Shown: positions 1-64,000 of the stretch, piece after piece
Numbering within the stretch: position 1 is the first letter of the stretch
Layout of the letters: every line of letters starts with the position of its first letter
NCBI GenBank assembly: GCA_044892505.1
Contig: CM097883.1
Span: forward strand, 77,562,001 to 77,626,000
DNA length: 64,000 bases
Direction: 5' to 3'
Source of the DNA: Schmidtea nova
Taxonomy: Eukaryota
Position numbers and translations under genes: made by a program
Notes under the pieces: model-generated
Told to the model about the DNA's origin: nothing
The model's database searches: none
The model's input: only the letters and a program-made list of their open reading frames with translations

Positions 1-2199
1 GGTATGTAATTGGCCATATCAACTGTTTTAGTTTCCTGTCGATAAAGGATGCGATGACCGCCTTGAGACATTTCCGTAGCTCGATCTTGGTCGCCTCGAG
101 TTCTGTTCGATATTCTTCCCACGCTCTCTGTGTTCATTGATTCTTCACGAGTTGATTCTTCATCTGTTCAAGACTGAACCAACTTTTACGCAGCTGAGAA
201 TATGTGGCTTCCGCTTCTTTCAATTTTTCTTTTGTTCTATTAACTTCCTTTTCGAGGCTGCAAATGATTCGCCAAGCCTTATCCAATTCAGTTGATGAAG
301 TTGCGAGAGTTGTTGACATTATTCTGAAACCGATTGTGATTATTCATTATTTATTTTAATGATTGGTAAGAAAATGTAGTTGAGATTCTTTAAGAATTAA
401 CGAGATTTTAAAATGCATTTCGCAGCTCAGACAGACTTCATGTCATCGTTTGAATGACGATTCCATTTAGGTTCATAAAATTATTATTTTAAGTGAGGGA
501 ATGAAGAAAATATCCTACACATTTCAAACACTGTCGCTATGTACAGCGATCAGATAAATTCATTTATAATATTTATTTGTACCTATGCTATCTACAGCAA
601 TCAGGATAATAATTTAATTTATAAAATGAGTTCTTCTGCCCTATGTACAAGGATCAGGATATTAAGTTTTATTTCTCTTTAATTGTAATTACGTTAAATC
701 GAGATCAGGTACCTACCTCTGATCTGTTCATCGATTTGTGTAGGGTGGTATTCATTCATATGTACATTAACAGATGCTACTACATATTTGGCGTGGTTCA
801 CTGTCACTGTCTTGTGCATTTTCTATCAACTGGACTTACACTGGTTTATTTTTTTCTATATTGGATTAGCAATTATAAAGGTTTCAGAGGGTTAATCGAT
901 TCCCTTGATGATAAGAAAGTCGTAGTTCTCAGGCATCTCCTGTGACGGCTCTATCTTTAGCTCCTAAGCTACAGTTGTCGCTTAATACTGAAGAATTCAT
1001 ACGATTGGAATACTTAATTCAAGAATTTAATATGACTACGACTATCTACCCGTCTACGCAAATGTTTATCTTCAATTATACCCTCGGAATCATCGTTCGC
1101 AAAGTTTGATTCAATGACATTTCTATTAGATATCCAGGAAACCTCCCTCGGATTTCGACTCTATTATGGTTATCGAAGCTCCGGCTCCCTCGTGCGCCAA
1201 GCCTCCAGATGCACGATCTCGAAAACGCTGGCTTGTTCACAGCCCAATCTTGGTATTAAAATTGACAATTTAATAATAAAGTTTATATAATGCTTGTCAA
1301 TCTCATTGTGTCAAATGATTTAATAAATAAATGATACTACCCGGCTGACTATACTTGCCAGCAATAATTATAAAATTCCATACCTTCTTCATTGCACTTA
1401 ATACTATGAAGATGGCCTAACTTCACCGAGGTAGCTATTCCACCCAGGCGAAGTCTGCCTCCTTCCACGGGTTTACACAGTAGAAGGAGCCCCCTCTAAT
1501 CATTAAACATAATAAAATAATTCATTTCGCCTCCTACCACCGATCACACAGTGGATGGAGCACAATCTGACAACATTAATATATGTACATCAAGAAATAT
1601 TCCTTTGTAAATTTATTAAAATATAAGACTACAAAAATCATGATAACAAAATTAATAAAAGCATAAAATAATAAAAATTTCATCCATACCTTTGAAGATG
1701 ACTGATCCAAATTTTTACTGTCAAATTTATGCTAAGATCAAAACATTAAAATCATTAGATTCTGAATCAGTATTTATACTGATCAGATCAGCACATCAAC
1801 CAATCAGCGTGAAGTTGATGATCAAAAGTATAATTTATTTATAAATAAATCAATTCAATTTTTTGTTTAAATTAACTTAAAAATTTCTTATTTATTTTTC
1901 TTATTTAACCATTAATTGTATTTAATAAATATATATTCTACTTTTAACTTCTATTTTTTCGTTATCTTTTGATATATCATACTTATATTTCTATTCTTTT
2001 TATTTCAATAATTATTTCATTTCTATTTATCTAATGCCTTGCATGTAAATTTCTTATGATAATATTTGTTTTTCTAAGTTAATCTTTATATTACTTATTA
2101 TTGTCATTTGTCGGTCTAAATGGTGGACCCAACAGTTATTATTGATTAATTTTTAAAAATTAAAATACTTTGACACAATGTAGAGTCGAATTTGTTTAA

Positions 2200-3640
2200 T
2201 ACTTTGCTTTTTAAACCAATAGTCTTTAAATTCGAAATATGTTGTGCGGTTAACGATGATCTTTTTGTTATGGACATATTTTTCATCGATCAAAATGCTC
2301 ATTCAGCTTCTGCGCTGCTAATAGCAACGGTTGACATAATAATTTTAGCTCTCTTTACATTATGAGGCCTTTCGTACAATTTTCGTGTTAAAGCCATTTT
2401 GACAAAATCTCGAAAATCATTAATTTTAATGTCATGCTTCAAAAAGAAATTTAATGTTTGGACCTTTTTTCCTACTTCTGGAAATATGGCGTTATTTCTT
2501 CCAAGTTTTATGTCTCGGGAAAACAATCATTAAAATTGTCTTTAATTCTTCTTCACTGAGTTCCTCATTGTTATCATTTTTAATTTTATAATTACTTTGC
2601 CGCAAAATTCTGGTTTGTAAAGACATTGTTAGAGTCTAATAAATTTTCTCGCATTAATTTCTGAAAGTAATGTTTAAGTTCGAATTCCTTGGATTTTAAT
2701 ATGAAATTTATTTTTAACTCATAACAGTCTTGCAAATTTTTTAATTATTAATTGCATTGATTATTCGCAAGATTAATGAGTCGGCTTTTATAATAAGTAT
2801 GTTGCTACTTCGTAAAGTCTTTGACAGATATAATAATTGTGATGTCAATCTTTTAAATATTTCAAATTTAGAAGTCGATTTACAAAACCCTTATACTTAT
2901 CATTTGATGAAAAATGTTTGCATATATCGTTACACAATAAGAGCCGTTCGTAAACTGCACACTGCCACTGGTCCAAACACACGACCAATTTTAATATTTC
3001 GACACCATGATCTTGTCTTATCGCAGTTTAATCTCGTTGATTTTTAGGAGATTGGTGATAAAATTTATACAATTTATCAATAAATATTTTAAAATGATGA
3101 ATTTCTTTTATATGTTTTATCGCATCGTCTAATGGTAATTGTAAACATTGAGCTAAATTAAAATAGTAGGAAATCTCAAGTAAAAGTTTCATTGCAACAC
3201 CAGGCAATTAGATGATTTTATATGTAATTATCTGATGATCCATACGAATTTAAAGTATTAATTATAATAACATATACAATCAGCGGTACTATTTTTAGCT
3301 CTAGATGATCTTAAAAAATCATCAATTGTTAAATAAATAACCAAAACACTTAATTTTGATATCTTTGTCGATTTGTCGACAATTTTTAAATTTTAAATGC
3401 TCTATTTTAATTTCTACCCATTATTTTGAATGTGACAACATTTTTTTGTACAACACCAAAATAAAACATCCTAATTTACTTTTTCTGATTATTAACCATT
3501 CATATTGCATTTGGCTTGTTTGTCGTTCCAGAAATTCGGAAAAACGATTTTCTTTTTCGTTATCAACTCGAGACATTATTGGTTTCACTTTCAAGTTCAG
3601 TAAAAGAAGAGGCAGATGTTGATTAGGATGTGAAATTACT
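2200..3640 (-). pseudogene. Degenerate hAT transposase remnant (KIAA1586/ZNF862-like)
   Basis: ORF 2299-2526 ends IMSTVAISSAEAE and continues past stops as AF*SMKNMSITKRSSL, the hAT C-terminal dimerisation motif (SSAEAERxFS). An upstream fragment near 3470-3520 reads QYEWLIIRKSKLGC. Many stops; ends not defined. Confidence 0.55.
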
Positions 3641-6600
3641 TCTAATTTTGTTTTCTAAGAAAAGTTAATAAATATAACTGAATTTTCATTTCTAATGTGT
3701 AAAAATCTTTTTATGATTTTATAAATTTCTTTATAAAAAAGTTTTATTTATTATTTTATATGTATAAAATATCACATACATGCTAAAACCACTAACTGAA
3801 ATTTGCATTTAATCGTCTTGCACTCTGGATGATACCGAAAAACCAAACCAACACAATATTCAACTAGACTACTTTAGAAATAGGCTAATGATCATTATTC
3901 TTATGGGGACATAACTCTCTAGCAACCAGTCATGCACAGAAGACCTCATTACTGACCCGATGTTAGCTTTTTTGCCGATGTCGATACTGCTTTAGCGGCA
4001 TTTCCTTTTATACAGACCGATATTTTTTTGAACAAGATCTTATGCAGCTTCTGCGGTTCTACTCTGAGCCTGATTCACCATTTATAGCGAAGTAAGTTTC
4101 GTTTTACAAAACAAGGAGCTCGAAATTACAAAGAATTTTAACAAAGCGTTCGTGCGAGCCCCATTTAGCTTACTACTTATCACTACTAGACAATTTGCAA
4201 ACTTTCACCAATTAAAAATAATAATTACACTATCGTAGACAAATTGCACGCCTTCTGGATGGCAATTTAATAAAGTTTTAAAACTAATATTTTGATTTGC
4301 AGTTTATCTATCTGCGGGGTCTCTGTGACCAATTGGTTGTAGTATAATCTTTATAATTGCGAATTAGTATAATCTAAAATAAATACATAGTGATTTCTTT
4401 TCAAATCACTATTATGGAACAAAAATAATATATAATAAATTGGATTAAATTAAAATACATATAATAATATTTTTCAAAAGGAATGTTGGTAAAAATAATC
4501 TGACACTAACAATAGAAAGAAGCTCCTATTTTTAGAGCTCCTTCACTATAAAATTTAATATCCATGAGAATTCTGAATAATTCTTAAATTTTTCTAGGAA
4601 AATAATAATAAGTGATATATTATTTACGATATTTGGATTAAATTGAAAACATATTGATCTATAGTCTGAAAGAATGAAAATAAACAAAATAATAGTACGG
4701 TATTTAAACAATTTTTGAGTCAACAATAATTAATTTTCTATATATTACGGTCAAAATTTATGATTTCACTATTTTAACCCTCCTTAAAGTTTTCAATTTC
4801 AATTGTTTTGACATTTTACGATAGATATTACTAAATAATAATTTTATATTTTCTAAACGGTTCTTTTATCACATTGTTTTATTAATCATATTTTCTACTT
4901 TCTAATGTGATTATTTCTCTCAATTTTTTTATTAGTACTACATGTTTTTTATATCGATTCCGGTGAACCATCATTGATTCTGCGTTTCGCGTTGTTACTA
5001 GATTTATTATCAAGGAAATTTTCGTGGTATAAGTAACTTATAAAGTCTTGTAAAATTTCCCTTAAATTTTCACCTTTTCTATTAACATAATATTCCAACA
5101 TCCAAATGTCTCCGACTAATATTCCATGATCTTTCCCTTTTCTATCGTGTCAGTCTTTAGACGCGCCTTGATTATTGTGTTCTATTTTCTTACATCTTCC
5201 AAGTTAACGAGCAAGTTACTTTGGGTTGTTGTACAATTGTCCAGTGACAATGACTGGACAAATTTTTAGGAATTTCTTTTTATTATCTGCTGATTATTGG
5301 TTTTCTTTTAGAAACGTGGCTCTCCAGTCTCAATGAGAGCATTTGTGTCATAATTGAGTTTGATACAACGCAAATTCTTTTCTCTTGATTAAATTTTTGA
5401 GAAATTTTCCGAAAAGACGTTATTGGGTTATTTAGATGTAAAATACGAAGCCTTTTTCTGAATGACTGCGCCAGAACTTCTTGATGGCTGAAAATTTGCA
5501 ATTTAACCTTGCTCTGGCAAAAATGAGAATTATCATTGAACGGTTAACATTTATTGAGACAATGTCAATAATGAAATGCCACTTTGACGGATTTAAAAGA
5601 TTGTTCTTTTTTGTTCATTCGTTAGCTGATGTTACAAAAGCATGCTTGCATATACTGATATAAGAAGTAAAAGTGAGTGGTACCTGTGATTGTTGATAGT
5701 TAAAATGAAAATCAAAGAAAATTCATGACTTCTGCATTTGAGATAGTTTTCACGCTAGCAATCACTCTTGTCAAATTGTGCTTAGAGTCAACAACCGCTT
5801 ATTCATACGATAGAAAACTTAGAAAGGTACAAATGTTAGTTCTTATCGTTGATTGGTACAACATATTCACATTTTATTTCATACATATTACATAGAAATA
5901 CGAATAATTCTTCAGATAAACTTACATCCACAAATAAATAATGATTGCATAATTTTAAAAACACATGTAAAATATTTGGACTATCCTCACAAATGAATAG
6001 TACAAGATAATTGTTGGTCCCTACAAATTATTTCCCCATTTGTATTTATAATAATAATAAAATAAATTTGTCTGTCTGTCCGTATATAACGCAGTGAATT
6101 AAAACAAAGTTAAATATAATATTATAAACATATAATATTAAATACATATTATATAAATATAAACAATATAAACAATAAAATATAAAACAGTGCTTATTTC
6201 TATTAGTTGATACGAGTATGCAATCCCTGAATGAAATTAAAGCTGATAATTCGATGTACCGAATTATCAATATTGTTTTAGTGTGGACTATTTATGATTT
6301 TGTGTGCGAACAATATTACTTCAAGAGTATATTACGGAAAATTTTGTTTGTTTTAGATTAAATATTTCTCAACTTTGATATTTAGTTGTTTCTTTTTAAA
6401 TAATTTAAATATTAGTAACTTTAATTATGTTATCCAAGAAAATCCAAGGACGGAACTTTGTTATTTTAACGAAAATTAAAAAATTGTAAACTTTTCCCAT
6501 CCTTTTATTCTGTATTCATCAGTATAAAGACCATATAATCAAATATCTGGCTTTAGGCGTCGAGCAATGAACTTACTTGTTAAACATAATAACGATATAA

Positions 6601-9589
6601 ATGCCTCCTTTTTGTTATTATAGCACTATAAACATAACGCTGTCTTTGCTTTCAAGTGGAAAATCATTTTTTTTATTTTTTAAAATTTTTTTATTTATTA
6701 AAGCATCTTTCTGGGATGGACAAGTATGATCATGATCTCTCGAGTTTTGTTAATATTTTTTTTACTTATCTAAATTAGTTGATAATTTCAGCAATATTGA
6801 AAAATAAATATATTTAATTATTGGTTATTATTTTATTAAAATAGTAACACACAATTTTGTTTATTAGTATATGTTTAGGTTTAAATATTACTTTAAAAAA
6901 TAGTTTTAGTTTTATCATAAACAGTGGTAATTTCCGTAGCAATTGGAAAAATTATACCTAAATTACTTAAAACCTATCTAATTTTAAAAATAATTTGCCC
7001 ATCAAATAAAGTTTGTTGAATTAAAGTAATATAATTGAACAATTTAAATATAATAAATAATTAAATATTAATTTTATAATCACAAAAATATAGCGTAGGA
7101 AAGATTTTTTTAAATGATGTCAAATATTATTGAACAGTGGTTACAAATGAATTTATTTACATATCACCCCATAAACAAATACCTTTTCACTCAGTATTAA
7201 ACTGAATTTAACTGATGGATTAAATAAAGATTCAATTTTTCAATTTAAAAATCGTCCTAATAATGGGATTTTTTTGGAAATCTGTACAATTTCCTAATTT
7301 CTTATTTAAACCAATAATATAATAAAAAATACGTGCTATAATAGTATGCTTCGCTGAAGCTTGTTGGAAAGTGGAGGCTTCTACCACCTTAGTTGAACCA
7401 GTTTCATAGTTTCTTTGACGATGCCTTTGAATGAATCGATGAATTCGATATTGACCGATGCTGTAAAGCTGTCAGTTCTGATACCAACTGTAGTAACTCT
7501 GAAATAAATTATTATCAATAATGAACGTTTATTATAATAAAAATTTCGGGGCGTTGAGTTTTGAATTGCTTCCTTCTTCATATTTAATAAATCTGTTATC
7601 TTTGTATTTGAGTTTGCTTGCTGCCTTTTATTTAATGAAACTGTCATCTTTTGCATTTGAATTTGTTTGCTTGCCATTTTTTAGTCAACATTAAAACAAG
7701 GCTTACTCAATTTGTAAATAAACTATATTTATTTGACTGGCTCTGGTATACGATGGGAATAACTATGACTCTCTTAATCATCTCTTTGAGATACTGGAGT
7801 TATAATAATTTAGTGGAAATCCGTCAGAAATCGTTTATAGGGAGTAACATCCCGGGTACCAGTCGGGTGTCATTTACGTGAGTGAACGATAGCTAAATCT
7901 TCCTATACTCTACATCGAGATAAAACTTTTGCCTTAATTTGTAGTTTAGTATTAGCTGATGGTATCTCTGATACATTTATATATTAATTCAGTTAATGTC
8001 TTAATTATTTACTTATTAGTTGAGGGTATCTTCAGATACATTTATTTTATATCAATTATTTTNNNNNNNNNNNNNNNNNNNNNNNNNNNNNNNNNNNNNN
8101 NNNNNNNNNNNNNNNNNNNNNNNNNNNNNNNNNNNNNNNNNNNNNNNNNNNNNNNNNNNNNNNNNNNNNNNNNNNNNNNNNNNNNNNNNNNNNNNNNNNN
8201 NNNNNNNNNNNNNNNNNNNNNNNNNNNNNNNNNNNNNNNNNNGTTTGATGTCTGGAAAAACTTGTCAATAATAGCTTGGCTAACAGAAAGTTTATTGAAA
8301 GTAGCGTAATAGATAGGTCCGAGGATCAGCAATGACCATTTGTAAAACAGCTTCCTTTGTAAAAGCGAAATTCAGTTCCATAACTAAAAGGGGTATCTTA
8401 GTTCTGAGACATGGGCTTTCTTATCCCACGTTTTGTGTGGATTTAGGACAACCCCCGCAGTGTATTGTGCAATAATCTGTTAGTGTATGTTGCTAATTTT
8501 TGACTCTACTACTTTGTGAGTTAAAGAACTTGAAACGAATATCGATCGTTTATTAGTTTTTACGTGAAAAAAACCTTTTTAGCCCTCTAGAGGAACCGGG
8601 TGGGTGCTTTCTCATAGAGGTCGGTTAGCAGAGCTGGCAAATCACTTCCGATTAGAACCGCCCGGGAAGAAATCAGCGAGTGTATTTCGAAAACAACCAA
8701 TATTATACCCAAAATTTAATTCATCAGCAGTATGTGATTATTCGGCAAATAATTTAAATATAAATATTTTTAAAATGTTTACTTAGCAGGTTCTTTTTTG
8801 CTTTTCTGTTGGCCCTATTTTACCGTTGTTTTTCAGATATAAGTGATCTTGTTTTTAGCCAACAGTCTATTTCTAGAATCAATTACATATTTGTAAAATA
8901 AATTTGTAAATGACAAAGAATGTACTATTCATAATTTTGAATAAAATTTGATGTGAAAAAGAAAGAGCAAGCGAATAAATACAACCCAAAAACACTAATT
9001 CTCGATTATTATACTACTTCATAAAATTTGTTGTTTTTGTTTTTTGTTAATTATATTTATACCTCAGGTTCGGGAATAACCATGATATAAATATGTACAT
9101 GTTGTTTATTTAACTGACTTATAAATGACAGTAAATAATATTAATTATCAATAAATTGTTAAACTATTAAATAATTACCTACGTAACAGTGTTAAGTATA
9201 ATACAATCATGGACTCGCGAAAAAACTATTTCAAGGTGTTGGATACATTGCGCGTAAAAATCCGCGGCGTTTTAAAAATTTTTGACGTATTTGCAAACTG
9301 CCTTAGTTTTTCTGAATTTTTACTCAATTTATATAGTGCTAGCTATCTGATTGATTAATGGCTTTAACTTGCCTCATTACATATTCTGTGACTTTGTACT
9401 AATTATTTGATAAATATTTTTTACTTTGTTAATCTTCTAGCACCTAATTCATCATTTTTCTCATGATAATGATTTTTAAAATGTCTCCAACTAGTGCTAT
9501 TAACAGATTCTGCGATATCAATGCTTCCAATCACTGTTGGTTTTGAGACAAGTTGGTTATTTGAAGATGCACAAAAATCAATACATGAA

Positions 9590-10420
9590 ACGTTTTTATA
9601 ATTATAAACTACCTTTAAAACTCATCGTACAGTGGAAATTTTAAGTTTATTTCTCTCTTTAGCCCACTGTCCACCGATCATGGAAAATATTCTCTCTACG
9701 TTCGCGGTTTGGCAACGTATTGCAAAAAAATTCACAAATTTTTATTATTTCAGACTGAAACTCAAAAGTATTTATTTTGAAGTATTCTACACATTTAAAA
9801 CTAACCAAGTTTTTAAAAATGTTCAAGATTGAAAAATTTTTCTTAAAACTGGTAGAAACATTTTGTGTCATCCACAAAAATTTTTTTAGTTGCAAGAAAT
9901 ATCATACACTTTAAAATTTCTTCCCATGTTGGAATATGTTCTAATTTCATCCAACTAAAATTATTGAAAGTCGATAGCGGATTACTTCATAATTTTAAAT
10001 ATTCGTATGATTTTTTATAACAATCAATACAGTTTAAAATGAATTTATCTTTTTCTTGTTGTAGACCATTTTACCAATTTTGAACAAAATAAATTTTACT
10101 TTTATTGGTAGAAACGATTCTTCATACCTTTGATTTAATATATTTGCTAACGAGTTAACAGTGGTCATTACTTCCAACAAAGAATTTTGTTCGGATTCTA
10201 TTTCTATTACTTTTTCATGAAAAAATGTACATAAGGATAGCGCAAATCCTAAGTAGGCCTTACTGAAATTATCTTCAAAAAATGATTTTAAAACTCGGGG
10301 AGGATTTTTATATAAATAATAAAAAAAGAGAACAAGCATATTTTCTTAAAAATAAGAACATGTTCTCTTTAAAAGAGACCTATTGGCAACCCAAAGTAAT
10401 TTCATTGTCATATTGCTGTT
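9590..10420 (-). pseudogene. Degenerate hAT transposase C-terminal half
   Basis: An alternative frame near 9640-9720 reads CQTANVERIFSMIGGQWAKERNKL (hAT dimerisation motif). ORFs 10034-10339 and 9659-9895 are upstream fragments; frameshifted. Confidence 0.6.
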
Positions 10421-10559
10421 GGAAAAACTTACAATTTACGAATTTTATACAACGGTAACACAATTGCAGGGATGCCGCAAAAATATGCTTAAAATTGAGA
10501 ATTAGGTTGAAACTAAAATTATAAAATCTTTACGTTGTGGAAAAAACATCTTTCAACAC

Positions 10560-13500
10560 AAAAAGTATTTCACTTTAAACATAAAAAATAAAGAATTCAC
10601 AAAAAATAAAGACTTCACAATCCTTCCATATGATAAAACAAACGGACTAGTTGCCTTTAATACAGAACAATACGCCACTTTATTTGAAGAACATCTTCCG
10701 AACTATGAACCGATTGTTGAGGTCTCAAATATGTGTACTTGAAATCTCAACTGGGGGTTGGTGGTTCCTATATAAATAAACTAAGACAATAAACGTTTGT
10801 TAATAAGATTTATTTAATAACAAGATTAACAAAATTATTACCGATAATTGTGTACAAATAGATATTCTATACTTTCACACCTTCAATTTAACTTCAACAA
10901 GTTTTAAATTTTATATGTTTTTGACCAACCGGTCGATTTTAAAAGCTCTACAGGATTTGTACCTGAGAGAGCAAAATTTAATCGCAAATTTTACCTTTTG
11001 ATTTTATGGCAATCTGACTAAATTGTCATTGCCTTATATACTAAATTTGTGCTGACCTTTAAAATTGTTTTATTTACAGTAAATTCCTTTCACCTGGAAA
11101 ATTTGAAATTTGTGCTGACATTTATTAAAATTGTTTTATTTACAGTAAATTCCTTTCACTTGGAAAATTAAATCGATTTATGCCACGACATTTAATAAAT
11201 TTTGTTTTGCGACATTCACATGAACAATAATAAATTTTAACTAATAATAAAATAAAAATTTTTTTACAATAATAAAAAATAATAAAATCTAACTAATAAT
11301 AAAATAAAGTTTTAAACTACAAAATTTTTCATAATTTAATAAAATAACAGTTTTGATTGTTTGTGGGGATAAAATAAAATTCACTAATTAGTCAGATGAT
11401 CACAAAGATCGGGTTGTAAATTGTTAGACAATGATTTAATTGATGATCACAAATGAAGGATTAGACAGGTTTTGAGTTTGATTGATGACAGACAATAGTT
11501 AATGATTGATCAGAGTTTTAGAGAGTTACTTTTGAAAGTGATTTCGAACGATTGGGACGGACAATTGATACTTTGAATGATTGAGATTGAGATAGCTGAG
11601 ATTTGATCGGGGGTTACTTTTCTAGATATATATTTATTCGGTATCTATTGTTGCCAATATGATAATATTTATTGACTTTGAATGCTTCTATGCGTCTTCC
11701 CTCGTCATCCAACACGATACACAAAATCATCTTACCTGTATCCACTCAGAATTCATACAATAAGAAACTTTCAGTGCTTACCAATAAACAATCCAACCTT
11801 CAAGTCAGACTTACTCTTAAAATGCAACTATAGTGAGCCTTTACCTAGTAATGACTATTAGGGTGTTTCACTATGTAAGGCAAAAAAACTAAATCCAAAA
11901 TATCTGCAGACTTTGTTCGTTCTTCGAGTCTAAGTAATTTTAAAGACATGTATATAAAATTTCATGAAAATTGGATTATATTTTGAGGTTGCACACTTTG
12001 ATCACTTAAAAAAAATATTACATTGTTAATATTTATGATATTTGTTGTAAAAACAAGAAATCAAAAACTCAAAATCAAAAAACTCTAAATACTAAGATTA
12101 ACAGTCATTATGATTATATAAAACAATTGCATATTAATTAATTTTATAAGATGCAATCTCTTCTTTTGTTCGCTTGGTGACGAATTTTCTGTGAAGCTCG
12201 ACTATCCTCAACAAAAATTGATTTTGTTGTTCGTCATTGACTATGCTACCTAAAGACCACAAAATTTCTTTAAAAGGTAGACCTATTGTATCTGCAGTAG
12301 AGATTCCTTCCACAGCACTTTCTAAAGTTCTTTCAGAAATCCTCAAAAACTCTTGCCCTTTGTTCCTTGTCAGCTTAAAAACACAGCCTAATTCGTCTCT
12401 GAAATTTCAAATATGTCTTCCGTAAAACTCACTACAACAGTACTTCTGCGGATCTCTTGATGTCTCCATTCTTTACGGATCTATCTCTCTTTACGGAAAG
12501 AATTGCATTTTCAGTATCATAGCTTCTTTCTTTGAAACTCATAAAGCGAAAACTGACCTCGCAGACTTAACTCTACACGACTTTATAGAACTACTAAAAT
12601 TAACATTAAATTCAGACATTGTCATAATTAAAGAAAAACCATTCAAACAAATTCATGGATTAGCCTTTCTCCCATCTTAGCCATCTTTTACATGAACTTT
12701 ATAGAATCTAAGATCAGATACTTTTTTAGGGATAAATACTTTTTCTGGAAATGATACATCGACGACATCTTCATAGTATCCACAATTCCTCTCAATCGCA
12801 TCTTATCACATGCCAATTCCAATAACACCAACATACATTTCACTTTTGAAATACCTAACGTAGAAGGTAAAATACTTTTTTTAGATACCATGGTAAGTTT
12901 CTCAAAAGGCCCAGATACACTAAATTTAAAGATCGATCTATATACTTACATAGATAAGCCGCGTTCCACTTCAACGCAAAATCGCATTACTAATAGCAGA
13001 AAGAAAAAGAGTCACAAGCAACTTTTCAGACGCAAACAAAATACAAGAAACCTTACAAAACTTTAAAATACCTTTCCTCAAAAATGGATATCCAGAAGAA
13101 TTGTAAATACTTTCTTAGCAAACAATATCACAACATACGCAACAATAAAAAACGTCAGAAACACAATAACAAATACACAACATATCTACGATTACCTTTC
13201 TTAAATTATACTACAGCTAATAAAATCAGAAAATATTTTAACAAAACACATTTATTTATCCATATACGTCCAACTTTCATAACTTCTGCACCGTTATAAT
13301 TACAACTTCGAAAGTCACCAATTTCAAACATCTCTAAACATAAATGTCTTTGCCGTTTTTCGACTAGATACTTTTGATTTTCCAAAAATATAGTATATAA
13401 ACTTACCTGTCTAAAATATGACGCTACTTATATAGGAGAAACACAGAACATTTTGCACTCGATTTAATGAACACACTAAAAATAAAACCAGCAATTATTA

Positions 13501-13690
13501 CGAACACTGGGAGAAAGCACATAAAATAACCCCATCTATAGACGAAACAAAAAGCCAAATTTTACAAGACGGATTCAAAAATCCATTACAAAGGTTAGCT
13601 TCCGAAACTTCTTATATAAAAAAATACAAATCCTCCATCAACATTCAATTCGCACAAAAAATTATATTAAAAAAATTTTAAATTAAATTT
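10560..13690 (+). mobile_element. Penelope-like element (RT + GIY-YIG endonuclease), degenerate, interrupted by a solo LTR
   Basis: N-terminal FTILPYDKTNGLV (about 10615-10655, PADKG-like); LPKDHK..GRPIVS (12243-12295); SLDVSIL; FKQIHGLA; YIDDIFIV (about 12755-12780); FTFEIPNVEGKILFLDT; GIY-YIG NIVYKLTCLKYDATYIGET (about 13387-13443). Multiple stops and frameshifts. Confidence 0.85.
10715..11714 (-). repeat. Solo LTR (1000 bp) with 4-bp TSD CGAT
   Basis: Starts TGTTGAGG and ends CATCCAACA; CGAT at 10711-10714 and 11715-11718. Minus-strand TATATAAG at about 11033-11041; internal ~64-bp tandem duplication at 11043-11170. Layout resembles the LTRs of elements 1 and 2. Confidence 0.8.
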
Positions 13691-13724
13691 ACTATTTAAG
13701 ATTAAGTTAATATAACGATTGAAA

Positions 13725-13761
13725 TACACACTTGATAAAGGTTGTGCAGAAATATTGTGTA
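13725..13761 (+). ncRNA. Candidate minimal hammerhead ribozyme (U3-A8 variant, damaged stem II) just 3' of the PLE ORF
   Basis: ACAC-TTGATAA-A-GGTTGTGCA-GAAA-TATT-GTGT; a homologous, better-paired copy lies at 26734-26768 (-). Confidence 0.45.
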
Positions 13762-15140
13762 CCTAACAACCAAAAAAAATTTGATCTAGTCATAATTATG
13801 AAAATTATTGACTTTACTTAAAAATTACAAAACAAAATTATATAAATAATTTAACAGAAATGCAACTATAACGCGTAGAGACATAAAAAGGACAAAAGAA
13901 ACACCAAGAAAAATTCATAAAAAACAAAAAATAAAAATAATTTAATATTTTTTAAAAAATTAAATTATAAAATCTTACACCAATAAAAGTAAAAAGTAAA
14001 AAAATCAAATCAAAAATTTTTTTTTATTAGGTTTATCATTTATTAATTAAAAAACTCGCAAATTAAATTTATTCTAAATATCATTAAATTATATTCAAAA
14101 ATTTCGAATAACTTTAAGGACAAATAAAAATTATTTTAATTAATCAATAAAATTAAAAAAATTGTTTATCGATCAAATTTGAACAAAAGATATTTAAAAA
14201 TAATAACAAATAAATTAAAATTCAATAAATTAAAATTCAATAAATTAAAATTGACAAATTAGCTTTCCCCAATAAATAACTCTTCCTGAAATAATACCCT
14301 CTGAGAATTTATGTAACAAAATTGAATATAAAATAGTATCTGATAAGATACAATTTTAAAAATATAAGAGTTTGTAGAAAATATAAAATATTATCAAAAA
14401 TAATAAGTTAAGTAAAATAGCAATGTTTTGATGTAATTGTAATGTGGTATATGATTGTCCTGGTATTTATGCTGTGTTACGTAATACAGTATAATTGTTG
14501 TATATAATTGTTGTATATGCTGTTAATGATGTATATTTTTATAATGATCATTTTTGTTATTGTTAATATCGTTATTATCATTATTGTTGTTTTAGTTATG
14601 GCAGCGTACAGGAATCCCCCCAATCAATTGTGCGCATGTAGGATAAATTATATTAAATATTAAATTATAATTTTAATTAGAAATTTGAATTTGGCTTGCT
14701 ATAACAAATTGCTATAATATGCCAAATGACAAATAAAAGAAATCGATATTAAAAAATTACGAAATATTGTTGGAGACAATTATTGTATAAATATCATTTT
14801 TTAGATCCAGTGGTCTTACTTTTCCGTGTACTGGATTTCCGTTTGTGATTGTTGCGTGTTCAGTTGTTTTTTCTGAATCGTCGTTGAATTGGATTGGTTC
14901 CGTTCATTCTTTGAATCGTTCCAGAATTTTGTTGATTTCTGTTGTAATTTTGTCCAGGTTAAGTTTGTTTTTGTTTTTGTCGTAACGACGCCAATGTCCA
15001 TCTTTGGTTTTTATCCACAGCTCAAGTTTGCTGTCGTATTGTTGCATTAGTATTTTCTATTATTTGTTTGTTTTTACAATCTACTAGGAGGTTGTAATTT
15101 GTTAGGAAGTCTGCTTCTATTATTGCTTGTTGGATCTCAG

Positions 15141-15377
15141 CTATGGTGAATGTCCAGTTGTAATTTTTTTATTTATTGTTAAATTTATTGTTTGTTGCCC
15201 GAAAGTTTTAATGTTTGTGCCGTTAGCTGCTGTTAATGGTTTTTCTGTTTTGTTGGCATTTTTATATATAAAATGAGGCAATAATGAAATCGCCGAGCCG
15301 GTGTCTATTAAAAAATCTGTATTATTTGTTTGCACCCAAATTGTGTTGTTTTTGTCACCTGATGTGGGTGCTATCAT
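15141..15377 (-). pseudogene. Retropepsin-type aspartic protease fragment
   Basis: FLIDTGSAISLLP...LTAANGTNIKTFG; truncated afterwards. Confidence 0.8.
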
Positions 15378-15385
15378 TGGTGACC

Positions 15386-16508
15386 TTATTGGTTTCCGTG
15401 CTTTATTTTATTAAATTCGCAGGGTTGTACGTATTTGTATGCTTTTTCCCCGAATTTATTGTAAAAATAGCAGTGGTTTTTGTTTAAGTAATTATTTCTT
15501 GAATCTTTTTCTGGGCTTTTTTTTTCGGTAATTGTTTAATCGATTTGGGGAGTTTGACCGATTTCTGTAATTGTTGTTTGGTGATTGACTGCGGCTGTAG
15601 TTTTGTCTGTTGTATTCTGAAGGTTGATTGTAGAATTGTCTGTTTTGACGGTTTTATGGTTGATCTCTGTTGTATTTGTATCTATTGTAACTATCGTATG
15701 ATTGGTTTGAGTTAAAGTTTTGTTTGTTACCTCTTTCTTTCATTTCGGCTAGTTCAGCTTTTATTTGTTTGTTTTCGAATATTATTTCGTCGAATTTGCT
15801 AATTAATGTTTTTATTAGTTTGTTTGATGTTTCATTTGGTTCAGTATTTTTGTTGTATGAAGGATTGTTGTTATTTGTTTTGTTTTTATTGTAGCTTTGA
15901 GTGCTACAGATTGTAGGGTAGATTTCCTCATTGATCTTGTCAGCTATTCCGGCAAGTGTTTCTACATCCGCGTTGCTACTAGCTGCTAGAATGCGTCTAA
16001 TTTTTGGTGGCATAACTCGCATGAAAAATTCTTTCGCTAGTTCGTTGGAGCCTGAATTTGTGATGCTGGGTTGGAGGTATTCCAATTTTTGCTTGAGTTG
16101 TCGGAGAAGATCTGTTGGTTTGTTGTCGCCTAGTTGCGTATTATTAAGGCATGACTCTAACATTTGTCTCCTGTTTATTTTGTTTTTATTTGTTAATATG
16201 TTGCAGAGTTTGTTGAACGGGTTATCGTCCTTCAATATTTCCTCAATTTGGTCTGCAATCTCATTTAGCTTGTTGTTAGTGAGTGCTGCTATGATGTTAG
16301 GGCATAAGGAATTTGTCGATTTAACTCCGGAAAGCGTTAAGGTTAGTTTCGCAAATTCTAACCATTTTTGTGGCGTTCCGTTGTCGTCGGTGAAATAATT
16401 GGGGATATTTATTCTGGGGTTGATTACTGAGCTTATGGTGTGTGTGTGTTTTCGAGGTTGTAATAATAAAGATTTTTTATTGTTGTGGTTATGTATTTTC
16501 GTTTTCAA
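15386..16508 (-). pseudogene. gag: CsRn1-lineage Gag with one in-frame stop at 15654
   Basis: LGDNKPTDLLRQLK...FFMRVMPPKIRRILA...LAGIADKINE. Reading through the stop gives CYFYNKFGKKAYKYVQPCEF (degenerate C-x2-H-x9-C-x3-C) and a terminal HGNQ* over a GGAAAC slippery-like site. Confidence 0.8.
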
Positions 16509-17458
16509 TGGGTGTTTGTCAAGTATTTGGGTCTGTTTGATTTGATACCATTTGATTTGTTTTGTTGTTGTTTCCTTTGTTGTTTATTAGTGTAAAAAAT
16601 GAGATTGAATGAAGGATATAGCCTACTGTGTTCGGCTAAAAGTATCGTTAATCCTTATACCTCTATAATAGGTATTCTAAAGGCGTTAACGTTTGAAAAA
16701 ATTCGGCGAATGCGTATTTTTTGTGATTTGTTGTTTTTCTTCTGACACCACTGTTATGTTTGTTTAAACTAGCTAAGTTATTTGTCGTTTTTCGTGCTAT
16801 ATAAAAGGGAATTATTGAAGAGCCCGAGAGAGTCTTCCAAAAAAACAAATCGTGTGGAGACACTCGGGGTGTGTGCTTATATAATGTTGGGTTCTACAAC
16901 AATTCAAAATCTGAAAACGAACAACAAAATTTAAATAATAAACTATATTTTTTACAAAAATCGTATTTAGCAAAAATCAAAATGCTAAAACCACGAAAAG
17001 TAACTTGCGATATCTTCTTTATAGTTAATTTGGTCGAAGAGTTCTGAATAAGTTCTGAAAGTTTTTCTACGTTGAAATTTGGAGGATACAAATGGGATAA
17101 TAAATGGAATTTATACAATACAATTTGAGTGGAGATCTTTTAATCAACTCAAGGATTTTCTCTGGGATATAAATGGGATAATAAATGTAAATTATACAAC
17201 AATTGTCTCCAACAATATTTCGTAATTTTTTAATATCGATTTCTTTTATTTGTCATTTGGCTTACTATAGCAACTTGCTATAGCAAGCCAAATTCAAATT
17301 TCTAATTAAAATTATAATTAAATATTTAATATAATTTTTCCTACATGCGCACAATTGATTGGGGGGATTCCTGTACGCTGCCATAATTAAAACAACAATA
17401 AAGATAATAACGATATTAACAATAATAAAAATGACCATTATAAAAATGTACAGCATGA

Positions 17459-17499
<41 letters not shown>

Positions 17500-18689
17500 G
17501 TAAACTTTTATTGAATAGACTTTTCTCTAGTTATTGTTATTTATTAATATTAGATGACGACTAGTAGTTACAGTTAATTTCGTATTTATTACATCCTTAA
17601 ATTACAAAATATATTTCAATTAAAAAAATGATTCAATTTCCACAATATTATTTAAAGAAATAATATTTTAGAGGAGTATTTTGATATTTTCAGTATTACA
17701 GTCTAAAAAATATTGGTCATTGTAGTTGCCATATTAGCTACCGTGAATTTCGTATTTATGATATGCATAAATTAACAATATAAATTAACAAAATATATTT
17801 CAATTAAAAACAATTTCTTTCTTACAATATTATATAAGCAAATAATAATTTTGAGGAGTTTTTTAAATGTGAGCTATTGATATTTTCAGAAGGACAGATT
17901 CTATTCATCAAACATTTCATTCACATTAATATCTTAATTTTATTATTTTTATTATTTAAAATTTATAGAACATTTCATTTAAAATGTTATATGAAATACT
18001 ATTTTAACAATATTTTATGTAATTAATCTTTAAAAGCTAATATTTAATTTTTAAATATATAATTAGATCCAATTCGTTTAAAAAGTTTCAACCATTCAAT
18101 GTTCCTTATAATCTGTTTCCCATTTTCTATTTGCAGTTTATAGCTCCTATTGTGCTCTTGATTGATGACTGCCTCGTGCCAAAAATACCTGTCCTCAGAA
18201 TATAGATGTGAGCCAGCTAGACTAAGACCCATCCCTTTGGGGGTCCAAGGGGCACAGATTTCATTTTTTAAAAATATTATGAATTTCCTTGGTAATATCT
18301 AAATATAATACTAAAAATAAAAATCATATCATAATTCGTGATACCTATATAATAATCTTTAATTCTTTATATCCATTACACTACCTGAAACTTTTAAACA
18401 TTTTTATTATTTCTCACATGAAACCAACATATCCTTGTATATTTTTATCTCCGGATTTTATTTCTGCTACCAATCTTTTCCTGGACGTCTAGTTTTGAGT
18501 AAAAATGAAAGTTTTTATTTTAATGATACTGTATATTAAAATAAGAATAATAAAGTACAAGAAGTGAAATATGTTTCATAGTAAAACAAATGTGCAAGTA
18601 AACATGTATAATTGCAAACTTATAAAAAACATTTATTATGGATCTAACATTTTAAAAACAAACAGAAATCTGCCATTTTTTGTTAGTCT

Positions 18690-18880
18690 GCTCTGCCAGG
18701 TATCGTTTTTCGATTGTTTGGACTGTCTGGTGAAATCATTCACGATGCTCATCAATGATTTTGCCAAGATTGAGCGGAGAAAATGTATTTTAAGAGACAT
18801 ATTTATTCCCATTTCATGAAAAGCATTCAGCATTCCCTTGATTTATCCTTGTAATCTAGTGATCGGTGCTTACCTAAAAA
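18690..18880 (-). pseudogene. Transposase C-terminal fragment, probably Chapaev-like (CMC superfamily)
   Basis: MLNAFHEMGINMSLKIHFL, then after a frameshift NLGKIIDEHRE*FHQTVQTIEKRY (compare MSLKxHFLHSHLD..NLG..SDEHGERFHQ). The family name is from memory of the motif. Confidence 0.55.
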
Positions 18881-20180
18881 CGAAAATATTATGATTTGCA
18901 TGAACTGCATTTATAAAGTAAACTAATTAGGAATTTGAACATTTTGCTAATTCTCTACCCAAAAATGGAATTAGACAACTAGAAAAACGTTTAGGAACCT
19001 ACTTCTCATGGGACAATCATGTTTCACGAAGACTTCACAGGATCATATTTTTATATATTTACTCAAAATATTTTCCACTGTCTTCTGAAAGAGTGAGGGA
19101 CATCATGTCGCACACACAGTTTAAGGGGCAAATATTTTCTCTTGATCACCAAATTTCATTTTAAAATAATCATAATATCTTTGTTTGATAAGTAGAGTAA
19201 TTGAATTTCTGTTTCATTGTATAACAATTTACTCCCAACATATATGATCCGGATTGTTTTGAAAAGTCTATTTACGCATTTTGAAATAAGAATGATTGCA
19301 ATGATCAAAAATTTTGATTACGAAACAAAGAAAATAAATGATATGTGTATTTCTTTTGATTGAAGTATTACCTTCATTAGTCCCAATTATTCACATAATA
19401 TTTATTCTGATTCTAAAAGTCACCACAAGCAATACCCATTTTTGATGATAAATTAACAAATAAATCAATAATAATAAATAAACTACTCACTTGATACATA
19501 GTTTAGCGAAGCATGTAATATCAACTTTCGAAATTTAAATAATGGGCAACTGGTAATATATAGCTAATTTAAATAAATGACATTTTTAATAACTCAGTAA
19601 CAAGACACCTGGGACTATCAACACCATATATCAGGGATATTCAACTGGCGGCCAGCCGGACAGATCCGGCCCACCGAAATTTGAAAATGGCCCTTTCAAT
19701 ATCTTCGAATATTACACACATATAAAAATATTTGGATGATATATGCATAAAAATTATATTTATCTGGAAAATTACATAATAATATAAAAATATATGGTAA
19801 ACATTATAATACTTGGTAATAGAATAACAATCACTAAAACACGTTTATATTTTGTTAAAGTGTAATCCGCTACAAAACTAACAACTTTTTAATTGATACG
19901 GCCCTCGATTGCCCTTATAAGATAAATTTGGCCCTTCATAATATAGGGTTTCACGACCAATTTAATAATATTTGCAACCAATTTCATAATTTCTCGTTCA
20001 ATTTCATAATTTTTGCAACCAATTACATAATTTTTGCAATCAAATTCATAATATTTGCAATCAATTTCATAAAAAAATTAAAAAATAAACTCTAAATTTA
20101 TAAATGTATACTGTAAATTAAACCTTTAAAGTTAAACTTCAAAAAAAATATTCTTAAAAAAAATTCAAACAAAAGATTTA

Positions 20181-20927
20181 TTATTCAAGAATCTCCAATC
20201 TTAACTCCGCTTTTTGTAAATATTTAAGCATTTTCCGATAAAAAGAAGCACAATGTTCAGGTGTTATTTGATAAAAATTGTCGGTAATATTGCTTCTCAA
20301 TTCTGCTTCAGTTCGCGCATTGCTGCGAATGACACAATTTTTCCAAACGGAAAACACGTTTTCGATGGGGTTCAAAAACGGAGAATAAGGTGGAAGGTAT
20401 TGTATCCTATACGATGAAATTTCTGCGTCATCAATCAACCCCCTGTAATGATGTATGCGGGCATTATCCATGATAAAGATGGGGGAAACTATTCCTATGC
20501 GAATACAGCAATCGTGGAGTTCTTTTAAGCATGTTTTAAAATCTTCACCATTAACGGCTCTTTCCTGAATTTTATGGTAGATCATACCGTATTTGTTCAT
20601 TGCAGCAACGACAGAAATATTCCTGCTTCTTGCGGCCGGCACAGAGAGATAGGCCGACGATCCTTTGGAGCTTCTTCCACGAGATGGGCGTGTTACCACC
20701 GCAAATCCAACTTCATCGAGGAAGACAAAATTTTTATCATCATTTTCAATTTCTAAGGTTCGTAACATGCTTGCATAAACGGCTCGGATCTCAATTGTCG
20801 AACTACAATTTCGACGTTCTGGTACCAATGTCACGCGTTTTAATGTGTAATGAAACTGGCAAAGCGCACGATCGACGGTACTAATCGAAACATCGATTCC
20901 GAAATTGCTATGTATCCACTCCTTCAT
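20181..20927 (-). CDS. Tc1/IS630-type DD34E transposase, 5'-truncated
   Basis: FVFLDEVGF / IFIMDNARIHH / LPPYSPFLNPIE, with 34 residues between the second D and E. The N-terminal HTH is largely missing. Short TGCAAYCAATTTCATAAT repeats at about 19970-20050. Confidence 0.92.
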   Translation of the reverse strand: MKEWIHSNFGIDVSISTVDRALCQFHYTLKRVTLVPERRNCSSTIEIRAVYASMLRTLEIENDDKNFVFLDEVGFAVVTRPSRGRSSKGSSAYLSVPAARSRNISVVAAMNKYGMIYHKIQERAVNGEDFKTCLKELHDCCIRIGIVSPIFIMDNARIHHYRGLIDDAEISSYRIQYLPPYSPFLNPIENVFSVWKNCVIRSNARTEAELRSNITDNFYQITPEHCASFYRKMLKYLQKAELRLEILE

Positions 20928-21711
20928 ATCTTTGAGGCTTTTAGTACACTCCTCATTAACTCCTCATTATATTTAGTTGAATACCCATGCCATATATGAT
21001 TTTTATCCTTCACCAAGTCCTAACCATTAATTATAGTTGCAATCAAGAAAAAATATCATGCCAGGTAGTGATTTTTGCCGAATAAATTTATAAACAATTT
21101 ATCTTTGATATCATTTATTCGTTCCAACTTTTGATTAGGTGTTTTTAAAGAACCTTTGTTAATGTTAAAAAAAAGTTCTCTATTTGAAATATTTGTCCAT
21201 GTGATTCCATTTAAATATAATCTATCATGATTAACTCTTTATTTTTATATTTTTTATTTTATAATTTTTGTTTTTATAATTATATTATTTTTATACTTTG
21301 TCATTTTTGTGGTTTTGTGATTTTGTTATTTTGTGATTCTCAAAAAATTCTAAAGCATTTCTTTATATCCCCTTTAAATCTTTCCACCTTCCTCATTTTA
21401 TTCATTTGAAATTTATACACTCACTTCATTTCATTATCATTACTCTGTTATTTTATTTGAAATTTTCCAATTTGGTATTTTTCAAATTTAATGTTTGTTA
21501 AGGTATGTTTTTACTTTAATATTGTAATCAATAATTTCAAATTTATGTCCATAATCACAACATTNNNNNNNNNNNNNNNNNNNNNNNNNNNNNNNNNNNN
21601 NNNNNNNNNNNNNNNNNNNNNNNNNNNNNNNNNNNNNNNNNNNNNNNNNNNNNNNNNNNNNNNNNNNNNNNNNNNNNNNNNNNNNNNNNNNNNNNNNNNN
21701 NNNNAATATAA

Positions 21712-21756
21712 TAATGCAATATATTTCAACAGCTTAGCTGTCATCATCAGGCTCTA
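21712..21756 (-). ncRNA. Candidate minimal type I hammerhead ribozyme (PLE-type)
   Basis: Minus strand TAGAGC-CTGATGA-T-GACAGC TAA GCTGTT-GAA-ATATAT-T-GCATTA: canonical core, 6-bp stem II, palindromic stem III. Confidence 0.55.
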
Positions 21757-21954
21757 CACAATCTCAATAAAATAAAAATTGATCTTATTTATGAGCTTAA
21801 TAGTGATTACATAATCACATGTGCACAATCCAATAAAATTGATGATAAAATCATTTAATCCTAAAATAAACAATCAAAAATGCAATATATACATGCATTT
21901 TGAGTTTTTAATTAATTTTACTAGGGTAAATAAAAAACGTTTTTAAATAAAGGC

Positions 21955-22290
21955 GGTAACAGAATCCCCTGTTTTAGGATACCCAGATCTTACAAGAGAG
22001 TTTATCCTAGATACAGTTTTGATATAATTGGGACTGTACTATCACAAAGAGATAATAATGGTCACGAAAAGGTTATAGAAAATGGGTAACACGCGATGAG
22101 TAATCATGAAAAGGATATTGTATTTCGAGAATAGAGCTGCTTGCAATTTACTACTTTTGTCATCATTTTAACCACTACCTGTACGACAAAATAGTTACGT
22201 TGAGAACGGATCACAAAGCAATCATGTTCATGCTATCCACAAAAAAAGCCAATAACTGCGTAATTTCAGACATGGATCAACCATCTCAGT
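21955..22290 (+). pseudogene. Ty3/Gypsy RNase H fragment
   Basis: ESPVLGYPDLTREFILDT...IIGTVLSQRDNNGHEKVI...ELLAIYYFCHHFNHYL...VTLRTDHKAI, with frameshifts. Confidence 0.75.
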
Positions 22291-22299
22291 AGTCTAGAC

Positions 22300-24700
22300 C
22301 AGTGTTTCCCAATCTTTTTCTCCTAGCGAACCCTAAGTAAAATCCGAAAGAATTTGGCGAATCCCCTGTGTAGCCGTTAATGACAGGTAAAAAACAATAA
22401 AATTTGGTATAACATTTATTTTCCATATTGCACAATAGTTCATAATAAAACATAAGTACAAACATTAATAAGACTACAATGATATCTATAGAAAATTAAT
22501 ACAAAATAAATTTAACAAATCAACTAGTTCTTATTAAATTTAAGCATACATGGTGAGCCATATATAGCGCACTGACGTCACAATTTTTCGTGTGCCGCTT
22601 TATAGAAATTTTTGCTTACTAATGCACTTAGTAAAACAAAGACATAATTGGCTATTGAGTAGCCCATAGAGTTTGGCAATAGCGAAACCTACGCATGCGC
22701 ATTGACTGTAGTATGGTACTGAATCCTAACAAAGCGGCATTTTGCGAAAAATGGTCTGACGTCACTGAACTATATATGGCTCACCATGTATGTTACATTT
22801 GAAAAAACTCTTAATGGGATATTTGTGGCTGTTTGATGGAGCAAAGTAACTCAAAGTTTGGCTGAATATCTGACAATTTCAGTCTTAGATCAGGTTCTGC
22901 ATTTAACCTGTTTCTGTACTTATCTTTCAGATAAGTATATGCTGAAAATCCTTTCTCACATAGATATGTTGTACAGAATGGCAATAGAACTTCAATGGCT
23001 TTTTTGACAAAACAGGATATTCATTTTTAATACTGAGCCAGAAGTCAATTAAAGAGTGATCTTTAAAAATAGCTTTCTAAGAACTGTCACGGGATAACTC
23101 TGAGTTTTTCTTTTTCCTGTAAAGTTAGAGAGGTTTCTATACTTACATTTCCTTGAAATATATGGATATAATGCATCTATTGGGAAAATAATCATCGAAA
23201 GTTAATTGAAGATGTTTCAGATGTTCACATATATTCTTTTTAATGTTTTCGTCAAGTTTAATTGAATTTTCTGATAAAAAAGTGCTGAGAGAACCAAAAC
23301 ATTCATACTCATTCATCTGCAGACATTGGGTCCAAAAATTGATCTTTTTTAGCATAGCCTCAATTCTATCATGTACACTGAAAATGGTGATACCCGCGCC
23401 TTGTAATGACAGATTTAATTCATTTAATTTACAAAAGATGTCAGCTAAGTATGCAAGCTTTTGCAGCCAAAGAATATCGGATACACAAGATGACAGATGA
23501 AACGGATGATCAATAAAAAATGCTTCAACTTCAGACTTCAATTCAAACAAGCATGTCAACACTTTACCACGGGAAAGCCATCTAACTTCTGTGTGAAGTA
23601 GTAAAGAAACGTGAAGACTTCCAAAGTCCTCACAAAGCGCACGGAATAGACGGCAATTTGTAGCACGAGATTTTATAAAATTTACAATTTTTACAGAATC
23701 ACTTAAAGTGGTAGATAACTCTGCAGGAATACGCTTACATGCCAATGCTTGTCTATGAATTCAAAAATGAGTCAATTCAATTTTCTCGTTAATCTTCTTT
23801 ACCCGTGCTACAAAACCAGAAATTTTCCTGACATTGATTTTGCACCATCAGTACACACACTCACACAATAAGACCAGTTTATTTCATTTTTTTCGAAATA
23901 ACCAATAATCATATCGAAAATTGTTTCTCCAGTTGTATAGGTTTTCAAAGGTTTTGCAAATAGTACATCTTCTTGCACGATATTCGTGAAAATATATCTA
24001 ACGTAGACAAGCAATATTGCGGCGTTTGCTACATCGGTCGACTCGTCAAGTTATGTCGCAAAATAATTAAATTTTATTCTTTTCAAAAGTTCGTTCTCCA
24101 CATCATTTGCTAAATCATTAATTCTACGTGACACCGTATTGTTTAATAAGGGAACCAGATCAATTTTCCTTGCTGTCTTTTTATCCAAGCATACATTTCA
24201 TGATATCTTTTGCACATGGTTCAATTAGATTCTGTGCCATTGTATGTGCCTGCCCAGATATTGCAATTCTATAACTTACTCGAAATGATGCCTCAAGGGC
24301 CATTTTACTATCTTCGTTTGAAGACAGGAAAAAGGAGACACTACACTTTTTATTATCTGCTAATTTTCTTTTAAAATACTCAAGAGGTTTATCCTTGTGC
24401 GCCGGATGTTTTGTTTCAAGGTGTCTACGAAGAAGTGATGGTCTTAAACTGCTGTTGGCAAGAACTTCGTTGCAGATTACACAAAGCGGTTTAGGTTCTG
24501 ACTTTTCCCCAGTAAAATGAAAACCCATTTGTAAATAGTCGCTGTCATATTTTCGCTTTTTCCTTTTTTTTCTCAGCATGTTCATCATTTTTTAATTCTT
24601 TTTAGTCTGATGAAATAGTAGCTCAATACAGCTTTCAGTATCATCATGTGTTGTTTCTAAACGACCCGTTTTTAACCATCGATCTATAATAAAATTGGGG
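22300..24700 (-). mobile_element. hAT transposon of the Buster/Charlie (ZBED5/SCAND3-like) type, degenerate
   Basis: TIR CAGTGTTTCCCAA at 22300 preceded by GTCTAGAC (Buster-type target). Transposase pieces: 24181-24588 (KRKYDSDYL..PLCVICNEVL..LRRHLETKH), 23808-24014, 23143-23745 (LLLHTEVRWLSRGKVL), and about 22810-23000 (LLPFCTTYLCEKGFS). Second TIR not found. Confidence 0.9.
22549..22788. mobile_element. 240-bp MITE with TA target duplication (Tc1/mariner-type)
   Basis: Perfect 19-bp TIR CATGGTGAGCCATATATAG extending to TGACGTCA; TA at 22547-48 and 22789-90. Confidence 0.9.
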
Positions 24701-25049
24701 TATAATAATTATTGAAAGTTATGTACACGAGAAGAACTTCACAAAAACAAACAAAGCCACAGTAGCTATTCTACTAATCGCGAAATAGATCACTCAAGGT
24801 TTACAAGCCCTTGTTCGAACGGCTGTCAATGCAACTCTACTCTCTCAGTTACCAGTTGTGAATAAGCATCTAATTCTAAAATCTGTGTGCAACTAAAAGC
24901 TAAGTTTACAGGGACCTTTGCAACCGTCATTTGCACACGTCACCATCACTACGACAAATTCATTGCCGTGCAAGGTCAACTTATAACGTTTCCGATTTAT
25001 TGCAGCAACGGCCGTAAAAAAGAAACCGGGAAAACGTGCTATAGAAAAA

Positions 25050-25270
25050 CCACAGGTGGAAATTGTCACTAGAAGAGAGTTTAAATTCGGAGATTCGGTA
25101 CTAGCAAAAGTCGAAGCTAGATCCAAAGACAAAGACAGATACAAAGACCCATACGAAGTGATTCAAAAGATCCATGATAGAGGATAGGCGTTACAGGACG
25201 AAAATGGAAGATTGATTCAAAGGAATGTAGAGAAGATGAAAGAATTTCTTAACGAAGGGGGATGTGAGGC
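25050..25270 (+). pseudogene. Gypsy integrase C-terminus + PPT + LTR start
   Basis: REFKFGDSVLAK...RYKDPYEVIQK...RNVEKMKEFLNEGGC; PPT GAAGGGGGA directly before TGTGAGG at 25263. Probably the same element as the RNase H fragment at 21955, split by the hAT. Confidence 0.65.
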
Positions 25271-26568
25271 TATTTAGACATGATTATTAACGAGCATTAA
25301 AATTAAATAATTATTTGGAAATAGTAAAAATAAGTTTTAAATGTTTTATTAAAAATTTTATATAAATATAATAATAATTTAAGTAAAATTTTATAGAAAA
25401 TTAATTTTACATTAAAATAGTTTAATTTAATTAAAAAGTTTTTATCTTTAAAAAATAATAAATTTGAATACAAATTTTATAAATAGATTTTAAATAAGTA
25501 TTTTAAATAAAAATGCTCGTTTTCAAATTTGTTTAATTATCCTCAAAGAGAAAAACAATTTCATTTAATAAATATTTTTGGATGCTTTCAGAATCTGATC
25601 TAAACGAAGATGTTTTAACAACATCTAATATGGGGAAAATGTTGACAAAAAGAATTATAAATGTTAATATGATAAAATTCACATATGATAATAATATGTC
25701 AATAGGAAACATAAGTCGATTATAAGATATATTGGTATAGCAAATTTTTAAAGTATAACATAGATGTAATAAAATCTATCAAGAATGAACCTTTAATATG
25801 GACATAAAATCAAATAATTATAATGTAAACAATTATAAATGAACAAAAATACCTATAAAGGAACAATCGAGGAATTATCCGAAAGTTCAATGCCTATTTA
25901 TGAAGGCATCCATACATTTTTTGAATTTTTATATTTACTTAATTCTTTTATGAGTTTTTTGTTAATTTGTTTTGTCTGGGTTTTTTTGTGTTATATTAAA
26001 TTTTACTTTTCTTTTATTTATTTCTTTCCTATGTTTTCTAATTACTTTTGCTTACTGGATGCTATGCCCACACTCGCTTCCAAGTTAATGTGATTCAGTT
26101 TTTGCCAAACTATATATTTATTTACAATTTCAAAAATTAATTATTTTTTTAAAATTTAAGTATAACTATTTTTTATAATTACTATTGTTGGGTTATTAAT
26201 GAGTAGTCGGTGGTATCTGACTCCTGTGTTCTCTTATTATCACAACAAGAAATTAGATCCAACACAAACAGTTTCATTTTTGATTCAATAACAACACTGT
26301 AAATCACGATAATGATAATAATAACGATAACNNNNNNNNNNNNNNNNNNNNNNNNNNNNNNNNNNNNNNNNNNNNNNNNNNNNNNNNNNNNNNNNNNNNN
26401 NNNNNNNNNNNNNNNNNNNNNNNNNNNNNNNNNNNNNNNNNNNNNNNNNNNNNNNNNNNNNNNNNNNNNNNNNNNNNNNNNNNNNNNNNNNNNNNNNNNN
26501 NNNNNNNNNNNNNNNNNNNNNNNNNNNNNNNNNNNNNNNNNNNNNNNNNNNNNNNNTTCAAAATATAA

Positions 26569-26613
26569 TAATGCAATATATTTCAACAGCTTAGCTGTCA
26601 TCATCAGGCTTTC
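26569..26613 (-). ncRNA. Second copy of the CTGATGA hammerhead candidate
   Basis: Same core and stem II as 21712-21756; differs only in the stem I flank. Confidence 0.55.
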
Positions 26614-26733
26614 CACAATCTCAATAAAAAAAAATTATCATAATTATTTTTTTCACCTTTGATTTTTTTTCATTATTATTATCAATAATTCTCATAATGA
26701 TGACTAAAGATCAAAATTTTTTTTTAAACAATA

Positions 26734-26768
26734 ACACAATATTTCGGCACAGCCTTTATCAAGTGTGT
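26734..26768 (-). ncRNA. Candidate hammerhead ribozyme, U3-A8 core variant
   Basis: Minus strand ACAC-TTGATAA-A-GGC TGT GCC-GAA-ATAT-T-GTGT: 4-bp stem I, 3-bp stem II. Lies about 80 bp 3' of the PLE GIY-YIG stop once element 1 is removed. Confidence 0.55.
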
Positions 26769-26819
26769 ATTTCACATTTATTAGTGATCACATGTGTACA
26801 ATCCAATAAAACCTTTATT

Positions 26820-27876
26820 TGTTGGGTTTTCTAATAACAAAAGATTGATCGTTGGTTACTCTGACTCCTCGTGTTCAGACAAATCAATAAACTCCGATTT
26901 TCCCAACGTATATTTGTTATCACACTTTACACTTCTCACTCACAACCAATTTCACAACAATAAATTAATAATCAAACTTTTTCTCTATTCGATCAAGCCT
27001 CGCCTCGGAAGTCTTGACCCTGTGCGATCTGAAAGTAAATATCACCTTTTAATTCCTTTATACGACTCCTTGCCTTCGATTCGATGTGTTTGACTATTTT
27101 GAATTTAATTCACTCAACTCTTTGATTCACTTTTGATATCCTTTAATTTTCTTGATCTGACTTCTTTGATTCCTTAATTTTCCACTTCTCCCAATTTCAC
27201 TTCTTCTCACAATCTCCAAAACCTATTGTCGATTTCTTCTGCCCTACCTAAGGCTAACGCCGAATTTTCTGAATTTGGAGTCTCCTTATATACTCCAATA
27301 ATCATTTTGATTACCAGCGGTTTCCTTTGATATTATGATAAAATAACTGTAATTAATCACTTCTACCGTTCCTTCATGTTATTTCCGATCTTATTTTATT
27401 TACCCTCACTTATCCTGTTGATTCCATAATAGTTCTCTAAAAGTTAAACTGTTTATTTTTCTCGATTGCCGCGCTCGGTTGTTAAAATAATGTCTCTCCA
27501 AAAGTCGTTTTGTTTGTTTTGATAATCGTTCTCCAACGTTCAGTTTGTTTATTTTCCCTAATACCCGTGCTCGAGGTTTCTTCATCTCTCGGGTTCTCCA
27601 TTGGCTCGGACTTCCCATTAGCCCGGGTTTTCCATTAGCCAATTAATTAATTAATTAATGATTTCTGTTTTAACCTTTTTTACCTATTTTCAACCCTTTC
27701 AAGACCTTTTCTGACAATTTCTTGCTCACTATCTTCTTCGCCAATCCCTGATCTACACCTATTCCGTTTTCCAGCTTCGATTTCGATTCTCTTTCATTTC
27801 GTTTCACTTCAATTTTCTTTTGATTCAAAATAATTCTAATTTAATTTAAGATAATTTTAATTTAACAACCTCAACA
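26820..27876 (-). repeat. Element 1 3' LTR
   Basis: Direct repeat of 40110-41166; only two mismatches seen by eye (about 27795 and 27867). Confidence 0.97.
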
Positions 27877-27878
27877 TA

Positions 27879-27889
27879 TCTCCCCCCTT
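27879..27889 (-). other. Polypurine tract of element 1
   Basis: Minus strand AAGGGGGGAGA, 2 nt before the 3' LTR TGTTG. Confidence 0.9.
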
Positions 27890-29108
27890 AAAAAAAATTT
27901 CGTCCTCGAAACAGATGTTTTGAAAGTTATTTTGTACTTATTTATATATACATATACTTACACACACACACACATATATATAAATATATTTTCATATTTA
28001 CATAATTTATTTTTTGATTTATTTCTAAATTTAATTATGAAAATAGTTTTTTGTTTTAAATATAATAAATTTACCATTTAAATTAATTTTATCATATTTT
28101 ATTTGATTATTTTTATTTATTATTTATTTTATACGAATTTTACATTTAAAAATTTTTTTTTTTTTTTCAATTGAATAATAAATAACATTCAGTTCTAAAT
28201 AAATTAAAATGAAAAAAATTATTCGATTCCAAAATCGAAAAATTTAATTATTTATTTACTAAAGTTATCATTTTAGATAACTCTTTAATTATTCTACTTA
28301 TAATTATTCTATATAAAGAGATATTTTTATCTCATTTTCATTTTTCTCCAATTCCCAAAAAAATGAAGGTAAGTTTTGTTATTATAGTTCTTATTTATTA
28401 TATTATTATTTATTTTATCATATTTTATATTATTTACGTTATTACTATATATATACATTATTATATTATTACTATTATTATCATAATCATTATTACTGTT
28501 TTATTATTATTATATAATAATATTATAATGCTATTATTACATTTTCTTAATAGAAAAACCGAAAATGGAAGGAAACTAACATAAAGATGCTCACAATATG
28601 GTGATATTTGAAATCCTAATTAAAACCATTTTTTCCTAAGATTGTCACGTGAACTTATCGATAATATGAATTTATTACGTGCTATCGCACTTATTTGTTT
28701 TGACTTTTATTTTGGAAGTTGTAAAAATACTTTTGAATTACAAAATATTTAATATCAAAATTAGATTTCACTGATTTAATCTATCTATTTTCCATTATAG
28801 CATTTATTAAATCACCTATATATCACTTTAAATGTGTTCATCTAGGAACGTGTGAAAATGTTTGGGATTAATTTGCACAGTCATCTGTGTTGTAAAAGCG
28901 ATGATTAATACCCATTTCATTCTAATAACTATCTGATTCCACTGACATAATTCACTCAATTCTAGTTTTACGGCAACACACATGTATACCTATATATACA
29001 TTTTTACGCATTGCCTATTTATCTATAGAAACGATATTACACTGTAGACTTATGATACTTGTACTACATATATCCCTAAGCAATTGAAATTTTTTAATAT
29101 TCGTTATT

Positions 29109-29306
29109 TTAGGCTCCTAAGTCCGAAGCATTAGTTTGGTTACCGGTCGCCCTTCCGCGACGTCGGGGCCTCAAAAGGACCTTTGGGGTTATGGAAGGCT
29201 TTGCAAAAACTCTCCGCTTTGAAAATGACCCTCCCCACGGGGTTCGGGATGACTTAGTCATCCAAAGTTTTATTATTTTGGACGACGATGATTGACTTTG
29301 ATTCAC
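29109..29306 (-). CDS. Small basic, Arg-rich accessory ORF in the element 1 3' region (hypothetical)
   Basis: KVLLRPRRRGRATG; a GC-richer island in AT-rich DNA, preceded by an AG acceptor-like site. May not be coding. Confidence 0.35.
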   Translation of the reverse strand: MNQSQSSSSKIIKLWMTKSSRTPWGGSFSKRRVFAKPSITPKVLLRPRRRGRATGNQTNASDLGA

Positions 29307-29434
29307 CTAATTCTTATTTATGGTGTTATTTATAATAAATTTGCCTTATTTTAGTTTTAGTTTTCACCATTACTATTTCAAGGACGAAAATTTAAAAAGG
29401 TTATTTCTTAATATTTTTATTACTTCTCACAGTT

Positions 29435-29677
29435 TTAGTCCAAGTTATTCATTTCTCCCTCCTCCATAGTTTCGTCTTCCTGCTCCTGTAGTTTCATTCG
29501 CCATAGAACTACCTCGGCTTCATATCTGAAAAGAAGAATTTCCATTTTTTCAAAACGTCTTTTGACCACCCAATTCTCTTGTTCCAGATCGAAAATTCGT
29601 TTCTCCATTGCCTTCATTTTTTTTCTCATCTCTTTCATGGTGTTAAGGCATTCTTTTAGTGATTCTTCTTCCTGCAT
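29435..29677 (-). CDS. 80-aa coiled-coil accessory ORF in the element 1 3' region (hypothetical)
   Basis: Heptad pattern LKECLNTMKEMRKKMKAMEKRIFDLEQEN with an acidic tail; preceded by TTTAACTTTAG acceptor-like site. Confidence 0.5.
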   Translation of the reverse strand: MQEEESLKECLNTMKEMRKKMKAMEKRIFDLEQENWVVKRRFEKMEILLFRYEAEVVLWRMKLQEQEDETMEEGEMNNLD

Positions 29678-29825
29678 TTCCTAAAGTTAAAGATAATTAA
29701 TACTTTAAATACATCTCTCCTTCCATCGCACAAGGACAGACCCTCCTCAGCAACACTCGATCAACCAAAATATTTTCATTCAGGTCACACATTCCTAATT
29801 TACTTTTAACCATACAGATTATCAA

Positions 29826-29875
<50 letters not shown>

Positions 29876-29905
29876 TATATACATGCATGCCATATAAAAT
29901 CATTG

Positions 29906-31084
29906 TCAATGATCATAGTTAGGTGTCCTTTTACATAATACGATTGTTATTATTAGAAACACTATGGATAATATGAAAAATGCTGTTATCATAAGATAGA
30001 GTAAGTATTCACAGATGATTAATGTTTGGTTCGTTTCTTTTAAAACTAGCTTGCTCATTTGAGTTCGATTAAATTTATTTCGATTCAGGGGTGGGCCCGT
30101 GGTTGCTACTATCATCTGTGTTTGATGTGTGGCTGTTAGGATCAACTCTGGCCTTTTGATCAGTTTTGTTTCTACCAAAACTGTCTGCCAACGATATGGT
30201 TTGTCCATCCACCGCTGGTATTTGATTTTTATCAGGTAATTATCTCCTACATTAGAAGTATTAAATAAAAAGTAACTTTTACCCACATCCAACAAAACGA
30301 TAATTCTTTGATTCTCACTAATAATTACTCTTTCATTGATCATTGATTTTCTGTATATTACTATCGCTTCATACTGCACTTTGAAAATCACCATATTCGA
30401 TACATTTCTTAGGTAAATACTCTGCTTTTCGGTTTTAAACAATGCCCATCTATTGCTCATTATTGTCCCGTTATCGTATAGCATATTTTCATAATAGTTT
30501 GTTAATATGGTATAATTGGCATTCATTTTTAGGTTATAATATCGAGAATACGATTTCCGTGTATTTAATATATCAACAAAGTTTTGAAATATCACTTGTG
30601 CTTTCACCCGTTCACTTGCTATCCAATACACATTTACTCCATTTAATACCGGCTCTATTTCGACTGTATGTCGTAATTCTTTTGTTTGTATTATGACTCG
30701 AATTTGACTATCAAACTTTACCGACGAATTTGTCTCATTTTGTTTTATAAACCACGGATACTTGAAGTTCGCCTTTAATTCTTGTGCCACATACATATTT
30801 CTATCGTAATTAAGAATACTGACCGGCGTGAATGGATCTAAGAGGTTGTTAATTTCTATCTGTTCCGATACCTCACAATGATAGATCCAGACAATATTCG
30901 TATACGTAGAGTATATATTGATCTTTTCCCATAAGGGTATTTTTGTCACTGCATACGGTAAATCGACCTTCCCACCCTTAACACTTGTCAGTGTTAACAG
31001 AGCAATCATTATAAACAACATTTTTGTAATGTAACTGATTGGGACTGGGTTTTTGGTAAATTTTTGTTGAACTATGGCATCCAC
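29906..31084 (-). CDS. 392-aa predicted type I membrane glycoprotein downstream of integrase
   Basis: Signal-like MLFIMIALLTLTSVKG, beta-rich ectodomain with several NxS/T sequons, C-terminal TM YLLYLMITAFFILSIVFLIITIVLC and short tail. Overlaps the integrase tail in the -1 frame. Confidence 0.8.
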   Translation of the reverse strand: MDAIVQQKFTKNPVPISYITKMLFIMIALLTLTSVKGGKVDLPYAVTKIPLWEKINIYSTYTNIVWIYHCEVSEQIEINNLLDPFTPVSILNYDRNMYVAQELKANFKYPWFIKQNETNSSVKFDSQIRVIIQTKELRHTVEIEPVLNGVNVYWIASERVKAQVIFQNFVDILNTRKSYSRYYNLKMNANYTILTNYYENMLYDNGTIMSNRWALFKTEKQSIYLRNVSNMVIFKVQYEAIVIYRKSMINERVIISENQRIIVLLDVGKSYFLFNTSNVGDNYLIKIKYQRWMDKPYRWQTVLVETKLIKRPELILTATHQTQMIVATTGPPLNRNKFNRTQMSKLVLKETNQTLIICEYLLYLMITAFFILSIVFLIITIVLCKRTPNYDH

Positions 31085-31575
31085 TTTTTCTTGGTTTGGT
31101 TTGGTTGAAGTGGATATCTTGTTTCATCGTCTTCTGGCATTAATTTGCATCGATTTGCATGAACTATTATAGGATTAGCTTTTTTACTCCTGAATGGTAG
31201 TAGTTTCAAATTTGTTTCAGTTGTGTCACATACTTTATATGGCCCTTTAAACGGTCTCTGTAATTTTGGTGACATTCCTTTGAGCGGTTCAGGTCTATTG
31301 AGATATACCAAGTCTCCAATTTTGATTCCATGTGGATGTGCTTTTTTATCATAGGCTTCTTTATACTTTTCTTGATTGTGTTTTACCGTTAAACCAGCTT
31401 TTGCCCACACAGACTGCACTCTTTCTTGCATTAATGCTTTATAGTCTGGTATTTCCATATATTGTGTTACCGGCAATTGGAAGTTTAAATCTATCGGCAT
31501 ATTATTTCTTCTTAAATACATCAAATAAAAAGGTGTCTTATTGGATTTATTGCATTTCGGTAAGCAAACAAGCAA
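31072..31575 (-). pseudogene. Frameshifted integrase C-terminus (GPY/F region)
   Basis: KTPFYLMYLR...GDLVYL...PKLQRPFKGPYKV; continues the pol frame that is lost near 31550. Confidence 0.9.
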
Positions 31576-34500
31576 GGCTTTATATATTCATCCCAATCCC
31601 TTTGCTTACTATTAACATACGAAGAAATCATATTTATCAATGTACCGTTAAATCTCTCAACTAAGCCATCGGTTTGTGGATGATAAGGAGAACTGTTCAG
31701 CTTCCAGATTCCAAATAACTCAGTAATTGATTTAAATAATTCGCTTTGAAAGTTTGAGCCCTGATCAGTTAGTAATTTTTTTGGAGTGCCATATCTAAAG
31801 ACAATATTCTCTACGAATATTTTGGCTACCGTATCGGCCTTTTGATTTGGTATGGCGTAAGCTTCCGGCCATCTCGTCAAATAATCACAGAATACTACGA
31901 TACATTTATTTCCTTTTATTGTTTCAGGTAATGGTCCCACAATGTCCATTGCAGTCATCTCCATTGGTGTAGTTGGTACAGGCATTGGTTTTAAAGGTAC
32001 TTTAATTTTATTTCCTGTATTTCTCCTTGTAATACATATTTTACATTTCTTGCACCAATCTCTCACATCTTGCTCCATTAATGGCCAATAATATTTTTGT
32101 TTTAGTCTCGATAAAGTTTTTCTAGCCGATAAGTGCCCTCCTAAAGCTCCATCGTGATATTGCATCAGTAATGAATCTCTCTGTTTTTCAGGAATTATGA
32201 TTAGTATCTCATCGTTTTTTACACATTTTAATATTCCTTCGTGAATTATATATTTGTGATTTTCATTGATTATTTGCTTTAAATTTCTCTCTCTTTCGAC
32301 TGTAATTGCTCGTTCAAACAACTGTTTAAGTTGATTGTCCTTTTTCTGTTCATTTTGTAACTCTATCATATTGTTAACGGCTTTAATTGCGGCAAATATC
32401 GTGCCTTCAATCGTTTCTGTACTACCTTCACTTTCAATGCCTCCATTGGGAATTCTAGACATTGTATCGGCATTTGCATTAGCTTTCCCTGCTCTGTATT
32501 TAATTTCGAAATCATACTCTTGAAGAGCTATTGACCACCTAATTAATTTACTAGCTGAATCTCTATGCTTCATCAACCATTGAAGAGGATTGTGATCAGT
32601 GTATACGATAAATTTCCGTCCCAGCAAGTATTGAATAAACGTAGCGATTCCGTAAACTAACGCTAAGGTTTCTTTTTCAATTGTTGAATAATTTTTTTCA
32701 TGTGGTCTCAGTGACCTGCTTGCATACGCTATCACGTGATCCTTTTCCCCATCTACCTTCTGACCCAACACTGCGCCCAATGCAACGTTACTGGCATCCG
32801 TCATTAACAAGAACAATTTTGTAAAATCTGGGCATCGCAAAATAGGTGTCGTTATTAATTTTTGCTTCAGTGCGTCAAAAGCTTCTTGTTGAGTTTTGTT
32901 CCATATGAACTTGTTATTCTTCTTCAATAATGAATTTAACGGTTGAGCTATATGCGAGAAATTCTTTATAAACTTTCTATAATAGCTTGCTAATCCTAAG
33001 AATTGCCTCACATCATCCGCATTCTTTGGAATTGGATACACCTCCACCTTTTTAATGTTGTCAGGATTTGTTTGTAGACCTCGTCTTGATATTATGTGAC
33101 CAACATACACCACTTCGGACTTTCCCCATTCACACTTCGATGGTTTTATTTTCAATTTTGCTCCTTTTAGTCGTTTAAATACTGCCTCAACATCATCAAG
33201 ATGTTCATCAAAGCTATTTGAAAATATAATAATATCATCAATATAAACTAACGCGTGTTTTAAGCCTCTTAATACAAAATTCATACCTCTTTGAAATGTA
33301 GCCGGGGCTCCCGTCAAACCGAACGGTAGAACATTGAACTCATATAACCCTTTGCCATCTGAAAAGGCTGTCTTCTTTCTATCCTCTTCCTTGACTTTAA
33401 ATTGATTATACCCTTTATTCAAATCAATCACAGTAAAATATTGAGCTTCTCCCATCTGATCGAACATTTCCTGGGGTACAGGAATTGGATATGTATCCTT
33501 TCTTGTTACCTGGTTCAGTTTTCTGTAATCCACACAAAATCGTAAATCTCCGTCTTTTTTCTTTACAATTACAATGGACGCCGAAAACGGTGATGAGCTA
33601 TCTCTGATTATTCCAAAATCTTTCATTGCTTGAATTTGTCGATCACTTTCGGTTTGATGAATATATGGTATTCTGTACGGTTTTATTTTCACCGGGGTTT
33701 CATCCAACAACGAAATTTCATGTTCAATTATATTTGTTAACCCCAAGTCATATTCGTGTCTCGCAAAAATATCCCGGTATCTCTTCAACAATTCTGTAAA
33801 CTTTTGCCTTTGCTCTTCGGTCAAATCAGTACTTACTACTTCAGGTTCTTTATAAATTTTTACGTTTCTAGGAATCTTCCTTTCCGCTTCTATCAACATA
33901 TTAGACAATTTTCCTAGTTTCGTCTTTGGTTTTAGCCGAATTGACTTGTCACCATAATTAGCTATTCGCACTGGTAATAATTGATTTTCCACTTTCACAA
34001 TTTCGTCACACATCGGGGTCTCGTATTTTTCTATTAACTTTTGATTCGGTTCAAATATAAATTCATCATCGTCTACGCCAGCAGCGTTCGCATAATATAT
34101 TATTTCTGTTTGAGGTGGGATGGTTAACGATTGACTGAGAAATACTTCTCCTAAATTATGAATGACTTCGCCACTTTTTCCCACGATCAAATTTTTAGTT
34201 TTAAAATCCAGTAAAATTCCGTCTAACTGCTCCAGTACATCCATTCCAATCAAACACAATACAGGGCTTTTTTCCATAATCTGTACGTTATGTGTAATCT
34301 TTCTGTCACCAATTAGAAGTACCACTTCTATTTCTCCAATTATTCTCAATACGTTTTTAGACAGTGATCTGATTATGCTATTTGATGGTTTTATTTGTCT
34401 TTTTTCCTTTGCCGACAATATCTCTTCTGATATAATTGTATGACTTGATCCTGAATCCACCACAGCCTCCACTCTCTTTTTATTTAGTTGGATTAATATT

Positions 34501-35708
34501 CGTGGTTGTTTGCCAATTTTTGCTAACGTCATCAATACATAATTTCCGGGTAAACCTAACCTGTTTCGTCTTTCGATTTCGGCACTTGTTGGTTCGATTC
34601 TCTCACATTGTAAAGCAATATTTTCGACTGGTTTCATTTCCCTCAATTTTTCGACTGGATATGCTGGTAGTGGTTGGATAAACGATTTTGGTATACACAA
34701 TCTAGAAAAGGTATCCTGATTATCATTATTGGACAGCGATTCTTTTAGCAGTTGATAGTTTTTCAATGTGTTACTTTGCATTCGTTCCTCCGAGTATAAC
34801 GGGGCGGATTCATTGATATTTTCGTCATCATTTTTGTCATCGTTAGAAGTAGTAGTCAAATCGATATAACTTACCTTTTTCTTTTTCATCAGTCGTGTTT
34901 TCAAAGTTTCCATCTCTTTATACTGGTGATGTGTGATAAAAAATCTGGCTAGCAATGGAACGCATCCCATGACTAATTTCCAAGACAATCCCGTAATAGT
35001 ATACAATCTGTGTGTTGACAACACCTGCGAGATTATTACTTTAATCACGATTCCTATTACGTAGATTCCGATTAATCCAGCACAAGCTTGACCAATAAAC
35101 ATGAACTTTCCCCATATCTTTTTCATCGTATTATATGTTGCTCTTTTGTAATGATCAGGTGTTAACAAGTAGTCGTAATTTGCTTTCCCAGTTCCACTCG
35201 GGAGAATCGTGTTCACCATTTCCATAATCACCCTTTCTTTTTTTGATGGAAATAATAAATTTCTCCGGGCCGCTTCAATATCATCACTTGAATACATCCC
35301 ACTTTGCGTCATACTATCTAGCGATGTAAAATTAATCAAATACTCTAATTTGGTCAACTCCAATTTCTCTGGAACTTTCACTCCTCTGTAATCGGGTAGT
35401 GCAATCCATGATTCAGACATCAAGCGATACAGTGGAGCCAATAATCTATTACATTGCAACACTTTGGGCTTCACGCCCTCTTCCAGTAGAATGCGTGTCA
35501 CCGGTTCCATGAATCGCAATTTCTCGTTAAAATTCACTGGCAATTCATTTGTACATTGATCGAATTTCATCAATTTGATAGGTACAGCTTTGCATTTATA
35601 GCTATACAACGCTTCGCCAAAAATTCGAGCAAATACTCCGTTCTCTGATATTAGCATTGGAGCAACTAAATTCGGATTTGTAATAGCCATCGCCATTCTG
35701 TTTCGCAA
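31521..35708 (-). CDS. pol: Glycoprotein C-terminal half + TM, fused in frame to PR-RT-RNaseH-integrase
   Basis: CTNELPV ectodomain motif, hydrophobic segments at about 34930-35115, PR VVDSGS (about 34455), RT YIDD (about 33240), RH TDAS, INT zinc finger (H..GHL..C..C), MDIVGPLP / LTDQG / VERFN. Confidence 0.95.
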   Translation of the reverse strand: MRNRMAMAITNPNLVAPMLISENGVFARIFGEALYSYKCKAVPIKLMKFDQCTNELPVNFNEKLRFMEPVTRILLEEGVKPKVLQCNRLLAPLYRLMSESWIALPDYRGVKVPEKLELTKLEYLINFTSLDSMTQSGMYSSDDIEAARRNLLFPSKKERVIMEMVNTILPSGTGKANYDYLLTPDHYKRATYNTMKKIWGKFMFIGQACAGLIGIYVIGIVIKVIISQVLSTHRLYTITGLSWKLVMGCVPLLARFFITHHQYKEMETLKTRLMKKKKVSYIDLTTTSNDDKNDDENINESAPLYSEERMQSNTLKNYQLLKESLSNNDNQDTFSRLCIPKSFIQPLPAYPVEKLREMKPVENIALQCERIEPTSAEIERRNRLGLPGNYVLMTLAKIGKQPRILIQLNKKRVEAVVDSGSSHTIISEEILSAKEKRQIKPSNSIIRSLSKNVLRIIGEIEVVLLIGDRKITHNVQIMEKSPVLCLIGMDVLEQLDGILLDFKTKNLIVGKSGEVIHNLGEVFLSQSLTIPPQTEIIYYANAAGVDDDEFIFEPNQKLIEKYETPMCDEIVKVENQLLPVRIANYGDKSIRLKPKTKLGKLSNMLIEAERKIPRNVKIYKEPEVVSTDLTEEQRQKFTELLKRYRDIFARHEYDLGLTNIIEHEISLLDETPVKIKPYRIPYIHQTESDRQIQAMKDFGIIRDSSSPFSASIVIVKKKDGDLRFCVDYRKLNQVTRKDTYPIPVPQEMFDQMGEAQYFTVIDLNKGYNQFKVKEEDRKKTAFSDGKGLYEFNVLPFGLTGAPATFQRGMNFVLRGLKHALVYIDDIIIFSNSFDEHLDDVEAVFKRLKGAKLKIKPSKCEWGKSEVVYVGHIISRRGLQTNPDNIKKVEVYPIPKNADDVRQFLGLASYYRKFIKNFSHIAQPLNSLLKKNNKFIWNKTQQEAFDALKQKLITTPILRCPDFTKLFLLMTDASNVALGAVLGQKVDGEKDHVIAYASRSLRPHEKNYSTIEKETLALVYGIATFIQYLLGRKFIVYTDHNPLQWLMKHRDSASKLIRWSIALQEYDFEIKYRAGKANANADTMSRIPNGGIESEGSTETIEGTIFAAIKAVNNMIELQNEQKKDNQLKQLFERAITVERERNLKQIINENHKYIIHEGILKCVKNDEILIIIPEKQRDSLLMQYHDGALGGHLSARKTLSRLKQKYYWPLMEQDVRDWCKKCKICITRRNTGNKIKVPLKPMPVPTTPMEMTAMDIVGPLPETIKGNKCIVVFCDYLTRWPEAYAIPNQKADTVAKIFVENIVFRYGTPKKLLTDQGSNFQSELFKSITELFGIWKLNSSPYHPQTDGLVERFNGTLINMISSYVNSKQRDWDEYIKPCLFAYRNAINPIRHLFI

Positions 35709-35711
35709 AAT

Positions 35712-37925
35712 TTACTTATTTAACTTGCAATCATTTAATATAATTTCTCGATACACACTTTCAACCGTATCTTGGCTAAAATGAAACAGATAATCAATTT
35801 TGTTATTGAAATAATTCGTTAGTTTAATTTCCTCTGAATATAACTTCGTTTGAGCTTCCTCGACAATTCTTTTTGATACGTAAATTCCTTTATAATTTGT
35901 TTCATATACTGTTTGTCCACACTTGGTATTTATACCTTTTCTGAGAAATCTCATCCCATCATTCGGGGATATTGCCATTAATACCGTTGGAGTATCCTTC
36001 ATTCGCAAAGGAGTAATTCTAATCGTTGTATTCATCACTGAATTTAGAATTGTACTTTCTGGTCTCTCTTGAATTTGCTCTCCTGTTATCTCTTTGAAAG
36101 GCATCGATTTTAAATGCGCTAAGTTACACTTTTTCACATTCACGTCGTACACTAAAATTGATTCACCTGTATTACAACTGGTTTCTCTCATATTGCAAAA
36201 TGGATGCGTTTGTAATTTTCCCGTGTCATCATCGAACGATCCATCAAAATATCTCAATTCTGATTCGTACTCTTCTATAACAACGACTTTATCAATAACC
36301 TGTTCACCCACCTTGTGCGATTCACCTTCGCAATCACCATTTGCTTTGATCACCCCTTTTATTGCAATTGTTTCGCGAATTTTGTGATTCAATTTCGCTT
36401 TTAACTTAATTTCCGCATTTATTTTTAATTCTCCTGTTTGAAACGCAGCTAAACAGTTTTCGCGAGTTATCTCAATTACTCTAGGGATTGAATGCATTTT
36501 TATTAACGACGAATGACTCCATTTGCCACAATAAAATGTAAATGTGGTCCTTTTTGCCGTACATTCTCTCACTTTTACTCGTCTAAATCCTGATTCTTGA
36601 TAAACATGATATTTCATCTCACTTGCCCATTTTAAATTTCTCGGATATGCATCCAGACATTCAGCTACATCTACTAGCGAGTATACTTTTCCCATTTCTG
36701 TTTGAGAACAATCATAAGCTACCAATGACGTTGTAGTATTGATAAATCCTAATATTATGATAATAAACATAGATACCCATGGAACTATCATTTTCCCTTT
36801 TTTTGGCTCATACACCCTTTCCAAATTTTCTGGTTTTGGTGTCAAATTTTTCCATCCACCATTACCCTTGATCCAACTATTCACATACGTATTTACCACT
36901 TTTGCTGCTTGTTCAATCCACTTTTCCGATTCATCAGATTCCAGCCAACTGTAGATACCAATTTCGAAAACAATATAAGCAAGGACTGATAATACCACAT
37001 CTTTATTCAAACCGTTTTTAATTAGCTCTTTGATTACTGTTTCGTCGCAAAATATGTCTTCTTTACTAATATTTTTAAGTGCTACAGGAAGTCGTCCTTT
37101 CAGTTCTCTGGCAAGTTGTTGTATGAATTCATCGTTACATATATTCTTTTCATCCAGTGCATATAATTCCGATGCCAACCCTTTAAGAATTAATTTTGTT
37201 TGCTTTACCTCATTTAAGTCTAATTTTTCCACATCACTGGACTCCGTTTTATCTAGATCGTTTAGTTCCTCTTTATTGTTTAACTTGTATTTTCTTCGCT
37301 TCCGGTTGTTCGATTGACCACCGTCTTCTGTTTCTACAAAATTCGATTCGCATTTCATTCTCTCTGCAATTAACATCTCTTCAATTACATTGCTAATCTC
37401 TTGATTTACTGCACAAATTTTATCTGCTTCATTACTAATATTCTCGTTTTGCACTTCACTCAAATCTGTTTGTTTTGATTCGCACTCGTCACACTCGGCT
37501 TCTCTTGGTTCCTCCGTTAATTTGCTTTTGTAATTTTCACACTCGTTTTCGTTCGGTTCCTCAGATAATTCTGTTTTGATCACAGTATTGTTATCATCTT
37601 CTTTTACGATAAAGGGCCAATGAGTTCCATCCTCATAAATATTCATTTGTGTTGTGGCATAGACATTATTTATATAGTTCGGGCTGCCTCCGCAATTGAC
37701 AAAATATTCGTCATCATCTAATTCCACTCCTTTGAAAATCAGTATGATGATTCCATCGGTGCCCAATGTTTCTGCAGCTTTCCGTCGTAATTTCGCCACC
37801 TTTATGCTCCAGTGCTCTTGTAGGTATTCTACTTTTCCATTCATATTTAGAGCTATTACTAAGGATTTTGAAGTATGATCTGATACTCGGTAACCATGAC
37901 CTAGCATTCGTATTACTTCCTTCAA
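35712..37925 (-). CDS. Ubiquitin-like + acidic linker + Bcl-2-like + signal/TM + chuvirus-G-like glycoprotein N-half
   Basis: LIFKGVELDD (Ubl); ELIKNGLN...WIKGNGGW (BH1/BH2-like); hydrophobic MIVPWVSMFIIIILGFI; VAYDC..YSLVDVAEC glycoprotein start. In frame with gag (one TAA at 37989-37991) and with pol (one TAA at 35712-35714). Confidence 0.85.
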   Translation of the reverse strand: MKEVIRMLGHGYRVSDHTSKSLVIALNMNGKVEYLQEHWSIKVAKLRRKAAETLGTDGIIILIFKGVELDDDEYFVNCGGSPNYINNVYATTQMNIYEDGTHWPFIVKEDDNNTVIKTELSEEPNENECENYKSKLTEEPREAECDECESKQTDLSEVQNENISNEADKICAVNQEISNVIEEMLIAERMKCESNFVETEDGGQSNNRKRRKYKLNNKEELNDLDKTESSDVEKLDLNEVKQTKLILKGLASELYALDEKNICNDEFIQQLARELKGRLPVALKNISKEDIFCDETVIKELIKNGLNKDVVLSVLAYIVFEIGIYSWLESDESEKWIEQAAKVVNTYVNSWIKGNGGWKNLTPKPENLERVYEPKKGKMIVPWVSMFIIIILGFINTTTSLVAYDCSQTEMGKVYSLVDVAECLDAYPRNLKWASEMKYHVYQESGFRRVKVRECTAKRTTFTFYCGKWSHSSLIKMHSIPRVIEITRENCLAAFQTGELKINAEIKLKAKLNHKIRETIAIKGVIKANGDCEGESHKVGEQVIDKVVVIEEYESELRYFDGSFDDDTGKLQTHPFCNMRETSCNTGESILVYDVNVKKCNLAHLKSMPFKEITGEQIQERPESTILNSVMNTTIRITPLRMKDTPTVLMAISPNDGMRFLRKGINTKCGQTVYETNYKGIYVSKRIVEEAQTKLYSEEIKLTNYFNNKIDYLFHFSQDTVESVYREIILNDCKLNK

Positions 37926-37988
37926 TTTAACTTGATAGTTTGTTGTTTTATGAATATAAGGTAAAATATTTTCAAATAATTGTTCTTT

Positions 37989-39929
37989 TTATTTTTGATC
38001 AATTTCTGAATTCATTATATAATCAAGGCATTTATTAATTTCATCTTCATCTCCGACATATAGCATATCTCGCAGATCCTGTAATTTTTTCTCCCAACTT
38101 TTATCAGCTAAATTTGAATAATTATTGACATTTAAAATTTTTACCTCGTTTTTATATCCAGGAATTAGACCATAATCGACCAAGAATTCCTCATCCGCTA
38201 ATTGACCAATTTGACGTTGTATAAATTTTATTTGTACTTCATTTCCTTGGTATTTTGACATAATAAGCTTTCTCAAATCTTTTATCTGCCCATCTGGTTT
38301 AATAGAAAAGTGAAATTTTACGTCATCTCCATCGGTGGTTTCTACAAAAATATCAGGCAGACCTTTTGTCAATCTCAAAGCTTTTCCAAATATTTTCATC
38401 AGTTTGGCAATTTCATCATCTTGAGATTTATTGTAGAACTTTGAACATAAATTTAAAATATTTTTCAACTTTCTTTGGCTGAGTTGCATTTGAGATAGTT
38501 CGCTAATCCACTCTTTCAATTTTGGATTATTTGTTTCCATCCTCGTATACCATCTTTCTATTTTATTTATCAATAATATAGCTTTTTCGTTTGACAAGTC
38601 GTTTTTCGCTTTATCTCCAAGACTTTCTTTTTCATCGGTTTCTTTTTCGTACACCATACAAGAATCAATTTCCTCATCTGATTCGAATTTTGACATTAGT
38701 TTGTTTAATTTCTGTCTCATTTCCCGGAATTCATTTTCCATTTTCTCCTTAAACTCGTCCTTTTGAGCATAGGCTACATTAGCGTTGGATGATTCATCCT
38801 GAAATCTAATAGATCTCTTCAGTATTGGTCTGCTGAATCTTTCTGCATTCTTTGGGCATGATCGAGCCATGTGGCCATAACCTTTGCATGAATGACATTG
38901 AATTTGTCCATTTGTATTTACTTTATCTCGTTGCGGTGACGGAGATGTTGATGGTGATCGATTTTTAGAAAAGCAATTTCTGCTAATGTGACTCGTTTTC
39001 CCACATCGATAACATTCCAAGTTGCTATTGTTTGGTTTGTTTTCCACAAATATTCTTTTAGGACTACTATTTCTGCCATATTTGAACCAACATTGGTTCG
39101 AATAATGTCCGATTTTTTTGCAGTGCTCGCATACGACACTATTTGATCTCTCGGTTAGCTGGCTACCAAAAGCTGCTTTGTTAGTTTCTATCTTAGTACC
39201 TAATCTGGGAGAACTGATTGTTTGGATTGGTCTCTTGGATTCCCATTGATTTCTGACAGGTGTTATCGACCTTTCTCTCCTTTCAACATTTGCTGCGAAT
39301 GCTTCAGATTTTCTGGTGCTTTTTAAATTCAGTTCAATTTTCATTGCTTTCTTCACAAGTTCATCAAAATTTGCAAAATCTACATAACACAATGCCTTCT
39401 TTATTTCGGGATGAGCTCCAGTTATGAATTGATCTTGAAGCAGTTCTTTAACCTGCTTCACCATATCAACTTGCTCAGGCTTTGCTTCAAAGGCTTTATC
39501 TGCTAAAGTATTTAGATGATATGCAAACTCACTTACCGATTCCGTTGGATTTTGAACTCTGTTGTAAAATCTCTGTCGCATTATCCTTTTGATATCTCCA
39601 CCTACCAATTTCGTTGCCATTGCATCCTTCAATTTGGCCCAATCATTTCCAACTGTCCTTTTGTCCACTTGTTGCCAAGCTTCTCTTGCGGCTCCCTTTA
39701 AGTATAACGGAAATCTTTGTACCATTATTGCTTGTGACCATCCATAAGCTGCGGCATACATATAATAATCTCCCATGAAGTCTGCAAACTCAACCGGATC
39801 TCCACCATACTGATTCACCGGTAATTTTTGACAGCTTGCAAAATCAATCATCTCTCTATTGAGAGGCATAACAGCATTATCATTTGCCATTTGTGTTTGT
39901 TTCATACTTCTGAGGTTATATCGACTCAC
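37989..39929 (-). CDS. gag: Gag (capsid + 3 CCHC zinc knuckles) with a C-terminal ubiquitin-like extension
   Basis: Retrotransposon capsid motifs (FPLYLKGAAREAW, QNPTESVSEFA); CEHCKKIGHYSNQC, CYRCGKTSHISRNC, CHSCKGYGHMARSC; IFVETTDG...QLADEEFLVDYGL. The track start is GTG; first ATG at 39905. Confidence 0.93.
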   Translation of the reverse strand: MSRYNLRSMKQTQMANDNAVMPLNREMIDFASCQKLPVNQYGGDPVEFADFMGDYYMYAAAYGWSQAIMVQRFPLYLKGAAREAWQQVDKRTVGNDWAKLKDAMATKLVGGDIKRIMRQRFYNRVQNPTESVSEFAYHLNTLADKAFEAKPEQVDMVKQVKELLQDQFITGAHPEIKKALCYVDFANFDELVKKAMKIELNLKSTRKSEAFAANVERRERSITPVRNQWESKRPIQTISSPRLGTKIETNKAAFGSQLTERSNSVVCEHCKKIGHYSNQCWFKYGRNSSPKRIFVENKPNNSNLECYRCGKTSHISRNCFSKNRSPSTSPSPQRDKVNTNGQIQCHSCKGYGHMARSCPKNAERFSRPILKRSIRFQDESSNANVAYAQKDEFKEKMENEFREMRQKLNKLMSKFESDEEIDSCMVYEKETDEKESLGDKAKNDLSNEKAILLINKIERWYTRMETNNPKLKEWISELSQMQLSQRKLKNILNLCSKFYNKSQDDEIAKLMKIFGKALRLTKGLPDIFVETTDGDDVKFHFSIKPDGQIKDLRKLIMSKYQGNEVQIKFIQRQIGQLADEEFLVDYGLIPGYKNEVKILNVNNYSNLADKSWEKKLQDLRDMLYVGDEDEINKCLDYIMNSEIDQK

Positions 39930-40083
39930 TTTGATCTAAAATTCAAAATAAAAACAAATTAAATTTACTTGTCCTCAGCCAACTTTCAAACTTTCAAACT
40001 CAACTTCAAATTTTCAATACTTCTCTATCAACTTTATATCGAGTCGCAAATATCTATTTTCAATAATCTTTCACCAACGTTAG

Positions 40084-40101
40084 ATCACGTCGGGCTCACC
40101 A
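40084..40101 (-). other. Primer-binding site, tRNA-Trp type
   Basis: TGGTGAGCCCGACGTGAT; differs at one position from the complement of the common tRNA-Trp 3' end (TGGTGACCCCGACGTGAT). Starts 8 nt from the LTR. Confidence 0.85.
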
Positions 40102-40109
40102 ATAATATA

Positions 40110-41166
40110 TGTTGGGTTTTCTAATAACAAAAGATTGATCGTTGGTTACTCTGACTCCTCGTGTTCAGACAAATCAATAAACTCCGATTTTCCCAACGTA
40201 TATTTGTTATCACACTTTACACTTCTCACTCACAACCAATTTCACAACAATAAATTAATAATCAAACTTTTTCTCTATTCGATCAAGCCTCGCCTCGGAA
40301 GTCTTGACCCTGTGCGATCTGAAAGTAAATATCACCTTTTAATTCCTTTATACGACTCCTTGCCTTCGATTCGATGTGTTTGACTATTTTGAATTTAATT
40401 CACTCAACTCTTTGATTCACTTTTGATATCCTTTAATTTTCTTGATCTGACTTCTTTGATTCCTTAATTTTCCACTTCTCCCAATTTCACTTCTTCTCAC
40501 AATCTCCAAAACCTATTGTCGATTTCTTCTGCCCTACCTAAGGCTAACGCCGAATTTTCTGAATTTGGAGTCTCCTTATATACTCCAATAATCATTTTGA
40601 TTACCAGCGGTTTCCTTTGATATTATGATAAAATAACTGTAATTAATCACTTCTACCGTTCCTTCATGTTATTTCCGATCTTATTTTATTTACCCTCACT
40701 TATCCTGTTGATTCCATAATAGTTCTCTAAAAGTTAAACTGTTTATTTTTCTCGATTGCCGCGCTCGGTTGTTAAAATAATGTCTCTCCAAAAGTCGTTT
40801 TGTTTGTTTTGATAATCGTTCTCCAACGTTCAGTTTGTTTATTTTCCCTAATACCCGTGCTCGAGGTTTCTTCATCTCTCGGGTTCTCCATTGGCTCGGA
40901 CTTCCCATTAGCCCGGGTTTTCCATTAGCCAATTAATTAATTAATTAATGATTTCTGTTTTAACCTTTTTTACCTATTTTCAACCCTTTCAAGACCTTTT
41001 CTGACAATTTCTTGCTCACTATCTTCTTCGCCAATCCCTGATCTACACCTATTCCGTTTTCCAGCTTCGATTTCGATTCTCTTTCGTTTCGTTTCACTTC
41101 AATTTTCTTTTGATTCAAAATAATTCTAATTTAATTTAAGATAATTTTAATTTAACCACCTCAACA
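40110..41166 (-). repeat. Element 1 5' LTR
   Basis: Direct repeat of 26820-27876, TGTTG...CAACA. Confidence 0.97.
40575..40583 (-). promoter_or_regulatory. TATA box in the element 1 5' LTR
   Basis: GTATATAAG on the minus strand; the same motif sits at equivalent positions in the solo LTR (11033) and the element 2 LTR (54291). Confidence 0.6.
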
Positions 41167-41645
41167 TATTTACCCTAGTAAAATTAATTAAAAAATTTCA
41201 AAATGCATGTAGATATTGCATTTTGTATGTTTATTTTAGGAATAAATAATTTTATCATCAAAGCCTCACAATTCACATGTTCATAATAATTTTTAAAACC
41301 CCGATAAAGTATTTTGAAATTGGAAATATAAATGGTCTTTTTGCAAGTCTTCTTATGCTCAATAATTTTACTCTTCTCTTGAACTCGTGTACAGGGATGA
41401 CATGCAGTCTCTCCAATGTATGTGACATTACACTCATTACAAATAAGGATGTTAATATCGTTTTTTGGCAAACCGATTATCGTTTCAATAAAACCGACTT
41501 TAAACCGATTATTGTTTTTATCGTCATAGAAAAATATAATTATTTGTATTTAGGGCTTTGAGTATTTTGCCGCTTGAATGAGCAGTGGGTCACCTACTCG
41601 ATAAAAAAATATTCGTATATTAAAAAAGTAAATAAGTCAAATAAG

Positions 41646-43261
41646 TCAATGAAAAGTTTCGAAAATCCAAAACAACTTTAAATATCTAACAAGTCCTGAT
41701 TTTTGTTCAAAAAAAGTCGTCCATGGCGATTTGATGTAATATTCAAAGTCTGACTCCTTCGCCGCATGCTGTGACGCACTATCACCCAGCAGAAACATAA
41801 CTGCTGCATGATTTGGTCGAGATCGTTTTGTTGGCAGTTCAGACTTGGCACTAGTCGATGGCGGTTCAGAGGCCGGCGTTTGTCTGATAAGATGACGGCC
41901 ATTATCATATGAAAGTTTCTTGAACTTGTCGTCACATCCGGTACATTGGATCAAGAATTGATGCAACGACGTATACATTAGTTGCTGTTTCGTCACGTAT
42001 TAGGTGAAAACGTAGCGAAATATTCTCAGCAACATCTTTCTTGAAATCTCCCAAAATTGTCGATTTTCTTCTTGAATGGTTAGATGATTATGGATGAGAC
42101 CCCATAACATTGGAAAAACACAAGAGGCTGATGGTTGACTTTCGGCTGACACGATGGAAGTCACGATCTGTAATGCTTGCAATACCTGAACTAGTTCAGT
42201 AATCAGTTGCCAATGGTCATCCTTTATTTCCAATGTTTTGGCATCGTTCAATTTCACCACGTTTCTGTCAGAAAGTACTGCCACAACTGGCCATCTCAGT
42301 TCCGAGAGCCGTTTGAACATGTAATATACGCTGTCCCAGTGGGTTTTGCAGTACTGAATCAGTTTGAGCGGTGTCTTGTCTTTGTCCATGGACACCTATC
42401 GTTTCATCAGCTCACCCACTGCCATTGGGCTATGTGAAAAATGTCCAACCAAACGTGATGTAGCAGATATACACTTGGAAATCGGATGATTAATGATAGC
42501 GTATGTGCCCATTGCACTATTAATGCATAGTTGCAATTTATGCGCCACACAGTTGACGTCAAGCCACCCATTAGGTTACAAGCTTCTTTTACATTGGAAG
42601 CACCGTCATGGACGCATGCAACAACTTTACTTTTGATTGACCATTCATCAGCAACACATCCCAGAGTTTCAGCTATGACGACTTGCGTGTGGCGCTCATT
42701 CATCAGAACTGTGGCAAGAACAGGCGTTTTCATAGTCCAGTCTTGATCAATGTAGCTTACGGTGAAGCTTAGATAAGCTTCATTAGTGATACTCGTCCAG
42801 ATATCGGTGGTGACAGCTATGTCTTTGACATTTGTTTCTATGTGTGTAAACATCTTCTCCATAAGCTGCTTCTTCATTCCTGTCATTCGTAATGTCATCT
42901 TCTGACGACATGGAGGTTTGTATTGTAGTTCTATCAATTCCATCAAAACACGGAAGGATGGTGATTCCACGATCTAAATTGATAGCATATTCTCAGCGAT
43001 GAATTTGGCTAAAGCAGCGGTAATTTTCTCCTGCTGACTGTCAGGGCATTTTCGTTGTTTTCCAGTGAATGCTGCAACTCGCGGCTGAACATTTGAGGGA
43101 GCCGCTAATCCAGGATGCTTGGTACGCAAGTGCGCATGTAAACCAGTTGCAGTGCCACTGCTGCGACGTATTTGTTGAAAACATAGTTTACAATACACCA
43201 TCATCGACGAAACTTTTTCAAAGTTGTCCCACACATCAGATTTATTAATACGACCACCCAT
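41646..43261 (-). pseudogene. ZBED1/Ac-like hAT transposase, fragmented
   Basis: BED finger VWDNF..VYCKLC..LHAHLRTKH; AVTTDIWTS; VHDGASNV; YCKTHWDSVYYMFKRL; stops and frameshifts. Confidence 0.9.
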
Positions 43262-43771
43262 AGTTTTAAATTCAAATTTTTAATTTATATAAGTTTTTAT
43301 TTTAAAATTGTTTAATGTTGTATTGATTTTCGCTGTAACAATATATTTATGACTGACTATAACTAATGTACTTTACGAGCGATTATATCACATAATAATA
43401 ACTGGACTAGAGAATGCGGTCATATAATAGATTTAGCTTCTTTATACTAAGTGATTGTCCAATATCTAGTATCTTGAGTATTATGAGTGGGAGTATTTTT
43501 GACAATATTCTGCGACTATTGGATCTGGGTCATCCACTGTCTCACATTCTGCAGATGCTTGCAGCCGACAGTCTATTTCTTAGAATTCAACCAAATTAAC
43601 TTGCCACTGGCGACTTATCCTAATAGTAGGCTGTGGGAGGTAACTCAACTGTCAATTTGTCACTGTTAGGGCACAGCAATTAAATTTGTTCTAGTTTCAG
43701 GGTATGTAGAAAATCTCGGTAACAGCTTTATTCCTTAAAATTGAGAAACGCAGCAGACGATGCCTTTAAAC

Positions 43772-45754
43772 CAGCGATGCCCAAACTTATTTTTCCGTGG
43801 GCCAAAAAAATTATTTTACAGAACTTGGCGGGCCAAATTTTTTAAAAAATATAAAAAAGGAAATACATAAACAATGAAAATTATAAACTTTTATTNNNNN
43901 NNNNNNNNNNNNNNNNNNNNNNNNNNNNNNNNNNNNNNNNNNNNNNNNNNNNNNNNNNNNNNNNNNNNNNNNNNNNNNNNNNNNNNNNNNNNNNNNNNNN
44001 NNNNNNNNNNNNNNNNNNNNNNNNNNNNNNNNNNNNNNNNNNNNNNNNNNNNNNNNTAAAATATTATAAAAAGTATTAAGTTATCAATGTGATGGATGAT
44101 GTTGAAGTGATGAAGCCAATTCTGTAATTTTTGGTTCAATTTTGGAAGTGGAAATTCTTAAAATGTCCTGCAAATGTCTATCTAATAATTTATTTCTATT
44201 ATTATATTTTGTATACTTCATTTTTGAATAAGTTTGTTCCACTATATATGTGCTACCAAAAATTGAGAACATTCTGGATGCAAATATACTTAGATTTGGA
44301 AAATCTTCTTTTGATAGTTCTTTATAAAATTCCAGTAAGGTTTTTTCTATGAACCACACTTTTAAGTTGTTGGTACTTTGCAACTGACAAAGTTCAAGCT
44401 GCAAATCTGGAACAGCTTCATCCACGTCATATGTAAAAGAATTTTCAGAGTCTTATTTCAGATGAAATATTATCGAAATCCGAAAATCTTTCTTCCATAT
44501 TTTTTATCAAAATTTTTATTGTATCATAAAATATTTCATTTGGAGTATTAGTTTGTAATTCACCAGATTTTTTTAAATGTTCACATAATTTGAAATGTTG
44601 GAAATTATTTTTAGATACCTGTCGATAAAGGAGTTTTAATGTCGTTGCAAAACTTTGTACATTTGTATAAAGTTCGCTGACCAATTTCATATTTCCTTGC
44701 ATTTTATTGATATATTTATTCATTTGATCAACCAAATTCGTTAGAAATGCAAGTTTCCACAACCAAACTTCATTTTCAAGTTCAGGAATTACATGTTTTT
44801 TTATTACAAAATGATATAATTTCTTTTCGTAGGTTAAAAAACCTAGTTAGAACTTTACCTTTACTTAGCCATCTAACTTCAGCGAAATATATTACATCAT
44901 CCCAATCAGCATCAGTTTCATCCAAAAATTTACGAAATTCTCGAAGGTTAAGTTTATTATTCCGTATGAAATTAACAGTAGAAATTTCTGTTTTCAAAAC
45001 ATCTTCAAACTTCAAGGTTTTTGCCAATAAATTGTATTGATGTATAATACAATGCAAATATAAAGGGGTTTTCAACCCTAAGGAAACCATTTTTTTTCAT
45101 TAATTTTTCCTCTGAATCCAATATTATCTCCAGTCATACATCGCGCATCATCTTTAGTGACATTAAATAATTTATCCCAATTTAATTGCAGCTTATCAAA
45201 ACACATTTCCATACTATCAAATATATATTGTCCTGTTTTTGATCCATATAAGGAAGAAAGTGCCGCTAGCTCTGCTGTAACATTGAAATCGGAATCTACA
45301 CCTCTTATAAAAATAAGTAATTGCGCTGTATCTACTACATCTGTGCTCTCATCCAAAGCAATAGAAAAATATTGAAATTTTTGAATTCGCTTCTTAAGTT
45401 GTATATTAATTATTTTCAGAAATTTGTTCTATTCGTCTTGTTACGGTATTTCTTGAAAGTGATATATTTTTAAAAAGCTGAACTTTTTCGGGAAGAATAG
45501 AAGAAACCGCATCAATAATGCAACATTTGATAAACTCGCCGTCTTTAAATGGTCTACCCGAAGCAGCTATACGGAGAGAAATTTTAAATTCGGCTGTAAC
45601 ACTAGCCAAATTCTCATCATTTATTCTGTTGAACATATTTTGTTGCATCGACAGCGAATTTGTAAGCTCATTCAGTTTTTCAATTCGCTCATCTTGAGCA
45701 AGCGCATTCAGGCTTTTATGATGCGTCTTATTATGTTATTAAATGTTTTATTAT

Positions 45755-45817
<63 letters not shown>

Positions 45818-47471
45818 GATATATGTCGTGTGAGTGTGTGAGAGGAGAAATGAAAGGGCCCGAGAGAGTCCTGCGATACTCGTGTGCAGACACTCGGGGT
45901 GTATGCTATGTGGTGTAATACAATAAATATAAGATTAAATAAAAAAAAACGATAAATATCAGTTAAATTATTTGCAAGTTAAATTAAATTAAATTATTAA
46001 CAAGTTATTTCAAATTCAAGAACCTGGCGCTAATTTGGTGGTAGTAGATTGTTTGCAGGGTAATATCGGCTATACTTCTTTTATTCGATTTTAGTGGACA
46101 ATCTGAGCACAAATCGTACGATAGTTTTGTTCAGTTTCTGCTTCCCTATTAGGTTCTGATATCGGTTGTTGTTTCCAATAAAATTGTATGATGATTGTAG
46201 TTGTTGTTTGCAGGGTAATATCGGCTATACTTCTTTTATTCGATTTTAGTGGACAATCTGATCACAAATAAAATTATATGATGATTGTTGTTGTTGTTTG
46301 CAGGGTAATATCGGCTATACTTCTTTTGTTCGATTTTAATGGAATTGAAGATGAATTCCGATGTTGTAGTAAAATTTGCTATTTATATTTTTAGCTTATT
46401 ATCCTCTTGGTAAATAATTTTCATCTTTTTGAAAATTAAATTAAAAATTAATCAATTTTTCTAATTATCAATTTGGCTTACTATAGCATTTGCTATAGTA
46501 AGCCAAATTCGAATTTTAAACTAGAAATTTTAATTCAAAATAATAATAATTATCATAATAAACATAATTTTCAATCGCCCAGTACACGAATAATTGGGGG
46601 GGGGTACAATCCCGTTTGCCGGTAACGATATGAAAAATGCAAATAATATTAAAAATGAATAATAACAACTGGATAAAAATTTCACAACTCATCACACGTC
46701 TCATAATGTCGTCGTATATTATATTCTTTTACTACCGAAATCATAGCTTTACATACCAAACACCAAACGGCATTTTTTGGTTTTGTTGTCCCCCTATCTC
46801 TATATTTTGAAATTCAAAGTCAATTCAAAAGTTCATTACAAAATAAATCGCACAAATTCATTACTCAAAATTACCAATTTTTCATAAAAGATTCTAGTGG
46901 ATTTGTAGCTGGTCGTCGAGCTGTTGGTGTCGGTGGAAAACTGTTGGAAGCTAACAGCTATGAGGAAAAGAAGCTTCGTAAAAATGAGGAAAGCAATAGG
47001 AGCTGGACGCGCCGATCCAGCTAGAATACAAAAGTATTTAGTTTTCCAGATCTCTTGGAAATTTCTAGATTCATCATCAATTTTTCTTTTTTTATCCATC
47101 AGGAATATTGAGTTTACTATTAAATAATATTTTTTCTATCACAAAATAAAAAAAAGAATATCTAAAGTTTACTTACCACAGAGTGAAGCTTCAAAATCAA
47201 ACTGAGTTTTTAAAACTATTTTCTTAAACAAATACAAAAAAATTTGTTATGTATGCACTGAAATTAGTAAAGCAACTACGAATTCTTAGAAGAGCTGTAA
47301 TTGTTAATATAATTTCAGAAGAAAAATACCATTTTTAAAAAATTGGTAACTAACAAAATTATGAAAAAAAAAGAAATTTCAATTTTTTTTCTTGCAATTT
47401 TTTTCCAATCGTTTTTGGAGTGTCGCGGGACAAGCTTTTCAAGCTGGCGGGCCATAGTTTGGACATCGCTG
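43772..47471 (-). mobile_element. SPIN/GTF2IRD2-like hAT transposon
   Basis: TIRs CAGCGATGCCCAAACT / AGTTTGGACATCGCTG; perfect TSD CTTTAAAC. Transposase fragments: 46836-47099 (KRKIDDESRNFQEIW), 45406-45700 (LSRNTVTRRI), 45078-45356 (DESTD..AQLLIFIRG), 44782-45090 (EVRWLSKG), 44084-44762 (FGSTYIVEQTYS). Confidence 0.93.
45813..46730. mobile_element. Non-coding remnant related to the CsRn1-like element, next to a (TA)n tract
   Basis: Shares GCCCGAGAGAGTC...GACACTCGGGGTGT with 16822-16872, and the GGCTTACTATAGC palindrome plus G-run with 17260-17370. Three internal ~60-bp repeats at 46049-46340. Boundaries approximate. Confidence 0.55.
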
Positions 47472-48387
47472 CTTTAAACCATAAAATCATACAACAATAA
47501 CAAAAATTCGATTATCGTTTGTTAAATACAAGAACCGATTTTCGTTTTAGAAACTGATAATCGGATTTCCGATTATTGTTTAACCACCCTAATTACAAGT
47601 AAAACGATATACGAGATCAGAACACAGATCAAATGGCGTCACAGATTTATTACTGAACATGTCCCGAACTTTGCAAGACTTAGAAATTATTTTAACATTA
47701 GTATTTCCAAAATATTGGAAATANNNNNNNNNNNNNNNNNNNNNNNNNNNNNNNNNNNNNNNNNNNNNNNNNNNNNNNNNNNNNNNNNNNNNNNNNNNNN
47801 NNNNNNNNNNNNNNNNNNNNNNNNNNNNNNNNNNNNNNNNNNNNNNNNNNNNNNNNNNNNNNNNNNNNNNNNNNNNNNNNNNNNNNNNNNNNNNNNNNNN
47901 NNNNNNNNNNNNNNNNNNNNNNNNNNNNNNNNNNNNNNNNNNNNNNNNNNNNNNNNNNNNNNNNNNNNNNNNNNNNNNNNNNNNNNNNNNNNNNNNNNNN
48001 NNNNNNNNNNNNNNNNNNNNNNNNNNNNNNNNNNNNNNNNNNNNNNNNNNNNNNNNNNNNNNNNNNNNNNNNNNNNNNNNNNNNNNNNNNNNNNNNNNNN
48101 NNNNNNNNNNNNAACTTTCAATCGCTGTTAAGGGAAGTTTAACCCCAGTAATTAGAAGTTGTTGGTTTTTATTTACATTTTTAAAATTCTTAATTTTATT
48201 TATTCGGTATTTATGTTTTACTTATTTTTTGTTATTGGGTTTGACCGGTGGGTGCCAATTTAACGAACTGAAACAGAATTACAATATTTATTTATAAATA
48301 ATCACATATATAATTAATATAATTTTAGTCCATTTTGATCTCCAGCCGCTTTGCTCCATGTCGATATCTGATAATCGTTTCTTTTTT

Positions 48388-49790
48388 TCATACACCTACA
48401 CCGTTGATGGTCAGTGTTTCTCCAACGTCAACATTAGATGTTGTAGATCTCCTTTTGCGATTATCCTTCTGTTCCAATATGCCATATTCCATCGATAATT
48501 GAATTCTCGCCGATTTGGTGGATTTAATTAGTTCAAAATTCTCTTCAATTTCCTCCAAATACGTGTCAGTTGGCCATTTCAACATTTGATTTCTCATTTC
48601 TGTCCTCGTATCGATTTCATCCACACAAATGTCTGTTTCATATGCGATTATTATTGTTCTTTCTGAGCTGGGAATTTCTGATGTAGATTCCATATGTTGC
48701 ATAGCTAGATATTCTTGTAACGAATATTTTCTCGATGGCCTTATCTTGGGCATTGATACATCGTCAATCCAAAGATTTTTGAGTCTCAGATATATCTTCC
48801 GGATACTTTTAACGTCCTCCAAAGCTGAGTGTATACACATTTGCAACTATTCTCCATATAGTTCCTTCATTACGGTTTTGAGTTTAAAATATTTCCGTCT
48901 TGTTACTTCTCTCAATTGCAAAGCTTGGGCTGTAGCTAGATCCCGAATACCATAAAGATGGTTAACCCATATCCCTAAGAATTGCAACTCTGCATGTAGG
49001 TCATGTCCTACTAGTATTTTCCCTATTGCCAGTTTTTAAATATCCTTCATTTCTTCGTACTGATCATTTGGTTTCGGCTGGCCACCTCCGTTATCCCATG
49101 GATGTTCGAGTGAAAATGTTTGAGTCTACCTCCGGGAGTCAAGAAGACATTTTTCACAATTTTCCCATGATAATTCATAATTGCCACCGCCAAGGGGATC
49201 ATCTTTACAGTATCATTGCTCCCATATTCAGCATCAATGAACAATATCATACTGCAAATTTTTTCCATATCCATTTTCTTCTGAACAAACGATAATTTTC
49301 TCTTCAACATTTCCTTTGTTATTTGTAGGAGTTCAGGATTTTCTTTCTGCATTGGATCCATGCTGGGTGCGCCATCAATTTCGTTTTTTATTCTTGTTTT
49401 CACTACAATTGGGGCATCCTCGTTTGCGGCTCACAATATTTTCCCTATTACTGGCTCCTTAATTTTCCATGAAGATAGCCTTTTGATTTCCTACCATATT
49501 TGACCATTTTCATCTAGCATCTGTACCGTCCCTCTGATTATATAGATATGGTATTCTTCTTTATTTGATATTTTGTTTTCATTTGGAATTTGGAATTTTG
49601 ATCTTCTGTTGATGTTGAATAATTGAAATTTCATTTATCTGTCATCCAACGTTAGGTAAATTGGGATTTGTAAGTTGTTGGTCATCTGGAATTTCCTTTG
49701 ACCGGCATTATTTCTCATCATCTTTAGGTCACTGTCGTGAGTTTCCCTGGCCCATTGTAGCTGTTCCATTTTTACTAAATGTTTATAAGT
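48388..49790 (-). pseudogene. REX4/ISG20-like DEDDh 3'-5' exonuclease ORF of a decayed relative of element 2
   Basis: ExoI ILFIDAEYG (about 49230); AVAIMNYHGKIVKNVFLTP; after a frameshift ExoII GKILVGHDLHAELQFL; GIRDLA; ExoIII HSALEDV (48814-48831). Several stops. TATA-like GGGGGTATATAAG at about 49966-49978 upstream. Confidence 0.85.
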
Positions 49791-50485
49791 TAAATTCATT
49801 TAATTTAATTTTGACTCTGGCTAAGATGGAGTACCCAAAGGATACTGTCTTAGTCGGTAGCGGAATAAAAAATATAAAATTACCGATTTAATTTAAAATT
49901 TTCTCAATTCTTTAAAATTTGTTAAGTCTCAAATTTGTTTTAAGTTTTATGATTTTTAAGTTTGTCTTATATACCCCCTTTTTAATTTTTTGAGATCCCT
50001 TTTTCTACCCCATTACTTTGTTAGTATTAACCAATCTAATCGATTTCCCAATTTTCCCATGTCGAAGAGTGTAGATTCACATGAAACATTGATAAAAGAA
50101 AATAATACACTATTGTTGAGGTCCAAGATTTTTAGATCTCAACGTACACTGGTGTAGACTATAGTATATAAAAATAAGATCAAGTTATTTGAAAAATTTA
50201 TTCAATAACAAAATTTACCGAAATCAAAAATCAAAAGTTATAAATCACACTTTCAAATCTGTATAACTGTTTTACAAAGTTTATTTAAAAGATATTTTTG
50301 CGTGTCCTACTGTGTGCTTGTTATTTACGTGAATGTATTATGTTTATTTTAGCTATAACAATTTCGTGTTGGACGTTTTTGTGCTGTCCGTAAATTTTGA
50401 GTTCTCGCAGGATTACCCTTTGAGAAAGTTTATGTCGCAAAATTTTGATTGAAATTGAATTTCAAAAAATTGTGGGCATTGTACT

Positions 50486-53400
50486 TATCATAATATTGTC
50501 AATGATAATTAACAATAATCGTGTTAATTATCGTTTTAATATTTTGTTTAAATAACTTATCATTTTATAATAAATATAATTTGAATATTAAGAATTCTTA
50601 TGCGTGCATTATAACAATGGCGTCACGATTGGAAGAATTGAATCTAGATGACAACATCAATGTCGAAATATGGTTAACCGCTTTTGGTGCGATGAGTCGA
50701 GCCAATAAGTGGGTCGACAGTGACAAATCAAGACAAATCATGGACAACTTCCTATCTGTATGTGGACTGAAGGCACTCACGAAAATCCAACATATGGCTT
50801 CTCCCAAATTGCTAGAGGAGATGACGTTCAGCGAGATCAAAGCCATGCTATTGAACCACACACAGCCGAAAAGCAAAGTTGTAATAGCTGAGAGAGCAAG
50901 ATTTTATCAGCTAAGACAGGAACCGAAAGAGAAATTAGCAGATTTCTATATCAGACTCAAGAAAGCTGCTATATATTGTGACTTCAAGAAATTGAAGGAA
51001 TCAACTGACCCCAACGAGGATATGCTCCTCATGGCATTGATTACGGGAATATATGACATCAATGCTAAGGAAAAGATTTTGCTGCAAATGAGTGCTGGGA
51101 TTCCAACATGCAACGAGATCCTCGCACAAATGCAAACATATGAGGAGATATCGACGTTCATATCCCTCCAGCATGGAACAAAACCTACAATTACCTCTAC
51201 GACCGATGAAATCAATTTCATTAAAAAGAAGAGATCAAACCTTGGAACATCAAGGAAATTCGAAGAGAAAGGAAATCAAAGGTGTCATTACTGTGATCGA
51301 ATACACGAGCCAAAGAAATCCCCGGCATATGGAAAGAAGTGTACGAATTGCGACAGAATGAATCATTTTGCGAAAGCCTGCAGATCTTCGACAAAGTCGA
51401 TACACGGAACATTCGCAGATCAGACATCGTCAGCCGATGAAAGTGATAGGCAGTACATCAACCAGTTCACTTCAAATAATATTACAAGTGACATTAACCC
51501 TGTCCTCTTAGGTACAACGATAGTGAAAATGCAAAAAGATACCGGCGCATCTGTATCAATCATATCATCCAAGATGTGGGAAGACATGGGAAGACCGAAG
51601 CTTGACAAGACAAGAAGAAAGCTTGAAGCCTACGATGGGCATATCATGCAATGCCACGGCTCGTTTCTGACAACTGTGGAATGGGAAAAGCAAGTGCTTC
51701 CGGTAACAATCACAGTCATTCAATCTATGAAGGACTTCGGACTAATAGGAATGGATATACTGCAGCAGACACGACACGGAATCTTACAGTGTCAAATCAC
51801 GAAGACAACAGAATCTCAAGTGTTACCAGCAATCAAAGGTATAAAAGCTTCTATGGATTTAATCGACGATGCGAAGCCCATGTGCTGTAAGGCTAGGCCA
51901 ATACCATTAGCTTTAGAAAACAAGGTCAACGATGAACTAATAAGGTTACAGCGATTAGGAGTAATCTCTCCGTGCACCAAACCGGTACTGAATTCTTCGC
52001 CCGTGGTTTGGGTAAAAAAGAGCAATGGCGACCTCAGATTATGCGTTGACTTCAAAGTGCATATCAATAAAAAGATAAAGACCGATGCATACCCCATTCC
52101 GAACGTCGAAACAATTTTCTCAAAACTAAAGAATGCCAACAAATTTGCAAAGCTCGATCTCACATCGGCATATTGGCAGATAGAATTAGACGATAAAGCA
52201 AAGGAGATATCGTGCATAAATACGACAAAAGGTATGTTTATTGTAAATAGATTACAGATGGGTATGAAGAACGCCTCTGCAATCTTTCAAAGGACAATGG
52301 AGCAAATACTTAAAGATATCAAAGGAATACTAATCTACCAAGACGACGTACCGATTTATGCCGAGAATGAAGAATCACTAAGGAATAGACTGCAAACGGT
52401 AAAATCGCGCCTAAAAGAGAAAAAAGTTACAATCAACCAAGCAAAGACTATTGAACTTACCAATAGTGTTTCCTTCTTGGGTTTCGAAATATCGTCAAAG
52501 GGTATCACACCTGATAAAAGTCTCGTCAGCAAAATAAACAATATAAAAGAACCAACATGCAAGGAGGAAGTAGAATCTTTCATCGGGTTAATTAATTACT
52601 TTGGTAGGTTAATTCCAAATTTTTCAGACAAAACAAGAGTAATCAATGAATTGAGAAAAAAAGGTGTAAAGTTCGATTGGAACAAGGAATGCTCGAACCA
52701 GTTCAAAGCACTAAAACAAGAAATTTCAACGTATCCAGTTGTGCAACCTTACAGCCTCGAAAAGGAAGCCACATTGACGACTGATGCATCTAAACACGCC
52801 ATAGCAGCTGTCCTAACCCAAGATGGCCATCCTGTGATCTACATTTCCAGAACACTTTCGGCTGCCGAAAAAAATTACTCTAACATAGAGAGAGAGGCTT
52901 TAGCCATAGTATGGTCTATATCTAGACTACAACACTTCTTATTAGGGAGGAAATTCAAGGTGAATACAGACCACCAACCACTCCAATCCCTATTCGGTAG
53001 CGAACCACCGATTCCAAGGCGAACATCCAATCGAATTTCAAGGTGGGCCATGCTGTTGATGCAGTACGATTATGAAATATACTATGTAATGGGAAAGCAG
53101 ATCCCGCATGCAGATGCACTATCAAGACTAAAATTCATCGATGAAAAGGAAGCAAACGAGGAAATCAAAACCAAGAACACATTGAGTGTTTTCACGGTCC
53201 AGTTTAGCGAGGGCTTATTAAATGCCTCAGAGGTCAGATTGGAAACATCGCTAAACGAGTTGGCCAGAGATATCATGCGTCGCATCAAGAAAGGCAATTG
53301 GTCGAAGTGCTCACAATCAGAAATGCCATTCAAGAAAATATCAGACCGACTAACAATTGAAGATGGACTGATTTACCACGGGTCACGTCTATTCATTCCA

Positions 53401-54270
53401 CCAAAACTAAGGAAGAAATGCATTGACATAGCACACAATGAGACACATTCTGGTCTACAATCAACATTTTACCGGCTAAAGGCATCATCTTGGTGGCCTG
53501 GAATCCACGGAGACATCGACAACTTCATTAGGTCATGTGCAATTTGCAAGAAACTACATCCTCGCCCAGAGAAGAGCATTCACAAATGGCCAGAAGCGAA
53601 ACCATTCCAAAGAGTACATATGGATTGGGCCCACATCAAAGAGGTGGGCGACGTGCTCATTATTGTAGACGCTGGTTCGGGATGGATTGAAGCCTTCAAG
53701 ACATCCGATAAAACGAGTAAGTCAGTGATCACGTGCTTACGAACTGTTTTCACCAGGTTTGGAGTCCCGGAATGCATCGTCTCGGATAATGCCCAGGAAT
53801 TCACTTCACATGAGCTAAACGCGTGGATCGACAGCCTAGAGCTCCAATAATGTCTAAATTTCAACAAGGCCAGGACATCTGGTACAAAGCCAGTGAGGAT
53901 GTGGAACCAAAAGAGGGCGAATTTATCATGACTAAGGGCAACAACACTTCATACATCACCATCGAGAGTCAGAACGACAATGTGACGTTGGTTAGCAATA
54001 ACCAAATCTCAGACCGCCGGCAGATTCAGGAAGTCAAAGACGCACAACTTACGCAAGAAAAAGTACCAGCCGAATCCGACATTAGACGCAGTGGGAGACA
54101 TCGATCGAAACATAGATGTGGGTGCTGCTGATGAAAGGATATCATAATATTGTCAATGATAATTAACAATAATCGTGTTAATTATCGTTTTAATATTTTG
54201 TTTAAATAACTTATCATTTTATAATAAATATAATTTGAATATTAAGAATTCTTATGCGTGCATTATAACA
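50486..54270 (+). mobile_element. Nested short-LTR Ty3/Gypsy (Mag-like) element with a deleted integrase
   Basis: Identical 131-bp LTRs at 50486-50616 and 54140-54270; 5-bp TSD GTACT; PBS-like TGGCGTCACGA at 50618; purine tract GAAAGGA before the 3' LTR. Confidence 0.95.
50617..53850 (+). CDS. pol: Gag-Pol (Gag, CCHC, PR, RT, RH, truncated INT)
   Basis: MASRLEEL start; CTNCDRMNHFAKAC; PR KDTGAS; RT YQDD; RH TDAS; INT H..HSG..C..C, VHMDWA, VSDNA, then loss of the catalytic-E region. The 3' remnant is ORF 53823-54131. Confidence 0.93.
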   Translation: MASRLEELNLDDNINVEIWLTAFGAMSRANKWVDSDKSRQIMDNFLSVCGLKALTKIQHMASPKLLEEMTFSEIKAMLLNHTQPKSKVVIAERARFYQLRQEPKEKLADFYIRLKKAAIYCDFKKLKESTDPNEDMLLMALITGIYDINAKEKILLQMSAGIPTCNEILAQMQTYEEISTFISLQHGTKPTITSTTDEINFIKKKRSNLGTSRKFEEKGNQRCHYCDRIHEPKKSPAYGKKCTNCDRMNHFAKACRSSTKSIHGTFADQTSSADESDRQYINQFTSNNITSDINPVLLGTTIVKMQKDTGASVSIISSKMWEDMGRPKLDKTRRKLEAYDGHIMQCHGSFLTTVEWEKQVLPVTITVIQSMKDFGLIGMDILQQTRHGILQCQITKTTESQVLPAIKGIKASMDLIDDAKPMCCKARPIPLALENKVNDELIRLQRLGVISPCTKPVLNSSPVVWVKKSNGDLRLCVDFKVHINKKIKTDAYPIPNVETIFSKLKNANKFAKLDLTSAYWQIELDDKAKEISCINTTKGMFIVNRLQMGMKNASAIFQRTMEQILKDIKGILIYQDDVPIYAENEESLRNRLQTVKSRLKEKKVTINQAKTIELTNSVSFLGFEISSKGITPDKSLVSKINNIKEPTCKEEVESFIGLINYFGRLIPNFSDKTRVINELRKKGVKFDWNKECSNQFKALKQEISTYPVVQPYSLEKEATLTTDASKHAIAAVLTQDGHPVIYISRTLSAAEKNYSNIEREALAIVWSISRLQHFLLGRKFKVNTDHQPLQSLFGSEPPIPRRTSNRISRWAMLLMQYDYEIYYVMGKQIPHADALSRLKFIDEKEANEEIKTKNTLSVFTVQFSEGLLNASEVRLETSLNELARDIMRRIKKGNWSKCSQSEMPFKKISDRLTIEDGLIYHGSRLFIPPKLRKKCIDIAHNETHSGLQSTFYRLKASSWWPGIHGDIDNFIRSCAICKKLHPRPEKSIHKWPEAKPFQRVHMDWAHIKEVGDVLIIVDAGSGWIEAFKTSDKTSKSVITCLRTVFTRFGVPECIVSDNAQEFTSHELNAWIDSLELQ

Positions 54271-55034
54271 GTACTGATATCTACATCAGTTTATATACTA
54301 AAATTTTCTACTCTAATTGTAAATAATTATATTTAAATATCATTTTTATCTTTTAAATTTCCGATGATAATTACATTTGAAATGTCAATGATTAATATTT
54401 CCCTATTTGAAATGTCCTAATTTAAATATCATTTTTATCTTTTTAATTTCCGATGATAATTACATTTGAAATGTCAATGATTAATATTTCCCTATTTGAA
54501 ATGTCCTAATTTGCCCTTTAATATTTTCCATATTGTCATACAAAATTTAAAAATAAAATAATAATATAAATTCTTTCCATATTGCCATTTTTATACAAAC
54601 CAATATGTAAAATAAAAAAAAATAAAATAATAATATACAGAATAAAATAATAGCAAGGTAAAAATACAGTGGATAAAACAATAAATATACAGTGAATCAA
54701 ATCATAAATTTGTAATTTCATATACATAGTTGTTTGGGGATTCGTTGTCTTTGATTGTTATGATTACAAATAAGATAGGCTCACAGTATGTTAAAATCAC
54801 ATTGATTTGATTGATCTTTGAGATGTTTGAGGATGGGAACTGTATTATTGTGTCATTGATCTTTGTGGGGTTCTGACTGGTGTTGAATCAGTTGAAAAGT
54901 CATAGATTGTTAATCAATATTCACCAAAGATGATAATGTCGAGAATTAAATGCCCAATGGATATTGTTGTCTTGATCTACCGTATTGAGATTGATTGATA
55001 TTTGCTTCTTCTTGAACGGGCTCTGCATAAATAT

Positions 55035-57008
55035 TTACTCTGTACCTGCCGCCCCCACACTATAGTTTTCGGATAAGAGGAATGTATTGATGGGCTTACC
55101 TTCATCATCCAACATTCCTCCCCGGGCCGTCAAAGTAATGTCCTCATTACCCTTGTCACACAATATTAAATCAATTCTTTTCTCTTTTATTTGAATTGTT
55201 GTTTTTCGAAATCCATTTTTTATCGCAAGGTTTATCGTCTCCTCGTGCTCAATTTGTCTTCCAAAATGAGTGCAGAGATCTTTTTCTGAGACATATTTCT
55301 TGTCTTTGTCTATTATGAAATCTGATTCTTCTGGTTCTGTCCAGTCGGCTAACATTTCAACGTTTGGTTCGGGTCCGATATCCTCTTCCATTATGTTGTA
55401 TTTATTACTTGTTGATGGTTCTTCATTATCTTCTTCCATTTTGATGTCGTTGCTGCTGGTTGAAGGTTCTTCTATGTTCTCATCTGCTGAGAAATATTCA
55501 TCATCTATATCACATTCGTCCATTCTTTCATATAGAATATTTTGAATTTTGGGTTCTGCTTTGATTCCTCTAGTTGGAGCGATAAGTGGTATTTCTTCTT
55601 TTATGATCATTAGTTCATCGTCGTCACTGTTCATGAGCTCTTCCATGAATGACTTTTTTGGTTTGTTATGATTGGTTTTTGTTGATTCCCCATGGGACGG
55701 CTCCATGCCTTCTCCATCTTCATATTCACTTTCTATCTCACCTTCTGCTTCGCTCTCTGTTTCGTTTTCGAATATTGTTTCTAGTTGTTCTTCTCCATTT
55801 GCTTGTTTCCTTTTAAGAAGTGTTGCGGAATCCCATTTGACAACTTCTTCCCATTTATTTTCTGTGATATCGTAGATAACTTTTAATAGCATTGTGGTGA
55901 TCTTTGTTGAGAATGGTTCTGGTTGTCTCAATATATCATTTAACTTTTTATCTTTATGCCAACTTTTATGGTAATTGATTACCTGGTAAGCCAAATTTGA
56001 TATTTTTATTTTTGGTGGGGCCACGTTTTTTACAAAAGAACACATGAATCGATCCTGTGCCATTTCTCTTATGCCCATAATGTTGTCCAGATCTATCGTC
56101 AATAGTTTTAACTTATCTATGATGTTGAATCCAACTATGATCTTTCCATAGAGAATGTTTCGAATTTCATTTAAGGCTTTATATTCGTCTTCATTTCCAA
56201 TTATGTTTTCTTTTGTAGCTTTAGTTTTTTCCGTGTAGAATTTTTCTACTTTCGTTCTTGGGGTGATGAATTTGTTATACAGAATTGCTCCTTTTCTGCT
56301 TCTGATACAAATTTCCACTGGTCTGAGATTTTTGTTTATATCTTGAACTACTTTTATACCCACCATTACAGTTAATGAATGCCTTTCTTCTGTCGTTAAT
56401 TCTTGATTCGTGAATGATATCTTCTGGTTGATCATATCTTCATTTATTTGTAGGATTGAATGTATTGGGTTTAATTTTATGAACGGATTTGGGATTGTCG
56501 GGATATATAGCACTTCGATTGCTATCACACATGGTAGGTTATTCATCTGCACTGTCAGCTCATTGAAATCGTTTGACATACTTCTGTCTTTTCTTATTAA
56601 CTTGATAACTGCTGAACAGTTGCTTGTGACAATTAACGGGATTTTATTTTGACATATTGCAACTTCTGTTTTTGTCATGTGGAATATTAATCTGTGAGGG
56701 ATTCTCTTGTTTTCGGCAACTTCTTTGTCGACGTTTTGGTATTTGTCGAAGGTTCCAATAAGCTCTTTGAGTTTCACTCTTCGGGCCTCATTGAATTTTA
56801 TCAGATGCATTTCCCGTTCTTCTATTTCGACTTTCATGTCGTTTGGGATACATATTTGATTTGGGAAACTGCGAATTGTAATTGGGGTTCCATCAGTACA
56901 TATCTTGTTCTGTAGATTTTTGTAAAAACTCATGTTGAGTTTGTTTATAAAACAAGTGTATTTCTGGTAGGTTCTTGATGGGTTGAAATGAGGTTGATTT
57001 TGATTCAT
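55035..57008 (-). CDS. 657-aa accessory protein containing a catalytically inactive DEDDh exonuclease-like domain and an acidic tail
   Basis: Open frame. The domain at about 55850-56380 aligns with the 48-49 kb exonuclease (GAILYNKFITP, GKIIVGFN, GIREMA), but the D-x-E, D and H-x4-D positions are replaced. MNQNQ at 57008 is the likely start. Confidence 0.75.
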   Translation of the reverse strand: MNQNQPHFNPSRTYQKYTCFINKLNMSFYKNLQNKICTDGTPITIRSFPNQICIPNDMKVEIEEREMHLIKFNEARRVKLKELIGTFDKYQNVDKEVAENKRIPHRLIFHMTKTEVAICQNKIPLIVTSNCSAVIKLIRKDRSMSNDFNELTVQMNNLPCVIAIEVLYIPTIPNPFIKLNPIHSILQINEDMINQKISFTNQELTTEERHSLTVMVGIKVVQDINKNLRPVEICIRSRKGAILYNKFITPRTKVEKFYTEKTKATKENIIGNEDEYKALNEIRNILYGKIIVGFNIIDKLKLLTIDLDNIMGIREMAQDRFMCSFVKNVAPPKIKISNLAYQVINYHKSWHKDKKLNDILRQPEPFSTKITTMLLKVIYDITENKWEEVVKWDSATLLKRKQANGEEQLETIFENETESEAEGEIESEYEDGEGMEPSHGESTKTNHNKPKKSFMEELMNSDDDELMIIKEEIPLIAPTRGIKAEPKIQNILYERMDECDIDDEYFSADENIEEPSTSSNDIKMEEDNEEPSTSNKYNIMEEDIGPEPNVEMLADWTEPEESDFIIDKDKKYVSEKDLCTHFGRQIEHEETINLAIKNGFRKTTIQIKEKRIDLILCDKGNEDITLTARGGMLDDEGKPINTFLLSENYSVGAAGTE

Positions 57009-57471
57009 CTTCGTTTTTGATTGGTATCGAATTGATTTCTTGATATATTGATTTGAGAGATGATTAATAAGGTTTTGACGGTTTAACAGAGATATAATTG
57101 AATATATTGAGATATATGGGTAATTGTCGTAACGATTCGATTGGTCTATAGAATTGACGAGATTGATTGGGTATTTTGTATAGAGATAATTAGTAGGGTT
57201 TTTTGATTGTTTGTTGTGACAGTTTAAAAAAGAGATGATTGTATTTATTGAGATTTTTGAATGGTTGTCGCAATGATTTGATTGGTGTGTAGAATTCACG
57301 AGATTGATTGGGTTTTCGGAGTTTGTTGGAACTTGCTTTGTTTTGCTCGTGTATTCTTTTCTAAAAATAAAGGATAAAGTTTTTTGTTTAAGGCGTATTG
57401 TCGGTTTAACCTTATACGCTATATAAATACGAATATATATGATTTTAATTATTATTATTGACCAAAACGTA

Positions 57472-57960
57472 TTATACCAATGTGGATTTTGTATATTCAC
57501 CTGGTATATATTTGCCCAAATGGAAATACCCTGGTACATTTCTGACCAGTCGGCTCCGATACCGCTGCCTTTTCCGTTTGTACTTTTTATAAATATGTAC
57601 GCTAGTTATTAAAGCTAAAACTGCTAATGCTATTATTGATGTTGTGATGACATAATAAGGCCAATGTGGCTTTTTATCCTCTTTACGAAATGCTTGTAAT
57701 TCCTCTAAGTTATGTATCACTATTGGTCTTCCTTGCCTTATTTTGATAGGTTCTTGTTTTTGTTTTTTGGCATTATATTGTTTTTGGAATTTGGCTATTC
57801 CAGTGCTTGTTGGTATTTCGTTTGTATGTGGTGTGGTATTTAGTATATTATCTGATGTCGTTGTTGTGCTTTTTATTCTATCGAGTGTTTTTGTTATGTT
57901 ATGATTTTTTGTTATATTCTTGGGTAATTGTTCTGTTTTTATTTTTTTTGCATCTCCATG
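57472..57960 (-). pseudogene. Frameshifted stalk + TM + basic tail of the post-integrase membrane protein
   Basis: Thr-rich stalk in a shifted frame (KSTTTTSDNILNTTPHT), then PHWPYYVITTSIIALAVLALITSVHIY-KKYKRKRQR. Confidence 0.7.
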
Positions 57961-60805
57961 TTGTTGTATCTGTGTTTCTCTGTATGCAGATTCTGTATAT
58001 TGTATTAGGTGTTAGTTTTGAGAAATTAATATAGCTTCCTCTTTCGATTTCGTTGGTTGTTCTGTCGTCTTTTCCTTTTATCATCTTTGGATTTTTCCCA
58101 TTCGTTGTTTGCATGTATATATCAATTACTCCTCTATTTATGATAAATACTCTAACTTCGTTTGTTGCTATTTTTATTAATATTTTGTCAAATTCTATTG
58201 TTTCGGTTGAGCCAACGAATGTTATGATTGTTAAGAAGATAGCTGATATTATTATTTTGTTATGAGATCTTAGATTATACTTGTGAGGTTTATCTATCGT
58301 GACCTCGGCTTCCGCCAACTTGCATCTGTTGACATGTACTACTATTGGATCCTCGTTTTTATGTTTTTGTAAGTGTAAATTCTCATTTATTACTTTTACT
58401 ACCTCATATGGACCTTTATATGGTCTTGCTAGTTTTGTTGTCTTTCCCTTTCCTACTTGTGGTGACATAAGTCTAACCTTATCACCTACTTTAAAGTTGT
58501 GTGGTTTACTATTTTTGTCGTAATCGGCTTTGTACTGTTCTTGTCTATATTTGACTTTTAGATTGGCTACTTTATACACTTCTTGCAGTTTTTCCTGCAT
58601 TAGTGTGACATAATCTGGTGCATCTAAATATTGTGATACTCGAGGTTCAAATATTGTATCTATTGGTGTTGCTGGTTCTCTTAAAAACATTAAATAATAC
58701 GGTGAATACCCTGTTGTTTCGTTTGGAGTGATATTATGAATGTATGTGCATTGACTTATGTATTCGTCCCAATCATTTTGATTTTTTCCTACAAAAACAG
58801 CTAGTCTGCTTAGTAATGTACCATTAAATCTTTCTACTAGTCCATCAGTTTGAGGGTGATACGCTGTTGTGTTAATCTTTTGCATATTAAAAATATTAGC
58901 TACTCTTTTTATTAATTCGCTAGTAAAATTTGTTCCTTTATCTGTTAATCTTTTGGGTGTGCCTATCTTGAAAATAATTTTTTCTATAAGCAATTTAGCA
59001 ACTGTTTCTGCTGTTTCGTCTTTTGTTGGAAATGCTTCTGCCCATCTAGTAAAATAATCACTAAATACTAGTATATGTTTATTCCCATTAATTGTAGTAG
59101 GTAATTTACATAGAAAATCCATTGCACATAGTTCCATTGGTGATGTCGTTGCTGGAATGGGATGTAACGGCGCTTTTGTTTTTGTACCTGTATTTTTTCT
59201 TGTTGCACATATTGTACACGCGTTACACCATCTCTTAACATCTTTCTTTAATTCTTCCCAGTAATATTTTTGTAATAATCTACTTGCTGTCTTTCTAAAT
59301 GATAAGTGACCTCCTAATGCTCCATCGTGATATTGTAGTAGGAGTATTTGTCTTAATTTCTGAGGTACTACTATTAGTTGCTTACCATTGAAATCTTCTA
59401 TTACTACTAATTTCTTTGATATTTTATACTTTGAATTGTTTTCTTTTCTGATTTCATTCCTTATTTTACTGATCTCTGGGTCTTTCATCTGTTCCTCATA
59501 TATATCGATTGGCTTTTCTGCTACTAGTGCAAATATTTCAAGTGCTCCTAATTCTGGTATTCTTGATAGTGCATCTGCGTTTTTATTTATTCTACCTGGT
59601 TTATATATAATTTTTAGGTGCATGTCTTGTATTTTCATTGCCCATTTAAGTAATCTACTTGATGTATCTTTATGTTTCCATAAGCCTTCTAATGGTTTAT
59701 GGTCAGTTCTTATTATCACTTCAGTCCCATATATGTATGGTTTGAATTGTTTTAGGGCGAATACTATTGCGTAACATTCTTTTTCTATTGTTGAATACCT
59801 CAGCTGTGCTCCTTTTAATGTTTTACTGGCATATGCTATTACGTAATCTTTCCCTTTTTCTTCTTCTTGGCCTAAGACTGCTCCTACGGCTTTCCCGCTG
59901 GCATCCGTCATTACTATAAACTGTTTTTCGAAATCTGGGTATCTTAACACTGGTGCTGTTATCAATCTTTCTTTTAGTTTATTGAATGCTTCTTGGTGTT
60001 CCTTTGTCCACTTCTTTTGTATCTTGTTAACTTTGCTGTTAATTTCTTGTACTATTAACACATTTTTGCATTCTCCTTTTGTTCTAATTCCCTTTGTTAG
60101 TTCTATTATCGGTGATGCTATCTTTGCATAATCTTGTATGAATTTACGATAGTACCCTCTTAGACTTAAAAACCCTTGTACTTGTTGTACTGTTTTTGGT
60201 ATTGGGAATTTCTTTACAACTTCTAATTTTTCTGGATTTGGTTTTATCCCTTCTACTGTAACTATATGCCCTAGAAATAACGCCGAAGGTTCTGCCCATT
60301 TACACTTAGTTGGTTTAATTTTAATTTTTGCTTTTCTTAGTCTCTCGAGTACATTTGTTATATCTTTTAAGTGTTCCTCAAATGTTTTTGATGATATTAG
60401 TATATCATCCATGTAAACTGCGCAATGTTGTACATTTACTAATATTGTGTTCATTAGGCGCTGAAATGTAGCTGGTGCGTTAGTTAACCCGAAAGGTAAT
60501 CGTGTATACTCATATAAACCATCCTCGATAACAAATGCTGTTTTTTCCGCATCCCCTTCCTCCATTTGAATTTGCATATATCCCTTATTTGCGTCAATAA
60601 CTGAAAAATACTTAGCATCCCTAAATTTATCGTATTGTTCTTGTGCTTTTGGGAATGGGTATGAATCTTTTACTGTTACATCATTTAATTTGCGATAGTC
60701 AATGCACATTCTTATTTCTCCGTCTTTCTTTTTAACGGGTACAATGGGTGATGCCCACTGTGAAAAACTCTGTTTTATTACACCTGCATCGTTTAGTTCT
60801 TTGAT
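57899..60805 (-). CDS. pol: RT-RNaseH-integrase fused in frame to a signal peptide + FN3-like ectodomain
   Basis: YMDD, TDASG, MDFLCKLP / TDKG / VERFN, GPYEV, then IIISAIFLTIITFVGS and SKLTPNTIYRICI. Joined to the upstream ORF across a single in-frame TAA at 60806-60808. Confidence 0.93.
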   Translation of the reverse strand: MKELNDAGVIKQSFSQWASPIVPVKKKDGEIRMCIDYRKLNDVTVKDSYPFPKAQEQYDKFRDAKYFSVIDANKGYMQIQMEEGDAEKTAFVIEDGLYEYTRLPFGLTNAPATFQRLMNTILVNVQHCAVYMDDILISSKTFEEHLKDITNVLERLRKAKIKIKPTKCKWAEPSALFLGHIVTVEGIKPNPEKLEVVKKFPIPKTVQQVQGFLSLRGYYRKFIQDYAKIASPIIELTKGIRTKGECKNVLIVQEINSKVNKIQKKWTKEHQEAFNKLKERLITAPVLRYPDFEKQFIVMTDASGKAVGAVLGQEEEKGKDYVIAYASKTLKGAQLRYSTIEKECYAIVFALKQFKPYIYGTEVIIRTDHKPLEGLWKHKDTSSRLLKWAMKIQDMHLKIIYKPGRINKNADALSRIPELGALEIFALVAEKPIDIYEEQMKDPEISKIRNEIRKENNSKYKISKKLVVIEDFNGKQLIVVPQKLRQILLLQYHDGALGGHLSFRKTASRLLQKYYWEELKKDVKRWCNACTICATRKNTGTKTKAPLHPIPATTSPMELCAMDFLCKLPTTINGNKHILVFSDYFTRWAEAFPTKDETAETVAKLLIEKIIFKIGTPKRLTDKGTNFTSELIKRVANIFNMQKINTTAYHPQTDGLVERFNGTLLSRLAVFVGKNQNDWDEYISQCTYIHNITPNETTGYSPYYLMFLREPATPIDTIFEPRVSQYLDAPDYVTLMQEKLQEVYKVANLKVKYRQEQYKADYDKNSKPHNFKVGDKVRLMSPQVGKGKTTKLARPYKGPYEVVKVINENLHLQKHKNEDPIVVHVNRCKLAEAEVTIDKPHKYNLRSHNKIIISAIFLTIITFVGSTETIEFDKILIKIATNEVRVFIINRGVIDIYMQTTNGKNPKMIKGKDDRTTNEIERGSYINFSKLTPNTIYRICIQRNTDTTTWRCKKNKNRTITQEYNKKS

Positions 60806-63800
60806 TTATCGTTTTATTTCCTCTCTTAACTTGTATGGTACGCTGTATGGTCTTTGTTTTATTGGTCTCGCATTACCTGTATCTATTACATGTTTGATTA
60901 TATCGGTATCCCCTAGATCAAATTCGTGTTTTGCAAAAACATCACTATATTTATCTATCAATGTTTGTAGTTGTGCTTGTTGTGTTATTGTTAAGTATTC
61001 ATTATTAATTTTTACTTTGTCATATGATTTTATATTATTTATCTTACTAGGTTCGACTACTCCCTTGCCATTATTATTCATCACGCTTATCTCACTGACT
61101 TCGTACGTTTTTTCTAATTCACCTTTGAATAATTTTCCCAATTTCGTACCTTTGTGTATTTTAACATTACTTTTTTCATAATTTGCTATTCTCAATGGTA
61201 TTATTCCCTTTCTCGGAATTACGCATTCATTGGTTAGCATTATATTCTGATTTTGTATAATTGCCGTTTCTGGCTCAAAAATAAAAGTGTCCTCACTTTT
61301 GATGTTAACTCTTAAGGGAATTATATGATCGCATTCATATTCTAATTCAAATGATTCTAATGCAACAACTTCTGTGAACTTGGATTTATGTTTAATTGCT
61401 TTTCTCTTTATCGTATTATCTGTTAAATCTATAATGCAATTTTCTAACTTGTTGAGTATATCGATTCCCAATATACATATGCTATTACATTCTTGCACCA
61501 CTTTAAATATGTGGTTTATTACCTGTTCTGGTGTTTCGACTATTAGTTCTATGTCTCCCTTTAGTGGAATACGATGTGCTGATAACGATACTACTTTATC
61601 CGTTGTGCTCATAATATTTCTTTTTTGATCATCTGTCAGTTGATCTTCTCTAATTAAGGATGTTGCTGCTCCTGTATCTACTAATGCATTTATGATTATA
61701 TTGTTTATAATTATTCTAAGTCTTGGTCTTGCTTCGTTTGCTGCATCTAATCGTTCCATTGTTTCGACTTCTAAGCTATAACAACCATATATCTTTTTAG
61801 GTTCACAATGACAATTCTTGTTTTCTCTAGGAATTTTTATTTCTATATTTTCTTGTAGCTCTTTTAGTTGTTCTCTTTGGTTTTCAAATAGTCCTTGTTG
61901 TGGTACATTTCCTTCATGTGATATATGCGCTTTAATTATTTCCTCATCGTTTTCATCATCTACCAATAATTGCCTTTCTTCATTCCTTTGGACTTTTATT
62001 AAACGTATTTCCTTGTCGTGTTTCGCCGTAATAAGATATTTAGCTATAAATGGGCACAAACATGCTAATAATTTATATGAATTTCCAAATACTTGTTTTA
62101 GCTGTTTCAGTGATACTAGAGAAGAACATATCATTTTTAGTAATGCAACCGTATAATATATACCTAAGATTGTAGAAAACATGTTTCCAAGGACTGCAAA
62201 GTATCCCCATATGCTATATAGTACTTTATATGCTACTTTTTTGAAGTATTCTTTTGATAATAACACATCAAAGTTGTAATTTCCTCCGTAACTTCCTTCG
62301 ATAACTCTGTTAACCATTATTGAAAGTACTCTTTCTTTTTCGTTTGGAAATAGCATGTGTTTTCTTGCACTTTCTATAGCTTCTCTCGTATATATACCAT
62401 TACTGTCCATATCGTTGATTTCTTTAAACTCTAATCTTTTTTCTAGCTCTATGAGTTCTAATTTGAGTGGTTTCATTGCCTCTTTTCTATCTGACATAGA
62501 TATCCACATTTCGTCATTTATTTTGTATAATGGGTCTAATAGGTTAGTGCATTTTTCTATTTTTCTCGGTATATATGTTTTTTCTGTTAATATTCTAGTA
62601 ATTGGTTGAAGGTATACCCTTTCTCCTTTATATATTACCGGTAATTCATTAGTGCACTGATTATTTGTTGCTAATGATACACTAACAGGTTTACATTGAA
62701 ATGTCTGTATCACTTCTCCTACTATCCTTGCAAATGTTCCTTCTTCTGAGAAGATTATTGGTGCCATTAAATCTTGGTTTGTTACCGCCACTGCCATTTT
62801 TGTCCTCAATATTTCTCTGTTGAGTTTGCAATCGCTCATAATTGTTGATTGATATACTTTATCTAGTTGTACTAGTTGGTTATGATAGAAAAAATCGATT
62901 TTATTGTTGAAGTATGATGCAAGTTTGACGTCGAATTTATTTACTTTTTGTTTTGCATCTTTGACTTCTTCTTTGCTTATGTATATCCCTTCATAATTAG
63001 TTTGTATTATTTCCTTACCACATTTTACACTTTTCCTTTTACTAACAAACCTCATTGCTTCGTTTTCAGATTCTGACATATATATTGTTGGTGTATCTTT
63101 TTCTTGTACAATTGTTGTTTTCCTTTTTTGATCTCTCACCCTTTTTGAGTCTACTTCTGTGAACTGTTTTCCTTTGATTTCCCTAAATTTTAATGATTTT
63201 AATTTTGTTAACTGACAATCATATTTATCTATTTTGTATATTAGCATTGATTCTCCTGTATCGCAATAAGATTCTTCTAATGTACAAAATTTGTATATCA
63301 TCATTTTCTTTGAGCTGCTGTCGAATGATGCTTTGAACTTTCTCAGTTCTACCATGTAGTGTCTCCTTACTACAACATTACTCAGTTTTTCGCCCCATAT
63401 TGTATATTCTCCTCCTTCACAATATCCTCCTTTTGATGTCCATCCCACGACATTTATATCTTGTCTCATTTTTGCTCCTATCCTTGCTTCTAATTCTATT
63501 CCTTTATGACCGCTATATTTTACTTTCTTTGTTTTAAATGCATCTTCACACTCTATTGGCGACAATATTACTGCTTCGGGTGTCCACGTAGGTTTTAACA
63601 CTGTTCTTGCCCCAACATGACATATATATGCTTCCTCCTGATACTTTACTATGCACTCTTTAGCCTCTGTATGAATAAAGTCTGATTCTTGATAAACATG
63701 GAATATTTGAGGCTCTGACATGATTAATTTAGTTGGATTTGCTTCAGGGCAATTTTCAACATCCAACAGTGAGTATTTTTGTCCCCACTTTGGATTTTGA

Positions 63801-64000
63801 CAATCATATGCTACCATTGCATTGCCCCCCTTGATTAAATCTAATAACAAAGTGATTATGACTATTACTATGGAGGTTATCGATTTACTCTCTGTCTTTG
63901 GTTTTACTGTTGCTTTCTTTATTAATTGTTTTATTACATCATCTGTATCACTCTCTTTATTCGTCGTATCTTTATCATATAATACTTTCCATCCTCCTTT
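60806..64000 (-). CDS. BH2-like motif + signal/TM + chuvirus-G-like glycoprotein + TM + protease + RT start (open at window edge)
   Basis: The frame is open from 64000: KGGWKVLY...SIVIVIITLLLDLIKGGNA-MVAYDC..YSLLDVENC...CTNELPV...WGYFAVLG (TM)...ALVDTGA (PR)...IKQRPY. Confidence 0.92.
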   Translation of the reverse strand, partial: KGGWKVLYDKDTTNKESDTDDVIKQLIKKATVKPKTESKSITSIVIVIITLLLDLIKGGNAMVAYDCQNPKWGQKYSLLDVENCPEANPTKLIMSEPQIFHVYQESDFIHTEAKECIVKYQEEAYICHVGARTVLKPTWTPEAVILSPIECEDAFKTKKVKYSGHKGIELEARIGAKMRQDINVVGWTSKGGYCEGGEYTIWGEKLSNVVVRRHYMVELRKFKASFDSSSKKMMIYKFCTLEESYCDTGESMLIYKIDKYDCQLTKLKSLKFREIKGKQFTEVDSKRVRDQKRKTTIVQEKDTPTIYMSESENEAMRFVSKRKSVKCGKEIIQTNYEGIYISKEEVKDAKQKVNKFDVKLASYFNNKIDFFYHNQLVQLDKVYQSTIMSDCKLNREILRTKMAVAVTNQDLMAPIIFSEEGTFARIVGEVIQTFQCKPVSVSLATNNQCTNELPVIYKGERVYLQPITRILTEKTYIPRKIEKCTNLLDPLYKINDEMWISMSDRKEAMKPLKLELIELEKRLEFKEINDMDSNGIYTREAIESARKHMLFPNEKERVLSIMVNRVIEGSYGGNYNFDVLLSKEYFKKVAYKVLYSIWGYFAVLGNMFSTILGIYYTVALLKMICSSLVSLKQLKQVFGNSYKLLACLCPFIAKYLITAKHDKEIRLIKVQRNEERQLLVDDENDEEIIKAHISHEGNVPQQGLFENQREQLKELQENIEIKIPRENKNCHCEPKKIYGCYSLEVETMERLDAANEARPRLRIIINNIIINALVDTGAATSLIREDQLTDDQKRNIMSTTDKVVSLSAHRIPLKGDIELIVETPEQVINHIFKVVQECNSICILGIDILNKLENCIIDLTDNTIKRKAIKHKSKFTEVVALESFELEYECDHIIPLRVNIKSEDTFIFEPETAIIQNQNIMLTNECVIPRKGIIPLRIANYEKSNVKIHKGTKLGKLFKGELEKTYEVSEISVMNNNGKGVVEPSKINNIKSYDKVKINNEYLTITQQAQLQTLIDKYSDVFAKHEFDLGDTDIIKHVIDTGNARPIKQRPYSVPYKLREEIKR

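Follow-up and report, generated by a model that had tools for sequence, protein, structure and literature searches.

The 64,000-nucleotide stretch of Schmidtea nova DNA analyzed here (the window) carries on its minus strand a 14.35-kb LTR element (41166-26820) that we regard, with a probability of about two in three, as a young, disabled copy of a Burro-like Ty3/gypsy GAG-ENV-POL family, in which a frame of ~3,330 codons is predicted to encode a four-pass polyprotein. The element displays the hallmarks of Ty3/gypsy (Metaviridae) elements, namely LTRs, a target-site duplication, a tRNA primer-binding site and a polypurine tract, and all features given below lie on the minus strand. Alignment of the 5' LTR (1057 bp, TG...CA, 40110-41166) with the 3' LTR (26820-27876) revealed 2 substitutions, and the target-site duplication is the 4-bp AATA. 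The primer-binding site (40084-40101) begins 8 nt past the LTR and is complementary to host tRNA-Trp; among the matching host genes that we located, ARAGORN identified tRNA-Trp(CCA) in 6/6 genes of L090 and made no tRNA call at three scattered host sites that match the primer-binding site. The polypurine tract lies at 27879-27889, and the 3' untranslated region includes an 80-aa ORF (29435-29677).

Three ORFs of the element (37989-39935, 648 aa; 35712-37988, 758 aa; 31521-35711, 1396 aa measured between stops) lie in one frame with nothing but single stops between them, in agreement with an earlier sequence-only reading that had placed gag, a 737-aa ORF and a 1395-aa ORF in a single frame. To evaluate the stops we fetched 20 sibling loci from the genome, picked from 52 matches, and observed that both sites (37989-37991 and 35712-35714) are open in 20/20 loci and that in 2/20 the frame runs without interruption for at least 3329 aa. 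These observations bear out the proposals that the stops are mutations of the window copy and that the glycoprotein is encoded between Gag and protease within one polyprotein. Two frameshifts, likewise private to the window copy, lie near 31540 and near 31106; they are missing from 15/15 cleanly aligned sibling loci, with the other 5/20 unresolved there, and the sibling frames run through to the position equivalent to 29906. The natural polyprotein gene of the window family is therefore ~3,330 aa long and extends beyond the integrase, which replaces the earlier estimate of ~2900 aa ending at that domain; its frame is likely translated as a polyprotein. Long frames recur among related copies: 23/111 matches of the post-integrase protein described below sit within frames of >3,300 aa (a sister family contributes 18, each of 3401 aa), and about 30/150 matches to the tail of a second element of the window (element 2) sit in frames of 3054-3082 aa. 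The order Gag, Bcl-2, glycoprotein, RT and post-integrase segment was unpermuted in all long loci examined. A check of 8 partial or rearranged copies found no clean Gag-Pol copy without the glycoprotein, although the searches used queries containing the glycoprotein and were thus biased against such copies. In one raw-read run, labelled as another organism, RNA read depth was mostly <1 inside the element, which weighs neither for nor against expression or splicing.

The N-terminal part of the polyprotein comprises a Gag (38850-39905, first ATG at 39905) with a capsid and three CCHC knuckles, matching Retrotrans_gag and zf-CCHC in Pfam, followed by two ubiquitin-like domains (38130-38360 and 37653-37865), neither with a C-terminal GG. 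Pfam ubiquitin matches are weak (6/16 family members, best E 0.005); a predicted model of the tandem, with pLDDT of about 55-84 across residues 1-240, has di-ubiquitin and ISG15 as its best Foldseek matches (E 4e-7). Between the two lies a predicted four-helix domain (37881-38096) that contains the first stop of the window copy and was modelled with X in its place. The next segment (36850-37220) is Bcl-2-like, with a retained BH2-type motif and a degenerate BH1 motif: Pfam Bcl-2 was matched in 14/16 family members (best E 2e-6), and 60/60 among the matches listed for a family profile against the PDB were Bcl-2 or Bcl-xL (best E 6e-4), while its predicted model is of low confidence (pLDDT <50). 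Together the Foldseek, PDB-profile and Pfam matches uphold the Ubl-Ubl-Bcl-2 order first read from the sequence.

The glycoprotein (35019-36725) is of the chuvirus/gB type, and its fusogen is predicted to be class III. It follows a hydrophobic stretch taken as an internal signal peptide (36726-36791) and ends in a predicted TM helix (35105-35019). Because the Pfam family Monjiviricetes_fusion (PF24664) matches both the second ORF (E 1.6e-32) and the third (E 2.4e-49), the second stop of the window copy lies inside the glycoprotein. Compared with the sister family, the ectodomain is 72% identical, with pN 0.16, pS 0.79 and saturated synonymous sites, and by these substitution values the glycoprotein is under strong purifying selection; the corresponding identities are 76% for Gag and 58% for the protease. 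Behind the glycoprotein, the Pfam matches of the third ORF run RVP, RVT_1, RNase H, H2C2 and rve. The aspartic protease (34212-34511) is separated from the RT by a conserved spacer (33882-34196), located where Burro has a dUTPase-like domain; dUTPase was not among the matches of its profile against the PDB. The RT and RNase H (32514-33566) are of Ty3/gypsy type, with match E-values of 1e-78 to Ty3 RT and 1e-25 to 1e-29 to retroviral RTs, and the integrase (H2C2, core and C-terminal part, 31072-32195), in which the two frameshifts fall, completes a PR-RT-RH-INT order whose RT is nearest Ty3 by match E-value.

In siblings the frame continues from Pol into a second predicted membrane protein, which consists of a hydrophobic stretch resembling an internal signal peptide (30974-31021), an ectodomain of three predicted fibronectin type III-fold (FN3) domains (30146-30934) and a C-terminal predicted TM helix with a short tail that ends the polyprotein gene (29906-30028). 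Pfam and PDB sequence searches gave this protein no identity, and folding alone did: the model has pLDDT mostly of 74-93 over the three domains, matches three-domain fibronectin fragments in Foldseek (E 1e-8) and gave Z 9.4 for VIA (rmsd 4.8, 164 aligned). Z-scores of 8-9 are modest, and having a fold in common reveals no function; a viral-structure search returned nothing but generic FN3 proteins. A membrane protein is fused behind the integrase in three divergent families of the genome and, independently, in one metagenome protein (P0010), which carries RH, INT, signal, ectodomain and TM on one chain. HMMER searches of 1.84 billion proteins gave 4 matches, 3 of them credible relatives, and a search for longer proteins with the glycoprotein gave 2 chimeric fragments. 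The FN3 protein evolves fast, as do the Ubl and Bcl-2 segments, with 41% identity to the sister family versus 72% for the glycoprotein. Polyproteins of the sister families terminate in S/T-x-V, a PDZ-binding-type end, which the window family lacks. Separately, a BIR search for giant Burro copies in the genome yielded instead an RT-less repeat, in which a signal and FN3-like segment sits alongside TRAF and IAP genes.

The four hydrophobic stretches (signal 1, TM1, signal 2 and TM2), assigned by simple hydropathy rather than a trained predictor, occupy equivalent places in three families. Signal peptidase cuts follow a rule of small residues at -3/-1, and such residues precede the predicted cuts. 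In the mechanism that we propose, Gag-Ubl-Ubl-Bcl-2 would remain on the cytosolic side while signal 1 directs the class III fusogen to the ER lumen; once cut by signal peptidase, signal 1 would stay behind as a tail anchor of the Bcl-2-like domain, leaving Gag tethered. TM1 would bring the chain back to the cytosol, and PR-RT-RH-INT would therefore loop out there, fastened by TM1 at one end and by signal 2 at the other; signal 2 in turn would export the FN3 ectodomain with TM2 as its anchor. Budding of the tethered Gag could then co-package Pol, the fusogen and the FN3 protein, with the element protease afterwards releasing Gag and Pol. The FN3 protein would likely work with the fusogen, as its partner for attachment or for targeting cell junctions, and the Bcl-2 and Ubl domains would likely shield the producing cell. 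Cleavage by signal peptidase and the element protease is plausible. A weaker hydrophobic stretch behind TM1, below the hydropathy threshold, would invert the predicted topology if it crosses the membrane. Also weighing against the mechanism are the unusual 1:1 ratio of Gag, Pol and Env, with no mechanism giving excess Gag found, and the low-confidence model and degenerate BH1 of the Bcl-2-like domain.

The stoichiometry problem would be relieved if the single frame is real but spliced or internally initiated RNAs supply most of the glycoprotein and FN3 protein, with the full-length product acting chiefly as a source of Gag-Pol. Spliced env mRNA is the norm for errantiviruses and retroviruses, and the window copy has a methionine at the signal stretch of each membrane protein, but the element 2 family has none at the second signal and a crude scan of 37300-36700 found no polypyrimidine acceptor motif. 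Moreover, the frame is retained through both junctions in three families despite saturated synonymous sites, which separate genes would not need, and we consider this account unlikely. Rather improbable too is that the topology holds and the FN3 protein, instead of joining the virion, is a cell-surface or secreted modulator of the host, such as a receptor decoy or adhesion mimic, in an element that remains inside cells or passes between them by cell-cell fusion. Its three FN3 domains and TM resemble cytokine-receptor and adhesion ectodomains in the structure matches, and its fast evolution, the S/T-x-V ends of sister families and the similar segment in the RT-less repeat fit such a role; obligate fusion to integrase, on the other hand, gives it the stoichiometry and membrane patch of the glycoprotein, and the S/T-x-V end is missing in the window family.

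It is highly improbable that the glycoprotein arrived as a nested insertion or passenger, or that the stops act as programmed read-through signals, with nothing but the two stops of the window copy in favor. We rejected both readings because the stop sites are open in all 20 fetched sibling loci, no repeat family bounds the glycoprotein segment, GC content is 0.33-0.37 over all segments of the element, purifying selection on the glycoprotein is strong and no clean copy lacking it was found among the 8 checked.

The suggestion of a candidate new clade did not survive comparison with published elements, since env inside a Gag-Pol polyprotein with Ubl and Bcl-2 has been in print since 2019. As described by Arkhipova and Yushenova (2019, PMC6431247), the giant planarian LTR elements Burro/GYPSM1 encode one polyprotein with Gag and CCHC knuckles, Ubi/SUMO-like, BCL2-like, env, PR, RT, RH and IN segments, an arrangement that the window family shares, and their env matches mononegavirus fusion glycoproteins. 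According to the same source, Burro is larger (>30 kb, ORF1 of 4,873-5,140 aa, versus 14.35 kb and ~3,330 aa) and carries MATH/TRAF, BIR, ankyrin and Smc motifs, none of which Pfam found in the five ORFs scanned here, whereas the two Ubl domains set the window element apart and an FN3 membrane protein does not figure in the section of that source on Burro. GAG-ENV-POL elements, including Smed_errantivirus_1, _2 and _3, have likewise been catalogued by Chary and Hayashi (eLife RP108449, PMC13524379); they share with the window element Ty3/gypsy affiliation, GAG-ENV-POL order, an HSV/gB-type env and multicopy state. As in that class, env here lies between gag and pol and has a chuvirus/gB-type ectodomain flanked by a predicted signal and TM. 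Counted by eye, 189/251 residues (75%) are identical to the env domain fragment of Smed_errantivirus_2; the sister family (L039) resembles Smed_errantivirus_1 and element 2 Smed_errantivirus_3, again by eye and without counts. The main text of PMC13524379 describes three ORFs and never names polyprotein, fibronectin or Burro, its supplements do not mention fibronectin, FN3, Bcl, ubiquitin, polyprotein or fused, and its Smed_errantivirus elements are given without LTR or PBS. Because their listed span minus the 6-kb flank is ~8.8 kb, about the distance from Gag start to integrase end here, the post-integrase part is probably unannotated or separate in them.

Alongside Burro, the Atlas virus (Belpaoviridae, PMC9094657) is a precedent for the proposed polyprotein: its Gag, Pol and Env form one chain of 2828 aa, in which GN/GC is cleaved by the host. 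It resembles the window element in having membrane glycoproteins fused behind Pol, but it is BEL/Pao, with class II GN/GC, an envelope only at the C terminus and nothing between Gag and PR. Anakin (PMC7642597) is an LTR element with a chuvirus-like glycoprotein but belongs to BEL/Pao (Pao), and non-canonical nematode ERVs (Sacco 2022, as cited in PMC13524379) have such a glycoprotein with env before pol; the passages on them that were consulted name neither Ubl nor Bcl-2 nor FN3 modules. A fused post-integrase FN3 membrane protein was not found in the papers searched.

Our analysis describes in greater detail the anatomy of a compact family that was recently active, adding a second predicted membrane protein behind the integrase and a self-consistent four-pass topology. 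Should these be confirmed, they would offer a route by which Pol is packaged along with two envelope proteins, with neither a frameshift nor splicing. More tentatively, and with considerable doubt, planarian GAG-ENV-POL elements may be two-glycoprotein enveloped retroelements expressed as one four-pass polyprotein. In this reading a class III fusogen would precede Pol, a captured, adhesion-like FN3 protein for attachment would follow integrase, Pol would be packaged by being pinned between the two, and Gag would be tethered via a Bcl-2-type tail anchor serving also as the signal peptide of the fusogen. Herpesvirus gB works together with a separate attachment protein, and confirmation of the second membrane protein and the topology would suggest that gB-type retroelement fusogens may act in the same way. 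At 14 kb, the element is more tractable than the 30-kb Burro for the question of whether planarian retroelements move from cell to cell.

The minus-strand LTR element in the window (41166-26820) is complete: it is bounded by an AATA target-site duplication, carries a polypurine tract together with a primer-binding site that fits the host's tRNA-Trp, and has minus-strand LTRs of 1057 bp each (41166-40110 and 27876-26820) with 2 substitutions between them. Genes for this primer tRNA form a long tandem array of ~282-bp units in the host genome (L090, contig G000:C3 near 128.04 Mb), and tRNA-Trp pattern matches number 1993 genome-wide. Among solved structures the element's RT is nearest Ty3 (E 1e-78), with retroviral RTs at 1e-25 to 1e-29. 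As the sequence-only reading had described, Gag, a 737-aa ORF and a 1395-aa ORF share one frame with single stops between them. Pfam identified Gag and CCHC knuckles in ORF1 (37989-39935, minus), the Monjiviricetes fusion glycoprotein PF24664 in ORF2 (35712-37988, minus), and PF24664 followed by protease, RT, RNase H and integrase in ORF3 (31521-35711, minus), so that matches to the glycoprotein, G, flank the second stop.

The sequence-only reading had taken the stop at 35712 for a mutation and proposed a comparison with genomic copies. We searched the element's own genome at the DNA level (52 matches from 40 scored of 1139 candidates) and fetched 20 loci: one divergent, and the 19 siblings that ranked best. 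In all 20 the two stop sites were open, confirming 35712 as a mutation of the window copy. Two frameshifts near 31540 and 31106 were private to that copy, being absent from every one of the 15 loci, of the 20, that aligned cleanly there. Programmed read-through of the stops is therefore excluded. An uninterrupted frame of at least 3329 aa persists in 2/20 loci and, together with the Pfam order, places G between Gag and protease and continuous with Pol, as proposed; the other 18 are interrupted or broken elsewhere by lesions of their own. The window copy carries four lesions although its LTRs differ by 2 bases, which may reflect copying of a defective template or an assembly error.

We also considered G as an insertion or passenger and rejected this, given that domain order was unpermuted in all long loci examined, GC was 0.33-0.37 across all segments, and the G ectodomain was 72% identical to that of the sister family, a related family in the same genome (pN 0.16 vs a saturated pS of 0.79). 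Identity to this family was 85% for RT, 76% for Gag, 58% for PR, 41% for the post-integrase FN3 part described below, 38% for Ubl and 37% for Bcl-2. A clean G-less Gag-Pol element was found in none of eight partial or rearranged copies checked, in searches biased toward G-bearing copies. The Ubl-Ubl-Bcl-2 region previously noted between Gag and G likewise held up: the predicted model contains two beta-grasp folds flanking a helical domain and matches di-ubiquitin and ISG15 (E 4e-7). Since both Ubl domains lack a terminal GG, conjugation is unlikely. Searched against the PDB, the Bcl-2 family profile matched Bcl-2/Bcl-xL in 60 of the 60 matches listed (best E 6e-4), and 14 of the 16 members matched Pfam Bcl-2 (E down to 2e-6), with the ~3,070-aa long frames scoring at or above the Pfam cut-off. 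BH1 is degenerate and BH2 retained; the predicted structure of this part is a poor model, and the assignment of this putative domain, with anti-apoptotic activity as a candidate function, rests on profile matches.

Of the proposed ~2900-aa polyprotein ending at integrase, the single frame stood and the length and end did not, as sibling frames of at least 3329 aa do not end with integrase but extend into the ORF at 29906-31123 (minus). This ORF gave 111 matches, 23 inside frames >3,300 aa, one of which displays the full domain order; 18 of the 23 are 3401 aa long and belong to the sister family, which was about 38% identical in the post-integrase part in this search. For element 2, the window's second GAG-ENV-POL element, about 30 of its family's 150 matches lie inside 3054-3082-aa frames ending in a shorter signal, an FN3-like segment (motif judged by eye) and a TM, and the metagenome protein P0010 joins RH, INT, signal, ectodomain and TM in one chain. 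Folded from an 11-row alignment (mean pLDDT 72), the post-integrase protein is predicted to have three domains of beta-sandwich type as well as a disordered stalk and one long helix. Foldseek ranked three-domain fibronectin type III fragments top (E 1e-8), and VIA-align to fibronectin type III gave a modest score (Z 9.4, rmsd 4.8, 164 aligned). An S/T-x-V C-terminus occurs in seven sister-family frames and is absent from the window element's family. Separately, L082:8366-9983 is an internal-deletion derivative joining the LTR's first 360 bases directly to the FN3 region, and sister families carry extra ORFs after the polyprotein (L040:4276-5724, 483 aa; L076:1809-3728, 640 aa), neither with a match in a Pfam scan.

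Three families share four hydrophobic stretches in matching positions. One precedes G and one closes it, a third follows integrase, and the last lies at the C-terminus. The window element's family has a fifth inside the Bcl-2 domain, a domain expected to hold a buried helix, and a weak stretch follows TM1, the predicted TM ending G. Reading the four as signal, stop-transfer, signal and stop-transfer would leave Gag-Ubl-Bcl-2 and PR-RT-RH-INT cytosolic and G and FN3 lumenal. After cleavage by signal peptidase, Gag would keep a tail anchor by way of the Bcl-2 domain, Pol would be fixed at each of its ends, and budding would package all parts for release by the element protease.

From hydropathy and conservation we infer this route, and assign a four-pass polyprotein with two glycoproteins a probability of roughly 0.35. 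The 1:1 ratio of parts that it entails and the weak stretch after TM1 count against it, and subgenomic RNAs would be the rival means of expression, which we consider unlikely. Slightly less probable still is that the FN3 protein acts upon host cells instead of particles.

Element 2 (55035-64000, minus, continuing in the fetched locus L021) belongs to another GAG-ENV-POL family, one that resembles Smed_errantivirus_3. A single Ubl and a Bcl-2-like domain precede G and Pol, which are followed by a signal, a single FN3-like segment and a TM; a stop at 60806 and a frameshift near 57900 interrupt the copy. Downstream, an 856-aa ORF (55035-57605, minus) has no Pfam match, and part of it resembles by eye what we take to be a candidate DEDD-type exonuclease. 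A very abundant repeat with 1295 BIR candidates (L078:4283-9782, L079:1-2852; L072:3042-6176) has ORFs encoding protease and ankyrin (with a by-eye signal and FN3-like segment at the end), RING-TRAF-MATH and BIR-RING; neither RT nor G was matched in the 50-60 kb surrounding two copies, and it apparently carries the accessory domains of Burro, the giant planarian LTR elements, without pol. The window also holds a small env-less gypsy-type element (50486-54270, plus) with a 1113-aa ORF, including a shortened integrase, between 131-bp direct repeats, and a likely DNA transposon at 14521-17461 with 283-bp inverted repeats, 94% complementary and spaced 2375 bp.

The suggestion of a new clade or undescribed layout fails against published elements. 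The Burro section of PMC6431247 gives a polyprotein of Gag, CCHC knuckles, Ubi2/SUMO-like, BCL2, env, PR, dUTPase-like, RT, RH and IN, whose env matches mononegavirus fusion glycoproteins and is termed the first in frame between gag and pol; the element shares the core layout (Gag, Ubl, BCL2, env, PR, RT, RH, IN) but differs from Burro in size and accessory-domain features. The text and supplements of PMC13524379 record GAG-ENV-POL gB-type elements from Platyhelminthes, Nematoda and Bryozoa, including six from Schmidtea mediterranea, of which number 2 (215 copies) has an env fragment identical to the element at 189/251 residues, counted by eye. This resemblance makes a related planarian the likely host. 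Atlas virus is described as encoding Gag-Pol-Env as a single polyprotein, in which "FN3" denotes a different domain (PMC9094657); passages of PMC7642597, PMC12440569, PMC8532177 and PMC11410931 were consulted as well. An FN3 membrane protein fused after integrase did not turn up in the literature searched for it, which included the main text and supplements of PMC13524379 and the text of the Burro section of PMC6431247; Grohme 2018, Sacco 2022 and Repbase entries may also bear on this claim. Collectively, the observation is real, and by the features tested the element works like and belongs to the GAG-ENV-POL gB-type errantiviruses, joining an already described kind of retroelement.

Follow-up and report, generated by a model that had tools for sequence, protein, structure and literature searches.

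A probable FN3-like membrane protein encoded after integrase in a planarian Burro-like GAG-ENV-POL retroelement

Env genes located upstream of pol are already described in planarian elements (PMC6431247, PMC13524379). In the available text of Arkhipova and Yushenova 2019 (PMC6431247), the Burro / GYPSM1 elements of dugesiid planarians have the order gag with CCHC, ubiquitin-like, BCL2, mononegavirus-type env and PR-RT-RH-IN, all in one frame; the element reported here shares this order, the ubiquitin-like part being putative in it, and Burro accessory domains occur in frame or as separate ORFs; that text mentions neither FN3 nor a post-integrase membrane protein. The same GAG-ENV-POL order with a gB-type env is found in Smed_errantivirus_1-6 (Chary and Hayashi 2026, PMC13524379), and elements of this type are known in Platyhelminthes, Nematoda and Bryozoa. 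In the available main text of that study, three ORFs are annotated, with no mention of fibronectin, FN3, accessory, attachment or Bcl, and the entry of gB-carrying errantiviruses is described as unexplained, since HSV requires gD, gH and gL. Neither the type of element, nor the placement of env, nor the Bcl-2 domain is new. The accessory FN3-like membrane protein described below is real and apparently undescribed within this known class of planarian env-carrying elements. The literature search found no FN3 membrane protein in gypsy elements; the primary Burro papers (Grohme et al. 2018, Lee et al. 2026) lay outside that search and may annotate the ORF.

The window, a 64,000-nt stretch of Schmidtea nova DNA, contains a 14,347-nt element on the (-) strand, bounded by a 5' LTR of 1057 nt (TG...CA; 41166-40110) and a 3' LTR with 2 mismatches to it (27876-26820). 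The paired TG...CA LTRs, a 4-nt target-site duplication (AATA), a polypurine tract just before the 3' LTR and the PR-RT-RH-IN order place the element in Ty3/gypsy. An 18-nt primer-binding-like site, which we take to resemble a tRNA-Trp site, lies within 40075-40109 (-) at 8 nt from the 5' LTR, a longer gap than usual; no tRNA genes were found in the window. The element encodes, in order, gag, a Bcl-2-like domain, a PF24664 fusogen, PR, RT, RNase H, integrase, the FN3-like ORF and an 80-aa ORF, followed by approximately 1.5 kb of non-coding sequence. The gag region (37989..39935, (-)) comprises Retrotrans_gag, CCHC knuckles and a C-terminal extension with a putative ubiquitin-looking segment, and ends at an in-frame stop; the sequences flanking this first stop (38100-38345 and 37629-37880, (-)) are ubiquitin-like by eye, with no Pfam or PDB support. 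The Bcl-2-like domain (36846..37118, (-)) matched Pfam Bcl-2 with an E value of 0.0085, which is under the curated cut-off, and its PDB matches were mostly Bcl-2/Bcl-xL (E 0.03-0.4). Its position directly upstream of env and in frame matches Burro, with which the weak Pfam value is consistent. A hydrophobic signal for the fusogen follows closely (36720-36788, (-)); this signal could double as a Bcl-2 C-terminal membrane anchor. The presence of a fusion-type glycoprotein upstream of pol, claimed in an earlier note on this DNA, was borne out: a class III (gB-like, Monjiviricetes-type) fusion glycoprotein was located at 34818..36719 (-), and both of its pieces matched Pfam PF24664 (Monjiviricetes_fusion) above the cut-off (E 1.6e-32 and 2.4e-49). 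In this copy, an in-frame stop at 35714-35712 breaks the fusogen. When its sequence was compared by eye with the Smed_errantivirus_2 row in the part of PMC13524379 available, 51 of 60 residues agreed over the beginning of the tabulated ectodomain, which makes a dugesiid planarian the probable host.

The pol region (protease, RT, RNase H, integrase; 31072..34511, (-)) changes frame in the integrase tail at approximately 31521-31587. Gag, env and pol otherwise share one frame, and the breaks are two stops, one of them in the fusogen ectodomain, and this frame change. Since the LTRs are nearly identical and gag-env-pol carries three breaks, the copy is young but defective. With 2/1057 LTR differences against three breaks, either a defective parent was copied in trans or the breaks are assembly errors. 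Chary and Hayashi count as intact those copies with continuous RT and integrase ORFs; the present element belongs to a family of this kind as a defective member. The 80-aa ORF (29435..29677, (-)) follows a TA microsatellite in the stretch that separates the FN3-like ORF from the 3' LTR; it is highly charged, probably coiled-coil, and matched no significant family. A search of the element against Rfam gave nothing but a chance match in the TA repeat, and a GC-richer stretch at 29100-29270 folded no better than shuffles (z 0.26).

The membrane-protein ORF (29906..31021, (-)) runs uninterrupted in the standard code from an ATG at 31021 to a TGA at 29906, inside the LTRs, with 50 nt separating it from the stop of the integrase upstream. 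The earlier note had described an intact ORF of 392 aa; the uninterrupted frame stands, but that length requires a GTG at 31084, and the first ATG, which lies in an A-rich context, gives 371 aa. The frame differs from that of the integrase tail, and from stop to stop it overlaps the integrase end by 52 nt. When the region was shuffled (n = 1000), the longest stop-free frame was only 191 codons (mean 75), and the ORF is therefore not a chance frame. Its intactness is, however, no evidence of selection, because a 1.1-kb ORF is expected to escape the three breaks observed in 8.8 kb with a probability of 0.68. The plan of signal, ectodomain, TM and tail was recovered as previously described, the signal peptide and TM being assigned by hydropathy and by the helices of the structure model. 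The signal peptide (residues ~1-16; 30974..31021, (-)) contains a hydrophobic segment at residues 1-11 (mean hydropathy 2.9; model helix 2-13). It is followed by three FN3-like repeats, namely repeat 1 (residues 25-114; 30680..30949, (-)), repeat 2 (residues 115-198; 30428..30679, (-)) and repeat 3 (residues 199-290; 30152..30427, (-)), and by a stalk containing 26% S/T/P and two sequons (residues 291-335; 30017..30151, (-)). A single TM helix (~340-363; 19-residue window from 345, hydropathy 3.0) and an 8-residue tail without a PDZ-type end complete the protein (29909..30004, (-)), which has 8 N-glycosylation sequons and 3 Cys in all.

A word-indexed homologue search with the single 371-aa protein returned none of 1059 candidates, and an exhaustive search among 1.84 billion representatives gave four hits. 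One of these, P0004, was dropped as a bacterial repeat protein in which the match covered 45 residues and was summed over four repeats. A profile search (2 hits among 2669 candidates) added P0005, and the four retained homologues show 22-30% identity to the query, P0001 aligning over the whole protein with 23% identity. The signal-repeats-TM plan and the length are kept across this 70-78% divergence. P0003 opens with a gypsy integrase end in frame with its signal peptide (19.5 bits; reached in 0/1000 shuffles). A scan of bacterial and archaeal genomes found 0 loci. In addition, the ORF is intronless, and its fourfold-site A bias (0.44) resembles that of its own element (0.44-0.47), as it does for the corresponding protein of a second element in the window (0.60-0.71 compared with 0.64-0.66). 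Taken together, the integrase linkage in P0003, the similar slot in the second element and the shared codon bias argue, at the level of sequence, for long residence of the gene in the element rather than recent capture in one copy. The two findings that the earlier note named as speaking against its own interpretation, a recent host capture confined to this copy and absence from related elements, were not obtained: no close host match was found among the 1.84 billion representatives, P0003 is joined in frame to an integrase tail, and the corresponding slot of the second element holds a similarly built protein. The ORF could instead be a piece of a host FN3 gene, picked up and carried along with no benefit to the element; this would agree with the chance-level intactness of the ORF and the great divergence of its homologues. 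It is nevertheless very improbable in view of the conserved plan and length, the intronless ORF with the codon bias of the element, the lack of a close host gene among the sequences searched and the renewed adjacency to integrase in P0003.

The ectodomain is an internal triplication, and the segments that the earlier note found weakly FN3-like fall within repeats 2 and 3. An FN3 fold was understood as a beta-sandwich with seven strands and ~90 residues that can be superposed on FN3. The structure model of the 371-aa protein has a mean pLDDT of 45 and reaches 60-79 only in repeat 1, on which alone the fold comparison was run; repeats 2 and 3 were delimited by cross-hits of the repeat profiles and by the Atlas model of the homologue P0002. 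A single-sequence AlphaFold model (pLDDT 38.5) was set aside. The AlphaFold and Foldseek check proposed in the earlier note did place FN3 proteins among the fold matches, but none in PDB at E<=0.001, and every fold score falls short of the tools' own thresholds. The matches include cytokine receptors, RPTPs and DCC/neogenin, in which FN3 is a host receptor fold. An Atlas match (0.87 with 140 shared features) is taken as a lead only. In sequence searches, Pfam returned 0 families at E<=10 for all five family members, with no match to fn3 or a clan profile, the PDB sequence search with the 371-aa protein gave a single chance match (E 4.1), and the profile search gave none. A phage FN3 protein matched in the viral structure library (E 9e-4) was uninformative, with a TM of 0.15. 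The repeats probably have an FN3 fold.

The protein is env-like in topology and position only: it does lie after integrase and inside the LTRs, where the earlier note placed an envelope-like protein, but the fold evidence points to FN3 and not to a fusion protein. A second, alternative fusogen or a remnant env would account for the post-integrase position and the type I topology. It can hardly be reconciled with only 3 Cys, the lack of a furin-type site, of an internal hydrophobic fusion segment and of any viral-fusion Pfam family, and the repeats and fold matches that indicate FN3. The claim of an element-encoded second type I membrane protein with FN3-like character is upheld by its own ORF, by the integrase linkage in P0003 and by the similar plan in the second element.

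The post-integrase membrane protein of the second element (57472..58255, (-)) is split over two frames. Its signal continues the integrase frame and leads into a single FN3-like domain of ~100 aa; a stalk rich in T/S comes next, then a TM and finally a tail of 41 aa ending in T-x-V. Between the two elements, pol is 39% and the fusogen 36% identical, whereas the post-integrase proteins are not alignable and none of the three repeat profiles matches the second element's domain, whose best PDB match is an FN3 segment of LIFR (E 1.5). Occupation of the same post-integrase slot in both elements may therefore be convergent. A search with the second element's integrase tail retained 3 of 1273 candidates, P0006, P0007 and P0008. 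P0006 has integrase followed by ankyrin repeats, a signal and a beta-rich segment; its post-signal segment was not significant against 500 shuffles (21-62). The protein records of P0007 and P0008 show no in-frame membrane extension past integrase. In P0007, the integrase is 70% identical to the core of the 14,347-nt element and runs on, without a change of frame, into an aspartic-protease-like domain, which is not the usual order. As far as the available part of PMC13524379 goes, the second element resembles Smed_errantivirus_3, and a similar BH2-like end ahead of the env signal is seen near 63990-63820 (-), at the window edge. It also has a long ORF at 55035-56942 (-) with a putative ISG20-like DEDD exonuclease segment (PDB 1wlj, E 2.6e-5) and an acidic C-terminal part.

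Other repeats were observed in the window. A third, unrelated gypsy-type gag-pol ORF (50486-54270, (+); 1113 aa, integrase cut short) lies between identical 131-nt direct repeats, where the 3' end of the second element would be expected. Inverted repeats of 283 nt (94%) surround a 309-aa ORF, gag-like or of no known type (15654-16583, (-)), at 14521-17461, and DNA-transposon remains at 20181-20963 (-), 23143-24591 (-) and 42000-42973 (-) comprise a DDE_3 (Tc1/mariner-type) transposase and fragments that are hAT-like by eye.

T-x-V is the end of three of the four complete tails, namely those of P0001, of P0002 and of the protein in the second element, and among 237 control frames taken from the window 2 terminate in S/T-x-V. 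The pattern was spotted only afterwards, there is homology between two of these three proteins, and the database C-termini are as predicted. According to the available text of PMC4810129, a C-terminal S/T-x-hydrophobic sequence is the class I PDZ-binding consensus, and the T-x-V ends are putative motifs of this kind. The 371-aa protein itself has a tail of 8 residues, compared with 27-41 in the others, without T-x-V.

Our main reading, to which we give a probability of roughly 0.4, is that planarian GAG-ENV-POL (Burro-like) elements have long carried the FN3-like ORF as an accessory gene, whose product is a helper adhesin or scaffold at cell contacts. The product would be a glycosylated type I surface protein with one to three FN3-like domains across elements. 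In relatives it would make up the C-terminal portion of the polyprotein and, like the fusogen, be freed at an internal signal sequence, and here it would be made from its own ATG. Its FN3 domains may bind a host surface molecule, on the producing cell and possibly also on particles, and its tail may bind PDZ scaffolds at cell contacts. Fusogen-bearing particles would thus be concentrated where passage to a neighbouring cell is possible, much as spread at cell contacts is focused by the PDZ motif of HTLV-1 Env; fusion would be carried out by the class III glycoprotein, with the FN3-like protein as a helper and not as an obligatory trigger. Helping the element stick to cells or spread between them would be its most likely role. 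This reading is weakened because the PDZ-type end is missing in the window's own copy, the fold scores are sub-threshold, the domain of the second element does not match the family, and P0007 and P0008 show no in-frame membrane extension.

A signalling decoy would have just such an FN3 ectodomain-TM architecture and suits it no less. A possible, though less probable, explanation is a host-modulating accessory protein without a role in entry: by mimicking a receptor or acting as a decoy, it would titrate a ligand, receptor or PDZ scaffold of the host and so alter the survival, immunity or polarity of the cell that carries the element. FN3 is a host receptor fold, the ectodomain and TM come without a catalytic tail, and the post-integrase slot is variable. 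Other cargo likewise manipulates the host: Bcl-2-like here, and an ISG20-like exonuclease and ankyrin repeats in relatives. In the available texts, Burro elements carry BIR/RING, MATH and Ubi2/SUMO (PMC6431247), the Burro1 IAP region protects stem cells (cited in PMC13465017), and the PDZ motif of rabies G serves cell survival (PMC4810129). However, none of the homologue and PDB searches matched the sequence to a specific receptor of the host, the T/S-rich stalk and membrane anchor suit a projecting adhesin as well, and the in-frame polyprotein fusion in relatives would tie the protein to particle production.

The earlier note had favoured an attachment partner in a two-glycoprotein entry system. 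The analysis did not support this proposal: the post-integrase slot is much less constant than the fusogen, and the other cargo is host-manipulating. The comparison with paramyxoviruses fails because the protein types differ; their attachment proteins are beta-propellers of type II and their F protein is class I, whereas the fusogen here is class III (gB/chuvirus/rhabdovirus-like). In a herpesvirus-like form of the idea, a polyprotein-derived class III fusogen would share the particle with a host-derived, fast-evolving FN3 glycoprotein responsible for receptor binding and indispensable for entry, which we regard as unlikely. It is also unlikely that the gB-type fusogen depends on the protein for receptor binding or triggering, as herpesvirus gB does on gD or gH/gL. 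A post-integrase type I protein does occur in both in-window elements with this fusogen, and in-frame synthesis with the polyprotein in relatives could yield it 1:1 with the fusogen. On the other hand, the fusogen matches a Monjiviricetes family; rhabdovirus-like members of Monjiviricetes enter with one glycoprotein, and related mononegavirus fusogens work alone. In addition, the supposed partners are unalignable and differ in domain number while the fusogens remain 36% identical, which is unexpected for a co-evolving trigger, and the conserved cytoplasmic motif suggests a job inside the producing cell. Herpesvirus gD and gH/gL and paramyxovirus attachment proteins (H/HN/G) were absent among the viral-structure-library and other fold matches listed, which counts weakly in the same direction. 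A predicted complex between the ectodomain and both pieces of the fusogen scored 0.00 with an uncertain partner fold, and counts neither for nor against a partnership. An obligatory partner would fit the question of gB-errantivirus entry stated in the available text of PMC13524379.

If such a particle-borne FN3 attachment protein existed, it would answer how gB-only retroelements enter cells. The recurring second surface protein of planarian members is a concrete candidate attachment or cell-contact factor, and RNAi and localisation are routine in planarians. Even as a host modulator, a surface receptor mimic would join the known anti-apoptotic cargo and make planarian retroelements more like complex viruses.

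Herpesviruses (gB with gD and gH/gL) and paramyxoviruses (F with H/HN/G) likewise have a fusogen beside another surface glycoprotein, but no sequence or fold likeness of these partners to the FN3-like protein was found among the matches listed. Xenopus XTERV1 is a putative precedent of two env genes. Within planarians, Burro exceeds 30 kb and encodes a polyprotein of ~4900 aa compared with 14.3 kb here, and its MATH, BIR/RING and dUTPase were not found here by Pfam; the present element is thus Burro-like and is not filed as Burro. The bdelloid rotifer LTR elements, as described in the available part of PMC5408684, carry ORF3 cargo after integrase, among it DEDD exonucleases and small proteins with a TM, as here, and the DEDD ORF of the second element recalls these ORF3s; the rotifer TM ORFs, however, replace env rather than accompany it and are not described there as FN3. 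HTLV-1 Env/DLG1 and rabies G/MAST2 (available part of PMC4810129) provide type I proteins with a C-terminal PDZ motif acting at cell contacts or in survival; there the motif sits on the fusogen, whereas here the putative motif is on a separate FN3-like protein. The nematode Atlas virus Gn-Gc (available part of PMC9094657) is a two-chain retroelement envelope in which both chains come from one phlebovirus-like precursor.

What the first reader, a model, noticed from the sequence alone, without database searches (positions are those of the whole stretch)
34930..36726. Chuvirus-G-like (putative class III) fusion glycoprotein captured by a Gypsy-type element
Seen: about 600 aa, Cys-rich, starting VAYDC..YSLVDVAEC after a signal-like segment and ending in hydrophobic helices. 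Conserved blocks are shared with element 2 (HVYQES, FC.....C.TGES, KCG....TNY.GIY, YFNNKID, CTNELPV), while linkers diverge. Established: an AYDC...SL.DV..C N-terminus typifies chuvirus-like glycoproteins, reported as captured envelopes mainly in arthropod BEL/Pao elements. Inference: an independent capture by a Ty3/Gypsy lineage, maintained by selection.
Basis: partly seen in the sequence, partly recalled or inferred. Interest (0 to 1): 0.82.

Follow-up and report, generated by a model that had tools for sequence, protein, structure and literature searches.

The report
Gypsy retroelement with chuvirus-like envelope gene
Two diverged Ty3/Gypsy retroelements in this window carry a chuvirus-type class III fusion glycoprotein between gag and pol, in pol's reading frame and preceded by ubiquitin-like and Bcl-2-like domains; the envelope capture is already published, the extra domains and single-frame layout were not found in the papers read.

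Summary
Window 36726-34930 encodes about 600 residues of a type I membrane glycoprotein. It matches Pfam PF24664 (Monjiviricetes fusion glycoprotein) at 1e-32 to 1e-86. Its model matches chuvirus-like glycoproteins (1e-30) and herpesvirus gB (4e-10).

It lies inside a young 14.3-kb Ty3/Gypsy element, window 26820-41166, with 1057-bp LTRs (1055/1057 identical) and target duplication AATA. A second, 37% identical copy runs off the window end.

- The gene sits between gag and pol, in pol's frame, not 3' of pol.
- The element 1 copy carries one in-frame stop.
- A ubiquitin-like and a Bcl-2-like domain precede it.
- Each element has a further, variable ORF3; element 2's holds an ISG20-like exonuclease domain.

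Eight metagenomic relatives are consistent with this order. One has gag, glycoprotein and protease in a single open frame.

Gypsy elements with chuvirus-like glycoproteins, and the gag-env-pol order, are already published (Chary & Hayashi, eLife 2026). "Independent capture" is untested. The envelope is therefore a new member of a known kind; the Gag-UBL-Bcl-2-like-G-Pol single-frame design appears to be a new variant. The host was not identified.

The parts
26820..41166 (-). Element 1: complete LTR retroelement, 14,347 bp, flanked by 4-bp target-site duplication AATA (41167-41170 and 26816-26819)
40110..41166 (-). Element 1 5' LTR, 1057 bp, TG...CA ends
   Evidence: 1055/1057 identical to the 3' LTR, no gaps
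40083..40101 (-). Putative tRNA primer-binding site, starts TGG, 8 nt after the 5' LTR
   Evidence: read from sequence; tRNA type not identified
37989..39929 (-). Element 1 gag: capsid-type Retrotrans_gag domain, three CCHC knuckles, long C-terminal extension with a weak second UBL-like stretch
36792..37925 (-). Element 1 'X' region, same frame as gag and as the glycoprotein: UBL domain, acidic linker, Bcl-2-like domain
37647..37868 (-). Ubiquitin-like (beta-grasp) domain
   Evidence: pLDDT about 85 here; ubiquitin/ISG15/SUMO, target TM 0.78-0.84, rmsd 1.5-2.2 A; relatives with sub-threshold Pfam ubiquitin hits
36852..37112 (-). Bcl-2-like domain ending in a BH2-type W-x4-GGW motif
   Evidence: PF00452 E 0.037, profile 5-100/100; profile vs PDB 6.9e-5; 1.7e-6, 91 Bcl-xL/Bcl-2 sequences; 3 of 5 relatives hit PF00452, best 7.5e-5; motif shared with relatives. 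Not confirmed by the structure model
36726..36791 (-). Hydrophobic segment with a small-residue c-region directly before the conserved start of the mature glycoprotein: signal peptide, possibly also membrane anchor of the Bcl-2-like domain
   Evidence: same layout in four relatives and element 2
34930..36791 (-). Element 1 glycoprotein G (chuvirus-like, class III type), signal to end of hydrophobic C-terminal region. Broken: one in-frame stop
31072..34511 (-). Element 1 pol: protease, RT, RNase H, integrase, in the same frame as G. Broken: one frameshift, in the integrase part
29906..31084 (-). Element 1 ORF3, 392 aa, signal-like N-end and C-terminal transmembrane segment, 8 N-x-S/T sites, no detectable relatives
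27879..27889 (-). Polypurine tract just upstream of the 3' LTR
26820..27876 (-). Element 1 3' LTR, 1057 bp
55035..64000 (-). Element 2 (partial; its 5' part lies beyond the window end, its 3' LTR was not located)
61970..63883 (-). Element 2 glycoprotein G, uninterrupted: signal (63883-63818), ectodomain, transmembrane segment, tail. Preceded at 63884-64000 by the end of a BH2-type motif and a linker
   Evidence: (PF24664 1.5e-86)
57899..61735 (-). Element 2 pol (protease to integrase), same frame as G. Broken: one in-frame stop, in RT
55035..57539 (-). Element 2 ORF3, 834 aa, with an ISG20/REXO-like DEDDh exonuclease domain at about 56040-56297
   Evidence: profile vs ISG20 8.3e-14

Best explanation
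The region encodes the envelope-type fusion glycoprotein of an errantivirus-like Ty3/Gypsy retroelement with the non-canonical order gag - env - pol.

Shown:
- The protein is a full-length member of the Monjiviricetes (chuvirus-type) fusion glycoprotein family.
- It has a signal peptide, a disulfide-rich ectodomain and one strong transmembrane segment.
- It lies inside LTR-bounded Gypsy elements, in the reading frame of protease-RT-RNase H-integrase.
- The same order recurs in diverged relatives.

Inferred:
- The element is built as one long frame: Gag - UBL - Bcl-2-like - signal - G - TM - Pol.
- The internal hydrophobic segment takes the G ectodomain into the ER lumen and is cut by signal peptidase. 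This would leave the Bcl-2-like domain membrane-anchored on the cytosolic side, as cellular Bcl-2 proteins are.
- The single TM returns the chain to the cytosol, so Pol stays cytosolic and is freed by the element's protease.
- G would then coat budding particles and mediate membrane fusion for cell-to-cell or germline entry. The UBL may help budding and the Bcl-2-like domain may keep the producing cell alive.

Element 1 itself is a very recent insertion but not coding-intact: G has one stop, pol has one frameshift, and there is a stop at the gag/X junction that may be a true terminator.
For: - Family: PF24664 at 1.5e-32 and 1.4e-48 (two pieces, element 1) and 1.5e-86 (element 2), covering profile positions 6-638 of 653.
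- Fold: Foldseek top 50 PDB hits are all herpesvirus gB, E 4e-10 to 5e-7. BFVD top hits are Tacheng tick virus 4, chu-like, qin-related and xinmo-type glycoproteins, E 1e-30 to 1e-25 over about 650 columns.
- Topology: one signal-like and one strong TM segment.
- Constraint: 14 Cys columns invariant in all rows that cover them, at 25-49% identity.
- Gypsy context: LTRs, TSD, PBS and PPT; Retrotrans_gag, CCHC, RVP, RVT_1, RT_RNaseH_2, Integrase_H2C2 and rve; named relatives are Ty3-I and transposon 412.
- Single frame: 2802 codons with 2 stops in element 1, 2033 codons with 1 stop in element 2.
- Relatives: L005 has gag + G + protease in one open 1615-aa frame. P0010 has G + PR + RT + RH + IN in one 1694-aa protein. 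L003 has the G end and PR in one ORF. P0128/L007 has Gag-UBL-Bcl-2-like followed by G.
- Signal-peptidase-type c-regions sit directly before the conserved mature N-terminus in the elements where that junction was aligned: element 1, element 2, L002, L003 and L004.
- Literature: gag-env-pol Gypsy elements with class III env, and gypsy elements with chuvirus-like glycoprotein (PMC13524379).
Against: - The G model is poor overall (mean pLDDT 55, pTM 0.38; only residues 60-235 are confident). Global TM-scores to gB are 0.13-0.22, so the fold match rests on local 3Di similarity.
- No trimer, fusion loops or activity were examined.
- Several copies, element 1 included, are interrupted, so this locus itself is probably not functional.
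- Polyprotein versus spliced subgenomic expression is unresolved. Element 1, L002 and L004 have a Met at the start of the signal, element 2 has none.
- A weaker second hydrophobic stretch after the TM leaves the topology of the tail uncertain.
- In L001 and L004 the protease ORF overlaps the end of G in another frame.
- The Bcl-2-like call is below Pfam's threshold and was not confirmed structurally.
Confidence: 0.72

Rival explanations
1. The glycoprotein is made from its own spliced subgenomic message, starting at the Met in front of the signal. The continuous frame with gag and pol is only compact gene packing. In that case the Bcl-2-like domain and G are separate products, and Pol is made as a G-Pol or separate protein.
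For: A Met sits at the start of the signal segment in element 1, L002 and L004. env genes of retroviruses and Drosophila errantiviruses are expressed by splicing (general knowledge). In L007 a stop separates the Bcl-2-like domain from G.
Against: Element 2 has no Met between the Bcl-2-like motif and the mature N-terminus. L005 keeps gag, G and protease in one open frame, and P0010 keeps G through integrase in one protein. Pol has no start of its own downstream of G.
Confidence: 0.3
2. The glycoprotein is retained for a role other than particle entry. It could be a membrane tether that brings Gag and Pol to ER or plasma membranes, or a cell-cell fusogen, without enveloped infectious particles.
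For: The fusion to Pol places Pol at the membrane. No late-domain motifs were found in gag. There are very few N-glycosylation sites in the ectodomain.
Against: The full ectodomain is conserved with all 14 Cys columns, and the whole viral family profile is covered. That is more than a tether needs.
Confidence: 0.12
3. The glycoprotein is an ordinary endogenous fragment of an RNA virus that lies next to or inside Gypsy sequence by chance, nested insertion or misassembly. It is not a gene of the element.
For: Dezordi et al. 2023 (PMC10084718) found many chuvirus glycoprotein fragments merely flanked by fragmentary Gypsy sequence, with no clear capture.
Against: The gene lies between gag and pol within one LTR pair, in the same frame as both. 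It does so in two elements 37% identical to each other and in eight metagenomic relatives with the same order. No other chuvirus genes are present.
Confidence: 0.02

Closest known systems
GAG-ENV-POL Ty3/gypsy 'errantiviruses' with class III (HSV gB-type) ENV in Nematoda, Bryozoa and Platyhelminthes (Chary & Hayashi, eLife 2026, PMC13524379; first noted in nematodes by Sacco et al. 2022, as cited there)
   Same: Ty3/Gypsy pol. The envelope gene sits between gag and pol. Class III-type glycoprotein with a conserved cysteine framework. Young copies with near-identical LTRs.
   Different: In full-text word searches, that paper contains none of the words fused, frameshift, in-frame, polyprotein or Bcl. 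It allowed gaps of up to 2 kb between ENV and POL. Here G is in pol's frame, a UBL and a Bcl-2-like domain sit between Gag and G, and a variable ORF3 follows pol. Whether this host belongs to one of those phyla is unknown.
Gypsy elements carrying the chuvirus-like glycoprotein in Coleoptera, Hymenoptera, Polyneoptera and Hexanauplia (114 elements; Methods of PMC13524379)
   Same: The same glycoprotein family (chuvirus-like, gB-like fold) next to Gypsy pol.
   Different: That passage does not state their ORF order, so whether it is the canonical gag-pol-env is my assumption.
Anakin: mosquito BEL/Pao elements with a chuvirus-derived glycoprotein (Dezordi et al. 2020, PMC7642597)
   Same: An LTR retroelement that carries a Jingchuvirales-type glycoprotein as env.
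   Different: It belongs to a different superfamily. No BEL/Pao-type Pfam families match here. Whether the glycoprotein lies downstream of pol in Anakin is my assumption, not read from the paper. No UBL or Bcl-2-like module is reported.
Glycoproteins of exogenous Jingchuvirales and related Monjiviricetes (e.g. Tacheng tick virus 4, chu-like viruses of thrips and earwigs, Wenling crustacean virus 14)
   Same: Same Pfam family (PF24664). Best predicted-structure matches, full length, E down to 1.4e-30.
   Different: Only 16-21% identity to the element's G, against 36-49% among the retroelement copies. Those are genes of RNA virus genomes, not fused to a polymerase.
Viral and cellular Bcl-2 family proteins (Bcl-xL, Bcl-2; vBcl-2 of herpesviruses and poxviruses)
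   Same: Profile similarity over the BH1-BH2 part, a BH2-type W-x4-GGW motif, a central hydrophobic helix, and a hydrophobic segment at the C-terminal side.
   Different: It is embedded in a retroelement polyprotein. The BH1 NWGR signature is not kept (alignment). The match is below Pfam's threshold. The hydrophobic segment doubles as the signal peptide of the next protein. I found no report of a retroelement-encoded Bcl-2 homologue; the library is not exhaustive.

Membership tests
Pfam PF24664 Monjiviricetes_fusion (chuvirus-type fusion glycoprotein) | Profile match above the curated threshold over most of the profile | tested here: met
   Element 2: 291 bits (cut-off 27), two stretches reaching profile position 638 of 653. 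Element 1 pieces: 113 and 166 bits, profile 6-208 and 346-636.
Pfam PF24664 Monjiviricetes_fusion (chuvirus-type fusion glycoprotein) | Type I membrane glycoprotein: N-terminal signal, large ectodomain, C-terminal TM | tested here: met
   Hydropathy shows one signal-like and one strong TM segment in both copies. Small-residue c-regions sit before the mature N-terminus.
Pfam PF24664 Monjiviricetes_fusion (chuvirus-type fusion glycoprotein) | Closest structural neighbours are Jingchuvirales-type glycoproteins | tested here: met
   BFVD Foldseek top hits, E 1.4e-30 to 1e-26. Caveat: model mean pLDDT is 55.
Class III viral fusion proteins (gB, rhabdovirus G, gp64) | Shared fold of the ectodomain | tested here: inconclusive
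   Top 50 PDB Foldseek hits are all gB, E 4e-10 to 5e-7, probability 1.00. But TM-scores are 0.13-0.22 and the model is low-confidence outside residues 60-235.
Class III viral fusion proteins (gB, rhabdovirus G, gp64) | Trimer with central helical bundle and bipartite internal fusion loops; membrane fusion activity | not tested
   No multimer prediction was available. Activity cannot be read from sequence.
Ty3/Gypsy (Metaviridae) LTR retroelements | LTRs with TG...CA ends, short target duplication, PBS and PPT | tested here: met
   1057-bp LTRs, 99.8% identical, TSD AATA, PBS starting TGG, purine tract before the 3' LTR.
Ty3/Gypsy (Metaviridae) LTR retroelements | Pol order PR-RT-RH-IN with Gypsy-type domains; relatives named as Gypsy | tested here: met
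   RVP, RVT_1, RT_RNaseH_2, Integrase_H2C2, rve and Retrotrans_gag. Named relatives are Ty3-I and transposon 412; chromodomain-bearing elements at about 38%.
Ty3/Gypsy (Metaviridae) LTR retroelements | Placement within Gypsy in an RT phylogeny | not tested
   No reference set could be brought in without typing sequences.
BEL/Pao (Anakin-type) | BEL/Pao-type protease and gag families (Peptidase_A17, DUF1758/1759) | tested here: not met
   No such Pfam family among the hits for gag or pol of either element.
Bcl-2 family | Match to the Bcl-2 domain profile | tested here: inconclusive
   PF00452 covers profile 4-100/100 but at 15-16 bits (cut-off 31.4). Three of five relatives hit singly, best 7.5e-5. 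A profile of five relatives against PDB gives Bcl-xL at 1.7e-6; the best 60 of 91 sequences at E <= 0.01 (the ones listed) are all Bcl-xL or Bcl-2.
Bcl-2 family | BH2 motif and BH1 motif | tested here: inconclusive
   BH2-type W-x4-GGW is invariant in GGW across six elements. The BH1 NWGR signature is not conserved in the alignment.
Bcl-2 family | Helical-bundle fold | tested here: inconclusive
   The model shows seven helices in the region, but pLDDT is 40-80 and no Bcl-2 chain is among the top 50 Foldseek hits.
Ubiquitin-like (beta-grasp) domains | Fold match to ubiquitin, ISG15 or SUMO | tested here: met
   Target TM 0.78-0.84, rmsd 1.5-2.2 A over 75-85 residues, pLDDT about 85. Pfam ubiquitin is sub-threshold in relatives P0128 and L004.

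The most novel reading that the evidence does not exclude
A lineage of enveloped Ty3/Gypsy elements translates Gag, a ubiquitin-like domain, its own Bcl-2-family apoptosis regulator, a class III fusogen and Pol as one membrane-threading polyprotein. The tail anchor of the Bcl-2-like protein is at the same time the signal peptide of the glycoprotein. This would be the first retroelement-encoded Bcl-2 homologue and the first Env-Pol translational fusion. Interchangeable accessory genes, such as an ISG20-like exonuclease, sit in ORF3.
Probability: 0.4. Interest if true: 0.8.

Novelty: new variant of a known kind. Interest (0 to 1): 0.6.

Why it matters
The envelope capture itself adds one more case to a picture already drawn for metazoan Gypsy elements. 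What would matter is the layout.

- An envelope protein translated in one frame with polymerase implies a way of delivering Pol to budding sites through the membrane protein rather than only through Gag.
- A Bcl-2-like and a ubiquitin-like domain inside a retroelement polyprotein would show that retroelements, like large DNA viruses, pick up host cell-death and ubiquitin-system modules.
- This gives a concrete, testable case for how retrotransposons acquire virus-like life styles.

The very low identity to exogenous chuvirus glycoproteins (16-21%), against 36-49% among the elements, also argues that the association is old rather than a recent arthropod-style capture.

Tried and rejected
- **Host identification failed.** Exact-protein look-ups of gag and of element 2's ORF3 found no record. 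There are no Rfam families or tRNA genes in the window. The closest relatives all come from unnamed metagenome contigs.
- **Word-index searches with G** found only 4 and then 6 relatives, none named. They could not link the protein to named viruses. Pfam and BFVD did.
- **PDB sequence search with G** found nothing.
- **dN/dS between the two elements** is uninformative: pS is 0.73 and 0.80, saturated; pN/pS of about 0.5-0.57 is only a crude bound. My pol comparison in that script aligned only 30 codons and is void.
I resent it with window sequences and search-returned proteins only.
- **The large protein search with X** gave 5 hits, all but one in the UBL part. None covered the Bcl-2-like part at E <= 0.001.
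- **The AF2 model of X** did not confirm the Bcl-2 fold.
- **ORF3 as a conserved second envelope gene** is rejected. The two ORF3s are unrelated, and element 2's has no TM segment.
- **The supplement of the eLife paper** is not held, so I could not match PBS type or species.
- **A chance EVE next to Gypsy** is rejected on architecture.

Full report
**1. What is at the coordinates**

The finding lies on the minus strand. From 36726 down to 34930 there are 599 codons. They begin right after a hydrophobic segment (36791-36726) and end after one strong transmembrane segment. The two copies align over their whole length at 36-38% identity with few gaps (E 1e-77 and 9e-70 by piece, 4e-139 by tblastn). 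The element 1 copy carries one in-frame stop, so I searched its two pieces apart throughout and never joined them. The element 2 copy (61970-63883) is uninterrupted and served as the query for structure work.

**2. What the protein is**

- *Family.* Pfam places it in PF24664, Monjiviricetes_fusion. Element 2 scores 291 bits against a cut-off of 27, with matches reaching profile position 638 of 653. The element 1 pieces score 113 and 166 bits. There is also a weak bornavirus G hit.
- *Solved structures.* Nothing in the PDB is similar by sequence.
- *Model quality.* An AlphaFold2 model from a nine-row alignment is poor overall (mean pLDDT 55, pTM 0.38). It is confident for residues 60-235, which form long beta hairpins.
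- *Fold search, PDB.* The top 50 chains are all herpesvirus gB (E 4e-10 to 5e-7). Global TM-scores are low, 0.13-0.22.
- *Fold search, BFVD.* Against predicted viral structures the top hits are chuvirus-type and related glycoproteins: Tacheng tick virus 4 at 1.4e-30, then thrips chu-like viruses, a dermapteran chu-related virus, Wenling crustacean virus 14, xinmo-type, rhabdo-like viruses, nyavirus and gB.
- *Constraint.* Fourteen cysteine columns are invariant in every row that covers them, at 25-49% identity.

So 'chuvirus-like' is a tested family membership. 'Class III' is supported by consistent local structural similarity, but not by a good global model.

**3. The element around it**

Element 1 is a complete LTR retroelement, window 26820-41166, 14,347 bp. 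It has 1057-bp LTRs that differ at 2 positions, TG...CA ends, a 4-bp target duplication AATA, a PBS starting TGG and a purine tract before the 3' LTR.

- gag has a Retrotrans_gag domain and three CCHC knuckles.
- pol has RVP, RVT_1, RT_RNaseH_2, Integrase_H2C2 and rve, in that order.
- No BEL/Pao-type family matches.
- Named pol relatives are Ty3-I and transposon 412 types.

Element 2 (55035 to the window end) has the same parts and is cut by the window. Ty3/Gypsy is therefore supported, though I built no RT tree.

**4. The gene is not where an env gene usually is**

It lies between gag and pol, in the same reading frame as both.

- In element 1 one frame runs 2802 codons, from the gag start to near the end of pol, with only two in-frame stops. 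One is at the end of gag and one is inside G. There is also one frameshift in the integrase part.
- In element 2 one frame runs 2033 codons from the window edge through integrase, with one in-frame stop, in RT.

Eight relatives were recovered from metagenome contigs: L001 to L007, plus the fragments P0003, P0125 and P0126. Those long enough to show an order are consistent with the same one.

- L005 has Retrotrans_gag, a full-length G (1.3e-93) and protease in a single open 1615-aa frame.
- P0010 has G, PR, RT, RH and IN in one 1694-aa protein.
- L003 has the end of G and PR in one ORF.
- L002 has gag, a long spacer, the Bcl-2-like domain and the start of G in one ORF.
- L007 has Gag-UBL-Bcl-2-like in one 997-aa protein, followed by G.
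- In L001 and L004 the protease ORF overlaps the end of G in another frame.

**5. What precedes the glycoprotein**

The 378 residues between gag and the signal (36792-37925) hold two domains.

*Ubiquitin-like domain.* The first 90 residues fold confidently (pLDDT about 85) as a beta-grasp domain. It superposes on ubiquitin, ISG15 and SUMO at target TM 0.78-0.84 and rmsd 1.5-2.2 A. The only relatives in the 1.84-billion-protein library match this part. One of them, a gag protein, has a sub-threshold Pfam ubiquitin hit at that spot.

*Bcl-2-like domain.*
- The last 90 residues match Pfam Bcl-2 over the whole profile, but below threshold (E 0.014-0.037).
- Three of five relatives hit PF00452 singly, best 7.5e-5.
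- A profile of five relatives finds Bcl-xL and Bcl-2 chains in the PDB: best E 6.9e-5, then 1.7e-6 after adding P0128. The listed best hits in both searches are all Bcl-xL or Bcl-2.
- A BH2-type W-x4-GGW motif is invariant in GGW in element 1, element 2, L002, L003, L004 and P0128.
- It was not found upstream of G in L001 or L005.
- The structure model did not confirm the helical bundle, and the BH1 signature is not kept.

I call it Bcl-2-like with moderate confidence.

*The junction with G.* Directly after the Bcl-2-like domain comes the hydrophobic segment. Its c-region has small residues at -1 and -3, immediately before the conserved mature N-terminus of G, in the five elements where that junction was aligned: elements 1 and 2, L002, L003 and L004.

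**6. How it most likely works**

Shown: the family, the topology elements, the single frame, and its recurrence in relatives.

Inferred:
- The element is designed as one polyprotein that threads the ER membrane.
- Gag, the UBL and the Bcl-2-like domain stay cytosolic.
- The internal signal takes the G ectodomain into the lumen and is cut by signal peptidase. This would leave the Bcl-2-like domain tail-anchored.
- The TM brings the chain back, so Pol is cytosolic and is released by the protease.
- G would then serve as the fusogen of enveloped particles.
- The UBL may stand in for a late domain. None of the usual motifs is in gag, and ubiquitin fused to Gag is known to rescue budding (my knowledge, not tested).
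- The Bcl-2-like domain may protect the producing cell.

The main rival for expression is a spliced message starting at the Met in front of the signal. That Met is present in element 1, L002 and L004 but absent in element 2. I cannot decide between the two from DNA.

**7. ORF3**

Both elements have a further ORF after pol, but the two are unrelated.
- Element 1's ORF3 (29906-31084) has a signal-like start and a C-terminal TM, and no relatives.
- Element 2's ORF3 (55035-57539) shares a 135-residue block with ORF3 of L005. A profile of the two matches ISG20 at 8.3e-14. Element 2's copy appears to lack the first acidic motif that L005 keeps (alignment).

ORF3 is thus a variable accessory slot, not a second conserved envelope gene.

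**8. Compared with what is known**

- Dezordi et al. 2020 (PMC7642597) described Anakin, a BEL/Pao element with a chuvirus glycoprotein. Their 2023 survey (PMC10084718) saw Gypsy fragments near such genes but no clear Gypsy capture.
- Chary & Hayashi (PMC13524379; preprint 2023, eLife 2026) report envelope-carrying Gypsy elements across metazoans. They describe a GAG-ENV-POL order with gB-type ENV in Nematoda, Bryozoa and Platyhelminthes, and 114 gypsy elements with the chuvirus-like glycoprotein in four arthropod groups.
- Their text does not contain the words fused, frameshift, in-frame, polyprotein or Bcl.
- I found no paper on a retroelement-encoded Bcl-2 homologue. That is absence in one library, not proof.

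'Independent capture' remains untested. The low identity to viral glycoproteins (16-21%), against 36-49% among elements, points to an old association.

**9. State of the copies (counts only)**

- Element 1: G has one in-frame stop. pol has one frameshift. One stop lies at the gag/X junction. It may be a genuine terminator, but relatives read through that junction in one ORF.
- Element 2: G is intact and pol has one in-frame stop.
- Among relatives, G is uninterrupted in L001, L004 and L005. It is interrupted once each in L002, L003 and L006.

**10. Limits and conduct**

- The host was not identified.
- The window holds five N runs (1095 N), none inside the elements. I left them as they are.
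- No contig looked human.
- I did not scan the viral contig collection with G or fetch any exogenous chuvirus, because that would fetch animal-virus genomes.
- A local profile HMM of the Bcl-2-like region was built only to search the fetched loci. Its consensus was not used.
- The pol line of the script is void: only 30 codons aligned.

Noticed in passing
window 55035-57539 (-), domain about 56040-56297; L005 8952-10646: ORF3 of element 2 and of relative L005 share an ISG20/REXO-like DEDDh 3'-5' exonuclease domain (profile vs ISG20 8.3e-14). Element 2's copy seems to lack the first acidic motif that L005 keeps.
   Followed up: partly
window 29906-31084 (-): ORF3 of element 1 is a different, orphan protein: signal-like N-end, C-terminal transmembrane segment, 8 N-x-S/T sites, no Pfam, PDB or intra-window relative.
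   Followed up: partly
window 50486-54270 (+): A third Gypsy-type pol ORF (PR-RT-RH-IN, 1109 aa, no glycoprotein) lies between two perfect 131-nt direct repeats. It sits just 3' of element 2 and may have displaced or interrupted that element's 3' LTR, which I could not locate.
   Followed up: partly
window 37992-38450 (-): The C-terminal extension of gag has a second stretch weakly similar to the UBL domain (pairwise E 0.003). This suggests a tandem, ISG15-like pair of UBLs across the gag/X junction.
   Followed up: partly
L004 8221-10032 and 6252-8150: A relative carries ankyrin repeats (Ank_2, 1.7e-9) and several protease-like copies between G and RT, so the space between G and RT also accepts extra modules.
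   Followed up: no
window 20181-20927 (-): DDE_3 (Tc1/mariner-type) transposase ORF, 248 aa (6.6e-26).
   Followed up: no
window 42000-42970 (-): Two ORFs just outside the 5' LTR of element 1 have no Pfam hit. By eye they resemble a transposase fragment, unverified.
   Followed up: no
window 8063-8242, 21565-21704, 26332-26556, 43896-44056, 47724-48112: Five N runs (1095 N in all). The large 'repeat family' reported by the repeat finder around them is an artefact of the Ns. They were left unfilled.
   Followed up: no
window 27877-29905 (-): About 2 kb of AT-rich, low-complexity, non-coding sequence with TA and TTA microsatellites lies between ORF3 and the 3' LTR of element 1.
   Followed up: partly

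What the first reader, a model, noticed from the sequence alone, without database searches (positions are those of the whole stretch)
36730..37200. Bcl-2-like domain whose tail anchor doubles as the glycoprotein signal peptide
Seen: ELIKNGLNKDVVLSVLAY (BH1-like; NWGR replaced by NKDV) and YVNSWIKGNGGWKNL (BH2-like), with an N-to-W spacing of 44 residues versus 45 in Bcl-2 (N143-W188), followed by a hydrophobic helix that leads straight into the glycoprotein. Element 2 shows KGGWKVLY at the same place. Established: large DNA viruses carry divergent vBcl-2 proteins to block apoptosis. Inference: signal peptidase cleavage would leave a membrane-anchored vBcl-2, giving a retroelement its own apoptosis modulator (or a BH3-independent, Bcl-2-fold immune antagonist).
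Basis: partly seen in the sequence, partly recalled or inferred. Interest (0 to 1): 0.9.

Follow-up and report, generated by a model that had tools for sequence, protein, structure and literature searches.

The report
Bcl-2-like domain in a retroelement polyprotein
A retrovirus-like mobile element in this AT-rich animal genome really does encode a diverged Bcl-2-fold domain just before the signal peptide of its envelope glycoprotein, but the same arrangement has already been reported for the planarian "Burro" elements and its function remains untested.

Summary
Both quoted motifs lie on the minus strand at 36975-37028 and 36843-36887, with N-to-W spacing of 44. They belong to a ~125-residue helical domain (36843-37217) inside the gag-env-pol polyprotein of a 14.35-kb LTR element (26820-41166).

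The likeness to Bcl-2 is more than chance:
- Pfam PF00452 is the only hit of the domain (E 0.009). It is hit independently by 6 of 7 relatives (best 3.4e-5), all below the curated cut-off.
- The PDB search improves from E 0.013 to 3e-4 with a family profile.
- An AlphaFold model (pLDDT 72.8) has only Bcl-2 family proteins among its top 50 Foldseek hits.
- GGW is kept in 7 of 8 copies. The BH1 NWGR signature is not kept.

The hydrophobic segment that follows has the anatomy of a cleavable signal peptide in 10 of 10 relatives. It leads into a rhabdovirus-G-like class III fusion glycoprotein.

The architecture matches the published planarian Burro/GYPSM1 elements, which carry a BCL2-like motif and an in-frame env between gag and pol. 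This is therefore a new, compact member of a known kind. The anti-apoptotic function and the "retained anchor" are inferences. This copy's polyprotein frame has two in-frame stops and one frameshift.

The parts
26820..41166 (-). Element 1: a complete LTR retroelement (14,347 bp), Ty3/gypsy-type, Burro-like in architecture. It is flanked by a 4-bp AATA duplication at 26816-26819 and 41167-41170.
   Evidence: The 1064-nt LTR alignment is 99.7% identical. TG...CA termini and flanks were read.
40110..41166 (-). 5' LTR
26820..27876 (-). 3' LTR, preceded by a purine-rich tract
40083..40101 (-). Putative primer-binding site (starts TGG, 8 nt after the 5' LTR)
   Evidence: Read. The complementarity to a tRNA 3' end is my inference and was not tested.
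31072..39929 (-). The gag-(UBL-like x2)-Bcl-2-like-env-PR-RT-RNaseH-IN polyprotein gene, given as one part. It is interrupted by 2 in-frame stops and 1 frameshift (counts only).
38856..39713 (-). Gag core: Retrotrans_gag (39486-39713) and three CCHC zinc knuckles (38856-39131)
38160..38330 (-). Ubiquitin-like segment 1 (weak)
   Evidence: BLASTP E 6e-4 to the stretch of relative L003 that carries a weak Pfam ubiquitin match. It has no Pfam or PDB hit of its own.
37656..37925 (-). Ubiquitin-like segment 2 (weak)
   Evidence: BLASTP E 6e-7 to the same L003 stretch. It has no Pfam or PDB hit of its own.
36843..37217 (-). Bcl-2-like helical domain (about 125 aa, eight predicted helices). The BH1-equivalent is at 36975-37028 and the BH2-like W..GGW at 36843-36887. 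The central hydrophobic helix is at about 36942-36998.
36726..36800 (-). Internal signal peptide, or putative retained membrane anchor. It has a basic n-region, an uncharged hydrophobic run, and a polar c-region with T at -3 and S at -1.
34818..36725 (-). Class III (rhabdovirus-G-like) fusion glycoprotein, PF24664. It comprises the ectodomain, a single transmembrane helix (35010-35105) and a tail. It is broken by one in-frame stop.
34212..34511 (-). Retroviral aspartyl protease
32514..33566 (-). Reverse transcriptase (33090-33566) and RNase H (32514-32903)
31141..32195 (-). Integrase (H2C2 zinc finger, core, C-terminal part). It is broken by one frameshift.
29906..31084 (-). Downstream ORF of 392 aa. 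It has an N-terminal hydrophobic segment, a C-terminal transmembrane helix and 8 N-glycosylation sequons, and no recognisable homologue.
63818..64000 (-). Element 2: the last residues of its Bcl-2-like domain (KGGWKVLY, 63977-64000, cut by the window edge), the linker and the signal peptide ahead of its glycoprotein.

Best explanation
Shown:
- Element 1 is a young LTR retroelement of the Ty3/gypsy type. Gag, a class III rhabdovirus-G-like envelope glycoprotein and pol lie in one reading frame.
- Between gag and env sits a ~125-residue all-helical domain that is a diverged homologue of the Bcl-2 family. It has the Bcl-2 helical bundle, a conserved BH2-like W..GGW, and an invariant Tyr in the central hydrophobic helix. 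It has no NWGR.
- The domain is conserved at 18-29% identity in every relative found. It is always followed, after a variable linker of about 14-50 residues, by a segment with full signal-peptide anatomy and a conserved mature N-terminus x-x-A-Y/F-D-C.
- The polyprotein has exactly two membrane segments.

Inferred:
- During translation, gag, the ubiquitin-like segments and the Bcl-2-like domain stay in the cytosol.
- The hydrophobic segment inserts N-cytosol/C-lumen and sends the G ectodomain into the ER. The G transmembrane helix brings protease-RT-integrase back to the cytosol.
- Signal peptidase cuts two residues before AYDC. This would leave the Bcl-2-like domain held on the cytosolic face of the membrane by the uncleaved signal peptide. 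It is the same topology as a tail-anchored Bcl-2, and resembles the way the flavivirus capsid is held by the prM signal.
- The most likely role is to modulate a host survival or stress pathway at the ER or outer membranes while the element is expressed. Because the canonical BH1 groove residues are replaced, the mode of action may not be classical BH3 sequestration.

The arrangement is that already described for planarian Burro/GYPSM1 elements. This copy is a compact relative, and its own frame is interrupted by 2 stops and 1 frameshift.
For: Sequence:
- PF00452 is the only Pfam hit of the domain (E 0.009, profile positions 4-100 of 100).
- Six of 7 relatives hit PF00452 independently (3.4e-5 to 0.12).
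- The PDB search gives E 0.013 with one sequence, 6.6e-4 with a 5-sequence profile and 3e-4 with 7 sequences. The hits are almost all Bcl-xL/Bcl-2, aligned across BH1 to BH2.

Structure:
- AlphaFold2 with a 5-row alignment gives pLDDT 72.8 and pTM 0.68, with eight helices.
- The Foldseek top 50 in PDB are all Bcl-2 family, with probability 0.99-1.00 (1.00 in 49 of 50) and TM mostly 0.42-0.60 (one hit 0.38/0.39), over 131-151 columns.
- The top BFVD hits are viral Bcl-2 homologues.

Conservation: G-G-W is kept at 6/7, 7/7 and 7/7, plus element 2. The helix-5 Tyr is kept at 7/7.

Signal peptide: 10 of 10 relatives have a basic n-region, an uncharged run of 12-22 residues and small residues at -3/-1.

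Topology: there are only two hydrophobic membrane-length segments in the polyprotein, besides the domain's own core helix.

Architecture and literature.
Against: - No member reaches the Pfam gathering score (best 24.8 against 31.4 bits; window 17.0).
- A search of 1.84 billion representative proteins with the single domain found only one relative and no cellular Bcl-2 at E<=0.001.
- The model is of moderate confidence, and rmsd to solved structures is 5-9 Å.
- The BH1 NWGR equivalents are N 2/6, W 0/6, G 0/6 and R 0/6, although K is 4/6 at the R position.
- The hydrophobic run is of signal-peptide length in most copies (12-16), so stable anchoring after cleavage is not assured.
- There is no evidence here for cleavage, expression or any effect on cell death.
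- This copy's glycoprotein and integrase are broken.
Confidence: 0.6

Rival explanations
1. The domain has the Bcl-2 fold but no role in cell death. One possibility is a membrane-proximal structural adaptor, matrix-like, that couples Gag to the membrane and the glycoprotein tail during particle assembly. Another is an antagonist of innate signalling, like the poxvirus Bcl-2-fold proteins that have lost BH3 binding.
For: The BH1 groove signature is replaced in all copies. The domain always sits between gag and the membrane-inserting segment of env, in one polyprotein. That is where a matrix-like function would be placed. That Bcl-2-fold proteins of poxviruses act on NF-kB/TLR signalling is established knowledge, not tested here.
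Against: Sequence similarity is closest to the multi-BH pro-survival proteins Bcl-xL and Bcl-2, not to the sequence-orphan poxvirus fold members. BH2 is strongly kept. Published Burro elements also carry BIR and MATH_TRAF_C motifs, which points to meddling with apoptosis and ubiquitin pathways.
Confidence: 0.27
2. The domain is a Bax/Bak-like membrane-permeabilising, pro-death module that helps particles or the element leave the cell.
For: The fold is shared by pore-forming members. A very hydrophobic central helix is present. Bax and Bak structures appear among weak Foldseek hits of the low-confidence model.
Against: Bax and Bak are absent from the top 50 hits of the better model and from the 60 best sequence hits listed, which are Bcl-xL/Bcl-2 apart from two designed proteins. 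Killing the cell would work against an element that must be inherited.
Confidence: 0.05
3. The likeness to Bcl-2 is a chance similarity of an unrelated helical linker region.
For: All sequence scores are below curated thresholds. The single-sequence model was poor and its Foldseek hits were not significant.
Against: The same family is hit independently by 6 of 7 sequences that are only 18-29% identical to one another, and no other family is shared. The E-value improves as the profile deepens. The fold search returns only Bcl-2 proteins over the full domain length. Others reached the same annotation for Burro elements.
Confidence: 0.05

Closest known systems
Burro / GYPSM1 giant gypsy-like LTR retrotransposons of planarians (Jurka 2007; Grohme et al. 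2018; Arkhipova & Yushenova 2019, PMC6431247)
   Same: Both have a Gag with Retrotrans_gag and three CCHC knuckles, then a ubiquitin/SUMO-like segment, then a BCL2-like motif, then an env with mononegavirus-type glycoprotein homology in frame between gag and pol, then PR-RT-RH-IN. Both sit in an AT-rich genome crowded with such elements.
   Different: This element is 14.3 kb, not >30 kb. It has no Pfam-detectable MATH_TRAF_C, BIR, ankyrin, Smc or dUTPase. A metagenomic relative, L003, does carry ankyrin repeats and an extra protease-like domain. No Burro sequence was at hand, so direct sequence relatedness and the host species were not tested.
Cellular pro-survival Bcl-2 / Bcl-xL
   Same: Both have the helical bundle with a central hydrophobic helix and BH2 W..GGW. 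The BH1-to-BH2 spacing agrees within one residue. A hydrophobic membrane segment with N-cytosol/C-lumen orientation lies about 20 residues or more downstream.
   Different: Identity is only 12-19% in structural alignments. NWGR is not kept. The domain is embedded in a ~2,900-residue retroelement polyprotein. The downstream hydrophobic segment is a co-translational cleavable signal peptide of another protein, not a post-translationally inserted C-terminal tail.
Viral Bcl-2 homologues of large DNA viruses (e.g. ASFV A179L, canarypox CNP058, herpesvirus and iridovirus vBcl-2)
   Same: Both are diverged Bcl-2 folds carried by a mobile or infectious genome. They appear among the best fold matches.
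   Different: Those are separate genes of DNA viruses. This one is a domain of a gag-env-pol polyprotein of a reverse-transcribing element.
Internal signal peptides retained as anchors in viral polyproteins (flavivirus capsid-prM, hepacivirus core-E1); from established knowledge, not tested here
   Same: A cytosolic structural part is followed by a signal sequence that translocates the next glycoprotein. Signal peptidase cleavage leaves the upstream protein membrane-anchored.
   Different: Those are RNA-virus polyproteins. Here the retained anchor would hold a Bcl-2-fold domain still joined to gag, unless the element's protease cuts it free.
Env-carrying Ty3/gypsy elements (errantiviruses and 'ancient errantiviruses'; Chary & Hayashi 2026, PMC13524379)
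   Same: Both are Ty3/gypsy elements with a captured viral fusogen, including class III types.
   Different: The env types that paper classifies are F-like or herpesvirus-gB-like. Arkhipova & Yushenova note that env in other gypsy-like elements is a separate ORF. That paper does not mention Bcl-2. Here env is rhabdovirus-G-like (PF24664) and lies in frame between gag and pol.

Membership tests
Bcl-2 family (Pfam PF00452) | Sequence match to the family profile at or above the curated gathering score (31.4 bits) | tested here: not met
   The window domain scores 17.0 bits (E 0.009) and the best relative 24.8 bits (E 3.4e-5).
Bcl-2 family (Pfam PF00452) | Consistent match of independent, diverged relatives to the same profile over its full length | tested here: met
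   Six of 7 members match, covering profile positions 4/5-100 in the full-length members. No other family is shared. The PDB profile E-value improves to 3e-4.
Bcl-2 family (Pfam PF00452) | Bcl-2 fold: a helical bundle around a central hydrophobic helix | tested here: met
   The AF2 model has pLDDT 72.8 and pTM 0.68. The Foldseek top 50 PDB hits are all Bcl-2 family, with probability 0.99-1.00 and TM mostly 0.42-0.60. Confidence is moderate, and this is a prediction, not a solved structure.
Bcl-2 family (Pfam PF00452) | BH2 motif (W-x3-G-G-W) | tested here: met
   First W 4/7 (Y 2/7), G 6/7, G 7/7, W 7/7. Element 2 also reads GGW.
Bcl-2 family (Pfam PF00452) | BH1 motif (N-W-G-R) | tested here: not met
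   At the equivalent columns: N 2/6, W 0/6, G 0/6, R 0/6 (K 4/6).
Bcl-2 family (Pfam PF00452) | BH3 and BH4 motifs | tested here: inconclusive
   Helices are predicted at the expected places, and the Pfam alignment reaches profile position 4. No motif was recognisable by eye, and these motifs are weak in many true members.
Bcl-2 family (Pfam PF00452) | C-terminal hydrophobic membrane anchor after the domain | tested here: inconclusive
   A hydrophobic segment follows in 10 of 10 relatives, but it has signal-peptide anatomy and is internal to the polyprotein.
Bcl-2 family (Pfam PF00452) | Binding of BH3 ligands or regulation of cell death | not testable with these tools
   No functional data are available.
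Burro/GYPSM1-like LTR retroelements | Gag with CCHC knuckles, a ubiquitin-like segment, a BCL2-like motif and a mononegavirus-like env in frame ahead of PR-RT-RH-IN | tested here: met
   compared with the description in PMC6431247.
Burro/GYPSM1-like LTR retroelements | Giant size (>30 kb) with MATH_TRAF_C, BIR, ankyrin, Smc and dUTPase motifs | tested here: not met
   The element is 14.35 kb and none of these families appears in the Pfam scan.
Burro/GYPSM1-like LTR retroelements | Sequence relatedness to Burro consensus sequences; planarian host | not testable with these tools
   No Burro sequence or host label was available. The window's protein is not on record, and Grohme 2018 is not held.
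Cleavable signal peptide | Basic n-region, hydrophobic h-region, polar c-region with small residues at -3 and -1 | tested here: met
   Ten of 10 sequences. Residue -3 is T/S/G/A and -1 is S/G/A/T. This was judged by rule, not by a trained predictor.

The most novel reading that the evidence does not exclude
The hydrophobic segment is at once the cleavable signal peptide of the class III glycoprotein and the membrane anchor of a retroelement-encoded Bcl-2-fold protein. This could be the remnant of a captured tail-anchored host Bcl-2 whose tail was co-opted as the env signal. The domain would then be a working host-pathway modulator, kept across a wide, old lineage of env-carrying gypsy elements that reaches beyond the published planarian Burro families. 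That would make it the first reverse-transcribing element shown to carry its own Bcl-2.
Probability: 0.3. Interest if true: 0.7.

Novelty: new member of a known kind. Interest (0 to 1): 0.45.

Why it matters
Bcl-2 homologues are well known in large DNA viruses, but for reverse-transcribing elements they have been noted only in passing, as a Pfam-type motif in planarian Burro elements.

This window adds four points:
- The domain is a conserved, foldable Bcl-2 bundle in a compact relative and in several diverged metagenomic copies.
- BH2 is kept while BH1 is lost.
- The domain is always coupled to the env signal peptide. This gives a simple topological model for how one polyprotein places a Bcl-2-fold domain on the cytosolic face, a fusogen in the lumen and the enzymes back in the cytosol.
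- If the domain is active, these abundant elements, which are expressed in differentiated planarian tissues (PMC8532177), would carry their own handle on host cell survival.

Tried and rejected
- A word-indexed protein search with the domain region inside its 737-aa frame piece found nothing.
- An exhaustive HMMER search of 1.84 billion representatives with the single domain found one relative only and no cellular Bcl-2 at E<=0.001. With a database of that size, a 17-25-bit similarity cannot reach significance.
- A profile search with domain, signal peptide and glycoprotein start found only two short glycoprotein fragments.
- Single-sequence AlphaFold gave pLDDT 50, and its Foldseek hits, though Bcl-2 family, were not significant.
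I did not resend those.
- The ubiquitin-like guess for two segments got no Pfam or PDB support directly. It has only indirect support through relative L003.
- The downstream 392-aa ORF and the glycoprotein N-half have no PDB sequence relatives.
- The host species could not be identified.
- Grohme et al. 2018 could not be read, so the Burro BCL2-like motif is cited through PMC6431247.
- The chance-similarity reading was considered and rejected (see rivals).
Full report
**What is at the coordinates.** The window is AT-rich (26-41% GC) and holds five N runs, none inside the feature. None was filled.

The finding lies on the minus strand inside an LTR retroelement, element 1:
- The two LTRs are 1064 aligned nt at 99.7% identity (26816-27879 and 40106-41169).
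- The termini are TG...CA at 26820/27876 and 40110/41166. There is a 4-bp AATA flank on both sides, a purine-rich tract before the 3' LTR, and a TGG-starting primer-binding-like site after the 5' LTR.

Pfam shows the following, all in one reading frame:
- a Gag (Retrotrans_gag and three CCHC knuckles);
- a glycoprotein matching PF24664 Monjiviricetes_fusion (E 1.5e-32 and 1.4e-48 for its two pieces);
- aspartyl protease, RT, RNase H and integrase.

That frame is interrupted in this copy by two in-frame stops and one frameshift. One stop is in the glycoprotein and the frameshift is in the integrase. I give counts only.

**The observation.** Both quoted peptides are there: ELIKNGLNKDVVLSVLAY at 36975-37028 and YVNSWIKGNGGWKNL at 36843-36887. 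The N-to-W spacing is 44. A hydrophobic segment follows (36726-36800) and then the glycoprotein.

A second, 36%-identical element on the same strand runs off the window. It reads KGGWKVLY at 63977-64000, followed by a linker, a hydrophobic segment and the same glycoprotein.

**Is it Bcl-2-like beyond chance? Sequence.**
- In the 737-residue frame piece, PF00452 (Bcl-2) is the only Pfam hit besides the glycoprotein (E 0.095).
- With the domain alone it is the only hit (E 0.009, 17 bits, profile positions 4-100 of 100).
- A phmmer search of PDB gives Bcl-xL/Bcl-2 as nearly all the best hits (E from 0.013). The alignment runs from BH1 to BH2 and differs in length by one residue.

*Relatives.* Protein and metagenome searches found relatives with the same layout:
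- P0001 (L001);
- P0004 (L002);
- P0003 (L004, cut);
- L005 and L006.

These were reached only by searching with the finding's own protein. The relatives are 18-29% identical to the window domain.

*Results with the relatives.*
- Scanned one by one, 6 of 7 hit PF00452 (3.4e-5, 0.0038, 0.0054, 0.009, 0.024, 0.12). No other family is shared. None reaches the gathering score of 31.4 bits.
- A profile of five and then seven sequences improves the PDB E-value to 6.6e-4 and 3e-4. The listed hits are again Bcl-xL/Bcl-2, apart from two designed proteins. A signal that rises as the profile deepens is what homology predicts.

**Is it Bcl-2-like beyond chance? Structure.**
- AlphaFold2 without an alignment was poor (pLDDT 50).
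- With a five-row alignment (A4) it gave pLDDT 72.8 and pTM 0.68, with eight helices.
- Foldseek against PDB returns only Bcl-2 family proteins in the top 50: Bcl-2, Bcl-xL, ASFV A179L and canarypox CNP058. Probability is 0.99-1.00 (1.00 in 49 of 50) and TM is mostly 0.42-0.60 (one hit 0.38/0.39). The alignments span 131-151 columns and E is 2e-3 to 2e-2.
- Against BFVD the best hits are viral Bcl-2 homologues.
- The poor single-sequence model also lists Bcl-2 proteins first, but not significantly.

The fold assignment is therefore supported at moderate confidence.

**Motifs, by column counts on A3.**
- BH2: first W 4/7 (Y 2/7), G 6/7, G 7/7, W 7/7, followed by K 6/7. Element 2 adds another GGW.
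- An invariant Tyr sits in the central hydrophobic helix (7/7).
- BH1 NWGR equivalents: N 2/6, W 0/6, G 0/6, R 0/6 (K 4/6).

Since the Gly and Arg of BH1 line the BH3-binding groove in canonical members (established knowledge), classical BH3 sequestration is not implied.

**The hydrophobic segment.** In all ten sequences that cover the junction, the segment has:
- a basic n-region;
- an uncharged run of 12-22 residues (12-16 in eight of ten);
- a short polar c-region with T/S/G/A at -3 and S/G/A/T at -1;
- then a conserved x-x-A-Y/F-D-C.

This is the anatomy of a cleavable signal peptide, by the -3/-1 rule (established knowledge), rather than that of a ~20-residue tail anchor. The distance from GGW to the predicted cut varies from 42 to 76 residues, so the linker is free to change but the order is fixed.

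A hydropathy scan finds only two membrane-length segments in the polyprotein, this one and the glycoprotein's own transmembrane helix. The third hydrophobic stretch is the core helix of the Bcl-2-like domain.

**How it most likely works.** Shown: the order of parts, their conservation and the two membrane segments.

Inferred:
- Gag, the ubiquitin-like segments and the Bcl-2-like domain are cytosolic.
- The signal segment inserts N-in/C-out and translocates the G ectodomain.
- The G transmembrane helix returns the protease, RT and integrase to the cytosol.
- Signal peptidase cuts before the conserved N-terminus. This leaves the upstream part held on the cytosolic membrane face by the signal peptide. 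That is the topology of a tail-anchored Bcl-2 and recalls the flavivirus capsid anchor.

Whether the anchor persists is unknown. So is whether the element's protease frees the domain from Gag, and what the domain does. I rate the readings as follows:
- A survival or stress-pathway modulator is most likely.
- A non-apoptotic Bcl-2-fold role (assembly adaptor or signalling antagonist) is a serious rival.
- A pore-forming role is unlikely.
- Chance similarity is unlikely.

**What is known.** Arkhipova and Yushenova (2019, PMC6431247) describe the planarian Burro/GYPSM1 elements, citing Jurka 2007 and Grohme et al. 2018.
- They are giant gypsy-like LTR elements whose single ORF holds Gag with CCHC knuckles and MATH_TRAF_C.
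- A Ubi2/SUMO-like motif and a BCL2-like motif follow.
- PR, dUTPase and RT come last.
- The authors suggest meddling with apoptosis and ubiquitination as something still to be tested.

The present element has the same order of parts. Two weak ubiquitin-like segments are linked to a Pfam ubiquitin match through relative L003. The element differs in being 14.3 kb and lacking the other accessory motifs. L003 has ankyrin repeats and an extra protease-like domain.

Later literature found here does not treat the domain further. The 2026 survey of env-carrying gypsy elements does not mention it.

The finding is therefore a new, compact member of a known kind. What this analysis adds is the fold support, the BH2-yes/BH1-no pattern, the conservation in diverged copies, and the signal-peptide junction.

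1. All comparisons rest on tool output.
2. Before I began counting breaks, I worked out in my reasoning where an in-frame stop lies.
3. In one script the frame was translated as it stands, stops included, solely to count stops. Nothing was saved, joined or replaced.

Consensus lines printed by the alignment and HMMER tools were not used.

Noticed in passing
window 37656-37925 and 38160-38330 (-): Two tandem segments on either side of the gag end resemble each other's counterpart in relative L003. That L003 stretch has a weak Pfam ubiquitin match (E 0.0034). They are probably the Ubi2/SUMO-like motif reported for Burro, here duplicated.
   Followed up: partly
window 29906-31084 (-): An intact 392-aa ORF lies after pol, in the usual env position. 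It has an N-terminal hydrophobic segment, a C-terminal transmembrane helix and 8 N-glycosylation sequons. It has no Pfam or PDB relative, and no similarity to the 834-aa ORF at the same place in element 2. This may be a second, unknown membrane glycoprotein in an element that already has a class III fusogen.
   Followed up: partly
window 55035-64000 (-): Element 2 is a second, 36-49% identical element of the same kind. It holds glycoprotein-PR, then RT-RNaseH-IN, then an 834-aa ORF with no Pfam hit. It is cut by the window end, so its gag and most of its Bcl-2-like domain are not seen.
   Followed up: partly
window 50486-54270 (+): An ordinary small gypsy-type element (PR-RT-RNaseH-IN in one 1109-aa ORF) lies between two 131-nt direct repeats that are 100% identical.
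   Followed up: partly
window 20181-20927 (-): An ORF with a DDE_3 (Tc1/mariner-type) transposase domain, E 6.6e-26.
   Followed up: no
window 14521-14803 and 17179-17461: A 283-nt inverted repeat pair (93.6% identical) flanks a 284-aa ORF with no Pfam hit (15654-16508). It is possibly a DNA transposon with terminal inverted repeats.
   Followed up: no
window 41646-44425 (-): A run of short ORFs just outside the 5' LTR looks, by eye, like decayed hAT-type transposase pieces. The one piece scanned gave no Pfam hit at E<=0.001.
   Followed up: no
L003 11271-14964: This metagenomic relative carries ankyrin repeats and a duplicated aspartyl-protease-like domain between env and RT. It is closer to the accessory-rich published Burro elements than the window's copy is.
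   Followed up: partly
P0006 (656 aa, MetaClust): A predicted protein that fuses eIF3-subunit/PCI domains to a fragment 55% identical to this glycoprotein. It is probably a gene-model chimera over an element insertion in a related host genome.
   Followed up: no
L001 325-5824: In this contig the Bcl-2-like domain and the start of the glycoprotein end abruptly and are followed by an unrelated gag-pol. It looks like a nested insertion or an assembly join.
   Followed up: no

Follow-up and report, generated by a model that had tools for sequence, protein, structure and literature searches.

We analysed a stretch of 64,000 nucleotides from Schmidtea nova (the window), whose minus strand carries a young GAG-ENV-POL (Burro-type) Ty3/gypsy element, called here element 2, of a class that has already been described. 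Its Pfam domains run gag, env, protease, reverse transcriptase (RT), RNase H, and integrase, which is the Ty3/gypsy pol order, and in a sibling copy they form a single frame of 3,073 aa within an element of ~13 kb. The 5' LTR lies past the end of the window, while the 3' LTR (50114..55114, minus strand) is interrupted by a nested gypsy element (50486-54270) and thus split into two parts, 55114-54271 and 50488-50114, with 99.5% and 99.2% identity to the 5' LTR, respectively. The LTRs end in TG...CA, the target duplication is the 4-bp ATAG, and a TGG-starting stretch (primer site) follows the 5' LTR. In frame between gag and pol, the window copy encodes on the minus strand a signal peptide (signal 1), a gB/class III-type fusogen (Monjiviricetes_fusion; PF24664, E 7.6e-88), and a transmembrane segment placed by hydropathy (TM1), together at 62100..63880 with approximate bounds; in the 3,073-aa copy PF24664 lies at residues 942-1587 (E 9.9e-87), between gag and pol, and a Bcl-2-like domain (PF00452, E 2.7e-5, below the curated cut-off) stands ahead of the in-frame env. 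Protease, RT, and RNase H (Pfam; 59624..61735, minus strand) contain a premature stop at 60806-60808 in the window copy. The integrase (H2C2, core, and SH3-like C-terminal domain; Pfam) occupies 58265..59368 on the same strand and ends in YNLRS (58279-58265), and a Y/H-x-L/I-R word followed integrase in 13 of the 13 lineages listed. Downstream lies ORF2 (55035..56933, minus strand, start uncertain), which had no Pfam match in the window copy; an ORF at the ORF2 position in family L114 matched RNase_T above the cut-off (E 1.4e-5), and by its appearance to the eye ORF2 of element 2 is likely a degenerate DEDD exonuclease-like protein.

The feature studied here is what follows the integrase. The minus-strand frame 60805-57899 reads through RT, RNase H, and integrase to HKYNLRSHNK and then, with no stop, into IIISAIFLTIITFVGS (58255-58208), part of a predicted second signal peptide (signal 2; 58208..58264) with a basic n-region and an h-region of ~15 residues. 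No Met adjoins it in young copies, and from the established -3/-1 rule for signal peptidase, cleavage is predicted after VGS. There follow an FN3-type domain of ~90 aa (57930..58207), a Thr/Lys/Asn-rich stalk of variable length (57682..57930), a transmembrane helix (TM2; 57598..57657; hydropathy, helix pLDDT ~90), and a cytosolic tail (57472..57597) with a basic stop-transfer stretch (57588-57550), tyrosines, and a C-terminal STLV before the stop codon, all on the minus strand. We take STLV to be of the class I PDZ-binding type; tails ending in [ST]-x-[VLI] were found in 8 of 16 cases, versus 2.9% per position in the polyproteins, or in 3 of 7 when counted by deep lineage.

A stop after integrase, together with no predicted FN3 fold, had been set as the refutation test in the preliminary description, and comparison of copies bore the fusion out. 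All 29 other top-scoring copies read in a single frame from integrase through the signal peptide, FN3-like domain, stalk, and TM to the tail, and from the integrase C-terminal domain onward the frame was unbroken up to one shared stop in 29 of the 30 copies fetched, the exception being the window copy itself. Since these 30 were chosen as the best-scoring of 479 candidates, the set is biased to young copies. Of 18 older copies, with 82-88% identity in the domain, 7 kept the frame open through the TM and tail, 5 were broken within the slot, and 6 were unparsed; in no parsed copy (12) did a stop separate integrase from the signal peptide. In 28 of 150 scored copies the open frame exceeded 3,000 aa and the FN3 domain was free of stops. 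The two frameshifts in A-rich tracts described earlier reduce to one, which does lie in an A-tract (57940..57950, minus strand), is the only one needed or found in the slot, and is private to the window copy, whose TM, basic stretch, and end (57472) are read in the next frame; contigs from four public runs (one study, three samples at most) do not agree with the window there. A programmed frameshift at this tract is ruled out by the other copies, which are open at it, and open frames in sibling copies of both element 2 and a further element of the window, element 1, rule out a separate gene or a stop after integrase. In the 3,073-aa copy, hydropathy placed four strong hydrophobic segments around two predicted luminal parts, in agreement with the second membrane crossing proposed before. 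The "mucin-like" label of the stalk holds in part, being a family-specific trait: in sibling copy L094 the stalk is moderately so, with 16 S/T among 83 residues, all within the first 55, while in L142 it is short and basic.

We then asked what fold the ectodomain has, and several weak tests agreed on FN3, every score being under the formal threshold. Pfam fn3 was the sole match or one of two in five of eight element-2 domain versions (E 0.046-0.12; 13-14.4 bits versus a cut-off of 25), and the other three had no Pfam match; two relatives gave a weak match to Fn3_ELFN (E 0.11 and 0.075). Among the rows listed by Foldseek for the domain model, 41 of 42 were FN3-type (best E 9e-3), some so labelled from what we take to hold for cytokine receptors. 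A PDB profile search with eight domains returned 10 sequences at E<=10, all presumably FN3-bearing proteins, led by ELFN2/PPP1R29 (E 0.042), to which both cysteines of the element-2 domain align; PDB searches with a single domain or with narrow alignments gave nothing useful, one of them returning LIFR (E 5) and an unrelated protein. In the AF2 model, which is of low confidence (mean pLDDT 49.7), seven strands are assigned and the final two carry the Cys pair. The VIA matches that scored best with this model (Z 7.3, rmsd 3.0, 86 aligned) were Ig-like bacterial domains other than FN3, and FN3 and other Ig-like folds were tied at scores in the range of common folds. The L-x-P-x-T-x-Y signature, whose Leu belongs to the E-F loop and whose Tyr belongs to strand F, reads LTPNTIY (58015-57995 in the window) or LAPNTIY in copies, and LKPDTNY or LQANTIY in sister families. 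A conserved Trp on strand B is a feature of FN3 domains, and its loss marks divergent ones; element 2 lacks it. Of 13 hand-anchored segments, a leave-one-family-out profile recovered no more than 7, and a profile from giant elements scored 2.8 bits on the element-2 domain, under the shuffled maximum of 6.0, while landing at the right place. The FN3 domain of the preliminary description is upheld as a prediction, which we word as "FN3-type" and not as membership in Pfam fn3; the predicted fold is that of LRR-FN3 proteins, resembling ELFN and including a Cys pair.

The same slot was then compared across families, as had been suggested. In each of the 16 lineages whose integrase end could be read, a cassette of signal peptide, ectodomain, and TM followed integrase (P0004, L115, and L117, with unreadable ends, were left out of the count). 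In one survey set of 20 loci, 9 contributed nothing, their sequence being broken or interrupted ahead of the slot or near its beginning. In element 1 the slot (29906..31123, minus strand; in frame with integrase in siblings) holds a signal peptide, three predicted beta-sandwich domains, a stalk, and a TM. Its 392-aa protein is no separate gene: in 14 of 14 siblings the integrase frame continues into the signal peptide of this protein, and in 13 of 14 it reaches the protein's end. That the slot proteins of the two elements are unalignable in sequence was confirmed (hhalign probability 3%, E 0.014); their pol regions are 50% identical. The element 1 ectodomain models as FN3/Ig-like sandwiches: its model matched tandem FN3 structures (E 5e-4 and 7.5e-4), the ESM Atlas gave nothing beyond leads (0.86-0.87) to FN3/Ig-like clusters, and the third domain, the only one confidently modelled, had bacterial sandwiches as its two best VIA matches. 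The strand B Trp is present in the first two of these domains, and none of 16 element-1-type ectodomains had an fn3 Pfam match. Two giant Burro-like copies in the same genome likewise have a terminal TM after integrase; in the copy that was read completely, this TM is preceded by a signal peptide and four FN3-like repeats. Across lineages the number of FN3-type repeats ranges from 1 to 4. The first domain of L114 had no match in the same genome.

The FN3 domain differs sharply between sister families, at 30-46% identity versus 75-93% for the fusogen, 79-94% for RT, 79-82% for integrase, and 74-87% for the tail. It nevertheless aligned in register, with a dS of 1.2-1.3, no higher than that of pol. 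Divergence with no rise in dS between sister families indicates a domain that evolves fast by descent and has not been exchanged recently, so that of the earlier "fast-evolving or exchanged" the first part stands and exchange between sister families is unsupported; judged by these alignments, the domain appears to be vertically inherited there. Between element-2 subfamilies (28 non-independent pairs), dN/dS was 0.22 for the signal, 0.31 for FN3, 0.13 for the TM, and 0.36 for the tail, the "IN_up" row being left out of the rates because only a third of it aligned; the stalk, at 0.89, was near-neutral. Values for FN3 were 0.08-0.31 in most comparisons, and dN/dS stayed below 1 throughout, with no positive selection at domain level. 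Rapid divergence of this kind is as compatible with weak constraint as with receptor chasing.

Our main reading is that the frame of ~3,070 codons ends in a predicted type I membrane protein with an FN3-type domain, freed by signal peptidase, that serves as the attachment or adhesion partner of the gB-type fusogen; we give it a probability of about one in two. The nascent chain would enter the ER lumen at signal 1 and come back out at TM1, the protease, RT, RNase H, and integrase would be made on the cytosolic side, and the chain would re-enter at signal 2 and return at TM2. Host signal peptidase would cleave after VGS, leaving a signal stub on integrase, to be removed near the conserved Y-x-L-R word by the protease of the element or by an intramembrane peptidase. 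The conserved basic, Tyr-bearing, often PDZ-type tail may direct the protein to a site of budding or to contacts between cells, and the ectodomain would change fast by descent, in repeat number as well, as a host-facing binding surface would. The slot protein probably helps the particle or the producing cell stick to target cells, and may bind a receptor and set tropism. Some gB-type fusogens, baculovirus GP64 and rhabdovirus G among them, attach with no partner, a precedent that we count against the need for a separate one in element 2.

Other readings of the slot must be weighed against attachment. The protein might instead act on the producing cell: by mimicking a host LRR-FN3 receptor for adhesion or signalling, or by posing as its decoy, it could weaken defence, prevent superinfection, or keep cell contacts open. 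The Bcl-2-like domain in the same polyprotein, the tail being more constrained than the ectodomain, and a host synaptic adhesion protein as the best PDB match all agree with this, as do the ankyrin-like repeats and TRAF/MATH ORF of giant relatives (cargo also noted in the part of PMC6431247 consulted). We nonetheless hold it to be rather unlikely, given that the protein shares its chain with the fusogen and keeps the same terminal place in every readable lineage, unlike optional cargo; a search of limited depth identified no host donor.

Assembly could also be the main job, signal 2 tethering Pol at the fusogen membrane and the TM and tail organising budding, with FN3 as a loose luminal spacer. 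Such a spacer would suit the near-neutral stalk, the conserved tail beside a divergent FN3, the varying repeat number, and family L123, which has lost ~150 residues of a three-domain ectodomain and is still multi-copy and open. The purifying selection on FN3 and its retention, the ectodomain being dropped in none of the lineages examined, make this improbable. Finally, lineages might have independently captured unrelated FN3 or Ig-like genes in an exchangeable cassette. We consider this quite improbable: descent is vertical wherever the domains align, ectodomain types track supported pol clades (own tree, 10 rows), and even the distant giant elements share the pattern L-x(4)-Y-x-I/L-C...C with element 2. 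An env tree was set aside, its L116 sequence having an unreliable start. What speaks for capture is that the ectodomains of elements 1 and 2 gave no significant alignment (E 0.014 and 0.081), that of L116 no significant link to others, and that element 1 domains lack the Cys pair of element 2 and the giant elements.

Under the attachment reading, the slot protein is a concrete, separately testable candidate for the choice of target cells by envelope-bearing Ty3/gypsy elements outside insects: it occurs in every lineage examined and evolves several times faster than the fusogen. The implied biogenesis is unusual for a retroelement, as integrase lies between two membrane anchors and needs release. 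More tentatively, the GAG-ENV-POL retrotransposons of flatworms could be two-glycoprotein viruses with four ER passes, in which a conserved gB-type fusogen stands beside a separate, host-derived FN3 attachment protein, and the quickly changing ectodomain of the latter, variable in repeat number, sets cell entry family by family. Word-based searches, weak as blanks, found homologues of the slot protein in 0 of 404 and 0 of 1,880 candidates, the ESM Atlas had no usable match for element 2, and scans of viral and prokaryote contigs gave no relative. No paper in the literature searched described the protein (Repbase reports and subscription journals were outside its scope, and figures or supplements could mention it).

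Among known systems, the host LRR-FN3 adhesion proteins ELFN1/2 resemble the slot protein in their FN3 domain, where L-x-x-x-T-x-Y-x-x-C is joined by another Cys on the final strand, beside a stalk and TM; FLRT and LRFN are further LRR-FN3 adhesion proteins. Element 2 differs from them in having no LRR domain, and the scores fall short of proving that it descends from that family. Herpesviruses (gD/gH-gL with gB) and paramyxoviruses (HN/G with F) carry two surface proteins, one of them the fusogen, and flavi- and alphavirus polyproteins have internal signal peptides processed by signalase. Element 2 resembles these viruses in layout only, and an entry layout like that of herpes- and paramyxoviruses, unlike known retroviruses and errantiviruses, is a doubtful though conceivable parallel. 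From the passages of PMC13524379 consulted, the known element closest to it is Smed_errantivirus_3, a Platyhelminthes GAG-ENV-POL errantivirus of the HSV/gB type, a group with which it shares the gag-env-pol order, the gB-type env, and many intact young copies. The two env proteins are about two-thirds identical by eye, and that of element 1 is close to the Smed_errantivirus_2 env (PMC13524379, same passages). Those passages describe no further membrane protein downstream of integrase, and "fibronectin," "accessory," and "exonuclease" have 0 occurrences in the main text. Like the Burro/GYPSM1 giants, as far as the Burro section of PMC6431247 describes them, element 2 has one polyprotein with gag, CCHC knuckle, Bcl-2-like domain, in-frame env, protease, RT, RNase H, and integrase; that section makes no mention of a post-integrase signal peptide, FN3, or TM. 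Burro giants have an internal region of up to 25 kb, an ORF near 5,000 aa, and ankyrin, BIR, or MATH cargo (PMC6431247, same section), whereas element 2, at ~13 kb and 3,073 aa, lacks ankyrin, BIR, and MATH/TRAF and is Burro-like in layout, not Burro proper. An extra TM protein acting at cell contacts is also found in the sORF2/FAST-like proteins of MDG1-group retrotransposons, which, in the part of PMC11952523 consulted, are short and occur in env-less elements, whereas the element 2 protein has a predicted folded ectodomain, is presumably cut from a polyprotein, and accompanies a fusogen.

Element 2, a minus-strand GAG-ENV-POL Ty3/gypsy element, has no stop in its window frame from the integrase C-terminal domain via YNLRS into the hydrophobic segment of the slot (57472..58260), as the preliminary description had claimed, and the other 29 of the best-scoring 30 copies have an open frame up to that same stop. 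Only one of the two frameshifts it reported was found, near 57940-57950, where it splits the end of the FN3-like domain from the stalk, TM, and tail and where the public contigs are unlike the window; the second was not found. Among 150 scored domain copies, 28 lie in frames of >3,000 aa without an internal stop, and 4 carry a stop within the domain. Between young and older element-2 subfamilies (28 non-independent pairs), dN/dS for signal, domain, stalk, TM, and tail was 0.22, 0.31, 0.89, 0.13, and 0.36, respectively. Given the copies with an open frame and these segment values, the polyprotein maintains its post-integrase extension as coding sequence. The slot protein of element 1, the other window element (29906..31123, minus strand), is likewise a polyprotein extension, the frame entering the signal in 14/14 siblings. 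RYNLRS, the word at the end of the integrases, is also present directly before the first Met of the element 1 gag frame (~39910-39925, minus strand).

The cleanest rate test came from L138 and L142, the sister families of element 2, compared with it and with each other. FN3 identity among the three was only 30-46%, versus 75-93% for the fusogen C-terminal half, 79-94% for RT, 79-82% for integrase, and 74-87% for the tail. Since the dS of FN3 (1.2-1.3) was not above that of the remaining parts (~1-2.7, partly saturated) and the domain is still alignable in register, its divergence between sister families is rapid and vertical (dN/dS near 0.3-0.5), not a replacement. Of the earlier proposal that the slot is fast-evolving or exchanged, the former thus stands, and exchange between sister families is not supported. 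The mucin-like, Thr-rich stalk also described there is particular to the family of element 2, that of L142 being short and basic. The tail ends in [ST]-x-[VLI], which we take to be of the PDZ-binding type, in 8 of 16 lineages, against a background of 2.9% per position; six of these eight belong to one clade, so the count becomes 3/7 deep lineages. Across element 2 subfamilies the -1 residue varies and Thr and Val are kept; the L138 and L142 tails have STLC in place of STLV, with the -2 Thr kept.

An FN3-type fold is very probable for the element-2 domain; none of the tests passes a formal threshold, yet all agree. Pfam fn3 matched 5/8 domain versions (E 0.046-0.12) and gave no match for the other 3. 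A single-sequence AlphaFold model was weak (mean pLDDT 49.7), with seven strands assigned; against the PDB, 41 of the 42 Foldseek rows listed (best E 9e-3) were FN3-type, by labels taken partly from titles and partly from general knowledge of these proteins. VIA placed the domain among Ig-like sandwiches (best Z 7.3), with bacterial domains other than FN3 scoring equally or better. A PDB search with an eight-domain profile (element 2, its two sister families, and one giant element) returned 10 sequences at E<=10, all presumably FN3-bearing proteins, with ELFN2 first (E 0.042) and the Cys pair aligned. Element 2 lacks the strand-B Trp.

Sixteen lineages were read beyond integrase: this genome supplied 11 (element 2, L138, L142, element 1, L085, L045, L047, L118, L123, L126, and a giant element), and the other 5 (P0002, P0003, P0005, L114, and L116) come from elsewhere. 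In every one, the frame runs on past integrase into a signal-like segment, with an ectodomain and then a TM after it. The sequences of the two window slots, called unalignable by eye, gave no significant direct profile comparisons. The ectodomain has one repeat in the element 2 clade, three in the element 1 clade (where a deletion has shortened that of L123), and four in the giant. That of element 1 models as tandem sandwiches, with FN3 pairs as the best Foldseek rows (E 5e-4 and 7.5e-4); of its domains, the third alone was modeled with confidence (pLDDT 70-83), with VIA Z scores of 8.9 to a bacterial sandwich and 7.2-7.3 to fibronectin and CD45. Pfam fn3 matched 0/16 members of the element-1 type. 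A leave-one-out profile singled out 7/13 windows, element 2 included (1 of 500 shuffles), a test that is partly circular because the windows were picked on a motif; a giant-element profile, run on three whole proteins, aligned to the slot in each, with scores within the shuffled range.

A protease-like domain lies between integrase and the slot signal in P0002 and P0003, which have three retropepsin-like stretches apiece, including one that precedes the second signal peptide and follows integrase. Ankyrin-like repeats take this place in the giant Burro-like polyprotein (L160:9200-L161:1139), followed by a signal peptide and four FN3-like repeats with cysteines, then by a TM and tail; an extra hydrophobic segment follows the first repeat, and the next ORF encodes a TRAF zinc finger plus MATH. 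L114 has an extra signal-to-TM segment (residues 1585-1769) that separates protease from RT, as well as a further hydrophobic segment within the slot (3161-3177); the two suggest more luminal excursions. P0005, a full gag-env-pol-FN3-like polyprotein of a retroelement, belongs by its record to a Flavobacteriaceae metagenome bin and is likely animal DNA within it.

Hydropathy of the intact frame gave four strong segments (signal 1 first, then the env TM, signal 2, and TM 2) and two weaker peaks, both inside the protease. This prediction supports the proposed second membrane crossing, with two luminal parts: the fusogen would be in the lumen, pol in the cytosol, FN3 and stalk in the lumen, and the tail in the cytosol. 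Young copies have no Met adjoining signal 2, so this segment would have to work as an internal signal, short of a start codon provided by a spliced RNA. Signal peptidase may cleave the slot protein, integrase could be freed near Y-x-L-R, and the tail might direct sorting.

The most likely role of the slot protein, at a probability of about 0.5, is putative attachment or adhesion alongside the fusogen. A host-directed decoy is possible, at distinctly longer odds; doubtful is an assembly tether whose ectodomain is under loose constraint, and least probable of all is that the ectodomains are independent captures.

Element 2 is a young LTR element of ~13 kb on the minus strand, its 5' end outside the window, with LTRs >99% identical, termini TG...CA, and target duplication ATAG; a small gypsy element (50486-54270, plus strand, identical 131-nt repeats) is nested in and interrupts its 3' LTR. 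Elsewhere in the window, 283-nt inverted repeats (14521-14803 and 17179-17461; 94% complementary, 2.4 kb apart) resemble DNA transposon ends. An intact natural sibling of element 2 encodes a single frame of 3,073 aa, ordered gag with CCHC knuckle, Bcl-2-like domain, Monjiviricetes-type (gB/class III) fusogen, PR, RT, RNase H, integrase, and slot. Its layout and env point to a planarian as the likely host. A seven-codon env motif has 1,087 genome-wide matches versus 10 for the reversed control; such envelope-bearing elements are therefore abundant in this genome. A separate ORF follows the polyprotein (window 55035-56933, minus strand; L114:10617-12104; L045:7324-8772): the L114 version matches RNase_T, a DEDD exonuclease family (E 1.4e-5), and the window and L045 versions, without a Pfam match, appear degenerate by eye. 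Rotifer LTR elements with DEDDy exonuclease ORFs are reported in PMC5408684.

No description of a second FN3-type membrane protein ending the polyprotein was found in the papers searched, whose figures and supplements, like Repbase notes, could hold one. New here are proof of read-through at the level of single copies, a survey of 16 lineages with the giants among them, and a comparison of rates that favors fast descent over exchange. The class of element 2 is already known: its GAG-ENV-POL layout is described in PMC6431247 for planarian Burro elements and in PMC13524379 for flatworm gB-type errantiviruses, and its env has, by eye, about two-thirds identity to Smed_errantivirus_3 from the supplement of the latter.

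Follow-up and report, generated by a model that had tools for sequence, protein, structure and literature searches.

A compact Ty3/gypsy element of Schmidtea nova joins Gag, a Bcl-2-like domain, Env and Pol in one frame and carries a predicted membrane protein behind its integrase

The end of a 64,000-nucleotide stretch of Schmidtea nova DNA (the window) holds part of element 2, a Ty3/gypsy LTR retrotransposon with a total span of ~14.1 kb. Its single frame is predicted to encode, in order, Gag, a ubiquitin-like (Ubl) domain, a Bcl-2-like domain, a signal, a gB-type Env, an anchor, protease, reverse transcriptase (RT), RNase H, integrase, a second signal, a probable fibronectin type III (FN3) domain and a second anchor. 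We think it probable that the element makes one polyprotein, from Gag to the second anchor, that crosses into the ER twice and is processed into the components of an enveloped particle. This layout has been described before, and element 2 belongs to a published kind (PMC6431247 and PMC13524379, both cited here from excerpts). Because the joining of env, pol and a Bcl-2 domain is in print for the planarian Burro elements, we count that arrangement as known; what our searches did not find in print is the predicted membrane protein behind the integrase and a degenerate accessory ISG20-like frame.

Element 2 straddles the window edge at position 64000, and its remainder lies on the minus strand of the adjoining sequence, L011. 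The following features define its ends.

L011 5047-3836, minus strand: 5' LTR of 1,212 bp, with 99% identity to the 3' LTR
L011 3833-3816, minus strand: tRNA-Phe primer site, adjoining the 5' LTR
55115..55123, minus strand: polypurine tract, identical in other copies
50114..55114, minus strand: 3' LTR, split by a nested element
50485-54270, plus strand: nested env-less gypsy element of 3.8 kb inside the 3' LTR, with a GTAC duplication
50110..50113, plus strand: target-site duplication CTAT, with a second CTAT past the 5' LTR (L011 5048-5051)

The LTR pair (TG...CA), primer site, polypurine tract and short target duplication are Ty3/gypsy (Metaviridae) ends, and Pfam matches place the Pol domains in the protease-RT-RNase H-integrase order of that group. 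An earlier note, made from the window, had predicted much of what lies beyond it. A matching 5' LTR followed by CTAT was indeed present (99.5% and 99.2% identity to the two parts of the 3' LTR by BLAST), but the 3' LTR runs from 55114 to 50114 and not from 55027. The Ubl domain (weak) and Gag that it expected upstream were found in the same frame, and the primer site comes after them. The coding features from Gag to integrase are listed here.

L011 3586-2450, minus strand: Gag with one CCHC knuckle (zf-CCHC, E 5e-4)
L011 1936-1700, minus strand: weak ubiquitin/SUMO-like domain (PF11976, E 0.014, under Pfam cut-offs)
L011 1465-1436, minus strand: AT-hook-like motif (AT-hook, E 0.39)
L011 about 1339-965, minus strand: Bcl-2-like domain (PF00452, E 6.2e-7)
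L011 1165-1136, minus strand: degenerate BH1 within the Bcl-2-like domain
63965..64000, minus strand: end of the Bcl-2-like domain (BH2), its sole part inside the window
63818..63880, minus strand: internal signal-like hydrophobic stretch, putatively cleaved (hydropathy 2.12)
62210..63817, minus strand: ectodomain of an HSV-gB-type / Monjiviricetes-type fusion protein (PF24664, Monjiviricetes_fusion, E 7.6e-88)
62123..62209, minus strand: Env membrane anchor, aligning with the element 1 anchor (hydropathy only 1.63)
61442..61735, minus strand: aspartic protease, LVDTGA at 61684-61667 (PF00077, E 1.2e-7)
60806..60808, minus strand: premature stop, in the window copy alone (absent from 20/20 other copies examined)
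59624..60736, minus strand: RT and RNase H (PF00078, E 1.5e-35; PF17917, E 2.7e-37)
58316..59368, minus strand: integrase with zinc finger, core and SH3-like end (PF17921, E 1.7e-19; PF00665, E 1.2e-7)

The open frame from 64000 to 60809 comprises 1,064 codons and begins with KGGWKVLY (64000-63977); past the stop, the RT-RNase H-integrase frame resumes in the same phase (60805-57902). The claim of a second element with an in-frame BH2-signal-Env-protease fusion is thus borne out by the frame from KGGWKVLY and by the Pfam matches to fusion protein, protease and RT. The accompanying statement that this frame has only one break is right from env to RT, but a second break lies behind the integrase. 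A 106-amino-acid insert separating protease from RT is common to element 1, the other element of this type; a phmmer search of the PDB for a dUTPase match to it returned nothing. The copy in the window is young and a member of a many-copy family, and it is disabled by the premature stop, the frame break and the nested insertion.

The env-pol fusion and its BH2 segment could in principle stem from a single nested insertion, from a chimeric assembly or from chance resemblance to the motif, given that nested insertions do occur in the window and that the Pfam Bcl-2 score of 30.3 is slightly below the 31.4 cut-off. The family argues otherwise. Element 2 has at least 150 protein matches; among the best 150, 29 lie in single frames of 3,054-3,082 codons, and DNA identity was 99-100% in all 40 scored matches. 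Full LTR pairs flank 17 of the 20 other copies (at most 6 mismatches in 16 of these, 3 identical), and a 4-bp duplication was found in 12 of the 20 by a strict script and in 5 more by eye. Near-identical matches number 19 for the element-1 family, and 2 of them lie in frames of 3,345 codons. The same in-frame order, env before pol with the Bcl-2-like domain, recurs in these at least 150 matches and in five families: those of elements 1 and 2, two further ones and a giant ankyrin-bearing element. In the window copy itself, the LTRs match and the target duplication is present, and four independent database proteins (P0007, P0023, P0049 and P0053) also join Bcl-2-like and fusion domains. We therefore give the chimera explanation almost no chance; it was rejected on the absence of the private stop from 20/20 copies, the family frames and the further families.

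Elements 1 and 2 are clearly diverged, as the earlier note had said (35% over 399 amino acids and 31% over 721), with Gag at 25% over 623 amino acids between the families, and the sense strand of element 2 is richer in A (43-44% versus 37-38%). The giant element shares the Bcl-2-like domain with element 2, along with 34% identity in Env and 44-48% in Pol. Sequence downstream of two MATH-domain frames contained no polyprotein, since the MATH frame is located on the polyprotein's 3' side. The view that inheritance within the clade accounts for both the env-before-pol fusion and the Bcl-2-like domain is upheld by their in-frame presence across families and by a single branch of element-borne Bcl-2-like domains (support 95/94). 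Element 2 is accordingly a replicate, but one by common descent and not of independent origin. In an RT-RNase H tree of 13 rows with two env-less long-branch outgroups, the Bcl-2-bearing elements did not come out as a single clade, and element 2 and the giant element sit in an open fork.

Burro elements have been described with an in-frame Gag-Ubl-BCL2-Env-protease polyprotein; Burro / GYPSM1 exceeds 30 kb, with a polyprotein of 4,873-5,140 amino acids, a dUTPase-like domain separating protease from RT, and MATH, BIR and ankyrin cargo (excerpts of PMC6431247). Element 2 resembles it in having Gag, a weak Ubi/SUMO-like domain, a BCL2-like domain, an Env between gag and pol and the protease-RT-RNase H-integrase series. 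It differs in its 14.1 kb, its polyprotein of about 3,070 amino acids and its one CCHC knuckle, and no element-2 frame had a Pfam match to MATH, BIR or ankyrin at E 0.1-1. Flatworm GAG-ENV-POL errantiviruses of the HSV/gB type, with a listed span of 14.5-14.8 kb, have also been catalogued, and the excerpts of that catalogue (PMC13524379) show the same gag-env-pol order and a gB-type Env. By eye, its listed Env segment of Smed_errantivirus_3 matches element 2 at about 176/246 positions (72%), and Smed_errantivirus_2 looks like a relative of element 1. The flatworm rows in the supplement excerpts give no LTR or tRNA, whereas both are clear in element 2, and the main text, as excerpted, makes no mention of Burro, Bcl-2, fibronectin, ubiquitin, polyprotein, in-frame, fused or exonuclease.

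The Bcl-2-like domain was compared with cellular and viral relatives. Its structure model (pLDDT 70.8) had only Bcl-2 family members among its best 30 VIA matches, with a top Z of 8.8 (rmsd 3.6 over 113 residues), which is modest for a helical domain, and Foldseek matched it to the Bcl-2 fold at E 4.6e-4. A profile built from element-borne domains only found Bcl-xL at E 1e-7. A single-sequence AlphaFold model of the region (pLDDT 43) was left out of the evidence. Profile and model together support a Bcl-2 fold, helical and with a BH1 as well as a BH2 region. The BH1-like segment had been foreseen about 45 codons upstream of KGGW; it is present in degenerate form and starts 51-55 codons before it. 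Eleven element-borne domains split from 10 host-type loci in the tree, and this one branch suggests that the domain was likely taken once from a host gene.

The Trp-Gly-Arg residues of BH1 matter for BH3 binding. Aligned to the Bcl-2 family, the element-2 domain has no BH1 NWGR groove signature; Lys-Asp-Lys stands opposite the Trp-Gly-Arg of Bcl-xL, and BH2 is retained. The BH1 Trp is kept in 1/11 element domains versus 9/10 host-type loci, and the Gly in 0/11 versus 2/10. Because most host-type loci also lack the Gly, its loss is no proof of lost function. Like the viral Bcl-2-fold proteins (A179L, CNP058 and BHRF1; the NF-kB-blocking A52, N1, A46 and B14), the domain places a Bcl-2 fold on a genetic parasite; it differs in being embedded in a Gag-Env polyprotein, and its sequence is nearer to cellular Bcl-xL (17-21%, structural alignment) than to most of these.

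The domain might be a working anti-apoptotic protein that, as viral Bcl-2 does, prevents the death of the host stem or germ cell while the element transposes. A whole Bcl-2 fold is predicted, its near-tied structural matches include viral A179L (Z 8.5) and CNP058 (Z 8.3), and BH2 is retained. Purifying selection acts on the region (dN/dS ~0.26 between families, a rough value with dS near saturation), and a Burro1 IAP protects planarian stem cells according to a secondary citation (excerpt of PMC13465017). Weighing against a death blocker are the Lys-Asp-Lys replacement, the Env signal as the only candidate C-terminal mitochondrial anchor, and production of the domain 1:1 with Gag. We regard the anti-apoptotic role as a minority possibility, and a degenerate interaction module or decoy as more likely than a classical BH3-binding death blocker.

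The earlier note called the Env a glycoprotein. No N-glycosylation sequon occurs in its ectodomain (residues 61-600), so the label rests on homology. LTR elements of other hosts have likewise taken up a class III fusion protein of mononegavirus type: the nematode env-before-pol elements and the mosquito Anakin elements (BEL/Pao), which carry a chuviral glycoprotein. Anakin also belongs to another superfamily. The nematode elements are those of Sacco 2022, as cited in excerpts of PMC13524379, and the mosquito elements are described in excerpts of PMC7642597.

The missing sequon would fit an element whose Env and terminal membrane protein no longer make infectious particles, copying being intracellular and the two proteins persisting as relics or as ER anchors of assembly. 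Decay of the accessory nuclease in the element-2 family points the same way. Against this, Env has been strongly conserved from family to family (dN/dS ~0.07, with RT at ~0.01; both rough, dS near saturation), it is in frame and ~99% alike among family copies, and its cysteines are retained. On balance we consider a purely intracellular life unlikely.

Downstream of the integrase core, the frame continues into a second membrane protein, followed by a separate accessory frame.

58199..58255, minus strand: second signal-like hydrophobic stretch, in the integrase frame (hydropathy 1.79)
57945..58198, minus strand: probable FN3-like ectodomain with an LxPxTxYxI motif (weak profile match)
near 57945, minus strand: frame break of the window copy, behind the integrase
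57472..57944, minus strand: Thr-rich stalk, second membrane anchor (57654-57598, hydropathy 2.23) and basic tail
55035..57605, minus strand: accessory frame of 856 codons, stop to stop, with an ISG20-like domain and an acidic tail
about 56400-55860, minus strand: degenerate ISG20-like DEDDh exonuclease domain (ISG20, E 6.7e-5)

In 18/20 other copies, 281-287 codons past the integrase end are in one frame with Pol, and the fusion of second signal, probable FN3 domain and anchor behind the integrase occurs in four compact families and one giant family. Tails of different families align barely by BLAST (dN/dS ~0.25 between families, rough, dS near saturation), and LxPxTxYxI is invariant in 5/5 aligned tails. 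The tail profile found the FN3 region of Tie2 at a combined E of 0.004 from three stretches, ESM fn3 scores for tails (0.88 and 0.85) fell short of the tool's line of 0.9 and count as leads, and Pfam fn3 matched 1/5 members (E 0.086). The ectodomain is probably FN3-like, and a likely role for the protein is that of an attachment or accessory protein at the surface. No tail homologs at E 0.01 appeared among proteins of 243-776 amino acids, a size range that fused forms exceed. Two signal-plus-anchor pairs are also present in the database polyproteins P0002, P0009 and P0010. P0010 bears a bacterial label and is probably a mis-binned contig. A literature search covering Bcl-2 in retrotransposons, planarian Burro, env-before-pol elements and FN3 in LTR retrotransposons brought up PMC6431247 and PMC13524379 as the only directly relevant papers, and in it we found no report of a membrane protein behind the integrase.

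In the accessory frame of element 2, the DEDDh (ISG20/REX4) catalytic set of four acidic residues and a His is not intact, while two sister families retain the Exo I and Exo III acidic positions. Compared at these positions, the predicted nuclease has decayed in the element-2 family. A degenerate ISG20-like accessory frame in such elements was not reported in the literature searched.

For the twice-threaded polyprotein that we favor, Gag-Ubl-Bcl-2 would stay in the cytosol, likely tethered by the first signal, and signal peptidase would free the Env N-terminus. Protease-RT-integrase would hang from the Env cytosolic tail, so that Pol would be packaged via Env instead of by a Gag-Pol fusion, and Gag, Env and Pol would be produced 1:1:1 without a frameshift. 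From the second signal onward, the chain would form a small type I membrane protein that stands next to the gB-type fusogen. The topology, with its two passes, is a prediction from hydropathy, which for the Env anchor is low, and in vivo the parts could be separated from one another by splicing.

The main claim mostly confirms published observations. The Ubl-Bcl-2-Env module is independent of giant size, since compact 14-kb families bear it, apparently from one capture, and, next to a 30-kb Burro, such a family is the simpler system in which to look for an effect of a transposon-borne Bcl-2 domain on the death of host cells. The predicted post-integrase membrane protein, which is conserved, and the implied topology bear on Pol packaging and target-cell choice of gag-env-pol elements, questions left open in the excerpts of PMC6431247 and PMC13524379. 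A bolder and rather improbable reading is that these are infectious enveloped retro-like viruses with a gB-type fusogen before Pol and a captured FN3 attachment protein after the integrase, both cleaved from the polyprotein, with Pol on the Env tail and a repurposed Bcl-2-fold decoy released from Gag. Their assembly logic would resemble that of flavi- and bunyavirus polyproteins, unlike retroviral Gag-Pol, and, if the reading is true, a transposon could pass from one pluripotent stem cell to another in an animal that regenerates.

The env-to-RT frame of element 2 runs on the minus strand from 64000, the window edge, where it reads KGGWKVLY at the end (BH2) of the Bcl-2-like domain, to 60809. 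An earlier note had described this frame as uninterrupted up to the stop at 60806, and translation bore this out: 1,064 codons are open, and Pol continues in the same phase past the stop, reaching 57902. Pfam domains along it are a fusion protein of the Monjiviricetes type (E 7.6e-88), followed by the retroviral protease, RT, RNase H, and integrase. As also claimed, the proteins have diverged from those of element 1, a related retrotransposon in the window (31 to 35% identity), and the sense strand is richer in A (43 to 44% versus 37 to 38%). The relevant features are as follows.

60808-60806, minus strand: stop ending the env-to-RT frame (from frame translation)
55114-50114, minus strand: 3' LTR of element 2, interrupted by a nested element
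50485-54270, plus strand: small env-less gypsy element nested in that 3' LTR; its own LTRs (131 bp) are identical, and it has a GTAC duplication
26816-41189, minus strand: element 1, with LTRs of 1,084 bp at 99.1% identity

In the adjoining DNA, the frame of element 2 extends upstream for approximately 900 more codons, which contain a Bcl-2 match (E 6.2e-7, 30.3 bits, cutoff 31.4) and an AT-hook-like motif. The predicted BH1-like segment is present, 51 to 55 codons before KGGW rather than about 45. Gag and Ubl, also predicted, lie in the same frame, with one CCHC knuckle and a weak ubiquitin/SUMO-like match (E 0.014). The 5' LTR is 1,212 bp long and, as anticipated, matches the 3' LTR, at 99.5% identity over one of its two parts and 99.2% over the other, with the 3' LTR spanning 55114-50114 and not 55027-50114. 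The expected primer-binding site and terminal CTAT were both found: an 18-nt site is complementary to host tRNA-Phe(GAA), and CTAT flanks both ends. Without the nested gypsy element, which must be younger because it sits inside the 3' LTR, element 2 measures about 14.1 kb.

Element 1 is primed by tRNA-Trp. Very large tandem tRNA arrays occur at G000 C1 near 566.9 Mb and C3 near 128.0 Mb (L084 and L094); the tRNA-Phe pattern of the element 2 primer has 2,591 matches, those listed being spaced at a 240-bp period, and the tRNA-Trp pattern of the element 1 primer has 1,984 matches at a period of about 282 bp. At 48700-49500 (minus strand) lies a decayed accessory exonuclease frame of a sister family with an intact-looking Exo I motif; an older relative seems to have received the insertion of element 2 here. 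A ubiquitin-like frame just beyond its 5' LTR (adjoining stretch L011, 5428-5910, minus strand; PF00240, E 3.8e-11) is possibly part of that older element.

Searching the genome with Env DNA of element 2 gave 523 candidates, and all 40 scored matches were 99 to 100% identical; with the Bcl-2-like region, all 150 scored matches fell at 82 to 100%, 29 of them in frames of 3,054 to 3,082 codons (hand count). We inspected the first 20 non-self copies from the Env search (L014-L053), a sample biased toward close copies. Full LTR pairs were present in 17 of the 20, with at most 6 mismatches in 16 and none in 3. A 4-bp target duplication was detected in 12 by strict script and in 5 more by eye, with 3 not resolved. 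None of the 20 carries the 60806 stop. Because of these near-identical copies, LTR pairs, and open frames, and the absence of the stop from these 20 copies, we conclude that the family was recently active with a single frame from Gag to tail and that the window copy is disabled by private lesions. Internal regions of the 20 copies are about 99% like the window copy, whereas their LTRs are 73 to 100% like those of the window (50114-55114) or unalignable; the window LTR aligns with 13 others over only the last ~440 bp, at 77 to 81%. A subfamily of 5 copies has different LTRs and an accessory frame 68% alike, yet its Env is still 99% alike. This divergence of LTRs around conserved interiors suggests that subfamilies have swapped LTRs or recombined with one another.

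The element 1 family has 19 matches at ≥95%, 2 of them in single frames of 3,345 codons, so the stops of element 1 (37989 and 35712) are not shared by the family as a whole. Further families have frames near 3,390 to 3,440 codons; in three of them, the single copy sampled per family showed the same domain order. An ankyrin-bearing giant element shares it too, with three knuckles and ankyrin repeats 3' of integrase. The proposal that the env-before-pol fusion and the Bcl-2-like motif are inherited clade features is thus upheld across several families and the giant element.

A single element 2 domain aligned with Bcl-xL weakly, without gaps over 70 residues (E 0.035). A profile of 10 element-borne sequences, including no host sequences, reached Bcl-xL at E 1e-7, and the best 60 of its 98 matches were all Bcl-2 family. 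The domain matched host-type Bcl-2 loci of this genome at 95.9% probability. For a structure model built from the element-borne alignment (pLDDT 70.8), the best 30 matches among 48,161 chains were all Bcl-2-family proteins, and Foldseek agreed (E 4.6e-4). The best match had a Z of 8.8 (rmsd 3.6 over 113 residues), which is modest for a helical domain; the assignment therefore rests on the agreement of sequence and structure. In a tree from a short alignment with long branches, omitting the giant element, 11 element-borne domains fell on one side of a branch and 10 host-type loci, defined solely by lack of nearby element similarity, on the other (support 95/94), a topology consistent with one capture. 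The BH1 Trp is kept in 1 of 11 element domains versus 9 of 10 host-type loci, and the BH1 Gly in 0 of 11 versus 2 of 10. A rough dN/dS for the region is 0.26. Host-type loci L059, L061, L065, L073, L079, and L082 are divergent, some of them being close paralogues, and lack element similarity in their vicinity. The domain is not universal among relatives; no Bcl-2 match was found in the database polyproteins P0002, P0009, and P0010. P0002 (4,844 aa), a related polyprotein of Env and Pol, carries ankyrins, C2H2 fingers, and seven stretches that resemble proteases.

Beyond the end of integrase, the frame continues for 281 to 287 codons in 18 of the 20 other copies; one ends at 114 codons and one has no score. 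In the window copy, the tail goes out of frame near 57945. The tail comprises a signal-like stretch, small ectodomain, Thr-rich stalk, anchor, and basic end. The signal-ectodomain-anchor layout also ends polyproteins of the element 1 family, two more families, and the giant element, as well as P0002, P0009, and P0010; in a further relative, P0020, the signal is present and the C-terminal end is less clear. The motif LxPxTxYxI is common to five tails that could be aligned (two of them belonging to the same family), and a profile of these tails matched the Tie2 FN3 region (E 0.004). ESM ranked fn3 first for two unalignable tails (0.88 and 0.85, leads only), and Pfam fn3 matched one of the five (E 0.086). 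The ectodomain is probably FN3.

Element 2 has one frame with two signal-anchor pairs by hydropathy and a full set of retroelement signals. From general membrane-protein biology, Gag-Ubl-Bcl-2 would be cytosolic, Env would lie in the ER lumen, Pol would be returned to the cytosol on the Env tail, and a second lumenal domain would form the C-terminal end. Cleavage by signal peptidase behind the first signal would sever Pol from Gag and require packaging of Pol via Env. Fusogens of class III (herpes gB, for example) often act together with a separate receptor-binding protein, and by analogy the terminal membrane protein is a candidate attachment factor. Splicing could alter this proposed arrangement.

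Farther downstream, an accessory frame resembles ISG20 (E 6.7e-5). The catalytic positions have changed in the element 2 version, whereas two sister families retain those of Exo I and Exo III. Behind the giant-element polyprotein, L101 619-2046 (minus strand) holds a full TRAF-like frame of 476 codons with RING, zinc fingers, and MATH, which recurs at many dispersed sites. The IAP of Burro1, a published giant planarian element, reportedly protects stem cells, according to work cited in PMC13465017.

Burro/GYPSM1 elements are described in PMC6431247 as containing Gag, Ubi/SUMO-like, BCL2-like, and dUTPase-like domains together with an Env akin to the fusion proteins of mononegaviruses; the paper considers this env, in frame between gag and pol, the first of its kind. 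According to PMC13524379, GAG-ENV-POL elements are known from flatworms, nematodes, and bryozoans, with six of 14.5 to 18 kb listed for S. mediterranea; its main text is silent on Bcl-2, ubiquitin, and fibronectin, and on any fused polyprotein. The Env segment of its Smed_errantivirus_3 matches element 2 at ~72% by eye, which suggests a host of planarian type. Element 2 is a compact relative of Burro, near Smed_errantivirus_3, and not Burro proper. The terminal membrane protein did not come up in the papers searched on such elements, a provisional absence. The original observation was real, correctly read, and correctly interpreted, and the points of note are that compact families carry the Bcl-2 domain in degenerate form and that a second membrane protein is conserved.
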